Of a stretch of 64,000 bases of DNA, positions 1 through 64,000 are shown piece by piece. This stretch comes from Eledone cirrhosa (taxonomy: Eukaryota): positions 31,000,001 to 31,064,000 of the forward strand of contig OZ024758.1 in NCBI GenBank assembly GCA_964016885.1, in the 5' to 3' direction. A program made the translations under genes and the position numbers. The notes beneath the pieces were generated by a model. It was given only the letters and a program-made list of their open reading frames with translations. It had not been told where the DNA came from and ran no database searches. Each line of letters begins with the position of its first letter. The first letter of the stretch is position 1.

Positions 1-60
1 TGCTTTCATCAGATAAAATATAATATAGATCAGTTTTATAAATAAATATTGACATACCCT
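1..60 (-). mobile_element. Fragment of AT-rich HHR-bearing repeat family H1, cut by window start
   Basis: Minus strand reads TATTTTATCTGATGAAAGC and matches the copies at 25250-25300 and 41990-42050. Confidence 0.6.
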
Positions 61-145
61 TAAAAAATGCAACCATTACTGTTGGAAGCTCCCGGATAAT
101 GGAGTTGTATCTTTAATTATATTATTAGTATTGGATATTTTTAAA

Positions 146-447
146 ATAAGCCGTTGGGTTACGGAGAAAGAGAAATATAGAGAAGGAAAGAGAGAGAAAG
201 ATCAGAACAACAGAGAGAGAAAGATAGAGAGAGAGAGAGGAGACAGAGAGAAGGGGAGAGAACGAAAAACTCTAAGTCATATCTTGTTGAGTTAACTTAA
301 CAATTGAGATGAAATGACTTAGAGTTTTTCGTTCTCTCTCCTTTCTCTGTCTCCTCTCTCTCTCTATCTTCCTCTCTCTGTTGTTCTGCTCTTTCTCTCT
401 CTTTCCTTCTCTATCTTTCTCTTTCTCCGTAACCCAACGGCTTATTG
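146..447. repeat. Fold-back inverted repeat with ~135-bp GA/CT-rich arms
   Basis: 146-280 (AATAAGCCGTTGGGTTACGG...CTCTAAGTCAT) is the reverse complement of 314-447 with few mismatches. Confidence 0.9.
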
Positions 448-598
448 AGGACTTTGTTATAAATTTTATTTTTTGTTATATTTTATTTTATTTTTATATA
501 TTGTTATTGCCTCCTCCTTATTGAGGACGCCTTGTTTTGTAAACTCCCCCCATTGTACTTGTCCCACTTTTGATGCCCTGGTGGCAAATAAAAGAAAC
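445..598 (+). mobile_element. 5'-truncated Tx1 subfamily B, 3' UTR only
   Basis: Highly similar to 7490-7641; ends AAATAAAAGAAA followed by (TATC)n. Confidence 0.9.
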
Positions 599-599
599 A

Positions 600-674
<75 letters not shown>
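600..674 (+). repeat. (TATC)n microsatellite separating Tx1 copies; also at 1903-1968, 7644-7691, 13510-13531 and 13742-13766
   Basis: Directly visible at every Tx1 junction. Confidence 0.97.
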
Positions 675-678
675 ATAA

Positions 679-1901
679 CCTTGCCCTAAGGAAACACTCA
701 CCACCATGGAACGCATGCTCTTCCAATTTCTTTGGAAGAAGCGCCCTCCTATGGTGAGAAGATCCATCTGCTGCCAACAACCTTCGAAAGGAGGGCTGGG
801 GATGCCGTGGTTGATGATGCGTAGGCACGCATTAAGGCTACGGCACCTACAGGTATTCCTCACTGGTCAACCGGTGTGGGCTCCGTTCGTGAAACGAGCC
901 TTTCCGAGACTCGTCTCGCTCACCGAGCTACAGTCCTAGGTCAAGCAAAGATCCGGAAAACTGGGAGACTGGCACACTGAGTGTGCTCAGGCGCTCAGGG
1001 CTCTCTGGCAAGCGGGCCAGGCCATCGGTGGAGAATCCACCTCATCATTCTATAGAGGGCTGGTGGCTAGCAGGGGCGATGACACCCTTGGAGAGTCGCT
1101 GGACATGGAAGAAGACGAACTGGCCAGCCTGTTCGGTAGGACTTTCGGCCCAGGACCAATGGACAACTTCCAGAAGTCACTGGCCTGGCAGTGCTACCGA
1201 GGGGCTCTACCCGTTCGAGAGAGGCTCTACAGACACGGGCGCCCGGGCAGGGATCCCTCAAAAAAGATTTGCCCTAGATGCGTGCGTCACGAAGAAACCG
1301 TTGCGCACGCATTGGTGCAATGTCCGGGCGTGGCTGATCTGTGGGGCTACACCGAACGACTGCTGTCGCGGGTGGCGCCGATTCAATTGACCGCCGAGTC
1401 CGTGATGACAATCAAACCGCCTCCCCTCTTCACAAAGGAAGCAAAGGCGGTTTTTCTGTGCGTAATAGCCATGTTGAAAGAGGTTGTTTGGTGGACACGA
1501 TTGAAAGGTCTGAGGTCAGGCAACTTCCTCTCTGGCCATAGTCTGGTCTACTTCTTCCGATATCACTTCGAAAGAAGGATAAGAATGGAGAGAGAGGTGC
1601 TTGGCCACAGGCAGTTTTATGAAAGGTGGGTGATAGTGGCGAGAATGGCTCGTGTAAATGGGCCTTCTCTGTATACCATTCTGTAGGTAAAGAAGTAAAG
1701 GAGAGGGGAGCACCTTCTCCATGTGCTCCCTGGGCAAAGGATTGCCCACTTTTTCGGGGGTGTGTGCAACCCCCATCACGTCCCCTCCCTTTTGAGGTTA
1801 TTTTCGATTATTTTCATGTTACACCCTTTTTACTCGATTGTATGTAAACTCCCCCTTTGTATTTGTCCCTTCTTTTTATGCCTTTATGGTAAATAAAGAA
1901 A
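679..1901 (+). mobile_element. 5'-truncated Tx1 subfamily A copy (ORF2 C-terminal part plus 3' UTR), pseudogenised
   Basis: Nearly identical to 12287-13510; TGG>TAG stop at 937-939 splits the ORF; CCHC finger CPRC...HALVQC. Confidence 0.93.
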
Positions 1902-1903
1902 TA

Positions 1904-1968
<65 letters not shown>

Positions 1969-2139
1969 CTGGGATGGACACACGCGTATAACTTGCTGAG
2001 TAAGTTCTGTTTAAATTTCTATAGAAATTCTTGTCTGATAACTTTAATTTTTGTACCATTTTGTAGAGGGACTGCCTTTAGGCGAAATAGTTAAACAAAA
2101 AAAAAGTTTTTTCTTGTTGAAAAGTCAATATTTTTTTAA

Positions 2140-3918
2140 ATGGCCGAAGCTTCTTCACCAAAATTCGAAGGAGGAAAGGGGAAGATGAACTTACAGCTTC
2201 CCCCTGCCACTGTCACAGTAGCAGAGGTCAAGAAGAAAGGTCAGCCAGAGGAAGAATTCTCTCCACCTGTTAACCGACAACTTGACGTTGCCATGGTAAC
2301 AACTCAAAGAACCAGCGGCAACAGCAACAACAACAATGCGACGGACGAAAACAACACCAATAACAATAACAACAACAAGACCAATAACGGTGACAACAAC
2401 AACAATGATAACAACAACACCACCAACGACAACAACAACACAAACAAACAAAATTTCTCCTTCGCCGAGACGACAAGGAAAACCCTCGACTATCTGCCAG
2501 TAGATATAACAAAAGCGAAGGAGCTACTGGCGGATGCGAAAAAATATATAGTGTACGGGGAAAATGGTTCATTCACAATCCATTCCCCCCCGGAACTAAA
2601 AAGCCAGAGACTCCTAAACACGGTCATGTTTAGGACAATCTCGAACAAAAGTAAAAAACCAGCTCAACCATCACAGAGCGAGATAGAGCTGGTTTTAAAA
2701 GACGTCATGAAGGACATCACCTTCATTCAGAAGGATAGACTCTACGGGAGTCTATCCATTCTCATGAAGGACAGGGACACAGCAGTGAAACTGTCCATCA
2801 AACCAATCACATCCACCGCATACACCTTCTACCCTACGTACATGGGTAGAAGAACACAAAAAATAAAAATCCACACCATCCTGCCGATTATGGACATATG
2901 GTGGGTTTTGACAGGTTTTCTGGACCTGGAGGATGACATGCTGGTGTCCATGGGAAAGGCATCGGGTGACGCGTTCAGTGGAACGAGCCTCGAACTTGTA
3001 GTTCAAATGAGGCCCGAAAGGATCGCCCAGATCCCTGAACGCGTCATACTGGATGATCTAACCTTCATCAACATTACCGTTGAGGGTAGACGGCCCTCGT
3101 GTTACCTCTGCGGAACCAGAGGTCACCTGAGGGCTGTCTGTCCCCAACTTAATAAGAAAACCCCAATCCTGCCTACACCACCAACAGCTGCACAACCAAC
3201 ACAATCACCACAACTACCACTACAAAAACAACCACCACAGCTCAAACCAAAACAAAACAATGTCCAACCCATCCCCTCCACTCAAAAAACAAAAACAATT
3301 TCCAAAACACCCGTACCGCAAACACAACCTGAAAATTTACCCCTCCCCTCCAACGCGGAAGATGACCCTAGTTCGTCGTCAGACGAGGAGGAGCACTTCC
3401 ACACAATCAAAAGAAAAAAAAGAAAACACACCTCAGACACACAAATGAAAAAAAACCCTCCCCAAAACATAACACTGACACCAACACAAAAGAGCTCACA
3501 ACAGCAAACAAAAAACACCACACAAAAACAAAAACATGCATACACATACATAAATACAAGAAACAAAAAACTGTTAAACATTGTGTACAACAACAATCTA
3601 ATAAAAACACAAGGGCCTAACTTCACCCAGGCAGGGGATTTCCCCCACCTCAAAATGATTAAGGCCCCACAAGACACCTATAAAACTTTAAAAAACAATT
3701 TTAAAGAGGACGTGGGTCCCCCCTGCGTCGGGCCCATTAACCGCGTCCTCCTAAAAAACTATCCCACCCCCTCCCCAAACACCCACACAACTCCAAGCTC
3801 CCCAACCACACAACACACTGATGCCCCCACACTTCCACAAACCACCACCCCACCCAACAACCCATCCCCCACCCTAATGGAAATTGTGCAGCCCGATACC
3901 CGGGACGCAGAGAGGTAA
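2140..3918 (+). CDS. Tx1 ORF1 (gag-like nucleic-acid-binding protein, CCHC zinc knuckle)
   Basis: 592 aa; CYLCGTRGHLRAVC knuckle, basic KRKKRK stretch, Pro/Thr/Gln low-complexity linker; homologous to 7922-9823. Confidence 0.9.
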   Translation: MAEASSPKFEGGKGKMNLQLPPATVTVAEVKKKGQPEEEFSPPVNRQLDVAMVTTQRTSGNSNNNNATDENNTNNNNNNKTNNGDNNNNDNNNTTNDNNNTNKQNFSFAETTRKTLDYLPVDITKAKELLADAKKYIVYGENGSFTIHSPPELKSQRLLNTVMFRTISNKSKKPAQPSQSEIELVLKDVMKDITFIQKDRLYGSLSILMKDRDTAVKLSIKPITSTAYTFYPTYMGRRTQKIKIHTILPIMDIWWVLTGFLDLEDDMLVSMGKASGDAFSGTSLELVVQMRPERIAQIPERVILDDLTFINITVEGRRPSCYLCGTRGHLRAVCPQLNKKTPILPTPPTAAQPTQSPQLPLQKQPPQLKPKQNNVQPIPSTQKTKTISKTPVPQTQPENLPLPSNAEDDPSSSSDEEEHFHTIKRKKRKHTSDTQMKKNPPQNITLTPTQKSSQQQTKNTTQKQKHAYTYINTRNKKLLNIVYNNNLIKTQGPNFTQAGDFPHLKMIKAPQDTYKTLKNNFKEDVGPPCVGPINRVLLKNYPTPSPNTHTTPSSPTTQHTDAPTLPQTTTPPNNPSPTLMEIVQPDTRDAER

Positions 3919-3942
3919 GTGCCTTTTCTCTTCACCACCAAC

Positions 3943-6900
3943 ATGGCTATGCTAAGAGTAGGCTGTTTAAACGCGCGTGGCCTGGGCTCAACTTGGAAGC
4001 AAGCAATGCTTCTAAATGACCTCAGGTCACAACGTATAGATGTGATGGTTATTTGCGAGGCCCGGATCAGCAACGTGCGACAGCTGGCCCCCACCTTTGA
4101 TGACTTTGAGATGCACGCATCTCTCTGTCAGCCCGGAGGTGGGGGTGGAGTTGTCGTTCTGCTGCAAAAACATCTGGGTCTCGCAACACAGATGGTACAT
4201 TTGGACCCGGAGGGTCGACTAGTGGTTCTGGACCTTGGCAGTGGTAAAGGCGGAGCGTTTAGGTTGGTAGCCGCCTACGGCCCTTTCGGGTCAATGCGGC
4301 CGGACTTCTTCCATCGTCTGGAGACTTTTCTAGGGACGTCCCGCTCCTTGCTATTAGTGGGGGACTGGAATGGTATCCTAGATGCACGCTGGGACTACGT
4401 AGGGGCCTGCCCCGATAGAGAGGGGTGTAATAGCCTCAAAGGGTTAATCGGTCGATTTGACCTGGCCGATAGATATCGACTAGATTTTCCGACTGCGCCA
4501 ACCTGGACTTGGGCAAATCGTAGCGGATCATCTAGGTCGTACCTAGATAGGTTCTTAGTTAGAATTAAGGATAAGGACTTTTTAAGTTGTCCAAAAATGC
4601 GCATTGTTGGCTATTCAGACCACAAATTAGTGACCTGCATGGTCAACCTTGACAGAACTCATAGACAGGGCCCCGGTTACTGGAAGCTCAACTTGTCCTT
4701 GCCGGCAAGTAGAGCCTACAGGAATCGGATTAGTACGTTAGTTAAGGAACGGTTGACTGGAGCGATCGTCAACAGCAGGTGGTGGGTATCTCTAAAGAGA
4801 GAGATTAGAGTAGTCTCGATAGAATTTAGTAAGGTTCTAGCTGCGGATAGGAATAGGAAGGAAAGGGAGCTAATAGATAGAGTAGAAGAGGCAATTAGAA
4901 GCGGCGACGTGGCCAGAGTGCTAGCGTCGAGAACGGCTTTGAGCCAGTTTTTCGACGCGAAGCACGAAGGCTGCGTTGTCCGAAGTAAAATACGTGCTCT
5001 AGGGAACGAGGGGACCAAAGCTGTTAGCTGGGCCCGCGTGACAGAGGCCAACAGTGGAACTAAATCCACCATCCGGTCTTTGCGAGACCTGGATGGACGG
5101 GCGATTCTTGAGCCTAAGCAGATGTGTGAGGCCTTTCAAAGGCACTTTGCCCGACTGTTCGGGAGGGGCGGGGAGCCGGTTGGGAACGTGGACTTCGGTC
5201 CATACCTCGACGGCCTGCCGCGCCTCTCGGACAGGGAGGCGAAGTCCTGCGAAGAGCCGATTTCGGCCGCTGAGATAGAGGACGTGCTGAGCCAATGCGG
5301 CAAACGCAAATCCCCGGGTCTCGATGGTCTTCCTTACGAATTATATCTAGCTATGCCGGACTTGTTCCCCGATCTCCTCGAGGCGGTCTACTGCAACTGG
5401 CAACAGAACGGGAGAATTCCCTGTACTGTGACCAAGGGCGTAGTCACGCTAGTGAGGAAGGACGAGAACAAGGGGGACGAAATAAGTAACTTCAGGCCCA
5501 TAACACTGCTAAATACAGAGTTACAGATTTTGGCCAAGGTGCTAGCAAAGAGGTTGGCGCTTGTCGTGGGCAACCTGGTGGGAGATGCGCAGACATGCGC
5601 TATCCCGTCCAGGTCCATCCATGACAACCTCCACCTCATGCGATACATCATAGAGAGGGTTGGGAACGAACCCGGCTTTGGTGGGGCTCTGATCAACTTG
5701 GATCAATCTAAGGCGTTCGATAGGGTCGACCATGGTTACCTGGATGCGGTGCTAGCGGCGGCAGGCTTCGGACCCGTTTTCAGGGGCTGGATCACTGCTA
5801 TGCACAGCAGCCGCATCTGCTCTAGGGTCAAGGTGAACGGCTACCTCTCGGAGCCGTTCAAAATCGCGCGGTCCATCCGACAAGGGTGCCCTCTCTCCTC
5901 CCTTCTGTATGTGTTGACTCTCGAGCCACTACTGCGGAAGTTGGAGTTGTTGCAGGGCATCCCTTTGGAACCGGGATTGCGGAAAGCGGTGTCGGCCTAC
6001 GCCGATGACGTGACAGTAATGGTGTCGACGGCCTCCGAAATCGAGGCGGTCGGCACCTTACTGGAGGAGTACGAAAAGTTCACAGAGGCTAAGCTGAACC
6101 GGGACAAGTCGATCGGTTTGCAACTCGGCACGTGGAGGGGCAGACCGATGCCCTCCGATAGCGTCGTCGGACGCTGGACGGAGGGCCCGGTGAAGTTGCT
6201 CGGGGTCTGGTTCGGACCGGACCTCCAGGTGGAGAAAAACTGGGCGGAGGTTACGAACAGGGTGTTTGCACTGACCCAGAAGTGGGCCAGTTGCAAACTA
6301 TCCCTGAAAGGCCGGGCGGAGGTGGCGAACACCTACATAGCGTCCGTCATCTACTACCGCCTGACCGTAGTGCCCTGCCCAAGGGAAACCCTCACCAAGA
6401 TGGAGCGCGCGCTCTTCCAATTCCTTTGGAAGAGGCGGGCTCCTATGGTGAGGAGATCCATCTGCTGTCAACACCCTTCGAAAGGAGGGCTGGGGATGCC
6501 GTGGCTAATGATGCGTAAACACGCATTAAGGCTACGGCACCTCTACGTATTCCTCACCGGACAACCGGTGTGGGCCTCGTTTGTGAGACGAACCTTTCCC
6601 AGACTCGTCTCACTCACCGAGCTGCAATCCTGGGTCAAGCAAAGACCGAGAAAACTGGGCGCCTGGCACACTGAGTGTGCCCAGGCGCTCACCGCCCTCT
6701 GGCAGGCGGATCCGGTTATCAGTGGAGACTCCACCGCAACATTCTATAGAGGGCTAGTACGCAGCAGGTGCGACGACGCCCTCGGAGAAGCCCTAGACAT
6801 GGAGGAGGACGAACTGGCTAGCCTGTTCGGTAGGACATTCAGCCCGGGACCTATGGACAACTTCCAGAAGTCCCTGGCCTGGCAGTGCTACCGAGGGGCT

Positions 6901-7380
6901 TTACCCGTTCGAGAAAGGCTCTACAGACACGGGCGCCCGGGTAGGGACCCCGCCAAAAAGATCTGTCCCAGATGCGTGTGCGACGAGGAAACCGTTGCAC
7001 ACGCATTAGTACACTGCTCGGGCGTAGCCGATCTGTGGGGCTATGTCGAACAACTGCTGTCAAGGGTGGGACCGATCCGGTTGACCACCGAGTCTATTGT
7101 AATGATCAAGCCGCCTCCCCCCTTCAAAGATGAAGCAGAGGCGGTGTTTCTGTGCGTAATAGCCATGGCGAAAGAGGTTGTATGGTGGACGCGTCTGAAA
7201 GGACTGAGGTCGGGCACCTTTCTCTCTGGCCAACAACTGGTCCGTTTCTTCCGATATCATTTCGGAAGAAGGATCAGGATGGAGAGAGAGGTGCTGCACC
7301 CCAGCCGTTTCTATGAAAGATGGGTGAAAGTGGCGAGAATGGCCCGTGTGAATGGGCCTTCACTCTACATCAGACTATAG
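3943..7380 (+). CDS. Tx1 ORF2: APE endonuclease, reverse transcriptase and C-terminal zinc finger
   Basis: LNARGL, GDWN, YLDRF and SDH endonuclease motifs; KSPGLDG, FRPITLLN, DQSKAFDRV, RQGCPLS and YADD RT motifs; CPRC-x-H-x-C. Frame is open from 3919, first ATG at 3943. Confidence 0.95.
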   Translation: MAMLRVGCLNARGLGSTWKQAMLLNDLRSQRIDVMVICEARISNVRQLAPTFDDFEMHASLCQPGGGGGVVVLLQKHLGLATQMVHLDPEGRLVVLDLGSGKGGAFRLVAAYGPFGSMRPDFFHRLETFLGTSRSLLLVGDWNGILDARWDYVGACPDREGCNSLKGLIGRFDLADRYRLDFPTAPTWTWANRSGSSRSYLDRFLVRIKDKDFLSCPKMRIVGYSDHKLVTCMVNLDRTHRQGPGYWKLNLSLPASRAYRNRISTLVKERLTGAIVNSRWWVSLKREIRVVSIEFSKVLAADRNRKERELIDRVEEAIRSGDVARVLASRTALSQFFDAKHEGCVVRSKIRALGNEGTKAVSWARVTEANSGTKSTIRSLRDLDGRAILEPKQMCEAFQRHFARLFGRGGEPVGNVDFGPYLDGLPRLSDREAKSCEEPISAAEIEDVLSQCGKRKSPGLDGLPYELYLAMPDLFPDLLEAVYCNWQQNGRIPCTVTKGVVTLVRKDENKGDEISNFRPITLLNTELQILAKVLAKRLALVVGNLVGDAQTCAIPSRSIHDNLHLMRYIIERVGNEPGFGGALINLDQSKAFDRVDHGYLDAVLAAAGFGPVFRGWITAMHSSRICSRVKVNGYLSEPFKIARSIRQGCPLSSLLYVLTLEPLLRKLELLQGIPLEPGLRKAVSAYADDVTVMVSTASEIEAVGTLLEEYEKFTEAKLNRDKSIGLQLGTWRGRPMPSDSVVGRWTEGPVKLLGVWFGPDLQVEKNWAEVTNRVFALTQKWASCKLSLKGRAEVANTYIASVIYYRLTVVPCPRETLTKMERALFQFLWKRRAPMVRRSICCQHPSKGGLGMPWLMMRKHALRLRHLYVFLTGQPVWASFVRRTFPRLVSLTELQSWVKQRPRKLGAWHTECAQALTALWQADPVISGDSTATFYRGLVRSRCDDALGEALDMEEDELASLFGRTFSPGPMDNFQKSLAWQCYRGALPVRERLYRHGRPGRDPAKKICPRCVCDEETVAHALVHCSGVADLWGYVEQLLSRVGPIRLTTESIVMIKPPPPFKDEAEAVFLCVIAMAKEVVWWTRLKGLRSGTFLSGQQLVRFFRYHFGRRIRMEREVLHPSRFYERWVKVARMARVNGPSLYIRL

Positions 7381-7644
7381 GTGAGGAAGATGAAAGACCA
7401 AGGGAGCACCCCTTCTCTGTGCTCCTGAGGAGAAGGGTTGCACACTTTTTTCGGGGGTGTGTGCGACCCCCCAAGGCGCCTCCTCTCTATTGAGGATTTT
7501 GTTAAAAGTTTTATTTTTTGTTATATCTTATTTTATTTTTATATTTTGTTATTGCCTCCTCCTTATTGAGGACGCCTTTTTGTGTAAACTCCCCCCTTTG
7601 TACTTGTCCCACTTTTGATGCCCTAGTGGCAAATAAAAGAAATA

Positions 7645-7691
<47 letters not shown>

Positions 7692-7921
7692 AATCTAGCT
7701 GTCGTCTGTTCTACAGTGTGGATGTCATTCACTTCGCACAGAAGTTTTGTTCAAATTTATTGAGGAAATTTTGTGAGTTCAAACTTAATTTTGATACAAT
7801 TGTGTAGCTTGACCCTCCGTCTGAACTGTCAGGCGGTGGGTCAGCTCATCTTTACCCCTCCTAGAGGTGAAAAACCTGTTTTAAAAAATTTTGTGTAAAA
7901 AATTTCAATCGTCTAACAGAA

Positions 7922-9823
7922 ATGTTAAACGCAGCGAACGAAAATAGTGGTGGGGGGACAGCGGTAAGAGTTGTAAGCTCGCACGCTTTAGTCCTCCCTT
8001 CCTTCCCAACTAACGTCATAGAGAAGGAAGGAAAAATTAAAATAAAAACAGACGAATCTGCGGAGAAAAAATTAAATGACGAAAACACAAATCTGGACTT
8101 GGATTCCAACAACGAAAAAAAAAAATTTGAAAAATTGCATGACAATACTAATAACACAAACAAAGACACAACAAACACAAAAATAACAGTTGAAAATAAC
8201 ACCATATCAGAAAACAAAGCAGACGACAAGATTTCATTTGCACAGAAAACAAAGAAATCTTTGACTTATATAGCGGAAAACATTTCAGATGTGGTACGAA
8301 GGATCACCAACGCCAAACAATACATAAGTGAAGGAGAGAATGGTATTTTATCGGTAAAAATGCCTCAAGAATTCACGAATGACATTGAAAGCCGAACGGT
8401 CAAGTTTCGGACCATCAACAACAGTACAAAAAAACCTGAACAGCCTTCTCAAGCAGATATCAAAACAGTACTCACAGAAGTACTTAATGAAACCACTTTC
8501 ATAAGAAAAGACAGACTGTATGGAAGCCTAGCAATTATCATGAAGAACGAATCGGCGGCAAAAAAATGTGCTTTGTCACCGATTCGTTCGAAAAAGTTCA
8601 CCTTTTATCCATCTTATATGGGGAAAAGAACTCAACGCATATGGCTGGATGCAATGATGCCAGATGTGGACTACTGCTGGCTCATAGCTGGCTTCATCGA
8701 TCCAGTGAATGACAACGTGATTTCCATTGGGAAAACCACAGGCAATGCGTTCAGTGGAACAGGTATAGAGCTGGTAGTACAAATGAAGCCTGAACGCATC
8801 GCCCAAATACCCGACAGAATCCTATTAGAGGACCACGGGTATATAAACATTAGCGTGGAGGGGAGAAGGCCGTCCTGCCATATCTGTGCAGGCAGAGGGC
8901 ACCTGAAGGCCGCTTGTCCCCAACTCAACAAAAAGAAAACCCTGCTACCAACACCAGCTCCACCACCACCACCACAACAGATAAACAAACAACAAAACTC
9001 AGTCCCACCCAACCCGTCCCTCAGTAAAACCACAACACCACCACAACACAAACAGTCACAACACATTACCCCAAAACAAAATACAGGCCCACCCAACATC
9101 TCACTCAATAAAACAACACAACCACCGCAGACACAACACACAACACAGTCTAACATAGTGACATCCATCTCCCCCACAAAGAAAACCAACACGGAAACAT
9201 TACCAGCAAACATACCTCTTCCCTCCAACACTGAAGATAACCCAACGAATTCGGAGGAAGAAACGGAGTCCTTCAGACAGATTAAAAGGAAAAAAAGAAA
9301 ACATGTGCAAAACACACAAGGACAAACAACCCCCACCCAAATCTCAACACAATCCAACAAAACAGAAAACACCCCTCCAGCAACAAACAAAACCAAACCT
9401 GCCCCTCCCCTCTTCGAAACACTCACACCATCGGAAAAAAAGACATTACACTATACTTACATCAACAGAAACAATAATAAATTAAATGAGCTCATATACA
9501 ATAATCCTTCGGTACAAACCGAAGGTGTAAACTTTGTTTCGTCAGAAAACTACCCACATTTAAAACTAATAAAGATCCCAATGAACCTCTACCAAAAACT
9601 AAAAAAGGATTTTAAGGAGGACGTAGGACCACCCTCTGTCAAACCCATAAACCGCGTCCTACTAAAAAGCTTTCCCCCTCCCCTTCCCCTCCCCAACACA
9701 ACTCCAAACACCCCAACCCCACCACACACTGACGACCCCACACCACCACAAGACACCCCTTCACCCAACACCCCCGACCCCATGGAAGTCGTGCAACCCG
9801 AACCCCGGGAAGCGGAAAGGTAG
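7922..9823 (+). CDS. Tx1 ORF1 (CCHC zinc knuckle)
   Basis: 633 aa; CHICAGRGHLKAAC; shares KDRLYGSL, FKEDVGPP and C-terminal MExVQPxxRxAER with subfamily B ORF1. Confidence 0.9.
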   Translation: MLNAANENSGGGTAVRVVSSHALVLPSFPTNVIEKEGKIKIKTDESAEKKLNDENTNLDLDSNNEKKKFEKLHDNTNNTNKDTTNTKITVENNTISENKADDKISFAQKTKKSLTYIAENISDVVRRITNAKQYISEGENGILSVKMPQEFTNDIESRTVKFRTINNSTKKPEQPSQADIKTVLTEVLNETTFIRKDRLYGSLAIIMKNESAAKKCALSPIRSKKFTFYPSYMGKRTQRIWLDAMMPDVDYCWLIAGFIDPVNDNVISIGKTTGNAFSGTGIELVVQMKPERIAQIPDRILLEDHGYINISVEGRRPSCHICAGRGHLKAACPQLNKKKTLLPTPAPPPPPQQINKQQNSVPPNPSLSKTTTPPQHKQSQHITPKQNTGPPNISLNKTTQPPQTQHTTQSNIVTSISPTKKTNTETLPANIPLPSNTEDNPTNSEEETESFRQIKRKKRKHVQNTQGQTTPTQISTQSNKTENTPPATNKTKPAPPLFETLTPSEKKTLHYTYINRNNNKLNELIYNNPSVQTEGVNFVSSENYPHLKLIKIPMNLYQKLKKDFKEDVGPPSVKPINRVLLKSFPPPLPLPNTTPNTPTPPHTDDPTPPQDTPSPNTPDPMEVVQPEPREAER

Positions 9824-9856
9824 GTCTCTACACTCTCCTTTGGCTCTGCCGCCCAC

Positions 9857-12800
9857 ATGGATGTGTTAAGAGTAGGATGTTTGAATGCACGTGGCCTGGG
9901 CTCAACTTGGAAGCAAGCAAAGCTTCTAAATGACCTCAGGTCATGTAGTATAAATGTAATGGTTATCTGTGAGACTCGAATCAGCGTCGTGCGGCAGCTG
10001 GCCCCCACCTTCGATGACTTTGAGGTGCATGCATCTCTCTGTCAACCTGGAGGTGGGGGTGGGGTTGTCGTACTGCTGCAAAAACACCTGGGTCTTGCCG
10101 TACAGGTTGTGCACTCGGACCCGGAGGGTCGTTTGTTGGTGCTAGACGTTGGCAGTAGTGAAAGTGCGGCCTTGAGACTGGTCGCCGTCTACTCCCCTTT
10201 CGGAGCTGAACGGCCCGACTTCTTCCAGCGTTTGGAGACTTTTCTGGGAACGTCGCGTTCCCTGCTTCTAGCGGGGGATTGGAATGACATCCTGGATGCA
10301 CGTTGGGACTATGAAGGAGCATGTCCTAATAGAGGGGGGTGTAACAGCCTCAGGGGGTTACTCGACCGTTTTAACTTGGTCGATAGATATCGACTAGATT
10401 TTCCGACTGTGCCTACCAGGACTTGGAGAAACCACAGTGGTCAATCTAGATCGTACTTAGATAGATTCTTAGTTAGAAGTAAGGATAGGGACATATTAAG
10501 CTGTCCAGAAATGCGCACGGTTGGCTACACGGATCACAAATTAGTGACCTGCGTGGTCAATCTCGAGAAAACACATAGACAGGGTCCCGGTTACTGGAAA
10601 CTTAATTTGTCTTTACCGGCAAAAGAGACTTACAGAAACCGGATTAGCAGATTAGTTAAGGAGAGGTTGACGGGTGCAATCGTCAACAACCGATGGTGGG
10701 CATCTCTCAAAAGAGAGATTAGAACAGAATCAATAAGTTATAGCAAGATGTTAGCTGCCGATAGGAATAGAAACGAGAAAGAATTAACAGGTAAATTAGA
10801 AGAGGCAATCAAGAGCGAAGATGTGGCCAGAGTGCTGGCATCGAGGACGGCCTTGAACCAGTTTTTCGATGCAAAGCACGAAGGCTGCGTCATCCGAAGT
10901 AAAATACGTGCTCTAGGTAATGAGGGGGCCAAAGCCGTTGGATGGGCCCGCGTGACAGAAGCTAAGAGTGGAAATCGATCCACCATCCGGTCGTTGCAAG
11001 ACGAAGATGGACGGGTGATCCGGGAGCCTAAGCAGATGTGCGAGGCCTTCCAAAGGCACTTTGCCCGATTGTTCGGGGGAGGCGAGGGTCCGGGCGGGGG
11101 CGTGGATTTCGGTCCATACCTCGATGGCCTGCCGCGTCTCTCGAACGAAGAGGCAGAGTCCTGCGAGGGACCAATCTCGGCTGATGAAATAGGAGATGCG
11201 CTGAGCCAATGCAGCAGACGCAAATCTCCAGGTCTCGATGGTATACCTTACGAACTTTATTTAGCAATGCCGGTCTTCTTCTCCGAACTCCTCGAAGCGG
11301 TCTACTGCAATGGGCAGCAGAACGGGAGAATTCCTTGTTCTGTAGCCAAGGGCGTAGTCACGCTGGTGAGGAAGGACGAGAACAAGGGGGATAATATAAA
11401 TAATTTTCGGCCCATAACCCTGCTAAACACAGAGTTAAAGATTTTGGCCAAGGTGTTAGCAAAGAGGTTGGCGCTTGTCGTGGGTGGCCTGGTGGGAGAT
11501 GCGCAGACATGTGCTATCCCATCCAGGTCCATTCACGATAACCTCCACCTCATGCGATACATCATAGAGAGGGTTGGCAACAAACCCGGCTTCGGTGGGG
11601 CCCTGAACAACTTAGATCAGTCTAAGGCCTTCGATAGGGTCGACCATGGTTACCTGGATGCGGTGCTAGCGGCGGCTGGATTCGGTCCTGTTTTCAGAGG
11701 CTGGATCACTGCCCTACATAGCAACCACATCTGTTCTAGGATCAAGGTGAACGGCTACCTTTCGAAGCCGTTCGAAATCACACGATCCATTCGACAGGGG
11801 TGCCCTCTCTCCTCCCTTCTGTACGTATTGACTCTCGAGCCTTTACTGAGGAAGTTGGAGTTGTTGCAGGGTATCCCCCTGGAACCAGGATTGAGCAAAG
11901 CGGTGTCGGCCTACGTCGATGACGTAACAGTAATGGTATCAACCGACTCGGAGATCGAGGCGATCGGTACCTTACTGGAGGAGTACGAAAGGTTGTCAGG
12001 AGCGAAACTGAACCGGGGAAAATCCATCGGGCTGCAACTCGGAACGTGGAGAGGCAGACCGATGCCTCCTGACGGTGTCGTCGGACACTGGACGGAGGGC
12101 CCGGTAAAGTTGCTTGGGGTCTGGTTTGGACCGGACCTCCAGGTGGAAAAGAACTGGAACGAGGTTACGAACAAGGTGTTTGCACTAACCCAGAAATGGG
12201 CCAAGTGTAAGCTGTCCCTAAAAGGCCGGGCGGAGGTGGCGAACATTTACATAGCGTCCGTCACTTACTACCGCCTGACTGTCGTGCCGTGCCCCAAGGA
12301 AACACTCACCACCATGGAACGCATGCTCTTCCAATTTCTTTGGAAGAAGCGTCCTCCTATGGTGAGAAGATCCATCTGCTGCCAACAACCTTCGAAAGGA
12401 GGGCTGGGGATGCCGTGGTTGATGATGCGTAGGCACGCATTAAGGCTACGGCACCTACAGGTATTCCTCACTGGTCAAACGGTGTGGGCTCCGTTCGTGA
12501 AACGGGCCTTTCCGAGACTCGTCTCGCTCACCGAGCTACAGTCCTGGGTCAAGCAAAGATCCGGAAAACTGGGAGATTGGCACACTGAGTGTGCTCAGGC
12601 GCTCAGGGCTCTCTGGCAAGCGGGCCAGGCCATCGGTGGAGAATCCACCTCATCATTCTATAGAGGGCTGGTGGCTAGCAGGGGCGATGACACCCTTTGG
12701 AGAGTCGTTGGACATGGAAGAAGACGAACTGGCCAGCCTGTTCGGTAGGACTTTCGGCCCAGGACCAATGGACAACTTCCAGAAGTCACTGGCCTGGCAG

Positions 12801-13295
12801 TGCTACCGAGGGGCTCTACCCGTTCGAGAGAGGCTCTACAGACACGGGCGCCCGGACAGGGATCCCTCAAAAAAGATTTGCCCTAGATGCGTGCGTCACG
12901 AAGAAACCGTTGCGCACGCATTGGTGCAATGTCCGGGCGTGGCTGATCTGTGGGGCTACACCGAACGACTGCTGTCGCGGGTGGCGCCGATTCAATTGAC
13001 CGCCGAGTCCGTGATGACAATCAAACCGCCTCCCCTCTTCACAAAGGAAGCAAAGGCGGTTTTTCTGTGCGTAATAGCCATGTTGAAAGAGGTTGTTTGG
13101 TGGACACGATTGAAAGGTCTGAGGTCAGGCAACTTCCTCTCTGGCCATAGTCTGGTCTACTTCTTCCGATATCACTTCGGAAGAAGGATAAGAATGGAGA
13201 GAGAGGTGCTTGGCCACAGGCAGTTTTATGAAAGGTGGGTGATAGTGGCGAGAATGGCTCGTGTAAATGGGCCTTCTCTGTATACCATCCTGTAG
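9857..13295 (+). pseudogene. Tx1 ORF2 (APE-RT-ZnF) with +1 frameshift near 12696
   Basis: CACCCTTTGGAG here versus CACCCTTGGAG in the 679-1901 copy; RT motif reads YVDD. Confidence 0.9.
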
Positions 13296-13531
13296 GTAAA
13301 GAAGTAAAGGAGAGGGGAGCACCTTCTCCATGTGCTCCCCGGGCAAAGGATTGCACACTTTTTCGGGGGTGTGTGCAACCCCCATCACGTCCCCTCCCTT
13401 TTGAGGTTATTTTCGATTATTTTCATGTTACACCCTTTTTACTCGATTGTATGTAAACTCCCCCTTTGTATTTGTCCCTTCTTTTTATGCCTTTATGGTA
13501 AATAAAGAAATCTATCTATCTATCTATCTAT

Positions 13532-13740
13532 AGGGTTGCACACTTTTTTCGGGGGTGTGTGCGACCCCCCAAGGCGCCTCCTCTCTATTGAGGATTTTGT
13601 TAAAAATTTTATTTTTTGTTATATCTTATTTTATTTTTATATTTTGTTATTGCCTCCTCCTTATTGAGGACGCCTTTTTGTGTAAACTCCCCCCTTTGTA
13701 CTTGTCCCACTTTTGATGCCCTAGTGGCAAATAAAAGAAA
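13532..13740 (+). mobile_element. 5'-truncated Tx1 subfamily B 3' UTR
   Basis: Nearly identical to 7434-7641; flanked by (TATC)n. Confidence 0.92.
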
Positions 13741-13766
13741 TATATCTATCTATCTATCTATCTATC

Positions 13767-14022
13767 TCTCTTTCTGCCTGACGCGTGGAACATCGCCGGT
13801 AAGATTGTTTGTAAATTTATATACGAAAAACAGAAAAAATTGTTTGAAAAAACATATTATTTCGTAGATTAACCCCCAAGCTAAATTGTCAGCTGGGTGG
13901 TAATGCCATTCTGATTTAATTTAATTTAAAAATTGTTTTAAAATATCAAATTTTACCAACTATAAAACATGAATAACACGAATGGAAAGCTGGAGAACGT
14001 CGACAGAGAAAAGAGAGAGAAA
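13767..14022 (+). mobile_element. Probable 5' end of a third Tx1 subfamily (C), 3'-truncated
   Basis: Follows (TATC)n; shares the TAAG-T-TGTTT-AAATTT motif and the GTAG-hairpin with RAAYTGTC loop with the A/B 5' UTRs; ATG near 13969. Confidence 0.55.
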
Positions 14023-14113
14023 GATATATATATGAACGGCTATAACTCATACGAGCTGGTAGTTAGCATTATATTTGCGGACCGTGGGACATATGTCCTA
14101 TAGAAAGGAAATA

Positions 14114-14192
14114 GCTATCTGATGAAATCTACTTTCCGTTGGAAATTCTCTGAATTTCCAATCTTTTGTGGATGGAAACCGCCGGTAATAGC
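14114..14192 (+). ncRNA. Type I hammerhead ribozyme with extended stem II
   Basis: GCTAT-CTGATGA-[ATCTAC..TTGGAAATTC/GAATTTCCAA..GTGGAT]-GAAA-CCGCCGG-TA-ATAGC; stem I GCTAT/ATAGC. Confidence 0.85.
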
Positions 14193-14384
14193 ATTATGAA
14201 CAGGTAAATATTTAAATTATTTTTTAATTTATTTAAAGGATTGTTTAATGTTTGTTTGTTCTGCTCATCAATTTCTATAGTTCTGGTATCTATAATTAGT
14301 ACCATAGAACAACAATTATATTATAGACACCCTATATATATCTCTATGGGTACTTAGTACTCAGTGAGATATTTACCTCATTTT

Positions 14385-14428
<44 letters not shown>

Positions 14429-14488
14429 TATATATATACATATATATATACACACTCACACACATATATATGTGTGTGAGTGTGTGTA

Positions 14489-14524
<36 letters not shown>

Positions 14525-14579
14525 CATATATATATACATATATATATACACACACTCACACACATATATATGTGTGTGA

Positions 14580-14610
<31 letters not shown>

Positions 14611-14967
14611 CATATATATATACACACACTCACACACATATATATGTGTGAGTCTGTGTGTGGGTGTATGTGTGCGTGTGTGTCTATCTATGTGTCTATT
14701 TGTCTATCTGTCTGTATACCTATATATATATAGAGATAGAGAAATAGATAGACACATTTCTCGTATATCAAGACCTCTTCTATCGTTCTTATTATTTACC
14801 AACCACCTCCCATCTTCTTTTTCTATCATTTAACGAAATACATTTCTATTTATATATTTGGTTAATTATTCAATTGAATAATTCTAATTCTTTCATGTCT
14901 CATTGTCTCCCTTTCTTTTCCTCACTCTTCAATATTTCACTTAACTTCTTTTATTGCCCGGTCTTTC

Positions 14968-15020
<53 letters not shown>

Positions 15021-15209
15021 CCACCTCTCTCACTCTCTGTCCATGTATCCCTCTGCCTTTCCTCCTCCCTCTCCGTTTCCGTGTCCCCTCTATCTTTCCA
15101 TCTCCCTCGCCCCCCCCCTCTCTGACTCCATCTCACTCTTTCTCTGTCTTTCCTCCTCCCACCTCCCTCTCTCTGTCCTTGCATCTCTCTACCTTTCCTC
15201 CTCCCTTTC

Positions 15210-15297
<88 letters not shown>

Positions 15298-15431
15298 ATA
15301 ATGTAACATTACCAGTTCCCCGATTATTCTACGTTGAACCAACTTAATCAGCCACCTTAATGCTGAGCGATACCATTTTAGATTCTTTGAATATATTCAA
15401 ATGGAGAAAGAAAGAAAACCGGAATGAAATA

Positions 15432-15492
<61 letters not shown>
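14385..15492. repeat. Compound microsatellites (TA)n/(CA)n, (CT)n and (GAAA)n
   Basis: Directly visible. Confidence 0.9.
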
Positions 15493-15494
<2 letters not shown>

Positions 15495-16146
15495 TCAGAG
15501 AGCAAGATTGAGAGAGATATAGATAAACATTTAAACAGAAATAAAGTGAAATGCAGGGAAATGATAAGGGACTTATGTTCGGTATCTGTCGATCATCAGC
15601 AAATCAGTTGCTAGGATAAGGATAGCAGATTTTATATTCATGTCTTTACTTCGGAAATCTAAAAGGGGAATAATTCCTCTCTTTAGGGAACAAACATTTC
15701 AAAGAACTATATGCAAGATGTCAGATTAATGTCGAACATCTCATTGTCATTCATATTCTTTAAACCTCTTATCTCTTTGATGTTTAAATTACTTTATGTT
15801 ATTTTAAGCTAACATAGTTTAATTCTCTTCAGATTCTATTTAGACTTAGAATTCAATCTGGAATTTATAAAGCTCGTAACTTTTCACAAATTATTTAATG
15901 AGATCTGTAGATCCTGTTGTCCAATAGTTATACTATCATCTATGTTGGAATAGTGATTTCGTGATTTCTTGTGAGAAATCACAAGACTTATATATATATA
16001 TATGGATATATATGGATATATATATAAATATATATATAATATATAAAATCAAAAGATGGTTAAAAGAGTTCCATGTATTTTATTATGCGCTATCCGATAT
16101 CTGCATTGCTTTATTGTACTACAATAAAACTCACCTCCTACATTAA

Positions 16147-16171
<25 letters not shown>

Positions 16172-16177
<6 letters not shown>

Positions 16178-16377
16178 TGTAATAAACAACATAAGATAAT
16201 TATTTCATTTACCAGTGGTTTCTTGAAGGCAGATAATTATATCTGTCTTCAGTCATCAAAAAGAATAGTAAGGAATCTTACTATTCTTTCTGATGACTGA
16301 AGACAGCCATAACTATCTGTCCTCAAGAAACCACTGGTAAATGAAATAATTATCTTATGTTGTTTATTACATAACTA
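16172..16377. mobile_element. Fold-back element (~100-bp arms) with HHR motif at 16282-16348 (+)
   Basis: Arms 16172-16271 and 16277-16377; CTGATGA-[TGAAGACAG..CTGTCCTCA]-GAAA-CCACTGG-TA. Confidence 0.75.
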
Positions 16378-16727
16378 AAAAGCTCTGTAGCCTACATAGA
16401 GCACTCTCTTTTCCTTTACCTTTCCTACGGAAATACTTCATCCAAAGCTAATAACTTGCATGCCCCGCAAGTGGATTTTGTTGATTTCGGATTTACAGAA
16501 ACGTAGCGGAGATATTGTATAATATCGATGAGATGGTAGAGGTTTGTCAAATTTTCCTGAGTCAGTTTTTTCGTTGCTTTGGTCCCTGCGGCTGGCTCAC
16601 CGGTCGCTGTCTAAACGTAATGTTATTACTCTAAGGTAAAATACCTTATTGAGTGCTTAGCTGCACATTCCGATTGCATTCGTTAGCTTAGCTGCAGCCA
16701 GAGCTTCGGTTATGCTGTACTTCCATT

Positions 16728-16798
<71 letters not shown>

Positions 16799-16869
16799 GT
16801 ACATTGAACTGCGTTCACAGGTGGTATGCCAAGATGAACACTCGATGTTATCGATAATAATAGTAATAA

Positions 16870-17177
16870 GGGAACAAAGAATCAGTGTTGTAACATATAC
16901 ATATTTTAATCACACATTAGATATGTTTCACTGCCGATCAGCTCGAGCAACGATCGATTATATTTGTTCCTGACTCAGGAATAGAAAATTCCTCAGAAAT
17001 GTGTTATCACATATAGACACATTTGGACGTGAGTCTATATGTGAGAACACAGATATGAGGAATCTTCGATTCCAGAGTCAGGAACAAACATAATTGATCG
17101 TTCCTCGAGCTGATCGGCAGTGAAACATATGTAATGTGTGATTAAATATTCCATATGATACTGATTCTTTGATCCCT
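16870..17177. mobile_element. Fold-back element with diverged arms and an HHR-like motif (minus, ~16903-17005)
   Basis: Arms 16870-17018 and 17033-17177; CACAT..CTGAGGA...GAAA-CATATG-TA-ATGTG. Confidence 0.65.
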
Positions 17178-17179
17178 GA

Positions 17180-17276
<97 letters not shown>

Positions 17277-17278
17277 TA

Positions 17279-17407
17279 GAATAACAGTTTAAGCAAAGAC
17301 TCGCTGCTTTCACCCTTAACGGGATCTTCTGAAACTGAAACTGAAACTGAAAAAAAAAAATCCTTATCGAGCCCTCTTTGGATTTTAGTCTTCAAATTTA
17401 TTATTAT

Positions 17408-17411
<4 letters not shown>
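17279..17411. mobile_element. Fragments of short repeat family H2 (also 44313-44365, 44499-44630, 58476-58510, 58829-59175)
   Basis: Shared TAGTAATAATAAATTTGAAGACTAAAATCCAAAGAGGGCTCGATAAGG sequence; most copies adjoin (TA)n. Confidence 0.75.
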
Positions 17412-17453
<42 letters not shown>

Positions 17454-17456
<3 letters not shown>

Positions 17457-17911
17457 TGTATGTATAATATATTTGGTAATATACCGTATGTTTAATCAAA
17501 AACATTTAGAAGACCATACGCTATCGCTTTTAAAGTAGTGACTATTTCACTTACTTCTTTTCGGCTGGTTGGCGATCATCAGGACCACATACTCCCCTCC
17601 TTCCGCCGAAAATTATAGAAGCTGGATACTTATAGAATTCCAGTAATAATCAGGAGCTGATTATACAGAGCGATTGCCAGTCCAGCAAAAATTAGGTATT
17701 AGGATTGGTGCTCTGAAATATCGATGTATACATGAATGTATGTATAGTATGTTTGGCAATATACCGTATGTTTGATTAAAAACATTTAGAAGACCATACT
17801 TTAAAACCGATAGCGTATGGTCTTCTAAATGTTTTAAATTAAAAATACGGTATATTGCGAAATATACTATACATACATTCATGTATACATCGTTATTTCA
17901 GAGCACCAATC

Positions 17912-17915
<4 letters not shown>
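17454..17915. mobile_element. ~280-bp unit with partial direct repeat plus inverted copy; HHR-like core on minus strand
   Basis: 17454-17520 recurs at 17734-17799; 17806-17915 is inverted; minus strand CTGATGA...GAAATAGTC at ~17535-17588. Confidence 0.6.
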
Positions 17916-17948
<33 letters not shown>

Positions 17949-18072
17949 ATTTGCATAGCTGTCTAAACGTAATGTTATAACTCTAAGGTAAAATTCCTTA
18001 TTGAGTGCTTTCCGACAGCATTCGTTAGCTTGCCCGCAACCAGAGCTTCGATCATGCTGTACTACTTTATTG

Positions 18073-18106
<34 letters not shown>

Positions 18107-18107
18107 A

Positions 18108-18570
18108 AGTTATATTTAAAATTGTTGGGTTACAACTAGTAAATATTTATAACTGATATAAAAGCACTCGACAAATATTTGGAGTATATATACAATATTA
18201 AATAAATGGAAAACTATATTTATAAAACCATATTTATTTCATTATATATATTTCGGGGATATCATATTAACAATATGCTATGCCTTCATCAGACAAAATA
18301 CAATATAAACAGTTTTATAGATAAATATATTCGACATACCGTAATAAACATCAACTTCATTTGAAGAGGTTTACTGCTAGCGTAAACCTCTTCAAATGAA
18401 GTTGATGTTTATTACGGTATGTCGAATATATTTATCTATAAAACTGTTTATATTGTATTTTGTCTGATGAAGGCATAGCATATTGTTAATATGATATCCC
18501 CGAAATATATATAATGAAATAAATATGGTTTTATAAATATAGTTTTCCATTTATTTAATATTGTATATAT
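18108..18570. mobile_element. Family H1 fold-back element with near-perfect ~185-bp arms and HHR at 18456-18521 (+)
   Basis: Centre GAGGTTTAC-TGCTAGC-GTAAACCTC; CTGATGA-stem II-GAAA-TATATA-TA-ATGAAATA followed by AATAAA. Confidence 0.8.
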
Positions 18571-19372
18571 ATATATATATATATATTACTGAGATAACTG
18601 CGATAATATCAGAGCTTCAAATATTCATAGAGAGACCCTTGTTTGTTGATTATACATAAACATATCATATTTGTCTCTGCATAAATCCTATTATGCACTG
18701 TCCTATGTTAATGTTAATGTCAATTCCACACTATATCCGTATGAGTATATCTACTCGTGGTTTCACATACAAAGCACCATATAAGTTATAAGCTTATTCT
18801 TGTCACTGTACCGAGTGAGGAAATATCCCGATGACATGACTGGCATTGTCGTACGGCTAGATAGCTAAAACGTGATCATAATTTAGTATGGTTGTCGCCG
18901 GGTGGTCCGAGAGAAAAGTTTGGTGGCCCGCAGAAAAATTTGGATATTATTTGCACAAAATTTGGGCATATGTTTTATTAATAATAAAGCAAAAATAATA
19001 TTCGGTTAAAAGATTTTTCATAAACCCCAAAAAAAACTTTTTAATAGATTCATGTCATATTCATTAAATAGAAGTTCTCTGATCATCATTTTACAAATGT
19101 ATTTATCTTTTTTTAAAGATTCATATTTGTGGTCCGCGGGATTTAAAATAATGAATTTAGTGGTCCGTAATGTCTGGAATGTGGATGACCACTGATTTAG
19201 AGTATCCATTAATTGTGTTAACTGTGATAGTTGTAACTGAGTAATTGTATTTCTTGTTGAGTGTCATGCCTGGTTTAGGATAGTTGCATTTGTTTACCTT
19301 CTCTTTGATGTTGGGGGATGTTGATTTTATGTCAGAAGTAATTTCATGTGTGTGTGTGTGTGTGTGTGTCTG

Positions 19373-19443
<71 letters not shown>

Positions 19444-19614
19444 TCACTGGGGTGAACACTATCAACCTTAATGTACCGAAGTTGTTGTCATTTCCAAAGG
19501 TTGACTGAGGAGATGGCACTGTCCGTTCTTCCATTGTCTTTGTCCCCCCCCCCGCCGCCCCTGTTTTGAATTCATATTTGAAAGTCTTACCCATTGCAGG
19601 CTTTATTTGAAACA

Positions 19615-19677
<63 letters not shown>

Positions 19678-19680
<3 letters not shown>

Positions 19681-20088
19681 AAGTTAAATAAAAGTCAAAT
19701 GATTAAAATTTAGCTTCGTTTATTACTGCTATATATATTTCAGTGACAGCCATCTTTGGCTGTAACCTCTTCAGGCAGTTTGAATTAGTATGGTATAGAC
19801 AAGTACATATGTTGTTTAGGTGTATATTATTGTCAATACTCTGATATGCCCAGTTCCTTGTTGGGTTGTTAATTCACAGTTCCTCAGTGAATTAACAACC
19901 CAACAAGAAACTGGGCATATCAGAGTATTGACAATATCATACACCTAAACAACATATGTACTTGTCTATACCATACTAATTCAAACTGCCTGAAGAGGTC
20001 ACAGCCAAAGATGGCTGTCACTGAAATATATATAGCAGTAATAAACGAAGCTAAATTTTAATCATTTGACTTTTATTTAACTTTATTT
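19678..20088. mobile_element. Fold-back element with ~200-bp near-perfect arms
   Basis: 19678-19879 is the reverse complement of 19886-20087; left end abuts (TA)n; related copy at 29320-29430. Confidence 0.9.
19985..20039 (+). ncRNA. Type I hammerhead ribozyme (mirror copy on minus strand at ~19725-19780)
   Basis: ACTGC-CTGAAGA-GGTCACAGCCA-AAGA-TGGCTGTCACT-GAAA-TATATA-TA-GCAGT, then AATAAA. Confidence 0.88.
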
Positions 20089-20189
20089 TACACTACTCCG
20101 GAGTAACCAAACCAACCTGCGCACTTCGTCGAGTGCTCCAGCCTGCATACTGAGGTGTTGGTATACAACCAACATAAACTCAAAATCTC

Positions 20190-20280
<91 letters not shown>

Positions 20281-20470
20281 ATTTGACCAGTTTTAAACTA
20301 GTTAGACCATTGTTCAGCAGAATGCTTGATACTGAGGATAGTAGAGTGTAAATATATTAAGGAGCTTCGACAGCAAATTCCAGACCGAAATTTGCTATCG
20401 AAACGGCAAGAGCTCAGCCGTCGTGCCCCGACTCTCTAATACTTATACACACACACACATACACACACAT

Positions 20471-20532
<62 letters not shown>

Positions 20533-20750
20533 CGAAGGAAATGTGGTAAAGAACCAGGTGGACCATAACGCACCAAAGTACTCAATAATTAGGGTAGTAG
20601 AGTGGGTAATAGGAACGAGTAGGACCCCAACGGCTGAGATCAAGCCGTTTCGACGGCTAATTCTGGACTAAAAAAAAAAGAAAGAGTTAGCCGTCGAAAC
20701 GGCTTGAGCTCAGCCGTCGGTTCCTACTCGTTTATATATATATATATATA

Positions 20751-21310
20751 TAAGAGAGTATTGAAGTTTGCTTGAAGCATTGTGGAACAATAAGTAAATA
20801 TATTTAGGTTGTTTGGAAGCCTCGACAATGCAAATGGGTAAATCTCCGGGTAACGAGGTCCGGTGGTGGAGAGAGAGATGTAAGTGGGTGTACGTTGAGA
20901 TGCGTGGTTTGTATAAGATGTGTGAGATGTGTAGAATGAAGGGAAGAGTATAAAGGATAGAATAAAAATAACAACACAAGAGATATTCAAAACAACAAAC
21001 AGCGAAGGACGCATTCCGGACCTGTCCGACAGACAACCTTTTCCCCCACCCCGGAAAAAAAACCCAGTTGATGGATGTGAATCCGAAATATATAGGGACT
21101 ATTAAATCTCTCCCAAGGTAACTCTCTCTTGTGTTGTTATTTTTATTCTATCCTTTATACTCTTCCCTTCATTCTACACATCTCACACATCTTATACACA
21201 CCACGCATCTCAACGTTCACCCACTTACATCTCTCTCTCCACCACCGGACCTTGTTACCCGGAGATTTACCCATTTGCATTGTCGAGGCTTCCAAACGAC
21301 TTAAAGATAT
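20751..21310. mobile_element. Solo fold-back terminal repeat (pLTR) of the Penelope element at 36548-40590
   Basis: 20981-21245 matches 40330-40590; 20751-20978 matches 36546-36775. Confidence 0.85.
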
Positions 21311-21311
21311 T

Positions 21312-21389
<78 letters not shown>

Positions 21390-21390
<1 letters not shown>

Positions 21391-21742
21391 CCAAAGATTA
21401 ATATGGTTCATTGATTGCTCAACGAATACAATATTACAATAGATTAGAAGCACTCAACAAGAGATTTTCCTGGGGTTTTTAATATTATTCAAAATGTTAA
21501 TAAATGAAAAATATTCTCATAATCAAAATATATATTTTATTATACATATTTCAAAGGTACAATGGTGTTTAAGTACGTTTTCATCAGACAAAATATATGA
21601 TTTGATATGTGACATACCGCTACGGTTTTGATTCCAGTATTAGCAGACTGCCAATAAACACCATTGTACCATTGAAATATGTATAATAAAATATATATTA
21701 TGATTATGAGATTATTTTTCATTTATTAACATTTTGAATAAT
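21390..21742. mobile_element. Family H1-related fold-back element with HHR (minus, ~21535-21596)
   Basis: Minus strand TATTTTGT-CTGATGA-AAACGTAC..GTACCTTT-GAAA-TATGTA-TA-ATAAAATA; inverted partial copy at 21655-21742. Confidence 0.7.
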
Positions 21743-21876
21743 ATATATATATATATGAAGAGAACACCTTAAATGGTTATTATGCAATCACATTGATGTC
21801 TTCGAAATACATATAACAGGATTATATAATAAACAGAAGATGTACATTTAAAACCGTATATCTTCTTTATGATAAG

Positions 21877-21923
<47 letters not shown>

Positions 21924-22790
21924 TTGTGTGAGTGTGTGTGTGTGTATGTGTGTGGTGGGGGTTAGTATATGTGTGTGTGTGCATGTGTGTGAGTGTGTGT
22001 GTATGTGTGAGAGTGTTTGTGTGAGTGTGTGTGCCTGTGTATGTACAAAAACAAATAAACAAATGAGTAGATTATTAACAATAATGTTTCCATGGCGAGC
22101 ATAAGAGAAATGAGTTTGTATCAAAACCTAGTCGGAACTCTTACTCACCTAAAACCCCTTATTTTACGGCTCTAGATTCTCTAGAGTAAATACTACCAAG
22201 TACCTTTACTGAGGATTAATAGAATATATTCATAAGTCAAGATGTCAATAATTCTCCTTCTAAACCATTATATTTCCATTTGTTTTCAGATTATGAATAT
22301 ATCCATTTTTTTATTTTCTTCTGATTTTTCATATGAAAGGCAAAGATCCTAAGAGACCATAGATAAGATTAGCAATGTCATATGTTCTAAACTAATCATT
22401 CACCACAATTGATTTATTAATGGACTTCCGGGTAAAGCAAGAAAACTCTTCTTTACTGCTACTCAGAAATAATTATATTTTATTCAGAAAGGCAACAATT
22501 TATCACCATAGATACAACTCATTTTACATTCGATCGAAACACAAAGGAGAATAGAAACAGAGGATGATTGATTTCATTTTAAGAAGATACGAATTCATTT
22601 TCATATAAATTATATTTTTATGGTAAATCCTGTGTAGATGTGAAGCTGGAAATGGAGTTAACCTCACTCTTTGAAAACGTTGGACGAAGATGAAATTTTG
22701 AATTATTTGATAATATTTAAAAATACTTCTATTTTATTCTGGAATAAAACGGCGCCTCCATTGTTTTTGTAACTTATCAAAACCCTAATA

Positions 22791-22937
22791 TATAACAAAA
22801 TTTAATATAGAAATCGCTTCTACAGGACTACAACTGTTTCATTCAAAGGAAATCACCGGAGCTTTCCTGATGATTTCCTTCGAATGAAACAGTTTTAGTC
22901 CTGTAGAAGCTATTTTAATATTAAATTTTGCTGTATA
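22791..22937. repeat. Small fold-back with HHR-like core
   Basis: Arms ~22791-22855 and ~22872-22937; CTGATGA-TTTCCTTCGAAT-GAAAC. Confidence 0.6.
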
Positions 22938-22980
22938 CACTCTACTGATTGAACACAGGACTCGCACACACACATATATA

Positions 22981-24193
<1,213 letters not shown>

Positions 24194-24198
24194 CACAA

Positions 24199-25160
24199 TA
24201 AATTAACGGAGCCATAGGCTCTCGCTATTCCCTGTCAGTAATGTGCTCAAAAGAGAAGGAATCCGGAGCTCTTTATAATACAATATGTAGAAAAGGTAAC
24301 ACACTAGAGAGAGAGAGATTGTGCGCCATCAGTCAAACAGGGAAAAACCACCAGTGTATGGAATCTATAGCCCATGGAAGGCAAAGTAGACACACAATAA
24401 TTAAAAGTATAAATTAAAGTGTAAATACATACCTCGATAACTATCTAACACACACGTACAAATCCAAAAGATCTGTTTCGCCAAATAAGTTGTTGACAGA
24501 AATGATTAGCCCATGGTTCATCAGCAACTCTAAGAGAATCTAAAGCGACCGTCCAGCTTCACGCGGGAGAGAGAATTCACAGCGCGCCTAGGGCAGTAAC
24601 CAGTGGTCTCTGAAGGATGAGCTGCTAGAAAGGGCAGCCCAAACTACTCAGAGAAGTGTGCTCAACCAAACAGAGAGGGAGAGGAAAGACTGTTATAAGG
24701 AGCGAAATATCACGATAAATTAACGGAGCCATAGACTCTCGCTATTCCCTGTCAATAATGTTCTCAAAGGAGAAGGAATCCCGAGCTCTTTAAAATACAA
24801 TATGTAGAAAATATAACACACTAGAGGGAGAGATAGTGCGCCATCAGTCAAACAGGGAAAAACCACCAGTGTATGGAATCTATAACCCATGGAAGGCAGA
24901 GTAGACACACAATAATTAAAAGTATAAATTAAAGTGTCAACAACTTATTTGGCGAAACAGATCTTTTTGGATTTGTACGTGTGTGTTAGATAGTTATCGA
25001 GGTATGTATTTACACTTTAATTTATACTTTTAATTATTGTGTGTCTATTCTACCTTTCATGGGCTATAGATTCCATACACTGGTGGTTTTTCCCTGTTTG
25101 ACTGATGGCGCACTATATCTCTCTAGTGTGTTACCTTTTCTCTTTTCTACATATTGTATA
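24199..25160. mobile_element. ~518-bp unit with direct terminal repeat plus inverted copy (pLTR/retrozyme-like)
   Basis: 24199-24423 recurs at 24717-24936; 24936-25160 is the reverse complement of ~24280-24497; minus strand CTGATGA...GGCGAAACAGATCT. Confidence 0.75.
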
Positions 25161-25164
25161 TATA

Positions 25165-26292
25165 TACAATGATATTAAATAAATGGAAACTATATTTATA
25201 AAACCATATTTATTCTATTATATATATTTTAAGGGTACCAAAAACTTTGGTACGCTTTCATCAGATAAAATACAAATTGTGTTTTATAAATTTTGACATA
25301 GCCAAGAAACATACCTTATCAGTTGAATTTTCCTTGGATAGAGAATTTAAAGAACGGATTTTTCAAAATTGTTAGGATGAGTATGCAAATGAATATGAAT
25401 ATGTAAATGAGGTTGAGGTATATGATTGAAAAACCGTTATTTTAGACGCTATGGAAAATTTAGATATATGTTTATATTAGTAGGAGAGAAACAAAGAAAA
25501 GGAAAAAGAAAAAGAATAAGACCACTTATATACGTTAATTTGGGGGAAAGAAATTTGGATATTTACCTATAATATGTATGTACTTATATGGAGAATTATG
25601 TTTGTAAGTATTTATCTTATTACAATATTGTAGTGGGTTAAATATATAAATAATACATATGCTATTATTAAAATATATATAGATATATATATTTTAATAA
25701 TAGCATATGTATTATTAAAGAGATGTAGATAGTTTGCAATTATTAGTTGTTCATAATGAGTTACGATGGGTGTTGATTTTGTGTTTTATGTAGATAAATA
25801 AATAAATAAATAGATAGTTCAAGTTTTAGGTAGTTGTTTATAATAATATGAATTACGATGGTGTTGAATTTGTATTTTATGTAAATAAATATGGGGTTAA
25901 AATTAGGAATTTAAATATCTGAATATCTTGTTCGGCATTGAGAATGTTTTAATTTAACGGAGTTACGTGTATAATAATATAATAAGTTCAAATAATTAAG
26001 AAAGGAAAGATAACTCCAATTTTGTTTGTTAATCAATAATTTTTAAGAGTTAGTGTGAGATTAATTAATTATTTAGTCGAAAGAAGTGTGAATGATTGAA
26101 ATCGTCTTCAATAGGATACATTTTTCTAATGTCAATTAATGGTTATTAATCTACGTTTAAAAATATCTTTAGAGGCTGTAATTGGAAAAATATAATGTAA
26201 GAATTAAAGAATTAAAAAATTAAAAACATTAAAAATAAAAATAAAATTATATACATACACACATATATATATATAAACATCTATACATATAT

Positions 26293-26364
<72 letters not shown>

Positions 26365-26784
26365 TTGAAATATTAATATATTAAAATATTGAAACTTTAA
26401 ATTGTTAAAGAAGATGGGATCATTTTGAATGTTTATAGGAGTATTATGAATTACACATAGTTCTGAACGTGGAATTTTGGCGATGTCTGCAAGAAGAAAA
26501 TAATTCTGTCCTGAGATTAATAGAGTTTTGACAGTTAAACAATTTCTTCGACACAATTTACAGAATTTTGATAAAGCCATATTTCGGTACGCATGTGCTA
26601 TCGAAATCGTTTTCCAAGATATTGAATAGTCTATATTCTTGCTTTTTAAGTTCCATATAAGATGTGAAAAAGAAGTATAAGATCTTTTATCAGATCTTCT
26701 AAAAGAAGAAATCTGTCGAGTGCTCTGAATCAGTTATAAACATTTATATTTGTTGAATTTCCATCAAATTAAATATCCCTTCTG

Positions 26785-26790
<6 letters not shown>
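25165..26790 (-). mobile_element. Degenerate PLE 3' fragment: GIY-YIG C-terminal remnant, long AT-rich 3' region and H1 HHR
   Basis: Minus 26715-26540 translates ISSFRRSDKRSYTSFSHLIWNLKSKNIDYSISWK...FCKLC; H1 terminus at 25165-25470; inverted H1 tip at 26716-26790. Confidence 0.7.
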
Positions 26791-26817
<27 letters not shown>

Positions 26818-26821
<4 letters not shown>

Positions 26822-27005
26822 GTTTCTACATTTGGCACAAGGCCAGCAAATTACCCAGTGCATTACTGGTACTTTATTTTATCGACCCCGTAAGGATGAA
26901 AGGCAAAGTCAACCTCGGCAGGATTTGAACTCAGATCGTAAAGGGACGTAACTCTGCTGGAAAGCATGGCGTCCGACCCTCTACCGATACTGCCAATCCA
27001 CCATT
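26818..27005 (-). mobile_element. tRNA-derived SINE (also 27895-28110 and a cluster at 47895-48830)
   Basis: Minus strand B-box GAGTTCAAATCC; central TTGACTTTGCCTTTCATCCTTACGGGGTCGATAAAATAAAGTACCAG domain (Meta/RUDI-like by recollection); (ATT)n tails in the cluster copies. Confidence 0.8.
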
Positions 27006-27037
27006 ATATATATATAATGAAATACACACATATATTC

Positions 27038-27068
<31 letters not shown>

Positions 27069-27213
27069 GTGTCCGCCTTAACAAGTTTTGCTCGATGACC
27101 GAAAGAGCTAAAATAAACAAAATTATTAAAATAACCCAATAATCAGAGCTATTTATCAAATTATTAAATATGAGAAAATAATAGATAAAAATATACGTAT
27201 TTTTTCTTCAAAG

Positions 27214-27320
27214 TTCCGACTGCAGTTTCGCCGATCCGTGTGTAAAGTTTATGCACTTTAAAAATGAATCAACGCTGTTAGGTTGATACGGCTATCAAAG
27301 AGCCCCCTCAGAAAAAAGGA
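27214..27320 (-). ncRNA. HHR-like motif with long stem II
   Basis: Minus: CTGAGGG...GCCG..CGGC-GAAA-CTGCAG-TC-GGAA; core has one deviation. Confidence 0.45.
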
Positions 27321-29035
27321 TTGTTACTTTGACGCATTCGTAGCAAGTGTGTGTATTTATATATATTGTCAAGGGTTTCTGTAAACTGGATGAAGGAAAA
27401 GAATGGCCTATGTTGTCTAAGGAGCTGAAATACTATTGTTACTCAACACAGTTGCTTACTTCCCCCAGTAGCAAACTACCTGAAATGAACTACGAAACGT
27501 ATTACTTCATTATCGCGTATGTTCATAAGACCTTTGCCGAGGTTTCATAATCTTTGTTTCCTTTTCATTTCAACCTCAAATAAATTTACTAATTGTAATG
27601 AACTCAAATCCTTTCTTAGTGATGAAGTATAATATAGCGGGAACAGCAGTTTTATGCGAATATTAGAGAAATAAATATTAGAGCTGAAATATAACAACAT
27701 ATAGTAAAACTTTAAGATGGTGTCTTACTTATTAACAAGATGATAGGTTACTCGGCAATATTTCTCTTCCTTGCAAAATATACTGAACAACCAAGAATGA
27801 AGACCATAAAATACTCCTTGTGTTATTTGTTCGTCTTAAAGGAAAGCCGAATATATTTTCAACCAAAGAAACATCTCAAAGCAAATTAAGAAATAATGGT
27901 TTCTGGTTTAGGCACAAGGCCAACAATTTGGAGGGAGGGGGTGAATTAAATCGGCACCAGTGTTTTACTGGTACTTTATTTTATCGGCCCCATAAGGATG
28001 AAAGGCAAAGTTCACCTCGGCGGGATTTGACCTGAGTGCGTAAATAGCCATAAAGCTATGCCGCAAAGTATGTTGTCCGATGCTCTACCGGTACTGCCAA
28101 CCCAACACCATTAGGAAATAATAATTTTATGTATTTATTTATTTTGATAAATTTTCTTGCTCATCAGCTTTATGTTTCACTTTTTATTGTTTTTTTTTCT
28201 TTTCTTTATACCTAATTCCGAAGTCTCGTCTCGAACACATCTATTTCGTGTATGGTTAAATGTCCTTTATTATAAGAAAGTTATTTTTAGTAAAAGTTGT
28301 TACATTCGCTTTTATTCTTTAGTCTTTATTTTGTATTCTGTTTTGAAATTTCTCTTAGAAAAGAAAAAGGTGAAGAAAAAAATAATTACTTTCATTCCGT
28401 AATAATATTCGTACAATTGAAGTTAGAATATATATTCAAGAACATTATTAGATTCTCGAATTCTGAAATGGAATATTATGAATAAAAAGAGTTTTATATT
28501 GATAATTATATAGTTTCACAACTAGGAATAGCCCTTCTTCATGACACTGCTGCCAAATACATTCATACATATTGATTTATATATTTTTTACAAAATATAT
28601 GACCAACAATTAACAAGGGAATGAAATTGGTAAACAAATCGAACCTTGAATGTACCTGATGCATATTCGTTACACCCAAAGCAATAAGACAGAAACACTA
28701 CCCGTGGTATGCTATGATACACTTCTGAATTATATCCGGCTCACGTTTGAACACTAATAGTTACACCGATATTTCTTGTTGATGATATTCAACGTGAACT
28801 GAAATATCTCAGATATAAGTAATCTAATTATACATACCGGATACCTTTCAATAGATTTTATACTTGCAGAGAAAATGTGTATGTATTTATGATGCGAAAT
28901 TTCCTCGTTGTTTGCTCTGCATATTATATGTATGTGTGTGTGTGTTTGTGTGTGTGTTTGTGTGTCTGTGTGTGTGCGTGTATACATACATACATACATA
29001 CATACATACATACATACATACATACATACATACAT

Positions 29036-29112
<77 letters not shown>

Positions 29113-29202
29113 CATACATATATATCCGATTTGAAAATAATCGAAATTTTACCATCTATGTAAGTTCTTAGACTTGCCATCGTTGGCACTGCATCTATGT
29201 GC

Positions 29203-29314
<112 letters not shown>

Positions 29315-29355
29315 CGAAACATAAGTCAATTGCATGAACTCATAATCTTTTATTT

Positions 29356-29411
29356 ACTGCTATATATATTTGGATGATAGCCATTGAATTGCTATGACCT
29401 CATCAGGCAGT
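29356..29411 (-). ncRNA. Decayed HHR of the 19985 family
   Basis: ACTGC-CTGATGA-GGTCATAGC..GCTATCATC-CAAA (for GAAA)-TATATA-TA-GCAGT. Confidence 0.65.
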
Positions 29412-29782
29412 TAGTCAGTTCTTAGATATGCCAGCTCTGTGTGTATAGTGTTGATGGTATCAGAGCCTTGAGACATATGAGCTTGTTAGGAATACTTTGA
29501 TGTTGTCAGCAGGAATGGTCTTGATTCTCATTGGTCAGTTTGTAGATGGTAGCAGGTTGGTATTTGACATCAAAGAGGCAGGTTCTGTGAGGTTCAAACC
29601 ATCAGGCAAGATGACAATAGTTCCAGATGACTGATTTTCACAAAAGGCATTCTTGGTCAGATATATTTTCAAATAAGGTTAATAGTATGAAATAGATACT
29701 ACAGGTCATTCTTAAATTGAGGAGTTTATGTGGAGTGGTGCTTCTGAAAATTATGGTTGGAGTAGAAAGTTTACAAATAATA

Positions 29783-31138
29783 TATATATACAAAATTAAA
29801 TTAAGGGTTGTCATGACTGAGAGACATGCGCCATATCCACTGTAGAATAAGCTCAAAGATTCCAATGAATAGATCCGAGCATTTTATATCAACTAGAAAT
29901 AGATTCACATATATATATATATAAAATAAATACATGGAACAATCACAGGGAATAATTTGTAAAGAATGTAAGCACACACAGCTAGGTAGGTAACTAATTA
30001 AAGTATAACTAGAACTTCAAATATAGATACCTTTTAAAATGATTAATCTCCTTTGTATATATTTCTTTAAGTAAGAAATATATTTTACCAATTAATCAGT
30101 AAATCACAGTAGTCAAATCCTGGATGGTCACCAAATGAGAAGAAAATAATTATCTGCGTTTACAAAGCAAATGCAAATCTGAGAATGACTCGAACCACGT
30201 GTTGCATTTAAAAAAAATACACACATCGCACAGCGTCATCCCAGTGTCGTGAATAGGATTATCGACAGCTAGAAATAGCAGCCGAGTCTATTCAACTGAG
30301 TTAGCTCAACAATCAAGGGACCGTATATATATCCAAAATTAAATTAAGGGTTGTCATGTCTGAGAGACATACGTCATATCCAATGTAGAATAAGCTCAAA
30401 GATTCCAATGAATAGATCCGAGCATTTTATATCAACTAGAAATAGATTGACATATATATAAAATAAATACATGGAACAATCACAGGGAATAATTTGTAAA
30501 GAATGTAAGTAGACATAGCTAGGTAGGTAACTTACATTCTTTACAAATTATTCCATGTATTTATTTTATATATATGTCAATCTATTTCTAGTTGATATAA
30601 AATGCTCGGATCTATTCATTGGAATCTTTGAGCTTATTCTACATTGGATATGGCGTATGTCTCTCAGACATGACAACCCTTAATTTAATTTTGGCTATAC
30701 ATACGGCCCCTTGATTGTTGTGCTAACTCAGTTGAATAGACTCGGCTGCTATTTCTAGCTGTCGATAATCCTATTCACGACACTGGGATGACGCTGTGCG
30801 ATGTGTGTATTTTTTTTAAATGCAACACGTGGTTCGAGTCATTCTCAGATTTGCATTTGCTTTGTAAACGCAGATAATTATTTTCTTCTTATTTGGTGAC
30901 CATCCAGGATTTGACTACTGTGATTTACTGATTAATTGGTAAAATATATTTCTTACTTAAAGAAATATATACAAAGGAGATTAATCATTTTAAAAGGATA
31001 TTTGAAGTTCTAGTTAAACTTTAATTAGTTACCTACCTAGCTATGTGTGCTTACATTCTTTACAAATTATTCCCTGTGATTGTTCCATGTATTTATTTTA
31101 TATATATATATATATATGTCAATCTATTTCTAGTTGAT
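29783..31138. mobile_element. ~540-bp unit with partial direct repeat and ~600-bp inverted copy
   Basis: 29783-29995 recurs at 30323-30530; 30530-31138 is the reverse complement of ~29890-30510. Confidence 0.8.
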
Positions 31139-31281
31139 ATATATATATATTTTTGTTTTTTAATTGAGTTTGAATTATTTTTCCCACATCTTACGTTAAT
31201 TATTTTCCATTTTGACGTTATAGTCACTTATATATTATGAAATACTGTTGGCTTCACGCTCACAATAATTTCTATACTTTA

Positions 31282-31341
<60 letters not shown>

Positions 31342-31345
<4 letters not shown>

Positions 31346-32560
31346 GTAGAACACAGGAAGGTAATATCCGTAGTGGTAGACCACTCAGTCCATGGGACGA
31401 GTTAGGTAGAAGTGGTTACACAACAGTTAGTTCACTATACCGAGAACAATTATTTCACCTTAGCGGATCCTCAGCTCGTAATGGACATGGTTATATGGAA
31501 CAGAAGGAACCGTACGAACGCGCATGTGCAGAAACGATCACTTCACACAGGCAATACTATGTTTCGTGCGAGAGGTGTAACTGCGAAAGTTCGAAAGTTT
31601 CTAGTTGATAAGAACATTAGGATGTTGTTGTAATTCAATCTGGAGCTTTGTAGTTATGTAAGAGGTGTTTCCAGACGTGTGGGCACCGTGTGTAGAATTC
31701 ATTCTCGTGTTTAGGCAATCACTATTGCGTAATCTCTTTAGAATATTTATTCGTTCATCAATACATAGTGCACACGACAGATTGCTCCTTGCGTATGGCT
31801 TGGACTTAGTGATGGCTTTTCATTGAATGGAGTAGTCTATACTTGAGTCCTTGAGGGACCATACGTGGCTCGCGAGTTTCGTAGATGAACATCTGTCCGG
31901 GTACCTAAAGGTCGACTGGTGATTCAGGAAGCGTTCCTTAAATCGGCCCTCCGCCATACCTACATATGATTTGACCTCCTGTTGTTTATTTGGTTGGTTG
32001 GAAGTGATCACGGCTTCATAAACTACAGCGTGTGTGTTTCATTGCTGTTGAAGGGGACAAGTTTTGGGCTTACGGCAAGAGCACCCTGATGCGGTCTTGC
32101 TCTTAGGGCTCTTGGTGATGTGGGCCTTTATGTTATTAGCGCAGGAGTATCCTAGTTTTACTTTGTGTCGGTTAAAGATGGAGCGGTATTTATGGACTAT
32201 GTATTGATGAACGAATAAATATGCTAAAGAGATTACACAATAGTGATTGCCTAAACACGAGATATGAATTCTTCACACGTTGTCCACACGTCTGGAAACA
32301 CATCTTACATAACTACAAAGCTCCGGATTGAATTACATCAACATCCTGATTTTCTTATCAACTAGAAACTTTTGGACTTTCGCAGTTACCTCCCTTACAT
32401 GCAACTTAGTATTACCTGTGTGAAGTGATCGTTTCTGCGCATGCGTGGTCATACGGTTGTCCTTCCTGTTCCATATAACCATGTCAATTACGAGCTGAGG
32501 ATCCGCTAAGGTGAAACAATTGTTCTCGGTATGATGAACTAACTGTTGTGTAACCACTTC
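31342..32560 (-). mobile_element. 5'-truncated PLE (GIY-YIG remnant) with inverted 3' copy
   Basis: KSYVGMAEGRFKERFLNHQSTFR...KLASHVWSLK; arms 31391-31770 and 32200-32560; flanked by (TA)n. Confidence 0.85.
32491..32528 (+). ncRNA. Minimal type I HHR (mirror copy on minus strand at 31441-31478)
   Basis: CGAG-CTGAGGA-TCCGCTAAGGT-GAAA-CAATTG-TT-CTCG. Confidence 0.8.
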
Positions 32561-32570
32561 TATATATATA

Positions 32571-32651
<81 letters not shown>

Positions 32652-32652
32652 C

Positions 32653-32731
<79 letters not shown>

Positions 32732-32734
32732 ATA

Positions 32735-32765
<31 letters not shown>

Positions 32766-32801
32766 GTATATATATATGTATATATACATATATATATATA
32801 C

Positions 32802-34803
32802 ATTTCATCACTAGAGATTAAAAAACATAACCTCCAAAACAATATGATGTCTATCATCAACAATCAGAGAAGAGCTGAAGAGGCCTGGGCCATTAAGAAG
32901 ATCAAACTCAATCCCAAAGTGTTCTTTCATTTGCAAAAAAACACAAAATCACTGGCTCTACTGTTGGCCCTCTAATTGATGAAAATGGCACTCTTCAAGA
33001 CAATGCTAAAACCATGGGTGAGATACTGCAGAAACAATACTGCTCTGTTTTCAGCAATCCTGATATGGCCGATCTGGGCTGTATCGGCGATGTTACTCCC
33101 CATTACACCTTAAAGGACATAACGTTTGGCGCCCCTGATGTCTTAGCGGCAATAAAGGAAATCAAGCATAATTCAGCAGTAGGTTCCGATAGGTTCCCTG
33201 CTTGTGTCTTGAAGGCGTGTCAATACCAACTTGCATCTCCTCTTGCCAATCTGTGGCGGAACTCACTGGATGCTGGATATGTGCCAGAAAACATTCTATC
33301 CCAGTCTGTTGTCCCAGTTTTCAAAAAAGGAAACAAATCCCTTGCCGTGAATTACCGTCCAATCTCACTCACCTCTCATATCATTAAGGTATTTGAGAGA
33401 GTGGTGAGATCGCGAATGACTCACTTCCTTGAGAGTAACAATATGCTGAACTCCAACCAGCATGGATTCCGTAATGGAAGGGATTACCTGACGCAGCTAC
33501 TGCATCACTTTGATGGCATTTTGAGAGCCTTGGGAGAGGGTTCCAACACTGATGTTATCTACCTTGATTTCAGCAAGGCCTTTGACAGGGTTGATCATAA
33601 CATTCTACTGAGAAAGCTGTCCAATATTGGTGTCACTGGAAAGCTGCTGCAGTGGATCAAGAGCTTCCTGTCAAACAGAACCCAACATGTTGTAGTCGAA
33701 GGAGTCAAATCCAGCCCAGCCAAAGTCAGTAGTGGGGTCCCACAAGGCACTGTGTTGGGCCCACTTCTCTTCATCATCTATATTAATGACATCACTGACA
33801 TCATCAAACACAGCAACATTAGAATTTTCGCTGATGATTCCAAGCTCCAAAAGGTCATCAATGGCGTGGATGACCGGATAAGCCTTCAGTCAGACCTACT
33901 GGCTGTTACCCAATGGGCGGAAAAGAACAACATGTTACTGAACGAAGACAAATTCGAACTGATCCACTTTGGAAAAGAGGATGCTCTGAAACTCCCGTAC
34001 TCCCTTCCCTCCGGGGAAACTCTCGTGGCATCTAACAACATCAGAGACTTGGGAGTAACCGTGGACAGCAACATAAGCTGGGCCACGCATATAAGCAGCA
34101 AAGTTGACATGGCCCGCAGAATGTGTTCCTGGATCCTCAGAACCTTCCAGTCGAGAGATTCCCACACCATTATCCTTCTCTTCTCCACTTTTGCCCGACC
34201 ACACCTTGAATACTGTTGTCCACTGTGGTCTCCCCACACGAAACAAAGTGTCATGAAACTTGAAGCTCCCCAAAGGGCAATCACGAAAAAGATAGATGGC
34301 ATGTCAGACCTTGACTACTGGGGTCGACTAGAAGGACTGAAACTTTACTCACTCCAACGTCACCGTGAGCGTTATATTATCTGCATGATGTGGAAAATGT
34401 TTCATCAGCACTGCCCAAATGATGTTGGCATCACCTTCAAAATACACCCAAGGCTTGGGCCCCGTGCTATCCGTCCCAAACAAAAATCTAAATCGCAACA
34501 CATAACAACAATACGGCACAATTATTTCACCTCAATCGGCCCTGCTCTCTTCAACATCACACCAGGACACGTCAAAACAGAAACTGACCACACAAAATTT
34601 AAGAAATCTTTGGACAAATTCCTCCAAGTAATCCCGGACAAACCACCCACACCCGGATATGTCTTCGCAAACAGTAATTCTCTTCTCGAATGGGCCATGG
34701 TGCCCAAATCCTGAGTTGAAAGACTTCGCCAGGTGATGCTATTAAGTTAGACATGGCCTGGGCCAATACTGGCCAAAACATTTCAAAGTTATTCAAAGTT
34801 ATA
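32802..34803 (+). mobile_element. 5'-truncated CR1-group LINE
   Basis: RT ORF plus short 3' UTR ending in (TTCAAAGTTA)2. Confidence 0.88.
33014..34714 (+). CDS. CR1-group reverse transcriptase (partial ORF2)
   Basis: NYRPISLTS, QHGFR, YLDFSKAFDRV, SGVPQGTVLGPLLF, FADD, RPHLEYC..WSP. Confidence 0.9.
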   Translation: MGEILQKQYCSVFSNPDMADLGCIGDVTPHYTLKDITFGAPDVLAAIKEIKHNSAVGSDRFPACVLKACQYQLASPLANLWRNSLDAGYVPENILSQSVVPVFKKGNKSLAVNYRPISLTSHIIKVFERVVRSRMTHFLESNNMLNSNQHGFRNGRDYLTQLLHHFDGILRALGEGSNTDVIYLDFSKAFDRVDHNILLRKLSNIGVTGKLLQWIKSFLSNRTQHVVVEGVKSSPAKVSSGVPQGTVLGPLLFIIYINDITDIIKHSNIRIFADDSKLQKVINGVDDRISLQSDLLAVTQWAEKNNMLLNEDKFELIHFGKEDALKLPYSLPSGETLVASNNIRDLGVTVDSNISWATHISSKVDMARRMCSWILRTFQSRDSHTIILLFSTFARPHLEYCCPLWSPHTKQSVMKLEAPQRAITKKIDGMSDLDYWGRLEGLKLYSLQRHRERYIICMMWKMFHQHCPNDVGITFKIHPRLGPRAIRPKQKSKSQHITTIRHNYFTSIGPALFNITPGHVKTETDHTKFKKSLDKFLQVIPDKPPTPGYVFANSNSLLEWAMVPKS

Positions 34804-34805
34804 TA

Positions 34806-36275
34806 CTAACCTACCCTCTATCTTCTTTAGAATAATAAATAAGCACTTTCGAGATTCACATAGATACAGCAAAATCTTTAACACTAAATCTATTAGACTA
34901 TCTTACTCCATGGCACCAAATATAGAGGCACACATTGAGATGCTTAACGCTAAAAAGATACATAACAACACCAGAATACAAATTTATAACAATAACAATA
35001 CAATCACCATTGAACACAACAGAATATCTAATACACAACCACTCACTAATAGGCAAACAAAACGTAACACATTTGTACAGGCATCGCAGCCCACCAATAA
35101 TGCCAAAGTTGCCCATGACAAGAATTGTAGCTGCCACCTACCTGAAACCTGTCCATTACATAATGAAGGTATGCAGTCTAACCTGGTTTACCAATGCACA
35201 GTGGAATCAGACAACCAGAAATGGTATTACATCGGAGCGACTGGGAATACATTTAAAGCCAGTTGGTATACACACCGTTACGCAATGAAACATTCCCAGC
35301 ACCGTTATGTAACTACCCTTGCAAACAAGACCTGGCAGCTGAGGGAAAGTAACCATCAATACACCCTGAAGTGGAAAAAATTATCGAACGCGCCCCCATA
35401 TCGGAGTGGTATGAGAAGCTGTCGATTATGTGACCTTGAGCTGTTCCACATTTTGAGTTCGAAGAATAAGTTACTCAACAATAAAATCGAAAGATCAATT
35501 TATTGTAACCATAGACTCAAAGAAAAGTTTTCGCACTACAAGCGCAAATCGAACCCTTAACCTCTTACTACCAACTGACAAACTGCACATACTTAGACTT
35601 TATACCCTCTTGTTGTATCTAAACTCTTTTAATTACCCACAAAAACCAATACCTATATGCCTCCCTTCTCCTTCATTCCTCTTCTATTTCTTTTCGTTCT
35701 CTTCCTTTCTTCCCTCCCCTTTTTGGGTATCTTTTCTTTTCTTCATTCTCCCCCCTTCTTTACTTTTATTTTTATCATTATTATTTTTATCTTTATTTTT
35801 TATATATATATATTTATCAATTTATATCCGCCCCTCTCTCTCTCTCCATTCCTCCCACTATGATCAATTTAATTCTCTTTAACTCACTACAATCGATGAC
35901 ATGAAGTCTACGTATCAAAACTGATCAAGGAATCCTTCCACCTCTACCCCTCCCGCCATCTCAGTTTGTCACTCTACTTCCTAACTCCTCTCCCCCTTCC
36001 TCTCTCTCTCTATACTATTCCGTTTGTCCCCTCACCACCTGATTCCCCTCTCTCTATACTAGTAAATACTATTCCAAATAAATGTTTTTCTCTATATATT
36101 AACAACTATTTCAAGAGTAATTTACTATTTTGAAAATTTGGACTGTGAACAACAATTATAAATGAGTGGCTGGTATTTGCAGTATAGCAATATTAGGTTG
36201 CACTTACCAATGAAACGGTCGTAAATACCTGGATAAAATCCTTCTCTTAATGCTTACCTGTGTTTTCTCTTTTAT
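34806..36275 (+). mobile_element. PLE 3' fragment: GIY-YIG endonuclease ORF (34910-35560) plus 3' region
   Basis: CSC..CPL, LVYQCTV..YYIGAT, TTLANKTWQL, CRLC, LLN motifs; HHR-like remnant at 36121-36225. Confidence 0.85.
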
Positions 36276-36313
36276 ACATATATATATATATATACATATA
36301 TACATACACACAG

Positions 36314-36452
<139 letters not shown>

Positions 36453-36473
36453 CATATATACATACATATATAT

Positions 36474-36539
<66 letters not shown>

Positions 36540-36547
36540 TTATATAT

Positions 36548-39500
36548 AAGAGAGTATTGAAGTTTGCTCGAAGCATTGTGGAACAATAAGTAAATATTTT
36601 TAAGTCGTTTGGAAGCCCCGACAATGCAAATAGGTAAATCTCCGGGTAACAAGGTCCGGTGGTGGAGGGAGAGATGTAAGTGGGTGTACGTTGAGATGCG
36701 TGGTGTGTATAAGATGTGTGAGATGTGTAGAATGAAGGGAAGAGTATAAAGGATAAAAATAAAAATAACAACACGAGAGAGTTACCTTGGGAGAGATTTA
36801 ATAGTCCCTATATATTTCGGATTCACATCCATCAACTGGGGTTTTTTCCGGGGTGGGGGAAAAGGTTGTCTGTCGGACAAGTCCGGAACGCGTCTTTCGC
36901 TGTTTGTTGTTTTGAATATCTGAGGTATTCGGCCGAGCGCGCGTGCGCGTGAAATGGGGTCGGTCGTACAGAGGTCAGCGGCCGAATGAGGGAGTGGGAT
37001 GGCGCTAGCTATCAGTCCATTCTCTGCCTGTTTGTTAAATGTTACTGTGTGTGTGCGCGTGTTGTTGTCTCGCTTGAGTGTGTGTGTGTATGTGTTGTTG
37101 CCTTGTTCATCTGTATTGGCAGTGTAGTATGTTCGTATAGTGGAATGCTACTGTGTGTGTGTGCGTGTGTGTGTGTAGTTGTCTCGTTTGCGTGTGTGTG
37201 TGCGTGTGTTGTTGCATCGCTTGTTAATTTAAACCAGCCATTTCATTTCGCTTCTCTCTGATCGGTTGTTTATTTGCGGTTGCAGTCGTTTGATAAAAAG
37301 CGCTTCCTTGATACGTAACGTGCCGACGTTTCTTTCAGTCGCTAGAATTGTGACAATGGGCCTTCCGTCTTTGTTTCCGCATTTGTCTATGTGTTTTCGG
37401 AAAGACGAGGCCCAGGTTTTAGTGTGTTCCTTGATCCGGATGTGCAAAGGTCGAATTGTGCTACCTATGTAGTATTGGTTGCACCTGTCACATTCTATCT
37501 TATACACGACGTATGTGCGTAGGCAACAGTTAGCATGGCGTATCGGGCAGTCTCTGAGGGAGCATGCGTCAGTAGATTTTTCGGGTTTCCTGGAGAGGCA
37601 TCTTCGCAGGGAGGGGCCCGAGTGGGCCAGGTGGATGTCGAGGCCCTCCCTCCGTATAGCCTTGCGGATAGCGTTGGTGGTTTTTTCGCCCAGGTGTGGC
37701 ATTTTAAGGAAGCACTTGCCTTGGGTGCTTCTCTGTCTCTTGCGTCTGGTGTCTCTTATTCTGTCTGTGATCGAGGTAGGGTACCCGTTCATCTCCAGCA
37801 CCTCGAGGAATCGCTTGGTATGAGTGACACCACTTGCGGGATCGCTGCATCTGTTTTTGATTCGCGCGATCTCGTTCGTGATGTATCCTCTTTTGGCACT
37901 GTTAGGGAGGGCGGACTTGTAGTGAACGAATAGGTCCCTGCAGGCTGCCTTTCTGTAGAAGTTGCAGTGGATCCCTCCTTGTTCCGTGATGTTGATTCGG
38001 AAGTCAAGGAGGGCAAGTGACCCGTCTTCGTTGGGGTGTTCAACACTGAAGTCAATGTTCTCGTCCGTGTTGTTGAACGTCTCATAGATTCTGTTCGCCG
38101 TGTCTTGGGAAGATGTGAGGATGAGGATATCGTCCACGTATCTTGAGAAAAAGGCTACGGCGTTGGGGTGGCAGGCGTTGAGTGCCTTGCGTTCGAGGTT
38201 GTCCATGTAGGAGATCGCTAGCACACCTGATAGGCTTGATCCCATGGGCAATCCCGAGGTTTGTTGGTATATTTGGTCAAGGAATCCGAAGTAGGTGTTG
38301 TCGACGACGATGGATAGGAGTTGGTGGATGTCAGTGGTGGTGAGCCCGAAGCAGTGTAGGTCGGTGGATTGGACGCGTTCCGTTAGTATATTGACGGCCG
38401 GGAGTGCCGGGACCGAGGTGTAGAGGGCGACTACATCAAGGCTGAAAGCATATCTGTTATTCCTTCTGGTGTCGGGATCCATTTGATGCAGGCGCTTCAA
38501 CACCTCCTCGGAGCTGTTAACGTGTCCCGGCAAGGTGTCTAAGATGGGTTTGAGTATTCTGGCTAGGAGCCATGAAATTTTGTAGAGTGGTCCCTCCACG
38601 CTCGATACGATGGGCCTGATTTTCAGGTCGGGTCCCTGTTTGTGTGTTTTCACGAGGTGGTAGAAGGTGGGTATTCTGCTGTTCCTCGTGAGGAGGTTTA
38701 TCTCAGCTTCTTCGGGAGCTTCCGCCGGTCGCAGATGTTGGTCCAGGCGGAGTTGATGTGTTCTTCTATCTGTGCGGGAGTGATTCCCGTGACCTTGGAG
38801 TAGAGGTTGTCATCGTCAAGGTGTTGGAGGGCCTGGGTGTTGTAGGCCTCTATGCTGATGACGCAGAATTCTTTTCTCTTGTCGGAGGGGAGATAGATGA
38901 GGTTCTTCTATTTTAGGTTGGAGAGAGTGGTGAGTTGAGATTTGGTGAGGTTATGTGTTGTGCGTGTGTGTGTGTGTTTGTGAAGTATATCCGAGATGGA
39001 GTGTTTTAGCCTGATGTGTTTAGTGTCGAGTTCGTGGTTGGTGGGTGGAGGGTGGAGTGGGTTGTCGGGGTGGTAAGTGGGGAACTTGGGGTGGGTTGTG
39101 TCGGCGCTGTTATTATCTGTGGCGCTGTTTATAGCGGTCACCCATTTAAGTTGGTAAGAGGTTCAACAACACGGACGAGAACATTGACTTCAGTGTTGAA
39201 CACCCAAACGAAGACTGGTCACTTGCCCTCCTTGACTTCCGAATCAACATCACGGAACAAGGAGGGATCCACTGCAACTTCTACAGAAAGGCAGCCTACA
39301 GGGACCTATTCGTTCACTACAAGTCCGCCCTCCCTAACAGTGCCAAAAGAGGATACATCACGAACGAGATCGCGCGAATCAAAAACAGATGCAGCGATCC
39401 CGCAAGTGGTGTCACTCATACCAAGCGATTCCTCGAGGTGCTGGAGATGAACGGGTACCCTACTTCGATCACAGACAGAATAGGAGACACCAGACGCAAG

Positions 39501-40590
39501 AGACAGAGAAGCACCCAAGGCAAGTGCTTCCTTAAAATGCCACACCTGGGCGAGAAAACCACCAACGCTATCCGCAAGGCTATACGGAGGGAGGGCCTCG
39601 ACATCCACCTGGCCCACTCGGGCCCCTCCCTGCGAAGATGCCTCTCCAGGAAACCCGAAAAATCTACTGACGCATGCTCCCTCAGAGACTGCCCGATACG
39701 CCATGCTAACTGTTGCCTACGCACATACGTCGTGTATAAGATAGAATGTGACAGGTGCAACCAATACTACATAGGTAGCACAATTCGACCTTTGCACATC
39801 CGGATCAAGGAACACACTAAAACCAGGGCCTCGTCTTTCCGGAAACACATAGACAAATGCGGAAACAAAGACGGAAGGCCCATTGTCACAATTCTAGCGA
39901 CTGAAAGAAACGTCGGCACGTTACGTATCAAGGAAGCGCTTTTTATCAAACGACTGCAACCGCAAATAAACAACCGATCAGAGAGAAGCGAAATGAAATG
40001 GCTGGTTTAAATTAACAAGCGATGCAACAACACACGCACACACACACGCAAACGAGATGACTACACACACACATGCACACACACACAGTAGCATTCCACC
40101 ATACGAACATACTACACTGCCAATACAGATGAATAAGGCAACAACACATACACACACACACACACACACTCAAGCGAGACAACAACACACGCACACACAC
40201 ACACAGTAACATTTAACAAACAGGCAGAGAATGGACTGACAGCTAGCGCCATCCCACTCCCTCATTCGGCCGCTGACATCTGTACGACCGACCCCATTTC
40301 ACGCGCACGCGCGCTCTGCCGAATACCTCAGATATTCAAAACAACAAACAGCGAAAGACGCGTTCCGGACTTGTCCGACAGACAACCTTTTCCCCCACCC
40401 CGGAAAAAAACCCCAGTTGATGGATGTGAATCCGAAATATATATTAAATCTCTCCCAAGGTAACTCTCTCTTGTGTTGTTATTTTTATTTTTATCCTTTA
40501 TACTCTTCCCTTCATTCTACACATCTCACACATCTTATACACACCACGCATCTCAACGTACACCCACTTACATCTCTCTCTCTCCACCAC
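36548..40590 (-). mobile_element. Penelope-like (Poseidon-type) retroelement with ~1.4-kb inverted duplicate of its 3' part
   Basis: Minus copy 39150-36548; plus copy 39162-40590 mirrors 38079-36660; both ends abut (TA)n. Confidence 0.92.
37229..38653 (-). CDS. PLE reverse transcriptase plus GIY-YIG endonuclease (N-terminus frameshifted or truncated)
   Basis: KTHK..IRPIVS, FSLDVVALYTSV, GLPMGSSLS, RYVDD, LLDF, VVYKIECDRCNQYYIGST..RIKEH..KEALFIKRLQPQIN. Confidence 0.93.
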   Translation of the reverse strand: MKTHKQGPDLKIRPIVSSVEGPLYKISWLLARILKPILDTLPGHVNSSEEVLKRLHQMDPDTRRNNRYAFSLDVVALYTSVPALPAVNILTERVQSTDLHCFGLTTTDIHQLLSIVVDNTYFGFLDQIYQQTSGLPMGSSLSGVLAISYMDNLERKALNACHPNAVAFFSRYVDDILILTSSQDTANRIYETFNNTDENIDFSVEHPNEDGSLALLDFRINITEQGGIHCNFYRKAACRDLFVHYKSALPNSAKRGYITNEIARIKNRCSDPASGVTHTKRFLEVLEMNGYPTSITDRIRDTRRKRQRSTQGKCFLKMPHLGEKTTNAIRKAIRREGLDIHLAHSGPSLRRCLSRKPEKSTDACSLRDCPIRHANCCLRTYVVYKIECDRCNQYYIGSTIRPLHIRIKEHTKTWASSFRKHIDKCGNKDGRPIVTILATERNVGTLRIKEALFIKRLQPQINNRSERSEMKWLV

Positions 40591-40596
40591 CATACT

Positions 40597-40691
<95 letters not shown>

Positions 40692-40710
40692 GCATATATA
40701 TATATATACA

Positions 40711-40786
<76 letters not shown>

Positions 40787-40796
40787 CGTGTGAATA

Positions 40797-40935
40797 CGCA
40801 TGGCTTAGTGGTTAGAACATTGGGCTTGCAATCGAAAGGTTGTGAATTCAATTCTCGGACCGAGTCATGTGTTGTTTCCTTGAGCAAGACACTTTATTTC
40901 ACGTTGCTCCAGTTTACTCAGCTGTAGAAATGAGA
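40797..40935 (+). mobile_element. tRNA-headed SINE (related copies at 58580-58725 and, degenerate, 47340-47500)
   Basis: A-box TGGCTTAGTGG, B-box-like GAATTCAATTC, then TTCCTTGAGCAAGACACTTT..TTGCTCCAGTTTACTCAGCTG. Confidence 0.7.
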
Positions 40936-41116
40936 TGATAGGGACTGGGATTTCCTATCATTAAATCACCCAAGACATATATATATGTATATATATATAT
41001 AACGATATATATCGTGGAGGAGGCCAGCTAAACCTGCATAGGTGTAAGCTGTAACAACAAAAATATATATGTATACATATATGTACATATATATATATGT
41101 ATATATACACACACAC

Positions 41117-41150
<34 letters not shown>

Positions 41151-41377
41151 ATATATGTGTGTGTGTATATGTGAATGGTGAGAATCGATTTTATAACACA
41201 TTTTCTCTCATATCTTTTATAACATTACGACTGTATAATCGTACTCAATATAATGGCTGAGACATGATGTGATGGGCAGGGTGATCCACTGGCACCACTG
41301 CAAACTAAACAATTTACCACATTCCGATCCTCTACTAATACTACCAATCTACCGCCGTTAATAATATATACATATTT

Positions 41378-41627
<250 letters not shown>

Positions 41628-41805
41628 ATATTACTGTTCTGGATTCTCCTGCATTGAACCACCTAGGTACTATGACATAACCTGTGTATTTGCTGGCATT
41701 AGCGTACATCTGTGCGCTTATGTTAGTAGATATATTAAATTATCTATATATATATATAGCAACATGACCCTCCCAAAGTATAACAATATATATATATATA
41801 TATAT

Positions 41806-43657
41806 ATAAGCAAAAGGGATATTTAATTTGTTTGTAATTCAACAAATATAAATGTTTATAACTGATTCAGAGCACTCGACAAGTTTTCTGGAGTATAATA
41901 TTCAATGATATTAAATAAATGGAAACTATATTTATAAAACCATATTTATTCTATTATATATATTTCAAGGGTACCAAAACTTTGGTACGCTATCATCAGA
42001 TAGAATACGAAGTGTGTTTTATAAATTTTGACATAACCAAGAAAAGATACCTTAACGGCTCAAGTTTTTCTTGGATAGTGAAGGGATACGAGAAGAAAAG
42101 TCAGATATTCCAAATTATAAAGATGAGTATGCAAATGAGGTTGAGGTATAGGGCTGAAAAAACCCCGTTATTTTAGACGCTATGCAAATTTAATTAATTA
42201 GGATATATGTATGTCTGAGTAGGAAGAAGAAAAAGGAAGATGAGCTTGTATTTACCTTAATTTAAAAGGAATTTACAATTTTGGGGAATGGTGGAATATG
42301 ATTCCAGAGTTTATTTAGCTATATTATGAGTTATAATATTGTATATATAATCAATTAGATTATAAGGTTGTAAGTAGATTTTATCGTATTACATTACAAT
42401 AGGTTATACGTATATAAATATCTATATAGATTGATAATTGTGCATGCATAAGTATTATAGAAATAGAAATAATTTACAATTATTCGTTGTTTACTTTTCT
42501 AATATGAGTTACGAAGGATGTTGGTTTTGCATTTTACATCAAAAACAGGTGGTTCAAGTTGTAAGGGGTATTCTAATGATACCCCTCTAAATATATTTTT
42601 TTCTTAGATGTAGATTGATAATCTTTAATTGACATTCTGAAAATGTATCCTCTTTACGATAGTTCTTCGAAATGCACTACGTTTTTCCTCTCCTTTTGAT
42701 CTTCAAACTTTCAGACATCCTTCGACTAAAATAATTAATCTCACACAAAATAATATATAATTTTCTCTATAAATCTTCTGAGTAAATCATTCATCAAATT
42801 TAACGATTAACAAACAAGACTGGAGTTATCTTTCCATTTTCAATCGTGCAAACATAAACATATTATATTATAATATGTACGATAAACTATATAACTTCGC
42901 TAAATTATCAATATTCTGAAAACACTTTCAATTTTGGAACAAAATATTCGAACCTACAAATTGTTATCCTCTTACAACTTGAACCACCTGTTTTTTTTAT
43001 GTAAAATGCAAAACCAACATCCTTCGTAACTCATATTAGAAATATAAACAACTAATAATTGTAAATTATTTCTATTTCTATAATACTTATGCATGCACAA
43101 TTATCAATCTATATAGATATTTATATACGTAATGTAATGTAATAAGATAAAATATACTTACAACCATAATTCTTCATTTAATCTAATTGATTATATATAT
43201 AATATTATAACTCATAAAATAGCTAAATAAATTTAAATTCTGGAATCATATTCCACCATTCCCCAAAATTGTTAATTCCTTTTAAATTAACGTAAATACA
43301 AGCTCTTCTTCCTTTATCTTCTTCCTACTCATACATATATCCTAATTATTTAAATTCTGCATAGCGTCTAAAATAACGTTTTTTTTCAGCCCTATATCTC
43401 AACCTCATTTGCATACTCATCTTAATAATTTGAAATATCTGACTTTTCTTCTCTCATCCATTCACTATTCAAGGATAACTTGAACCGTTAAAGTATCTTT
43501 TCTTGGTTATGTCAAAATTTATAAGACAAACTTTGTATTTTATCTGATGAAAGCGTACCAAAGTTTTGGTACCCTTGAAATATATATAATAGAATACATA
43601 TGGTATTTCCATTAATAGAATAAATATGGTATTTCCATTTATTTAATATCATTGTAT
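41806..43657. mobile_element. Large family H1 fold-back element (~670-bp arms) with two HHRs
   Basis: 41903-42565 mirrors 42970-43657; HHRs at 41947-42008 (minus) and 43535-43597 (plus). Confidence 0.85.
43535..43597 (+). ncRNA. Type I hammerhead ribozyme (family H1)
   Basis: GTATTTTAT-CTGATGA-AAGCGTACCAA-AGTT-TTGGTACCCTT-GAAA-TATATA-TA-ATAGAATAC. Confidence 0.85.
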
Positions 43658-43714
43658 ATATATATATATTAATTCTGGCAATATTATTACAACAATATGA
43701 CCCTCCCCAAGTAT

Positions 43715-43814
<100 letters not shown>

Positions 43815-43825
43815 ATATATATATA

Positions 43826-43884
43826 TATAACTTTGATATCTTTGATAGGTTTCGGCCATGTCTAACTTAATAGCACTACCTGGC
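43826..43884 (-). mobile_element. Extreme 3' tip of a CR1-group LINE related to 34727-34803
   Basis: Minus strand GCCAGGTAGTGCTATTAAGTTAGACATGGCC...TCAAAGATATCAAAGTTA. Confidence 0.7.
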
Positions 43885-43919
43885 ATATATACACACACAC
43901 ACACACACACAAACACGCA

Positions 43920-44029
<110 letters not shown>

Positions 44030-44190
44030 CATAAAATGTGTGAGATCCGTGGTACAGTTAGGTATATTTGAAAAAAAGGAAAAGAATGATTTCACTTGTA
44101 GTTCTAAACAAATTTATTTAATTTTGTAACATATAACCACAAAATGTAGCACCATCACGAGACCGAGGTATTCCGTACTTCTCTGTACTG

Positions 44191-44247
<57 letters not shown>

Positions 44248-44629
44248 CATATTCGTGTACAGATATTTTTGCATACATAATAACAAAATATAAACAAACG
44301 TATTTATTTCACGAGGCTCGAAAAGGATAAATATATATCAAATATATAAGAACCCTAGAGCAAATCCCGGGCAACGCCGGGACATTCTGCTAGTAATACT
44401 ATAAAATTAAATCAATTTGTTTAGAACTATATGTGATGTCATTCTTTTCCCTTTTTTCAAATATATATATATATATTTATATATATATATATATATATAG
44501 TAATAATAAATTTGAAGACTAAAATCCAAAGCGGGCTCGATAAGGATAAATATATATCAAATATATAAGAACCGTAGAGCAAATATTTATTAAAATAACA
44601 GATTAAAGTTTAAGCAAAAACTCACTTTC

Positions 44630-44687
<58 letters not shown>

Positions 44688-45595
44688 CGTAAAATAAGAA
44701 AATTATAAAATTAACTTACTTACTAAAATATCACTTCCAACTAATTAGTTTCTGGAATGGAGTAAATATATTTTCCGAAGAAACCATAAAGAAACATTCC
44801 GTCGTCAGGGAAGACTATTCTCATCTAAGTAACCAGGCAAAGCGTGGACACTGGAAACTTATTAAAAAATAATTCAGTGGATAGAAAATAGCAAAGCGTG
44901 GACTGAATTCCTAGCCATTGAGAAAATCACTGCCTCTACGTCGGTGGCAAATTCAAAAAGAATCAATCACGTGACATCGAGGTCAATCAGTGGAAAGTGG
45001 TTTGCTAATAAGACAGCGGCCTGCCTGCTACCATAGCAGCAGTCGTGGCCAATATTGCTCGACAAATAATTTGGAGATAATTATAAAGAATTAATATCTA
45101 GTAACATGTTACTAGATATTAATTCTTTATATATATATATATATGTTCGAAAGTAAGTTTTCTTAATATATCCCACAAGGTAAAATATATGGGAAACAGA
45201 AGTTGAAAATGCACTTACTGTTTATAAGAATGTTTAGTTACCATAATTTATAAGTTTACCGGTTTCACAAGTTTCACGATTTTCAAAAGTTAAGTCTGAT
45301 CGCAAGAACTGTAGATAAGCATCTTTACAGACATTTGAAATTTATCTCACTGATTTTTGAAATTTTTTCAGTTTTAATTTTAATAATATTGCTCACATTG
45401 ATATATGTTCGAAGTACAATTTTATATTATCAGGGAAAATACATGATTAGGTGCAGAATTTCGTGGTACTTTCGCGCCAAAAAATGGGGGTTTCCTCGTT
45501 TAATGAATATGGCCTGTCGCATGCCATGTATATTTATATGTTTATGTTTAAACATATACTATTTATATAAACGCCCATACATATGTGTACATACA

Positions 45596-45626
<31 letters not shown>

Positions 45627-46109
45627 GCTAGCGTATCACATATATAATGTAGTGAACTAAAATCCTTCAATATATTTACATTGTCCTTGCAATTTGAAAA
45701 CGTGTGCTCCTTATATATATATGGTTGTGTGTGTGTGTGAGTGTGTATGTATGTATATATATACATATATATATGTATTTATTTATATATATATAAATGT
45801 GTGTATATATATACATATATTATGTAAGTATATATATATGTATATCTCTCTCTCTCTATATATATATATATATTTATATATAAATATATATATATATTTA
45901 TATATATATATATATATATATGCATACACATAGTTATATATGTATATATATATATATATATATATAAACACACAGATATATATATATATACATATATATA
46001 TACACACATATCTCTATACACACATATATATATATATATACACACACCATATATATACACACACACACACACATATATATATGTATGTATACATCTATAT
46101 ACGCGTGTC

Positions 46110-46146
<37 letters not shown>

Positions 46147-47894
46147 TCACACACAAGTTATTTGCGTATTCTGGACTAAAAATACATTGCTATAAAACAA
46201 TTTGCCTGAATGATCAACCATATTTTATAAGAAAAAAAATGAAGAATTCATACTTCTGTTGAGAAAATAATTCTATCAATGTTTCTTTGTCCCAAGTTCT
46301 GATTGATTATCTTTCAAGAATACTTCCTGCAATCTGAAGGGAATCTGATAGATGACTGCAAAACAAATGATGTTCGCGTAGCTATAGTTCTTGAAGTTTT
46401 CCATGGAGAATACATATACAATTCTTTAGTAGAATTGAATGTTGTTTAAGTGTTGAATACACATATGCTATTTTCTGTTGTAAAACGAAACAAATAAGTA
46501 AATAAAAGCAAATAAAACGAAGACTGAAGTCGTATAATATTAGTAATTGTCTTTTGTTTTCTTTTGTCTTCGTCTTGCGTTTTTCTTCCATGGGAGTTAA
46601 ATTGCTGCCAACGGAAATAATTCTTTGATATAAATATTTTTCATACACACCATATAAAAAGGCGTATTTGGGTTTCGAAATTTTTATATTTATTTTATTA
46701 GCTGATTAAATTTGAAGTGATTGATTAATACTAGTGTGTTCTCCTTTCTTGTTACAATCACCACATTTCAATCGCTGTATACTCCAGCCATTTTCAGGTG
46801 TCTTACATTCTTTGGTAATATTCTCGAAATTTCAAACCGAGCACTTTTTTAAAATCACCGTGATAAATTATTCTCAGGATAAATTATTATTCATTCCCAG
46901 GATATACTCTTACAAATTGGTTATTCGTAGTGTCTCTTGCTCCGTTTAAGTTAATCATTTGTTGATGGAAAAGTGGTAAGATAGCGAACAACATAGGAAG
47001 AAAAGATATCAGTGCATATTCTTAATTCTGATAATATCCTCGGTAGACCTAGCTTATATATGAACTCCATATGGTGCACATTACTTAAGAAAGAACGATT
47101 ATCTAAGACTATAAAAAGACACTAGGTCGAATAAATCGGTTTATAATATGAATAAATCTTCATCACAGTACTTCAGGCTAAGATTATAAGCGTATATTCA
47201 TGGATGCATTTTCTGTGTTAATATTCATACATAACAAAATGTAGTTTCAACATAACATTTGAAGCTAACAAGCGTCTACTAGTTGTTCTAACGATGTGGT
47301 ACTTACAACTAATTGAAGTCGTTTGTGAAAGTTGTTAAAGGAGTTGCTAACCACTGTTAAGAATTTTGTATCGCAATCATGAGATCCCGAGCCCAATACA
47401 ATTGTGAGGCTTCGTAGCCTAGAGACTTTATCGTGTGCCCGGGTCTAAATGAGCAATCTGAATAAACCTAGATAGGAAGAAACTATTCAGGTGCCTGTGG
47501 TGTTTGTAGTTGTCGTTTTTCTCGCTGGGCGAGTTACTAGTAAGCTAGCAATTTTTTTCTAAAGACACAGTCTTCATTATCCAAAGCATACTTGTAGTAT
47601 TATAAAGCAGGTCATTTATTATTTTCTGCTTCGAATTTTCAGAGTTGCTTGTCTTATCGACGCAATTGCGAACCAAGTTGAACTGAAACAAGTTGAGTCG
47701 ATAATTTTCATTTAATTTTTTTTTTAACGAAAATCAATTAAATAAACTAAACTTTCTTAATAAAATAGATTTACGTAACACAAACATGTAAAAAAATTCA
47801 TTCAATTCCTGAAAATTCCTTACCAAAAACAAAGTCAATGACTAGCCAACAGCAACAACGAGAGAAAAACAGTTCTATTCAAGCGTTTTATATA

Positions 47895-48360
47895 ATAATA
47901 ATAATTGTTTCTACTATTGGCACAAGGCCAGCAATTTAACCAGTGCATTACTGGTACTATAACGATTTCTACTATAGGCACAAGGTCAGCAATTTGTAGG
48001 ACAGGGGAAAGAAGATTATATCGACTCCAGTGCATTACTGGTACTTTATTTTATCGACCCCGTAAGGATGAAAGGCAAAGCTAACCTCAGTGGGATTTGA
48101 ACTCAGAACTTCTATGCCGCGAAGCATGTTGTCCGGTGTTCTACCGATACTGTCAATAATAATAATAATAATTGTTTCTATTTTCGCACAAGGCCAGCAA
48201 TTAACCAGTACATAACTGGTACTTTATTTTATCAACCTCGTAAGGATGAAAGGCAAAGTTAACCTCGGCGAGATTTGAACTCAGAATGATAAGGGCCGTA
48301 ACTCTATGCGTCGAAGCATGGCGTCCGACCCTCTATCGATACTGCCAATCTACCGCCCTT

Positions 48361-48401
<41 letters not shown>

Positions 48402-48830
48402 TAATAATAATAATAATTGTTTCTACTCTGGGCACAAAGCCAGCAATTTGGTGGGGAGGGGGACCAAGTCGCTTATATCAACTCCAGTCGTACTTCTACT
48501 TTATTTTATCGACCCCGAAAGGATGAAAGGCAAAGTTGATCTCATCCTGACTTGAAGTCAGAGTGTGAAGAGCAGAAATAAATACTACTAAGTATTAATA
48601 CTACTACGTTTTAATGACTGTCAATCCACTTCTGTTAATGATTTCTAACTTAGGTACAAAGCTAGCAATGTTAGAGGGGAGGGGTCGATTTAATTGACCC
48701 CTGCATTTGACTAGAACTTTATTTTATCTACCATGAAAAAATGAAAAGCAAAGTTGACTTCGGCGGGATTTGAACTCAGAACGTAAAAATACATAATAAA
48801 ATACCGTAAATCATTTTTTCCGACGTTTCA
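47895..48830 (-). mobile_element. Tandem cluster of about 5 SINE copies or fragments separated by (AAT)n
   Basis: Repeated GGCACAAGGCCAGCAATT...GGATGAAAGGCAAAG...GGATTTGAACTCAGA. Confidence 0.85.
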
Positions 48831-49289
48831 GTGATTTTACCAAATTCTCTTTACAAATTCCTCAACATACATGCAATAAATGTAAAAGATTATTTCGGAA
48901 AGAGAACGTGGAGTCTGGAGAAAAAACGAACTGGAAATAAGGATAGCAGCAGAACTACGTTTTCCATTCAGTTTAATTGAACACGTGTCATAAGAGATGA
49001 TGTCTGCCATATTGTTCTTTAAAGAAAACAACACAATTGAAAGCAATGTTTATTTTTTAATAATGGTTTCTTGATTTATTTGCCTGGTAGCTTCTAGCAG
49101 TTGTGTGTTTGGCTACATATGTTCGTAAGATGATTTCCATATGTGTATGTGTGCAAGATTTGTATATTTGTATGACTGTGTGTGAACGTTTATGTGAAAA
49201 CGTGTGTGTGTGTTTGTGTGTACACAAATATGTGCGTGTGAATATATATATATATATATATACACTTGTATACGTATATATACATATAC

Positions 49290-49331
<42 letters not shown>

Positions 49332-49358
49332 TTGTATACGTAAATATACATATACATA

Positions 49359-49396
<38 letters not shown>

Positions 49397-49407
49397 CATA
49401 TATATAC

Positions 49408-49438
<31 letters not shown>

Positions 49439-49471
49439 AATACATATATATACATATATATATATATATAC

Positions 49472-49521
<50 letters not shown>

Positions 49522-49554
49522 ATATATATTTATATATAAATATATATATACAAA

Positions 49555-49623
<69 letters not shown>

Positions 49624-50875
49624 ACATATATATGTATATTGAGGGTCATGTGTATGTGTACGTGAGTGAGTGTATGTGAATCTGGTTAAAGCTGTGCGTT
49701 GGTGTCTGTGCATGCGCATTACACAGAGAAATGCGTATGTTCATGCCTTCACTATAGTTTGTATGTGAGTGAGAAATTGATGGGTGTATATGTGTCGTAA
49801 TGTGATATATATGAAGATGTACGTGTATGAGAGAGATAGAGAGAGAGTGAAAGAGTGAGAATTAACAGATAAAGAGGGGAACAGAGAGAGTAAGAGAGCG
49901 AGGGAAATAGAGAGAGTAAGAGATAGAGAGGGACAGAGAGAGAGAGAGAGAGAGTAAGGGAAAGAGAGTGAAAGAGAGGGAGAGTAAGAGATAGAGAGTG
50001 GGCGAGAGAGAGAAAGAGGGAGTGCATTGGTAATTAATAATGATCATATGTATTTATGGTGGCATTATGTGGCAAGGGGAACTCACTGAACTTTTAACAT
50101 ATTTCGTGTGGGGAGAACTACTATATGCCTGTTTGTATATATATATATATGTATATGTGTGTGTGTGTGTGCTTGTAAGCGTGTGTGTGTGCATATTAAT
50201 ATACATGATTCATGATCAAACATTCACCTGTATGCGCGTATGAATGAACATATTCATATGAATGATTGTTCATGTATGTTAACAGGAATAAACATAAGCA
50301 TATTCCGGCAATGTATTCATGTGTGTATGTGACCATGCGTTGCTAGCCTGCGTGTTTGCATATTTATTCAGCGCAGTCGAGCGATATTCTACGTCAAAAT
50401 AATATTCATCAAGATAGATACACTGCATTCTAAAACGGTATCGCCTGAAGGAATTGCCAGACCTATTCTAAAAAGCTGTCAAAATCTGTGTAAGACATTA
50501 AAGAAATCCCATGTGGAAGTAGAATTTTCTGTTTCCTTTGCGTCGAAAATACGAAGACGTTAATAAGACTGATGTTAATTTTAAACTTTCAAAATCAACT
50601 TCAATATGTCTAAAACTGGTTTTGTTATTTTACAATGTAGTGTTATGTAGATAATCCCTTGTTGGTAGAATTCCTGAATAGAGAAAGCGAGGAGTAAGTA
50701 TGCAAATGTTGAAATCTCTTAGCAGATTCAACTTCAAATTATTTTGTGCGGAAGCCGTCATCACAAATTGTAAGATTACCGTTGCTTTTTAAAATATTCA
50801 GCGCATTAAAACATTTACTATTGGGAATTACTTTCAGTAATATATATATAATAATACCTATCGGTATTTTCAAAC

Positions 50876-50931
<56 letters not shown>

Positions 50932-50932
<1 letters not shown>

Positions 50933-51641
50933 CAAGGTTTAGCAAATAAGGAAAAGTTTCAAAATAAATTTCAAAAAATTCACTATACTCTCTATGGTTA
51001 CCTTTACCGAATCGGTTTGGAGTCTCAAAAATAAATGGACAGTCTTGCGGCCTTCCATTGAAAAGATAGAAGGTTCTTTTCACTCGGAGAATATAAAATT
51101 CCCGAGTTCAAATTACGAACTGGCGCTATTCAAAATTGTTCCCGAGATGAGAATGAATGATGTGGAAGTAATTCTGTCCAGTGCCGTGTGTAAAGATAGA
51201 AGCAGAGGCAGGGAGGTCAGTCTACTACCACTATAAATAGCAGCAGTCAAAACGACCAAATTTTATCTCGACCAAGAGGAGAATTATAATAATAAAGTAT
51301 ATATCCCTACACGAAAAAAGCGTCCAGGGACGCATGTATTGTCCAACCATATGCCAATGTGGTTCAATGGCAAGTTAATAAATTAACAACCCAGAACATA
51401 TATATTCAAGGTTTAGCAAATAAGAAAAAGTTTCAAAATAAATTTCAAAAAATTCACTGTACTCAATATGGTTACCTTTACCGAATCGGTTTCGAAATTT
51501 ATTTTGAAACTTTTTCTTATTTGCTAAACCTTGATTATATATGTTCTGGCATGTTAAATTATTAACCTGCCATTGAACCACATTGGCATATGGTTGGACA
51601 ATACATGTGTCCCTGGACGCTTTTTGCGTGTAGGGATATAT

Positions 51642-51645
<4 letters not shown>
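50932..51645 (-). mobile_element. Decayed copy of the 61642 retrozyme-like family with inverted 3' copy
   Basis: Direct repeat at 50933 and 51407 (~474-bp period); 51493-51640 mirrors 51300-51452. Confidence 0.8.
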
Positions 51646-51701
<56 letters not shown>

Positions 51702-52221
51702 AATGTGGAGAGGAGGCACACGAGTTAGGATATATATATATGCCTCCTTCACAGAACCATGGTTTAACTAAACACTCTTGCGATATTAACACATTTTGAA
51801 CTGCTTAACTTCAATGACTGTGCTTGTAAATAACATTAACTTTTCTTCCACATTGACTTTTTACGTTCCACATTATGCACGGTTGTTTTCCTTTTTCTTT
51901 TCACTTATTAAACCTTGTTTGTATATAACATTATTTTTTTCTGCACCTTCTGTTTAACATGTGGGACACCACACTAATACATTTCATTATCATTTGATAA
52001 TGCATATAAATGCAGAAACCGGTAATAGACAATAATTAAATATATAAATAGATAAATAAATGCCATTGTTAAATAATAAATAAATCAACTAATACCTTAA
52101 CACTTCACACAAAGTAAAACATTTCGTTTTAATCATTTTCTAACACAGAAAAAAGAGAGAGAGACACAAAAAAAGGAAAAAAATATTTTTTTCTTCCTCA
52201 TAATCGTCTATTTCTCCCTGT

Positions 52222-52252
<31 letters not shown>

Positions 52253-52338
52253 CGCCGCTTATATTCTCTTCACGCTGGTGGTTTGAAATTCCTGTAAAGA
52301 AAAACAGACTCTTCTGTGTCTTTCCCCTTTATATATTG

Positions 52339-52417
<79 letters not shown>

Positions 52418-52646
52418 AATATACACGGGTGTGTATGATTATGTATAGAAGATTATATTAATAAAAGGAATTCCAACTTTGTCTGATTTACTCGTTTTAT
52501 TTACAATCCTTTAAAATTTATAATGGTTTTATAATGAAATAGTATGATAGAATATTAACTGTTAAGTGTTAATTGAACAAGTACTTTCATGCTTTCGCAA
52601 TCTTCAGGTTCATAGTGTGTGGTGACAGTCAAGTTTGCAATTTTCA

Positions 52647-52687
<41 letters not shown>

Positions 52688-52689
52688 TT

Positions 52690-53260
52690 TCCTGCCTGGA
52701 AAAAAATATTATTTATAAGTGTACCATTAAATCCGGAGGCAACGAGTGGTATTACGTGGGATCAACGGCAACATCGTTTAAATCTCGATTATATAGGCAT
52801 TCTTACTCAATAAAACACCAGAGCTAAAGAAATGTAACAACTTTAGCAGAAAAAGCTTGGACGCTCAGGGATAGCGATCAAAAGTTTACCCTAAAATGGG
52901 AGAAATTAGCTAAAACCCAAAGCTTTTCCAGGAGCCAAAATTTCTGCAAATTGTGTAATCTTGAGATTTATTACATAATCACACACAAGAAGAAATTGCT
53001 GAATAACAGAATTGAACGAACATTATTCTGCCGTCACAGAACTAAAACCCTTTTTTCCCACTACAAGCCGAATATTACATAAAAGAGGGACATCCCCCCA
53101 ACTATATAAACCTCAATCTAGTTAGAAAAATATAAAAACAATCTCTTCTCAACATATATTAATAACCTTAAATTACCACACTAATAATGGAAAGATATGC
53201 TGATGAGAATAGGTGCAAATATGCGATAATGAATGTGTCTAAAAACGTCCATAAGTATGT
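52690..53260 (+). mobile_element. Degenerate PLE GIY-YIG fragment plus 3' region with decayed HHR (~53196-53254)
   Basis: IIYKCTIKSGGNEWYYVGSTATSFKSRLYRH..TTLAEKAWTL..FCKLC; homologous to 34910-35560. Confidence 0.8.
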
Positions 53261-53340
53261 GAAAATGTATATAAATAAGTAAATATAAATATATGTTTGA
53301 TGTGTATAGTTAGATGTAAGTGTATTCATGTATTAAAGTG

Positions 53341-53380
<40 letters not shown>

Positions 53381-54695
53381 CATTATGAAGAGAGAAGAAA
53401 CATTTAGATATAATTAGTAATAAAATGTATCATACCTAAACTGCTCCTAAATTCCTCGACTACGTAGTTTCGTGGCATAAACAAAAACAATATATCATAA
53501 AGACATAGAGTCCTTGCGAGGTCTGCCGACTTATCAAGAGGATACCTCATTTTACTAGTCTCAAGAACGCGTCTACACGACGTGAGAAAGAATTCCAAAA
53601 GGCGGAGGGGGAGATAGTCACGCGATATAACGGTCGAGAAACAGAGCTAAGCCTCTTATAACCACGAAGAAAATACCACGGAGGCGGAGGGGGCATTTAT
53701 ATCGAGGCCGTAGAAGAGGTGGTGAAGAAGGCGAGAAGTATGAGTAATGGAAGCTTTCCGGCTGTCCCCACACCTCAAAGATTGCTCGACCAGAGGGAGT
53801 TATTAACAATATATTTAGAAACACACAGATACATGCGGACACACACATATATACATGAATGCATCCGCACCCAACTGTGAGTTAAGGGTGCCAACTTCAC
53901 CGATGTTGCTCAATGAATGACTGGGACAGACCAATTCAGTTGAACTAGACTGAACCAGTATCAGAGTTAAAAATACATTATGAAGAGAGAAGAAACATTT
54001 AGATATAATTAGTAATAAAATGTATCATACCTAAACTGCGGATGCATTCATGTATATATGTGTGTGTCCGCATGTATCTGTGTGTTTCTAAATATATTGT
54101 TAATAACTCCCTCTGGTCGAGCAATCTTTGAGGTGTGGGGACAGCCGGAAAGCTTCCATTACTCATACTTCTCGCCTTCTTCACCACCTCTTCTACGGAC
54201 TCGATATAAATGCCCCCTCCGCCTCCGTGGTATTTTCTTCGGGGTTATAAGAGGCTTAGCTCTGTTTCTCGACCGTTATATCGCGTGACTATCTCCCCCT
54301 CCGCCTTTTGGGATTCTTTCTCACGTCGTGTAGACGCGTTCTTGAGACTAGTAAAATGAGGTATCCTCTTGATAAGTCGGCAGACCTCGCAAGGACTCTA
54401 TGTCTTTATGATATATTGTTTTTGTTTATGCCACGAAACTACGTAGTCGAGGAATTTAGGAGCAGTTTAGGTATGATACATTTTATTACTAATTATATCT
54501 AAATGTTTCTTCTCTCTTCATAATGTATTTTTAACTCTGATACTGGTTCAGTCTAGTTCAACTGAATTGGTCTGTCCCAGTCATTCATTGAGCAACATCG
54601 GTGAAGTTGGCACCCTTAACTCACAGTTGGGTGCGGATGCATTCATGTATATATGTGTGTGTCCGCATGTATCTGTGTGTTTCTAAATATATTAT
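53381..54695. mobile_element. Two inverted, slightly more than unit-length copies of a ~595-bp HHR-containing non-coding unit
   Basis: 53381-53442 recurs at 53976-54037; 54037-54098 recurs at ~54632-54693; arms are reverse complements in permuted register. Confidence 0.88.
54364..54453 (+). ncRNA. Type I HHR with U3-A8 core (mirror copy on minus strand at 53453-53542)
   Basis: TCCTC-TTGATAA-GTCGGCA...TGCCAC-GAAA-CTACGTAG-TC-GAGGA. Confidence 0.75.
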
Positions 54696-55536
54696 ATATA
54701 TGTATATATATATATATATATATAGATGTGTATGTATATGTATATATGTACACATAGACTAGAGTATGTATGTATATATGTGTGTGTCTATACGTGTGTA
54801 TATAAAGATAAGTTGAGTATGAAAATGTATACACATGAACGCGTATGTATGTACATGAATACATGTGTGTATATATATATATGTATGCATGTGTATATGT
54901 ATGTAAGTATGAACATGTTACTATGTGAATGTGAGTATATGTATTTTGTAGAGGTGTGCAAATATATTTGTGTGTGAATGCGTGGGTGAAAGGATACGTA
55001 CACTTGAAAGAAAAATTTAAGTCTGAATGTTAATTAAGTGCAAACACAAAACCAACCACGCATATCTTTACTATCTCTAATCCTTCTATAGATTTAGAAA
55101 AATAACCAATAATATATTCTATAAAAATGTCAAAACAACAGATGGGAATCTAATTACTCACTGCCACCAAAAATTCTCACTGCTATCAAAAAACCACTCC
55201 CTCAACTATTCTTCTAACAACTTCACCCATCCCTCCTAATATTCTCTATAAAAACCAAATAGGTCCTCAGTAATATTATTCTGATGAAATGACAGTAAAT
55301 AATAACATTGAAATATTGAATGTCTGCATAACTAAAACTTTGTAAATAGCAGCTGTTTTAGGTTATGTAACTGTTATAGAAACACGTGTCAATAAATTCC
55401 TTTCAACTAAACTGTATCCATTCAAATCTTTCTATATATATATATATATGTAAAAGGTAAACAGAAATAACCACACAATCGGTAGAGTATATGGAAGGGA
55501 TATATTAGTTTAACGCTTGATATAGCAGGAAGGAGG

Positions 55537-55571
55537 TCTTAACGTTTCGGACGCTAGTCCTTCATCAGAAG
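55537..55571 (-). ncRNA. Minimal type I HHR within element 55450-56222 (fold-back arms 55843-56025 and 56030-56220)
   Basis: Minus: TCTT-CTGATGA-A-GGAC-TAGC-GTCC-GAAA-CGT-TA-AGA. Confidence 0.8.
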
Positions 55572-56804
55572 AAAGAATGAGAAATGAGATAGATTGAGGG
55601 AACGGGCGGGATGGAATTGGTAAAAATGTCTGTAGATAAAAATAACAGGTCCATTCATGTTGACATCTCTTGGAAAACTGTTGGTGCTGGCGTTTTGTGT
55701 ATGATTTATTTTTTAGAAAAGTGGATGATGGCGCGCATCTACCTGAAATAGAAAAAAAAAACGTTTTGTAAAAAGAGCTATACTTGAGCACGTCCGTAAA
55801 CATGTGTTTGTGGGGAGGGACAAGATGATGTGTGGCTACTAATAAAGAGTCTTTAGAAATGTAAGGGAAACACAGACATAAGACAGTTCCCCTCTTCAGT
55901 TGTGTCTGCTGCGGGTCTCTGATGTTTCCACCCATTAAAGTTGTGTACTTCTGTCCAGAGTGCGTCATAACTTCAGGTAGTTATTAGGGAAGGAAAAGAC
56001 AAAAAAAAAGAGACGATAGCATAAAATTTTGTGTTTTTTCTTCTCTTTATTTCCTTTCTCTTCGCTATCGTCTCTTTTTTGTCTTTTCCTTCGCTGATAA
56101 CTACCTGAAGCTATGATGTATTGTCTTTAATGCGTCGAAACATCAGAGACCTACAGCAGACAACTGAAGAGGGGAATTATCTTATTTTTGTGTTTCTCTT
56201 ACATTTCTAAACACTCTTTATCTGTTTTATGTGGAAAGAGTGGCTCGAATTGCTGGGGTTGTAAAAAAAAATAATTTGGTTGTTTGATCTCTGTCACGTT
56301 AATAAATACAATAAATTTCGCACAAATTCGCGTTCCAGAGTCTTTATATTATTTACCTTTAAAAATGTTGCTCAAATTGTTGTTTTTTATAAGTGTAATT
56401 TGGTTGGTACATCAAATTTCGTGCCTGTTCGTGTTTCGGGTTCTTTATTGCCATTGTCAGTAACTTCATTGGAATAAATTGAATGTTTGTGTCGATAGTG
56501 GTGGCGCCTATGATGGTTGTGGCAGGGTAGAAAAGAGAAATACATTCTTTTATTTCTGTGCGTATGTGTGTGTGTGGGGGGGGGGGGGGAGGTTGTAGCA
56601 AAGCGGTTTATTGTCTTGATAATAGAAATAAAAATGATTCCATCCATTAGTAGAAATGGAGAAGGGTGCTGTGTGTGTGTATGTGTGTGTTGGGGGGGGG
56701 AGGGGGTACGGTTAACATGTTAAGGTGTTAAAATATTAACGTGTGTTAAATATATTTAGCTCTTGTCTTTTATTTTCGAATATAGAGAAGGGTATTATCT
56801 GTGT

Positions 56805-56850
<46 letters not shown>

Positions 56851-57583
56851 ACATATTAAAGTATATTAAGTTATATTTAATGCTGGTCTGTATTTTTGAA
56901 TAAACATATTTTCCTTATTTATTCGTATTTGGTCTGTTGTACTGTCAGTGCAAAGATTAAATGGGAAGACTTGGAATTTGGGTGTCTTATTGTTTGTACA
57001 TATGTCTAGATGTCCACTGAGTGGTATCTGTCTTGTGGTAGGATCTTTTAATTATTGGCGATGAATTGTCATTCTGTTTCTGAGGGTGAGGAGTTTAGTT
57101 TGTCCATATAGGACAATCTTCATTACATCTTTTACATTTAATGGCATAAAGTAAATTTTTTGATGAGCAAGTGAAATGATTTTTTACAACAAAACTTTGT
57201 CCTGATTGAAATGTATAGATTGCTACCTTCAATGAGGTGAGTGCAAGAACAATACATGCAAAGACAAAACCTCGTAAATGGCATAACTGAAGTCGTAGAC
57301 TAAAATTCTATTTAGGAAACCGAATGAGTTAAGAATAAAGTAAATAAAATACAGAGGTAATTGAAACTAAATATATACATACACACAACCATATACGTAC
57401 ATACACAAGCATACGTGGAAACACTCCCCATGGGTATGCAAATTCAAGCACATACACACAAAAAAACGAACAAAAAAAACACACACACGGAAATAAAGAA
57501 CCCACGCAACGCCTGTACCGCACACATACGAACGTATACACCAAATACGCATAAAAATAAATAAATAAAAACATATATATATA

Positions 57584-57645
<62 letters not shown>

Positions 57646-57907
57646 TGTATACATAATTAAATAAACGTATATAAATATACACACATAAATACGTATAAAA
57701 CGCGCGCGCACATCCACATGTAAAACACATGTGTTCGCGGATGTACGTCAACCAAAACACAAAGTACACATATACACACACCCTACATACGTACCTTCGC
57801 AAAACATACAGGTAATATATACTTACCTATACAAATAAGTAATGGTATAAACATAACATATACTTAGCTACCACATCAAGACGTAAAATATCCGCATATA
57901 GTTCGTA

Positions 57908-58470
57908 CTATCCGTTAGGGTATAATGTGGGGCTGTAATACAGGAAAGGTTTGTGCAATTTATGTTTACAAGCCGAAATTGCCTCAGATTTTTTGTTTAA
58001 GATGTGGTCTTTGGCGTAGAGTATTTCCAGGGCTACAGCGGCGCAGAGGTCACATGGTCTTTTATTTTCGTTATACGATTTAGCCCCAGCTAGGATCTCC
58101 CAGTGTAACTTATATTGGGTGTGGTTGTCTTTTAGACTCCAGATATAAGTTGAAAGTGATGTCATATTCCTTCTTAAAGGGTTAAGAAAAGAATGGGTAT
58201 GCATGTAAAGACGCTGCTTGATTCTATTGGGGGTTAACCCTATGTAGGCCCTACGGACGTGAGTATTTCAACCTTACATTTGTAGACAATGTTACTAGAG
58301 AGGCATTTCCCGGATAGAGGCAGTCAACCCGATTCCTACAATTACGGTTAGTACTAGCTACAGGGTTTGCACGTGTTCCTACGGCTAGGTAATTTAGCTA
58401 AATTTGAAGCTGTGATGTTATGTGCAAAGTTAGGAGTCGTAGAGTAAGAAATCTTAATGGTATTTCTATA
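57908..58470 (-). mobile_element. Degenerate PLE GIY-YIG fragment
   Basis: TIKISYSTTPN, TSLSTYIWSLKD..YKLHWEIL..CDLC..ILNKKSE..CKH. Confidence 0.8.
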
Positions 58471-58506
58471 AAAAATTTGGATTTTAGTCTTCAAATTTAT
58501 TATTAT

Positions 58507-58553
<47 letters not shown>

Positions 58554-58756
58554 TACATATATATAGATACATATATATTAGTGGAGGCTTAGTAGTAAGG
58601 ATGTTGGATTTATGATTATTATGTCGTGGGTTCGATTCGTGGGTTGCGTGTTGTGTTCTTGTGCAAAACACTTCATTTCACCTTGCTCCTCTGTACTCAG
58701 CTGAAAATAAGTACCAGCTATTGCTGGTACTTATTTTCAGCACCGGACAAATGACC

Positions 58757-58829
<73 letters not shown>

Positions 58830-59173
58830 GTAATAATAATAAATTTGAAGACTAAAATCCAAAGAGGTCTCGATAAGGATAAATATATATCAAATATATA
58901 AGAACCGCAGAGCAAATATTTATTAAAATAACAGATTAAAGTTTAAGCAAAGAATATTTATTAAAATACACAGTGGGGTGAACACAGCGATTCTTTGCTT
59001 AAACTTTAATCTGTTATTTTAATAAATATATATATATTTATATATATTTATATATATATTTCTTAAAATAACAGATCTTAATAAATATTTTCTCTAGGGT
59101 TCTTATATATTTGATATATATTGATCCTTATCGAGCCCTCTTTGGATTTTAGTCTTCAAATTTATTATTATTA

Positions 59174-59233
<60 letters not shown>

Positions 59234-59378
59234 ATAATAATAGAGTATAAAGTATAATAATAAAGTATTTGGTATAGTGAACTTTTTTTAATTTATTTTA
59301 AAACTTTTTCTTATTTGCTAAATCTTGATTATATATATATATATATACATATATATGTATGTATATATATGTATACAT

Positions 59379-59478
<100 letters not shown>

Positions 59479-60199
59479 CGAGAAAGAGGATAACAATATA
59501 TCGTTAAAGGTAATCCGATAAGAGGTTGTGAAAACTACTTATCATGGATAGATTAAGCTTACGGCGTTGTTTGACTCAACAAGAGGTTTACGTGGATGAC
59601 GAGTTATTGACTTCACTTGTATTCCTATGTAAGTTTATCTTGGAGTAGTAAAATTGAAAAAGTGAAGAATAACAAGGTCAACAGTACAAACAAGGAAATT
59701 TGTTTACAGTCTAACAATTGTTTCTGTGATAGAGTTGTCAAGAAATTGATAAACACTGAAGGCAGTGGCATTTAATTTAAAATACCTTGCACTCGACCAA
59801 TTCCACTCTCTATGCATCGAAAACATTACCGGAAAAGGAGAACTGGTCAACATCATCGGATGCTTCCAAAGCCGCAGGTTCTTTTTTTCAGAGTTTCCCT
59901 CTCTAAGAAAGGTGTTGTGACAATAACTGGGGGCCTTTCACTCCCAGGTGGGGATAAAAAAGTATTATTTGGATGGTCGTTGACTCTGCTGAGTTCCCTT
60001 TCACGGGTCATACATTTCATCCCACAAGGTGTCCAAATATCACCCTCCTCACCAAGCAAGCTTGATGAGGCTGCCGGTTTAACCGCCGACAACCCGACCA
60101 TGAGACAGGTTGTACTGGGTTACATGTTACCAGTAGTACACGAGAGTGACCTGACATATGTGTGTATATATATATATATACATATATATATGTGTTATC

Positions 60200-60239
<40 letters not shown>

Positions 60240-60262
60240 ACATATATATATGTGTTATCCTT

Positions 60263-60293
<31 letters not shown>

Positions 60294-60313
60294 ACATATA
60301 TATATGTGTTATC

Positions 60314-60366
<53 letters not shown>

Positions 60367-60369
<3 letters not shown>

Positions 60370-60749
60370 CAATCACATATATTCTTATTTGTTTGACCCG
60401 AATTACTTGGTCATTTTTATGGCTATGCGGATGATTGTTTAACCATCGTCTCAGTGTGTTTGGCCCTTAACGTATGTTGTAGCTCTGGTTCATCTGATTC
60501 ATCGAGCGCTTGCCACACATCTCGGAAGTTCTTTTTCGTTAGCTCCTAAGCCGAAATACGATTCTCGCTAATTTATATTTGTATATATATATATATTTAT
60601 ATATATATATAAGAAAAACCACAGACCCTCCATCTCAACTCACCTTTTGAAAAGCACAAGAACTGCGAAACCGGTAAAGGAACCAAATAAATATATATAT
60701 TTTTAAAAAAAATATGACTCCAGTTGCATTTTCGATTTCATCTCTTTTT

Positions 60750-60793
<44 letters not shown>

Positions 60794-61007
60794 AAATATA
60801 AATTAGCGAGAATCGTACTTCAGCTCAGGAATTAACGAAAATCAACTTCCGAGATGTGTGGGAAGCGCTCGATGATTCAGATGAACCAGAGCTACAACAT
60901 ACGTTAAGGGCCAAACACACTGAGATGGTGGTTAAACAAATCATCCGCACAGCCAAAATAAACGACCAAGTAATTCGGGTCAAACAATAAAAATATATGT
61001 GATTGAA
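60367..61007. mobile_element. Fold-back element (~215-bp arms) with a nested short HHR element in the (TA)n loop
   Basis: 60367-60582 mirrors 60792-61007. Confidence 0.8.
60643..60680 (+). ncRNA. Minimal HHR with U3-A8 core
   Basis: CCTT-TTGAAAA-GCA-CAAGAAC-TGC-GAAA-CCGG-TA-AAGG. Confidence 0.7.
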
Positions 61008-61518
61008 AATTTACCCGGACCCCTGGATGGTTGGTAAAATCCAGTATTTGGGTTTCTGCGACTCCATAAATCAGGTACTGTCCGCCTACATAAAGAATGT
61101 TAGGCTTCTGGTAAGATGATTGAACAAGGGACCCGTGTTATCAACGGGTTTTTGCTCAAAATGCTATACATAAGTGTGACTATTACTGACCCCACGTGGA
61201 GTTCAGCAAGGGAGGCAACACTTATATTAGGCGAATGAATTCAGTTGTGTATAATATATATATATACATATATATATATACATACACGTATATATATATA
61301 TATATATATATATACACGTATATATATATATACATATACGCACACACAGCCCCACAGATACATAAACAAATGCAACTATCCACTACCCCCCCCCCCCTCA
61401 CACATATATATATATTTTTATATATATATATATATATATATACTATATCCATATATATATATATATATATATATACTATATCCATATATATATATATATA
61501 TATACTATATCCATATAT

Positions 61519-61585
<67 letters not shown>

Positions 61586-61592
61586 TATATAT

Positions 61593-61641
<49 letters not shown>

Positions 61642-62251
61642 AACAAGGTTTAGCAAATAATGAAAAAGTTTCAAAATAAATTTTAAAAAATTGCCTTTAC
61701 CTACTATAGTTACCTTTACCGATCGGTTTCGAATCCCAAAAATAAACGGAGGCCATACGGCCTTCGTTGCAAAGAAAGATTCTCGTCAGAAGGTTCTTTT
61801 CATTCGAAGAATATAAAATTATTGAATTTAAATTACGAACTAGCGCTATCAAAACTGTTCCTGGGATGAGAGTGGATGAAGAAACAATTTTTTCAAGGGC
61901 CGAAGTAAAGATAGAGGCAGAGGGAGGTAGGTCCAACCGGCCGCAACTATCACTAGCAGCAGTCAGAGCGACCCAATTTGTCTCAACAGTATAGGAGAGT
62001 ATTAATAATAGGAAATGTGTTCCTTCACGCACAAGGCGCTAAGGGACACATGTATTGTCCAACCAAATGCCAATGTGGTTCAATGGCAGGTTAATAAATT
62101 AACGAGCCAGAACATATATAAACAAGGTTTAGCAAATAAGGAAAAAGTTTCAAAATAAATTTTAAAAAATTGACTTTACCTACTATAGTTACCTTTACCG
62201 ATCGGTTTCGAATCCCAAAAATAAACGGAGACCATACGGCCTTCGTTGCAA
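61642..62251 (-). mobile_element. Retrozyme-like element: ~479-bp unit plus ~130-bp direct repeat, between (TA)n tracts
   Basis: 61642-61772 recurs at 62121-62251. Confidence 0.85.
61712..61794 (-). ncRNA. Type I HHR with extended stem II
   Basis: Minus: ACCTT-CTGACGA-GAATCTT...[AACGAAGGCC-GTAT-GGCCTCCGTT]...GGGATTC-GAAA-CCGATCGG-TA-AAGGT. Confidence 0.88.
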
Positions 62252-62273
62252 ATATATGTATATATATATATAT

Positions 62274-62440
<167 letters not shown>

Positions 62441-62700
62441 AAGAATGAATAATAACAGGTAGACATCATAAAAAGGTAGTTTATTCCGTGTGCTTACAAG
62501 TGTTTCCACGGTGGTACTGCAGCCTAGTTCCGCTACGTGCAAATTCACAAGTATTTGCAGAACTCGAATATCCAATGCTATGACCACTGTTTCCTCAGAG
62601 CAGAATGCGGAACTAGGCTGCAGTACCACCGTGGAAACACTTGTAAGCACACGGAATAAACTACCTTTTTATGATGTCTACCTGTTATTATTCATTCTTT
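62441..62700. mobile_element. Fold-back element (perfect ~92-bp arms) with complete HHR on minus strand at 62491-62602
   Basis: Minus: TGCT-CTGAGGA-AACAGTGGT...ACCACCGTG-GAAA-CACTTG-TA-AGCA..AATAAA. Confidence 0.75.
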
Positions 62701-62844
62701 ATATACACTCCGGAATACTGAAGGATCAGGAACTAAGTTTCTTGAACAATTCTTCCATAACTCGTAGAGTAACCTCTTACCGTACGTCAACCATATCCAG
62801 TGTAGTAATTAACCATCACTGCATCTTGGATAATCCTATACCTA

Positions 62845-62903
<59 letters not shown>

Positions 62904-63289
62904 CATATACAACCTCTACATACCTAAATTTACACACATACACATATATACATACACACACACCCATATTTGTAAAATACATAATATGTACATACTACCG
63001 TGTTATAAGGAAAACATGATACATTTTAACAGGATATGATATATAGTTGGACCAGTTGGAGACGGGACAAGAGTAATGAAAGTTAGGATCATTCAAGCAG
63101 AATCGGCGGATGGTAACTATATTGTCCACAGAGATGAGATAGCGGACCATGGAGAGTTATATTCCGAAATCAAGGGTGCATGAACATAAATGATTGTTTA
63201 CCTAGGCGTACGTTTCACAATGTGTAAGATGTTATGTATTGTTTCGTTGTAGACACATGGTGAAGTTCCTATGCATGTGTTCGTTCACA

Positions 63290-63990
63290 TATATGTTAAT
63301 TTGTGCATGCAGAGTGTACTTACTTACGTGTGCGTTTTACATTGCATACGATGTTATGTACCGTTATGTGCCGTATATACGTGGGAAGGACCCCATGGAT
63401 GTGTTCGTTCAAAGGGATGTTAAACATGTGCATGCAGAATGGGCCGAAAAGATGATTCAGGTGCTCAGCGAACCGCCGGGCCGCCCCATTTCGTGGATTG
63501 GGCCTGCTTCTATCGGTCATATGGACCAAGCACTCGTTAAGTTCCTATCCAGTGAAATCAGCGCAGAAAAAGTGCAATTCCGGTGATGCAAGCCATGATG
63601 ATCTCGGACTTCAGTTTAACCGGATTATGTTTCAATTTCACTATTTCCATGGCTTCCACCACCCAGAGCTTGCAACGGCCATCGCCCACTGAATATAATA
63701 CGTATGTATATAGTATATATATATATCGACCCCCGCCTCCCTCTCCCAACTCCACCCGCCACGACCCTTACACGCCTCACAATCTTCCACCACTTCTTCA
63801 TCTTATTGTTTATTCTTATGTTTATTTTTACGTTTATTTTTATTTTTATTTGTTCTCCTTTCCCCTTTTTTCAAAATGTATTTCCTCACACCCTCTGAAC
63901 TCTCTTCCTAACCTATTTACTCATGAAGAAGGGCTTATGCCCGAAACACCCCCCCCCCCCACACTCTCAAAAGCGTGAACCTAATAAACC
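63290..63990 (+). mobile_element. Possible highly decayed PLE 3' end
   Basis: YLLTC and CRIYVGRT remnants in different frames; HHR-like ATGAAGA-AGGGC-TTAT-GCCC-GAAAC at ~63923-63947, then AATAAA. Confidence 0.35.
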
Positions 63991-64000
63991 TTTATTTGTC

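What the first reader, a model, noticed from the sequence alone, without database searches (positions are those of the whole stretch)
53381..54695. Inverted arms that are different circular permutations of one ~595-nt HHR unit: footprint of a circular RNA template
Seen: the left arm is unit 53381-53975 plus its first ~60 nt again. The right arm begins as the reverse complement of 53869, runs back to 53381 (reached at ~54524), passes through the end-to-start junction into the reverse complement of 53977, and continues to ~53810. Each arm is ~1.1 units long, starts at a different register and carries one HHR. There is no credible ORF, and the whole insertion is flanked by (TA)n. A simple fold-back of the left arm cannot generate this. 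Inference: reverse transcription around a circular or multimeric RNA, twice and in opposite orientations, i.e. a retrozyme-like circRNA larger than typical animal retrozyme monomers.
Basis: partly seen in the sequence, partly recalled or inferred. Interest (0 to 1): 0.8.

Follow-up and report, generated by a model that had tools for sequence, protein, structure and literature searches.

The report
Ribozyme-bearing Penelope-type retroelement, inserted head-to-head
This is a young, non-coding jumping element carrying a hammerhead ribozyme that was pasted in as two back-to-back copies in the way Penelope-like retrotransposons insert; a circular RNA template is possible but not required, and the family offers a simple way to test that old idea.

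Summary
The geometry is real. Two head-to-head arms (662 and 657 nt) are each one 595-nt non-coding unit plus 67 and 62 nt. Each carries one type I hammerhead motif (U3-A8 variant). The insertion lies in (TA)n with a likely 12-14 bp target duplication. The different registers are not random: in public contigs of the family, both outer ends (80 and about 245-252 nt after the ribozyme cut) recur as junctions to (TA)n. They behave like the two fixed reverse-transcription starts of Penelope-like elements (PLEs), with a 165-nt 'tail' instead of the usual 30-40 nt. Partial tandem, inverted copy and tail together are the published PLE insertion structure. It recurs in this window in a second non-coding family with no detectable ribozyme and, in part, in a coding PLE. 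A circular template for such more-than-unit copies was proposed in 2014 and units up to 972 bp are reported, so neither point is new. A linear RNA of 1.4 units explains both arms equally well; no RNA data were available. Verdict: a non-autonomous, PLE-mobilised, retrozyme-like element with an unusually long tail. Template linear about 0.45, circular about 0.35.

The parts
53378..54039 (-). Left arm, 662 nt: unit positions 14-595 then 1-80 (position 1 = first base after the ribozyme cut); a full unit preceded by a 67-nt truncated copy (partial tandem, pLTR-like)
54037..54693 (+). Right arm, 657 nt: unit positions 184-595 then 1-245; a 492-nt 5'-truncated copy plus a 165-nt extension
54037..54039 (.). 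3-nt microhomology (TGC) at the head-to-head junction; the right arm starts at the 5' base of a predicted hairpin (54037-54072)
54364..54453 (+). Type I hammerhead motif: 5-bp stem I, core TTGATAA (U3-A8 variant) 54369-54375, 59-nt stem II region, GAAA 54435-54438, palindromic helix III, predicted cut after C54448. Catalysis not shown
53453..53542 (-). Identical hammerhead motif in the left arm, predicted cut after 53458
54529..54693 (+). 165-nt 'tail' between the two recurrent family 3' ends (position 80 = 54528; positions 244-252)
   Evidence: loose ends into (TA)n at 54528 (8 contigs), 54097 (3), 54105 (3)
54440..54527 (+). Predicted long hairpin ending at the first 3' end; it pairs the cut-site region and competes with the active ribozyme fold
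   Evidence: prediction only
53366..53377 (+). Left copy of a likely 12-bp (up to 14-bp) target-site duplication inside the (TA)n run
54694..54705 (+). Right copy of the likely target-site duplication
52696..53067 (+). Neighbouring, older, broken GIY-YIG-type endonuclease fragment of a separate PLE (47% identical over 124 aa to the ORF at 34751); context only, no DNA similarity to the unit

Best explanation
A non-autonomous, non-coding retroelement (retrozyme-like mini-PLE, 595-nt unit with a type I hammerhead) was inserted by the RT and GIY-YIG endonuclease of an autonomous Penelope-like element. Steps: (1) the PLE protein binds an RNA longer than one unit that is not cut at the crossed ribozyme site [crossing shown; linear form inferred]. 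(2) The endonuclease nicks both strands of a (TA)n run 12-14 bp apart [TSD seen; enzyme inferred]. (3) Each nick primes reverse transcription at one of two fixed internal sites, 80 and about 245 nt after the cut site, each just 3' of a predicted hairpin [recurrent ends shown; priming inferred]. (4) The two cDNAs stop after 662 and 657 nt and are joined head-to-head through a 3-nt microhomology [junction shown]. I slightly favour a linear read-through RNA from a partial-tandem source of at least 1.39 units. PLE-type mobilisation as a whole I put at about 0.85; the confidence given is for the linear-template version. This locus has one ribozyme per strand, so it cannot itself release a monomer for circularisation.
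For: Partial tandem, inverted 5'-truncated copy, one-sided tail and (TA)n targeting are the described EN+ PLE structure (PMC8557442 passages; PMC3846280 passages, which also report permuted overlapping parts in inverted orientation). A purified PLE protein cleaves and extends both target strands, starts RT at two internal sites that delimit the tail, and mainly uses uncleaved RNA (PMC11167929). Both outer ends recur as family junctions to (TA)n in run X1. The cut-to-end distance of 80 nt matches 56-82 nt in 5 other hammerhead-bearing arms in the window. A coding RT + GIY-YIG PLE at about 36541-40596 is also head-to-head, with 3' ends about 117 nt apart. The element at 29781-31141 has both arms longer than a unit and no hammerhead found at up to 1 core mismatch. 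Both arms share 5 letters that are rare (under 7% of depth) in X1, which points to one source lineage if X1 represents the same family pool. The active ribozyme fold is not populated in longer contexts (P stem I 0.00), and the left arm's 5' end lies 13 nt from the cut site. GIY-YIG remnants with Hydra-clade motifs lie at 34751 (CxCX5C, CxxC, CxH) and 52696 (CxxC, CxH).
Against: The tail is 165 nt, not 30-40 nt. Both arms overshoot one turn by nearly the same amount (67, 62 nt) from different starts. All 8 measurable overshoots are 62-232 nt, shorter than a memoryless stop would give (P about 0.005 at the mean arm length of 296 nt, 0.04 at 200 nt; hand-picked set of 39 arms); a circle explains this more simply. 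No autonomous partner sharing sequence with the unit was found in the window, and no genome was held. No source locus of 1.4 units or more of this family was seen. The central junction was not listed in any run laid (single-locus joints may fall under the 4% listing threshold).
Confidence: 0.45

Rival explanations
1. Same PLE machinery and the same two start sites, but the template is a monomeric circle made by ribozyme cleavage of a dimer and ligation. Each RT goes once round and stalls shortly after meeting its own cDNA.
For: Both arms cross the cut site seamlessly and end 62-67 nt past one turn. 8 of 8 more-than-unit arms in the window stay under 1.5 units. In the related 50924 and 61635 elements the arm passes the cut-site position twice. 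The unit is a closed loop in contigs: one 620-nt cyclic contig in X4, and the 54631->54037 joint in X1, X4 and X11. No variant at 4% or more is listed in the core letters in X1. The hammerhead strand folds better than shuffles (z -4.7, 0 of 100) and the other strand does not (z -0.7). Animal retrozymes of coral, mussel and axolotl accumulate as circRNA (PMC7229834 passages).
Against: A closed contig loop arises equally from partial tandems in DNA. Control retroelement windows reach z of -4 to -11, so the fold score is not diagnostic. The geometry occurs without a detectable ribozyme, and in Naiad PLEs that lack canonical hammerheads (PMC8557442). PAc hammerhead cleavage is dispensable in vitro, and 8 of 9 Xenopus retrozyme dimers showed no cleavage. 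Other paired arms in the window are unequal (for example 749/230 and 572/166 nt).
Confidence: 0.35
2. DNA-level origin: fold-back, template switching in repair, or recombination between nearby copies rearranged an existing tandem into inverted permuted arms.
For: 3-nt microhomology at a hairpin base; the window is full of palindromes and microsatellites.
Against: A likely TSD brackets the whole structure. Both outer ends equal recurrent family 3' ends. The same layout recurs in unrelated families.
Confidence: 0.07
3. The unit is only the pLTR of a multi-kb coding PLE, and the arms are truncated pieces of that element.
For: Retrozyme units are related to PLE pLTRs in Xenopus; 58 loose ends were not shown.
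Against: The unit joins its own start seamlessly in both arms and in 3 of 3 contig runs. Among the 6 loose ends shown for X1, only a single-contig one is long and non-repetitive. No Pfam or significant tblastn match.
Confidence: 0.05
4. Assembly or library artefact (chimeric fold-back).
For: Arms are 99.4-100% identical, and inverted repeats are hard to assemble; no long reads were available.
Against: The arms differ at 3 sites. At one the left arm matches X1 fully, and another is polymorphic in X1 (69/31%). There is a likely TSD, and the same geometry is seen in a copy diverged by 5-14% at 29781-31141.
Confidence: 0.03

Closest known systems
EN+ Penelope-like elements (Penelope/Poseidon, Neptune, Hydra, Naiad): insertion structure
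   Same: Partial tandem forming a pLTR, head-to-head inverted 5'-truncated copy, one-sided tail, (TA)n target, type I hammerhead shortly before the 3' end, short TSD (PMC8557442, PMC3846280, PMC11167929).
   Different: No RT or endonuclease ORF; the whole unit is 595 nt; the tail is 165 nt rather than 30-40 nt.
Animal non-LTR retrozymes (PMC7229834; bioRxiv 10.64898/2026.07.22.740005)
   Same: Non-coding unit with one type I hammerhead, GC 42%, end-to-start junction, co-occurrence with PLEs, size inside the 51-972 bp range of the 2026 survey.
   Different: No two same-strand ribozymes at this locus; larger than the 150-450 bp of the 2020 description; PLE-type variant hammerhead (U3-A8, 59-nt stem II region); dispersed inverted insertion instead of an array; circRNA not shown.
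Schistosoma mansoni PLE minimal hammerheads (PMC4209133)
   Same: U3-A8 core covariant, enlarged helix II, short helix I, palindromic helix III, and pairs of motifs 100-700 bp apart on opposite strands.
   Different: Here the opposite-strand motifs are 990 nt apart at their cut sites, both arms exceed one unit, and helix II is much longer.
Non-autonomous Chlamys PLEs such as MRC1 (PMC8557442)
   Same: Non-coding PLE derivatives that form pLTRs and head-to-tail copies.
   Different: Green-algal, mostly without a canonical hammerhead, and similar to autonomous partners at the 3' end, which I could not show here.
L1 twin priming
   Same: Two target nicks prime on RNA and give an inverted 5' segment joined by microhomology.
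   Different: No poly(A); starts are fixed internal sites; arms are longer than one unit.

Membership tests
EN+ PLE (autonomous) | ORF with telomerase-like RT and GIY-YIG endonuclease | tested here: not met
   Longest internal frame 89 codons; 0 of 7 frames hit Pfam; no significant tblastn match of two window PLE proteins to the unit
EN+ PLE insertion structure | Partial tandem (truncated copy before a full copy, pLTR) | tested here: met
   Left arm = 67 nt + 595 nt
EN+ PLE insertion structure | Inverted 5'-truncated copy adjacent at the 5' end (head-to-head) | tested here: met
   Hammerhead strands diverge from 54037-54039
EN+ PLE insertion structure | Optional 30-40-bp tail between two fixed 3' ends | tested here: not met
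   Two recurrent 3' ends exist but lie 164-172 nt apart
EN+ PLE insertion structure | (TA)n target bias and short TSD | tested here: met
   (TA)n on both sides; 12-14-bp direct repeat. 15 of 83 TA-rich runs carry such an interruption, so chance is low but not nil
EN+ PLE insertion structure | Type I hammerhead in the repeat | tested here: met
   Core motif in both arms; 9 hits in the window vs 0 in each of 10 shuffles; no Rfam hit
Non-autonomous PLE derivative | Sequence shared with the pLTR or 3' end of an autonomous PLE | tested here: inconclusive
   None in this 64-kb window; whole genome not held
Animal non-LTR retrozyme | Non-coding unit with type I hammerhead, GC under 50% | tested here: met
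   GC 0.42
Animal non-LTR retrozyme | At least two consecutive same-strand units with complete hammerheads | tested here: not met
   One motif per strand at this locus; other loci could not be examined
Animal non-LTR retrozyme | Unit size 150-450 bp (2020 description) | tested here: not met
   595 nt; inside the wider 51-972 bp range of the 2026 preprint
Animal non-LTR retrozyme | Highly self-paired monomer | tested here: inconclusive
   z -4.7 sense vs -0.7 antisense; controls reach -4 to -11
Animal non-LTR retrozyme | Self-cleavage and accumulation as circular RNA | not testable with these tools
   Needs RNA or an in vitro assay
Animal non-LTR retrozyme | Absence of PBS and PPT | not tested
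   No search for tRNA primer sites was run
Plant LTR retrozyme | Type III hammerheads in two direct LTRs, 4-bp TSD | tested here: not met
   Type I topology, inverted arms, 12-14-bp repeat
MITE / TIR DNA transposon | Terminal inverted repeats at both ends | tested here: not met
   The two termini are different unit positions (80 and 245) and are not inverted copies of each other

The most novel reading that the evidence does not exclude
The insertion records a PLE reverse transcriptase priming twice, at two fixed hairpin-flanked sites 165 nt apart, on a monomeric 595-nt ribozyme-made RNA circle, each cDNA stopping about 65 nt after one full turn. The 'one turn plus a short overshoot' ceiling seen in all 8 measurable arms of several families would then be a general DNA footprint of circular templates, and direct structural evidence that animal retrozyme circles are copied by PLE machinery.
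Probability: 0.3. Interest if true: 0.65.

Novelty: new variant of a known kind. Interest (0 to 1): 0.4.

Why it matters
How PLEs make partial tandems and inverted copies, whether their hammerheads matter, and whether animal retrozymes are really moved by PLE proteins through circular RNA are open questions; in the papers I read the link rests on co-occurrence and pLTR similarity. A short, young, apparently abundant non-coding unit with the full PLE insertion signature and two fixed start sites makes these questions testable by counting. If 5' ends track the start site by one turn, the template is circular; if they are fixed, it is linear. It also suggests that PLE tails can be 80-170 nt long, and warns that such elements can be mis-annotated as MITEs.

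Tried and rejected
Rfam: no hit at gathering score in the window. At E<=5 on the right arm, 6 of 6 matches were miRNA-precursor models far below their cut-offs and reflect hairpins only. No whole genome held, so no survey of copies. Exact 23-nt motif: 0 matches in metagenome contigs and in viral contigs. X22 (raw Hi-C reads, about 1% read) gave 0 reads and is no test. Earlier scan notes: nothing in 3 look-ups. Coding remnant in the unit: none; an 8-residue match to the PLE endonuclease (E 0.9) was rejected as chance. Homology to other units in the window: an apparent likeness in alignment A1 did not exceed shuffles in 16 of 16 comparisons (highest z 2.2). Covariation: 12 of 14 variant sites were structure-neutral vs 9.1 expected, with no double-sided change, and A/G changes opposite U are neutral by default, so this is not counted as evidence. 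Fold z-scores were downgraded after controls; units of 5 other elements gave z -2.2 to -3.0 on the presumed sense strand and 0.1 to -4.2 on the other. The constrained ribozyme fold and the stem II index were off by one base and were redone (-23.3 vs -24.4 kcal/mol). Homologue search with the 34751 ORF gave 1 unnamed protein among 150 candidates. The bacterial promoter scan is irrelevant here and at chance level. Equal arm length as a sign of simultaneous priming was rejected as a general rule, because other pairs are unequal. 'Octopus' and 'cephalopod' were used only as guessed search terms; the organism was not established.

Full report
Observation. The structure is as described, within a few bases. 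Direct repeats of 67 and 62 nt at a spacing of 595 and inverted matches of 492 nt (99.4%) and 232 nt (100%) define a left arm 53378-54039 and a right arm 54037-54693. Numbering the unit from the base after the predicted cut (54449), the right arm is 184-595 + 1-245 on the + strand and the left arm 14-595 + 1-80 on the - strand. The arms are head-to-head and share 3 nt at the centre. They differ at 3 of 492 positions. The longest internal frame is 89 codons, and 0 of 7 frames tested hit Pfam. The 12 nt before the element are repeated directly after it, 14 with the shared AT. Only 15 of 83 TA-rich runs in the window carry such an interruption, so this is probably a real target-site duplication.

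Ribozyme. Each arm has a type I hammerhead motif: 5-bp stem I, core TTGATAA, a 59-nt stem II region closed by G10.1-C11.1, GAAA, a palindromic helix III and TC. The descriptor, written from the recalled consensus, finds 9 motifs in the window and 0 in each of 10 shuffles. Rfam misses it. The U3-A8 core, enlarged helix II, palindromic helix III and opposite-strand pairs are all described for PLE hammerheads (PMC4209133, parts 1-2 of 4 read). The active fold is 1.1 kcal/mol above the local optimum and is not populated in longer contexts, so cleavage, if any, probably needs a dimer or protein help. This is prediction only.

Other copies. No genome was held. A run search listed 20 holders in 16 studies, none on record as RNA. 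I laid 3 of the 20 holders and one raw-read run on one unit, 54037-54631. X1 gave 1266 short contigs at very high summed depth, which suggests an abundant family, though the tool warns that this is no copy number. Of the 6 loose ends shown for X1, three run into (TA)n: at 54528 (position 80; 8 contigs), 54097 (244; 3 contigs) and 54105 (252; 3 contigs); 58 further loose ends of the call were not shown. These are the outer ends of the two arms. The end-to-start joint 54631->54037 appears in X1, X4 and X11, and X4 holds the unit as one cyclic 620-nt contig; partial tandems in DNA give the same picture. X22 gave 0 reads and is no test. Both arms share five letters found in under 7% of X1 depth, so they come from one source lineage, or the window's organism differs from that of X1.

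Surroundings as controls. The window is rich in head-to-head elements in (TA)n. At 29781-31141 both arms exceed a unit of about 520-540 nt (752 and 611 nt), with 3' ends about 104 nt apart; I found no hammerhead there at up to one core mismatch. One arm exceeds a unit at 24192 (unit 517), 50924 (474), 61635 (479) and 17455 (280); 3' ends are staggered by 82 and 113 nt in the first two. A coding PLE (RT and GIY-YIG) at about 36541-40596 is head-to-head with a stagger of about 117 nt. GIY-YIG remnants at 34751 and 52696 show motifs given for the Hydra clade, which targets (TA)n and has hammerheads. None shares sequence with the unit, so the partner is only a candidate.

Mechanism. In PLE terms the left arm is a partial tandem (67-nt pLTR plus full unit), and the right arm is a copy truncated by 103 nt plus a 165-nt tail; it exceeds one unit only because the tail is longer than the truncation. 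A purified PLE protein nicks and extends both target strands, starts at two internal RNA sites that delimit the tail, and mostly uses uncleaved RNA (PMC11167929, parts 1-2 of 4 read). That accounts for two opposite cDNAs with fixed, different 3' ends. One linear RNA from position 14 to position 245 of the next unit (1.39 units) contains both arms, and partial tandems of that size exist here for other families. Shown: geometry, likely TSD, recurrent ends, crossing of the cut site. Inferred: enzyme, priming and the form of the template.

Case for a circle. Both arms overshoot one turn by 62-67 nt from different starts. The 8 overshoots I could measure (62-232 nt) are shorter than memoryless stopping would give: P 0.005 at the mean of 39 hand-listed arms, and 0.04 at a mean of 200 nt. 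The set is small, chosen by eye and mixes families, and a linear source of about 1.5 units also imposes a ceiling. The hammerhead strand folds better than shuffles and the other strand does not, but control windows from other retroelements do as well or better, and the signal sits mainly around the two 3' ends. I put linear at 0.45 and circular at 0.35.

Known work. Partial tandems, inverted copies, tails and (TA)n bias: PMC8557442 (passages and the Hydra section), PMC3846280 (passages) and PMC8969392 (passages). Circles as templates for more-than-unit PLE or retrozyme cDNA: PMC4209133, PMC7229834 and PMC7761336 (passages). Retrozyme units of 51-972 bp and their PLE origin: bioRxiv 10.64898/2026.07.22.740005 (parts 1-3 of 5 read; its supplements are closed and may list similar families). 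PMC13282606 was seen in passages only and has no occurrence of 'ribozyme'. L1 twin priming is recalled. In 8 searches and the parts I read, I did not find a non-coding hammerhead unit reported with two fixed ends 165 nt apart. The library lacks most subscription papers and Repbase, and I did not open supplementary files of any paper.

Verdict. The feature is real and largely explained: a non-autonomous, retrozyme-like element with the PLE insertion signature and an unusually long tail. It works like a PLE passenger and like an animal retrozyme, but at this locus it fails the two-ribozyme test for an active retrozyme and the 30-40-bp tail rule. Its value is as a test case for the circular-template model. 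Interest 0.4.

Noticed in passing
window 29781-31141: Second element with both head-to-head arms longer than one unit (752 and 611 nt; unit about 520-540 nt), 3' ends about 104 nt apart; no hammerhead found at up to 1 core mismatch.
   Followed up: partly
window 50924-51655 and 61635-62252: Related family (80% identical), units 474 and 479 nt, with an intact hammerhead motif at 61789-61717 (-), 82 nt from the 3' end; arms of 1.2-1.3 units pass the cut-site position twice.
   Followed up: partly
window 24192-25164, 17411-17945, 44063-44584: Further partial-tandem plus inverted non-coding elements in (TA)n with repeat spacings of 517, 280 and 219 nt.
   Followed up: partly
window 19674-20090 and 41894-43664: Head-to-head inverted pairs, each arm with a hammerhead motif 56-76 nt from the outer end.
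   Followed up: partly
window 36541-40596; fragments at 20733-21389: Coding PLE (RT + GIY-YIG) as a head-to-head pair with 3' ends about 117 nt apart; a second inverted pair of its 3' region lies at 20.7-21.4 kb.
   Followed up: partly
window 34751-35560, 52696-53067, 57935-58246, 31739-32194, 26551-26706: Five related GIY-YIG-type endonuclease remnants; the first two show Hydra-clade motifs. Pfam missed the two that were scanned, 34751 and the frame at 26284-26733.
   Followed up: partly
window 55541-55568 (-) and 60647-60676 (+): Two more hammerhead motifs, the second again with the U3-A8 core.
   Followed up: no
window 443-13775: Head-to-tail array of about 5.9-kb non-LTR retrotransposon copies (gag-like ORF plus endonuclease/RT-like ORF, by eye), 82-99% alike; the + strand folds far better than shuffles (z -4 to -11).
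   Followed up: no
runs X4 and X11 laid on window 54037-54631: Runs labelled as other organisms hold the unit at depth about 8-13, crossing the end-to-start joint (in X4 as one closed contig), with most of the majority letters of X1; carry-over, related species or a mobile RNA could not be told apart.
   Followed up: partly
window 15988-62705: About ten short near-perfect palindromes (50-480 bp) in AT-rich DNA, probably short head-to-head insertions of the same kind.
   Followed up: no
window 32897-34714: 605-codon RT ORF of a second non-LTR type, next to a GIY-YIG remnant; typed by eye only.
   Followed up: no
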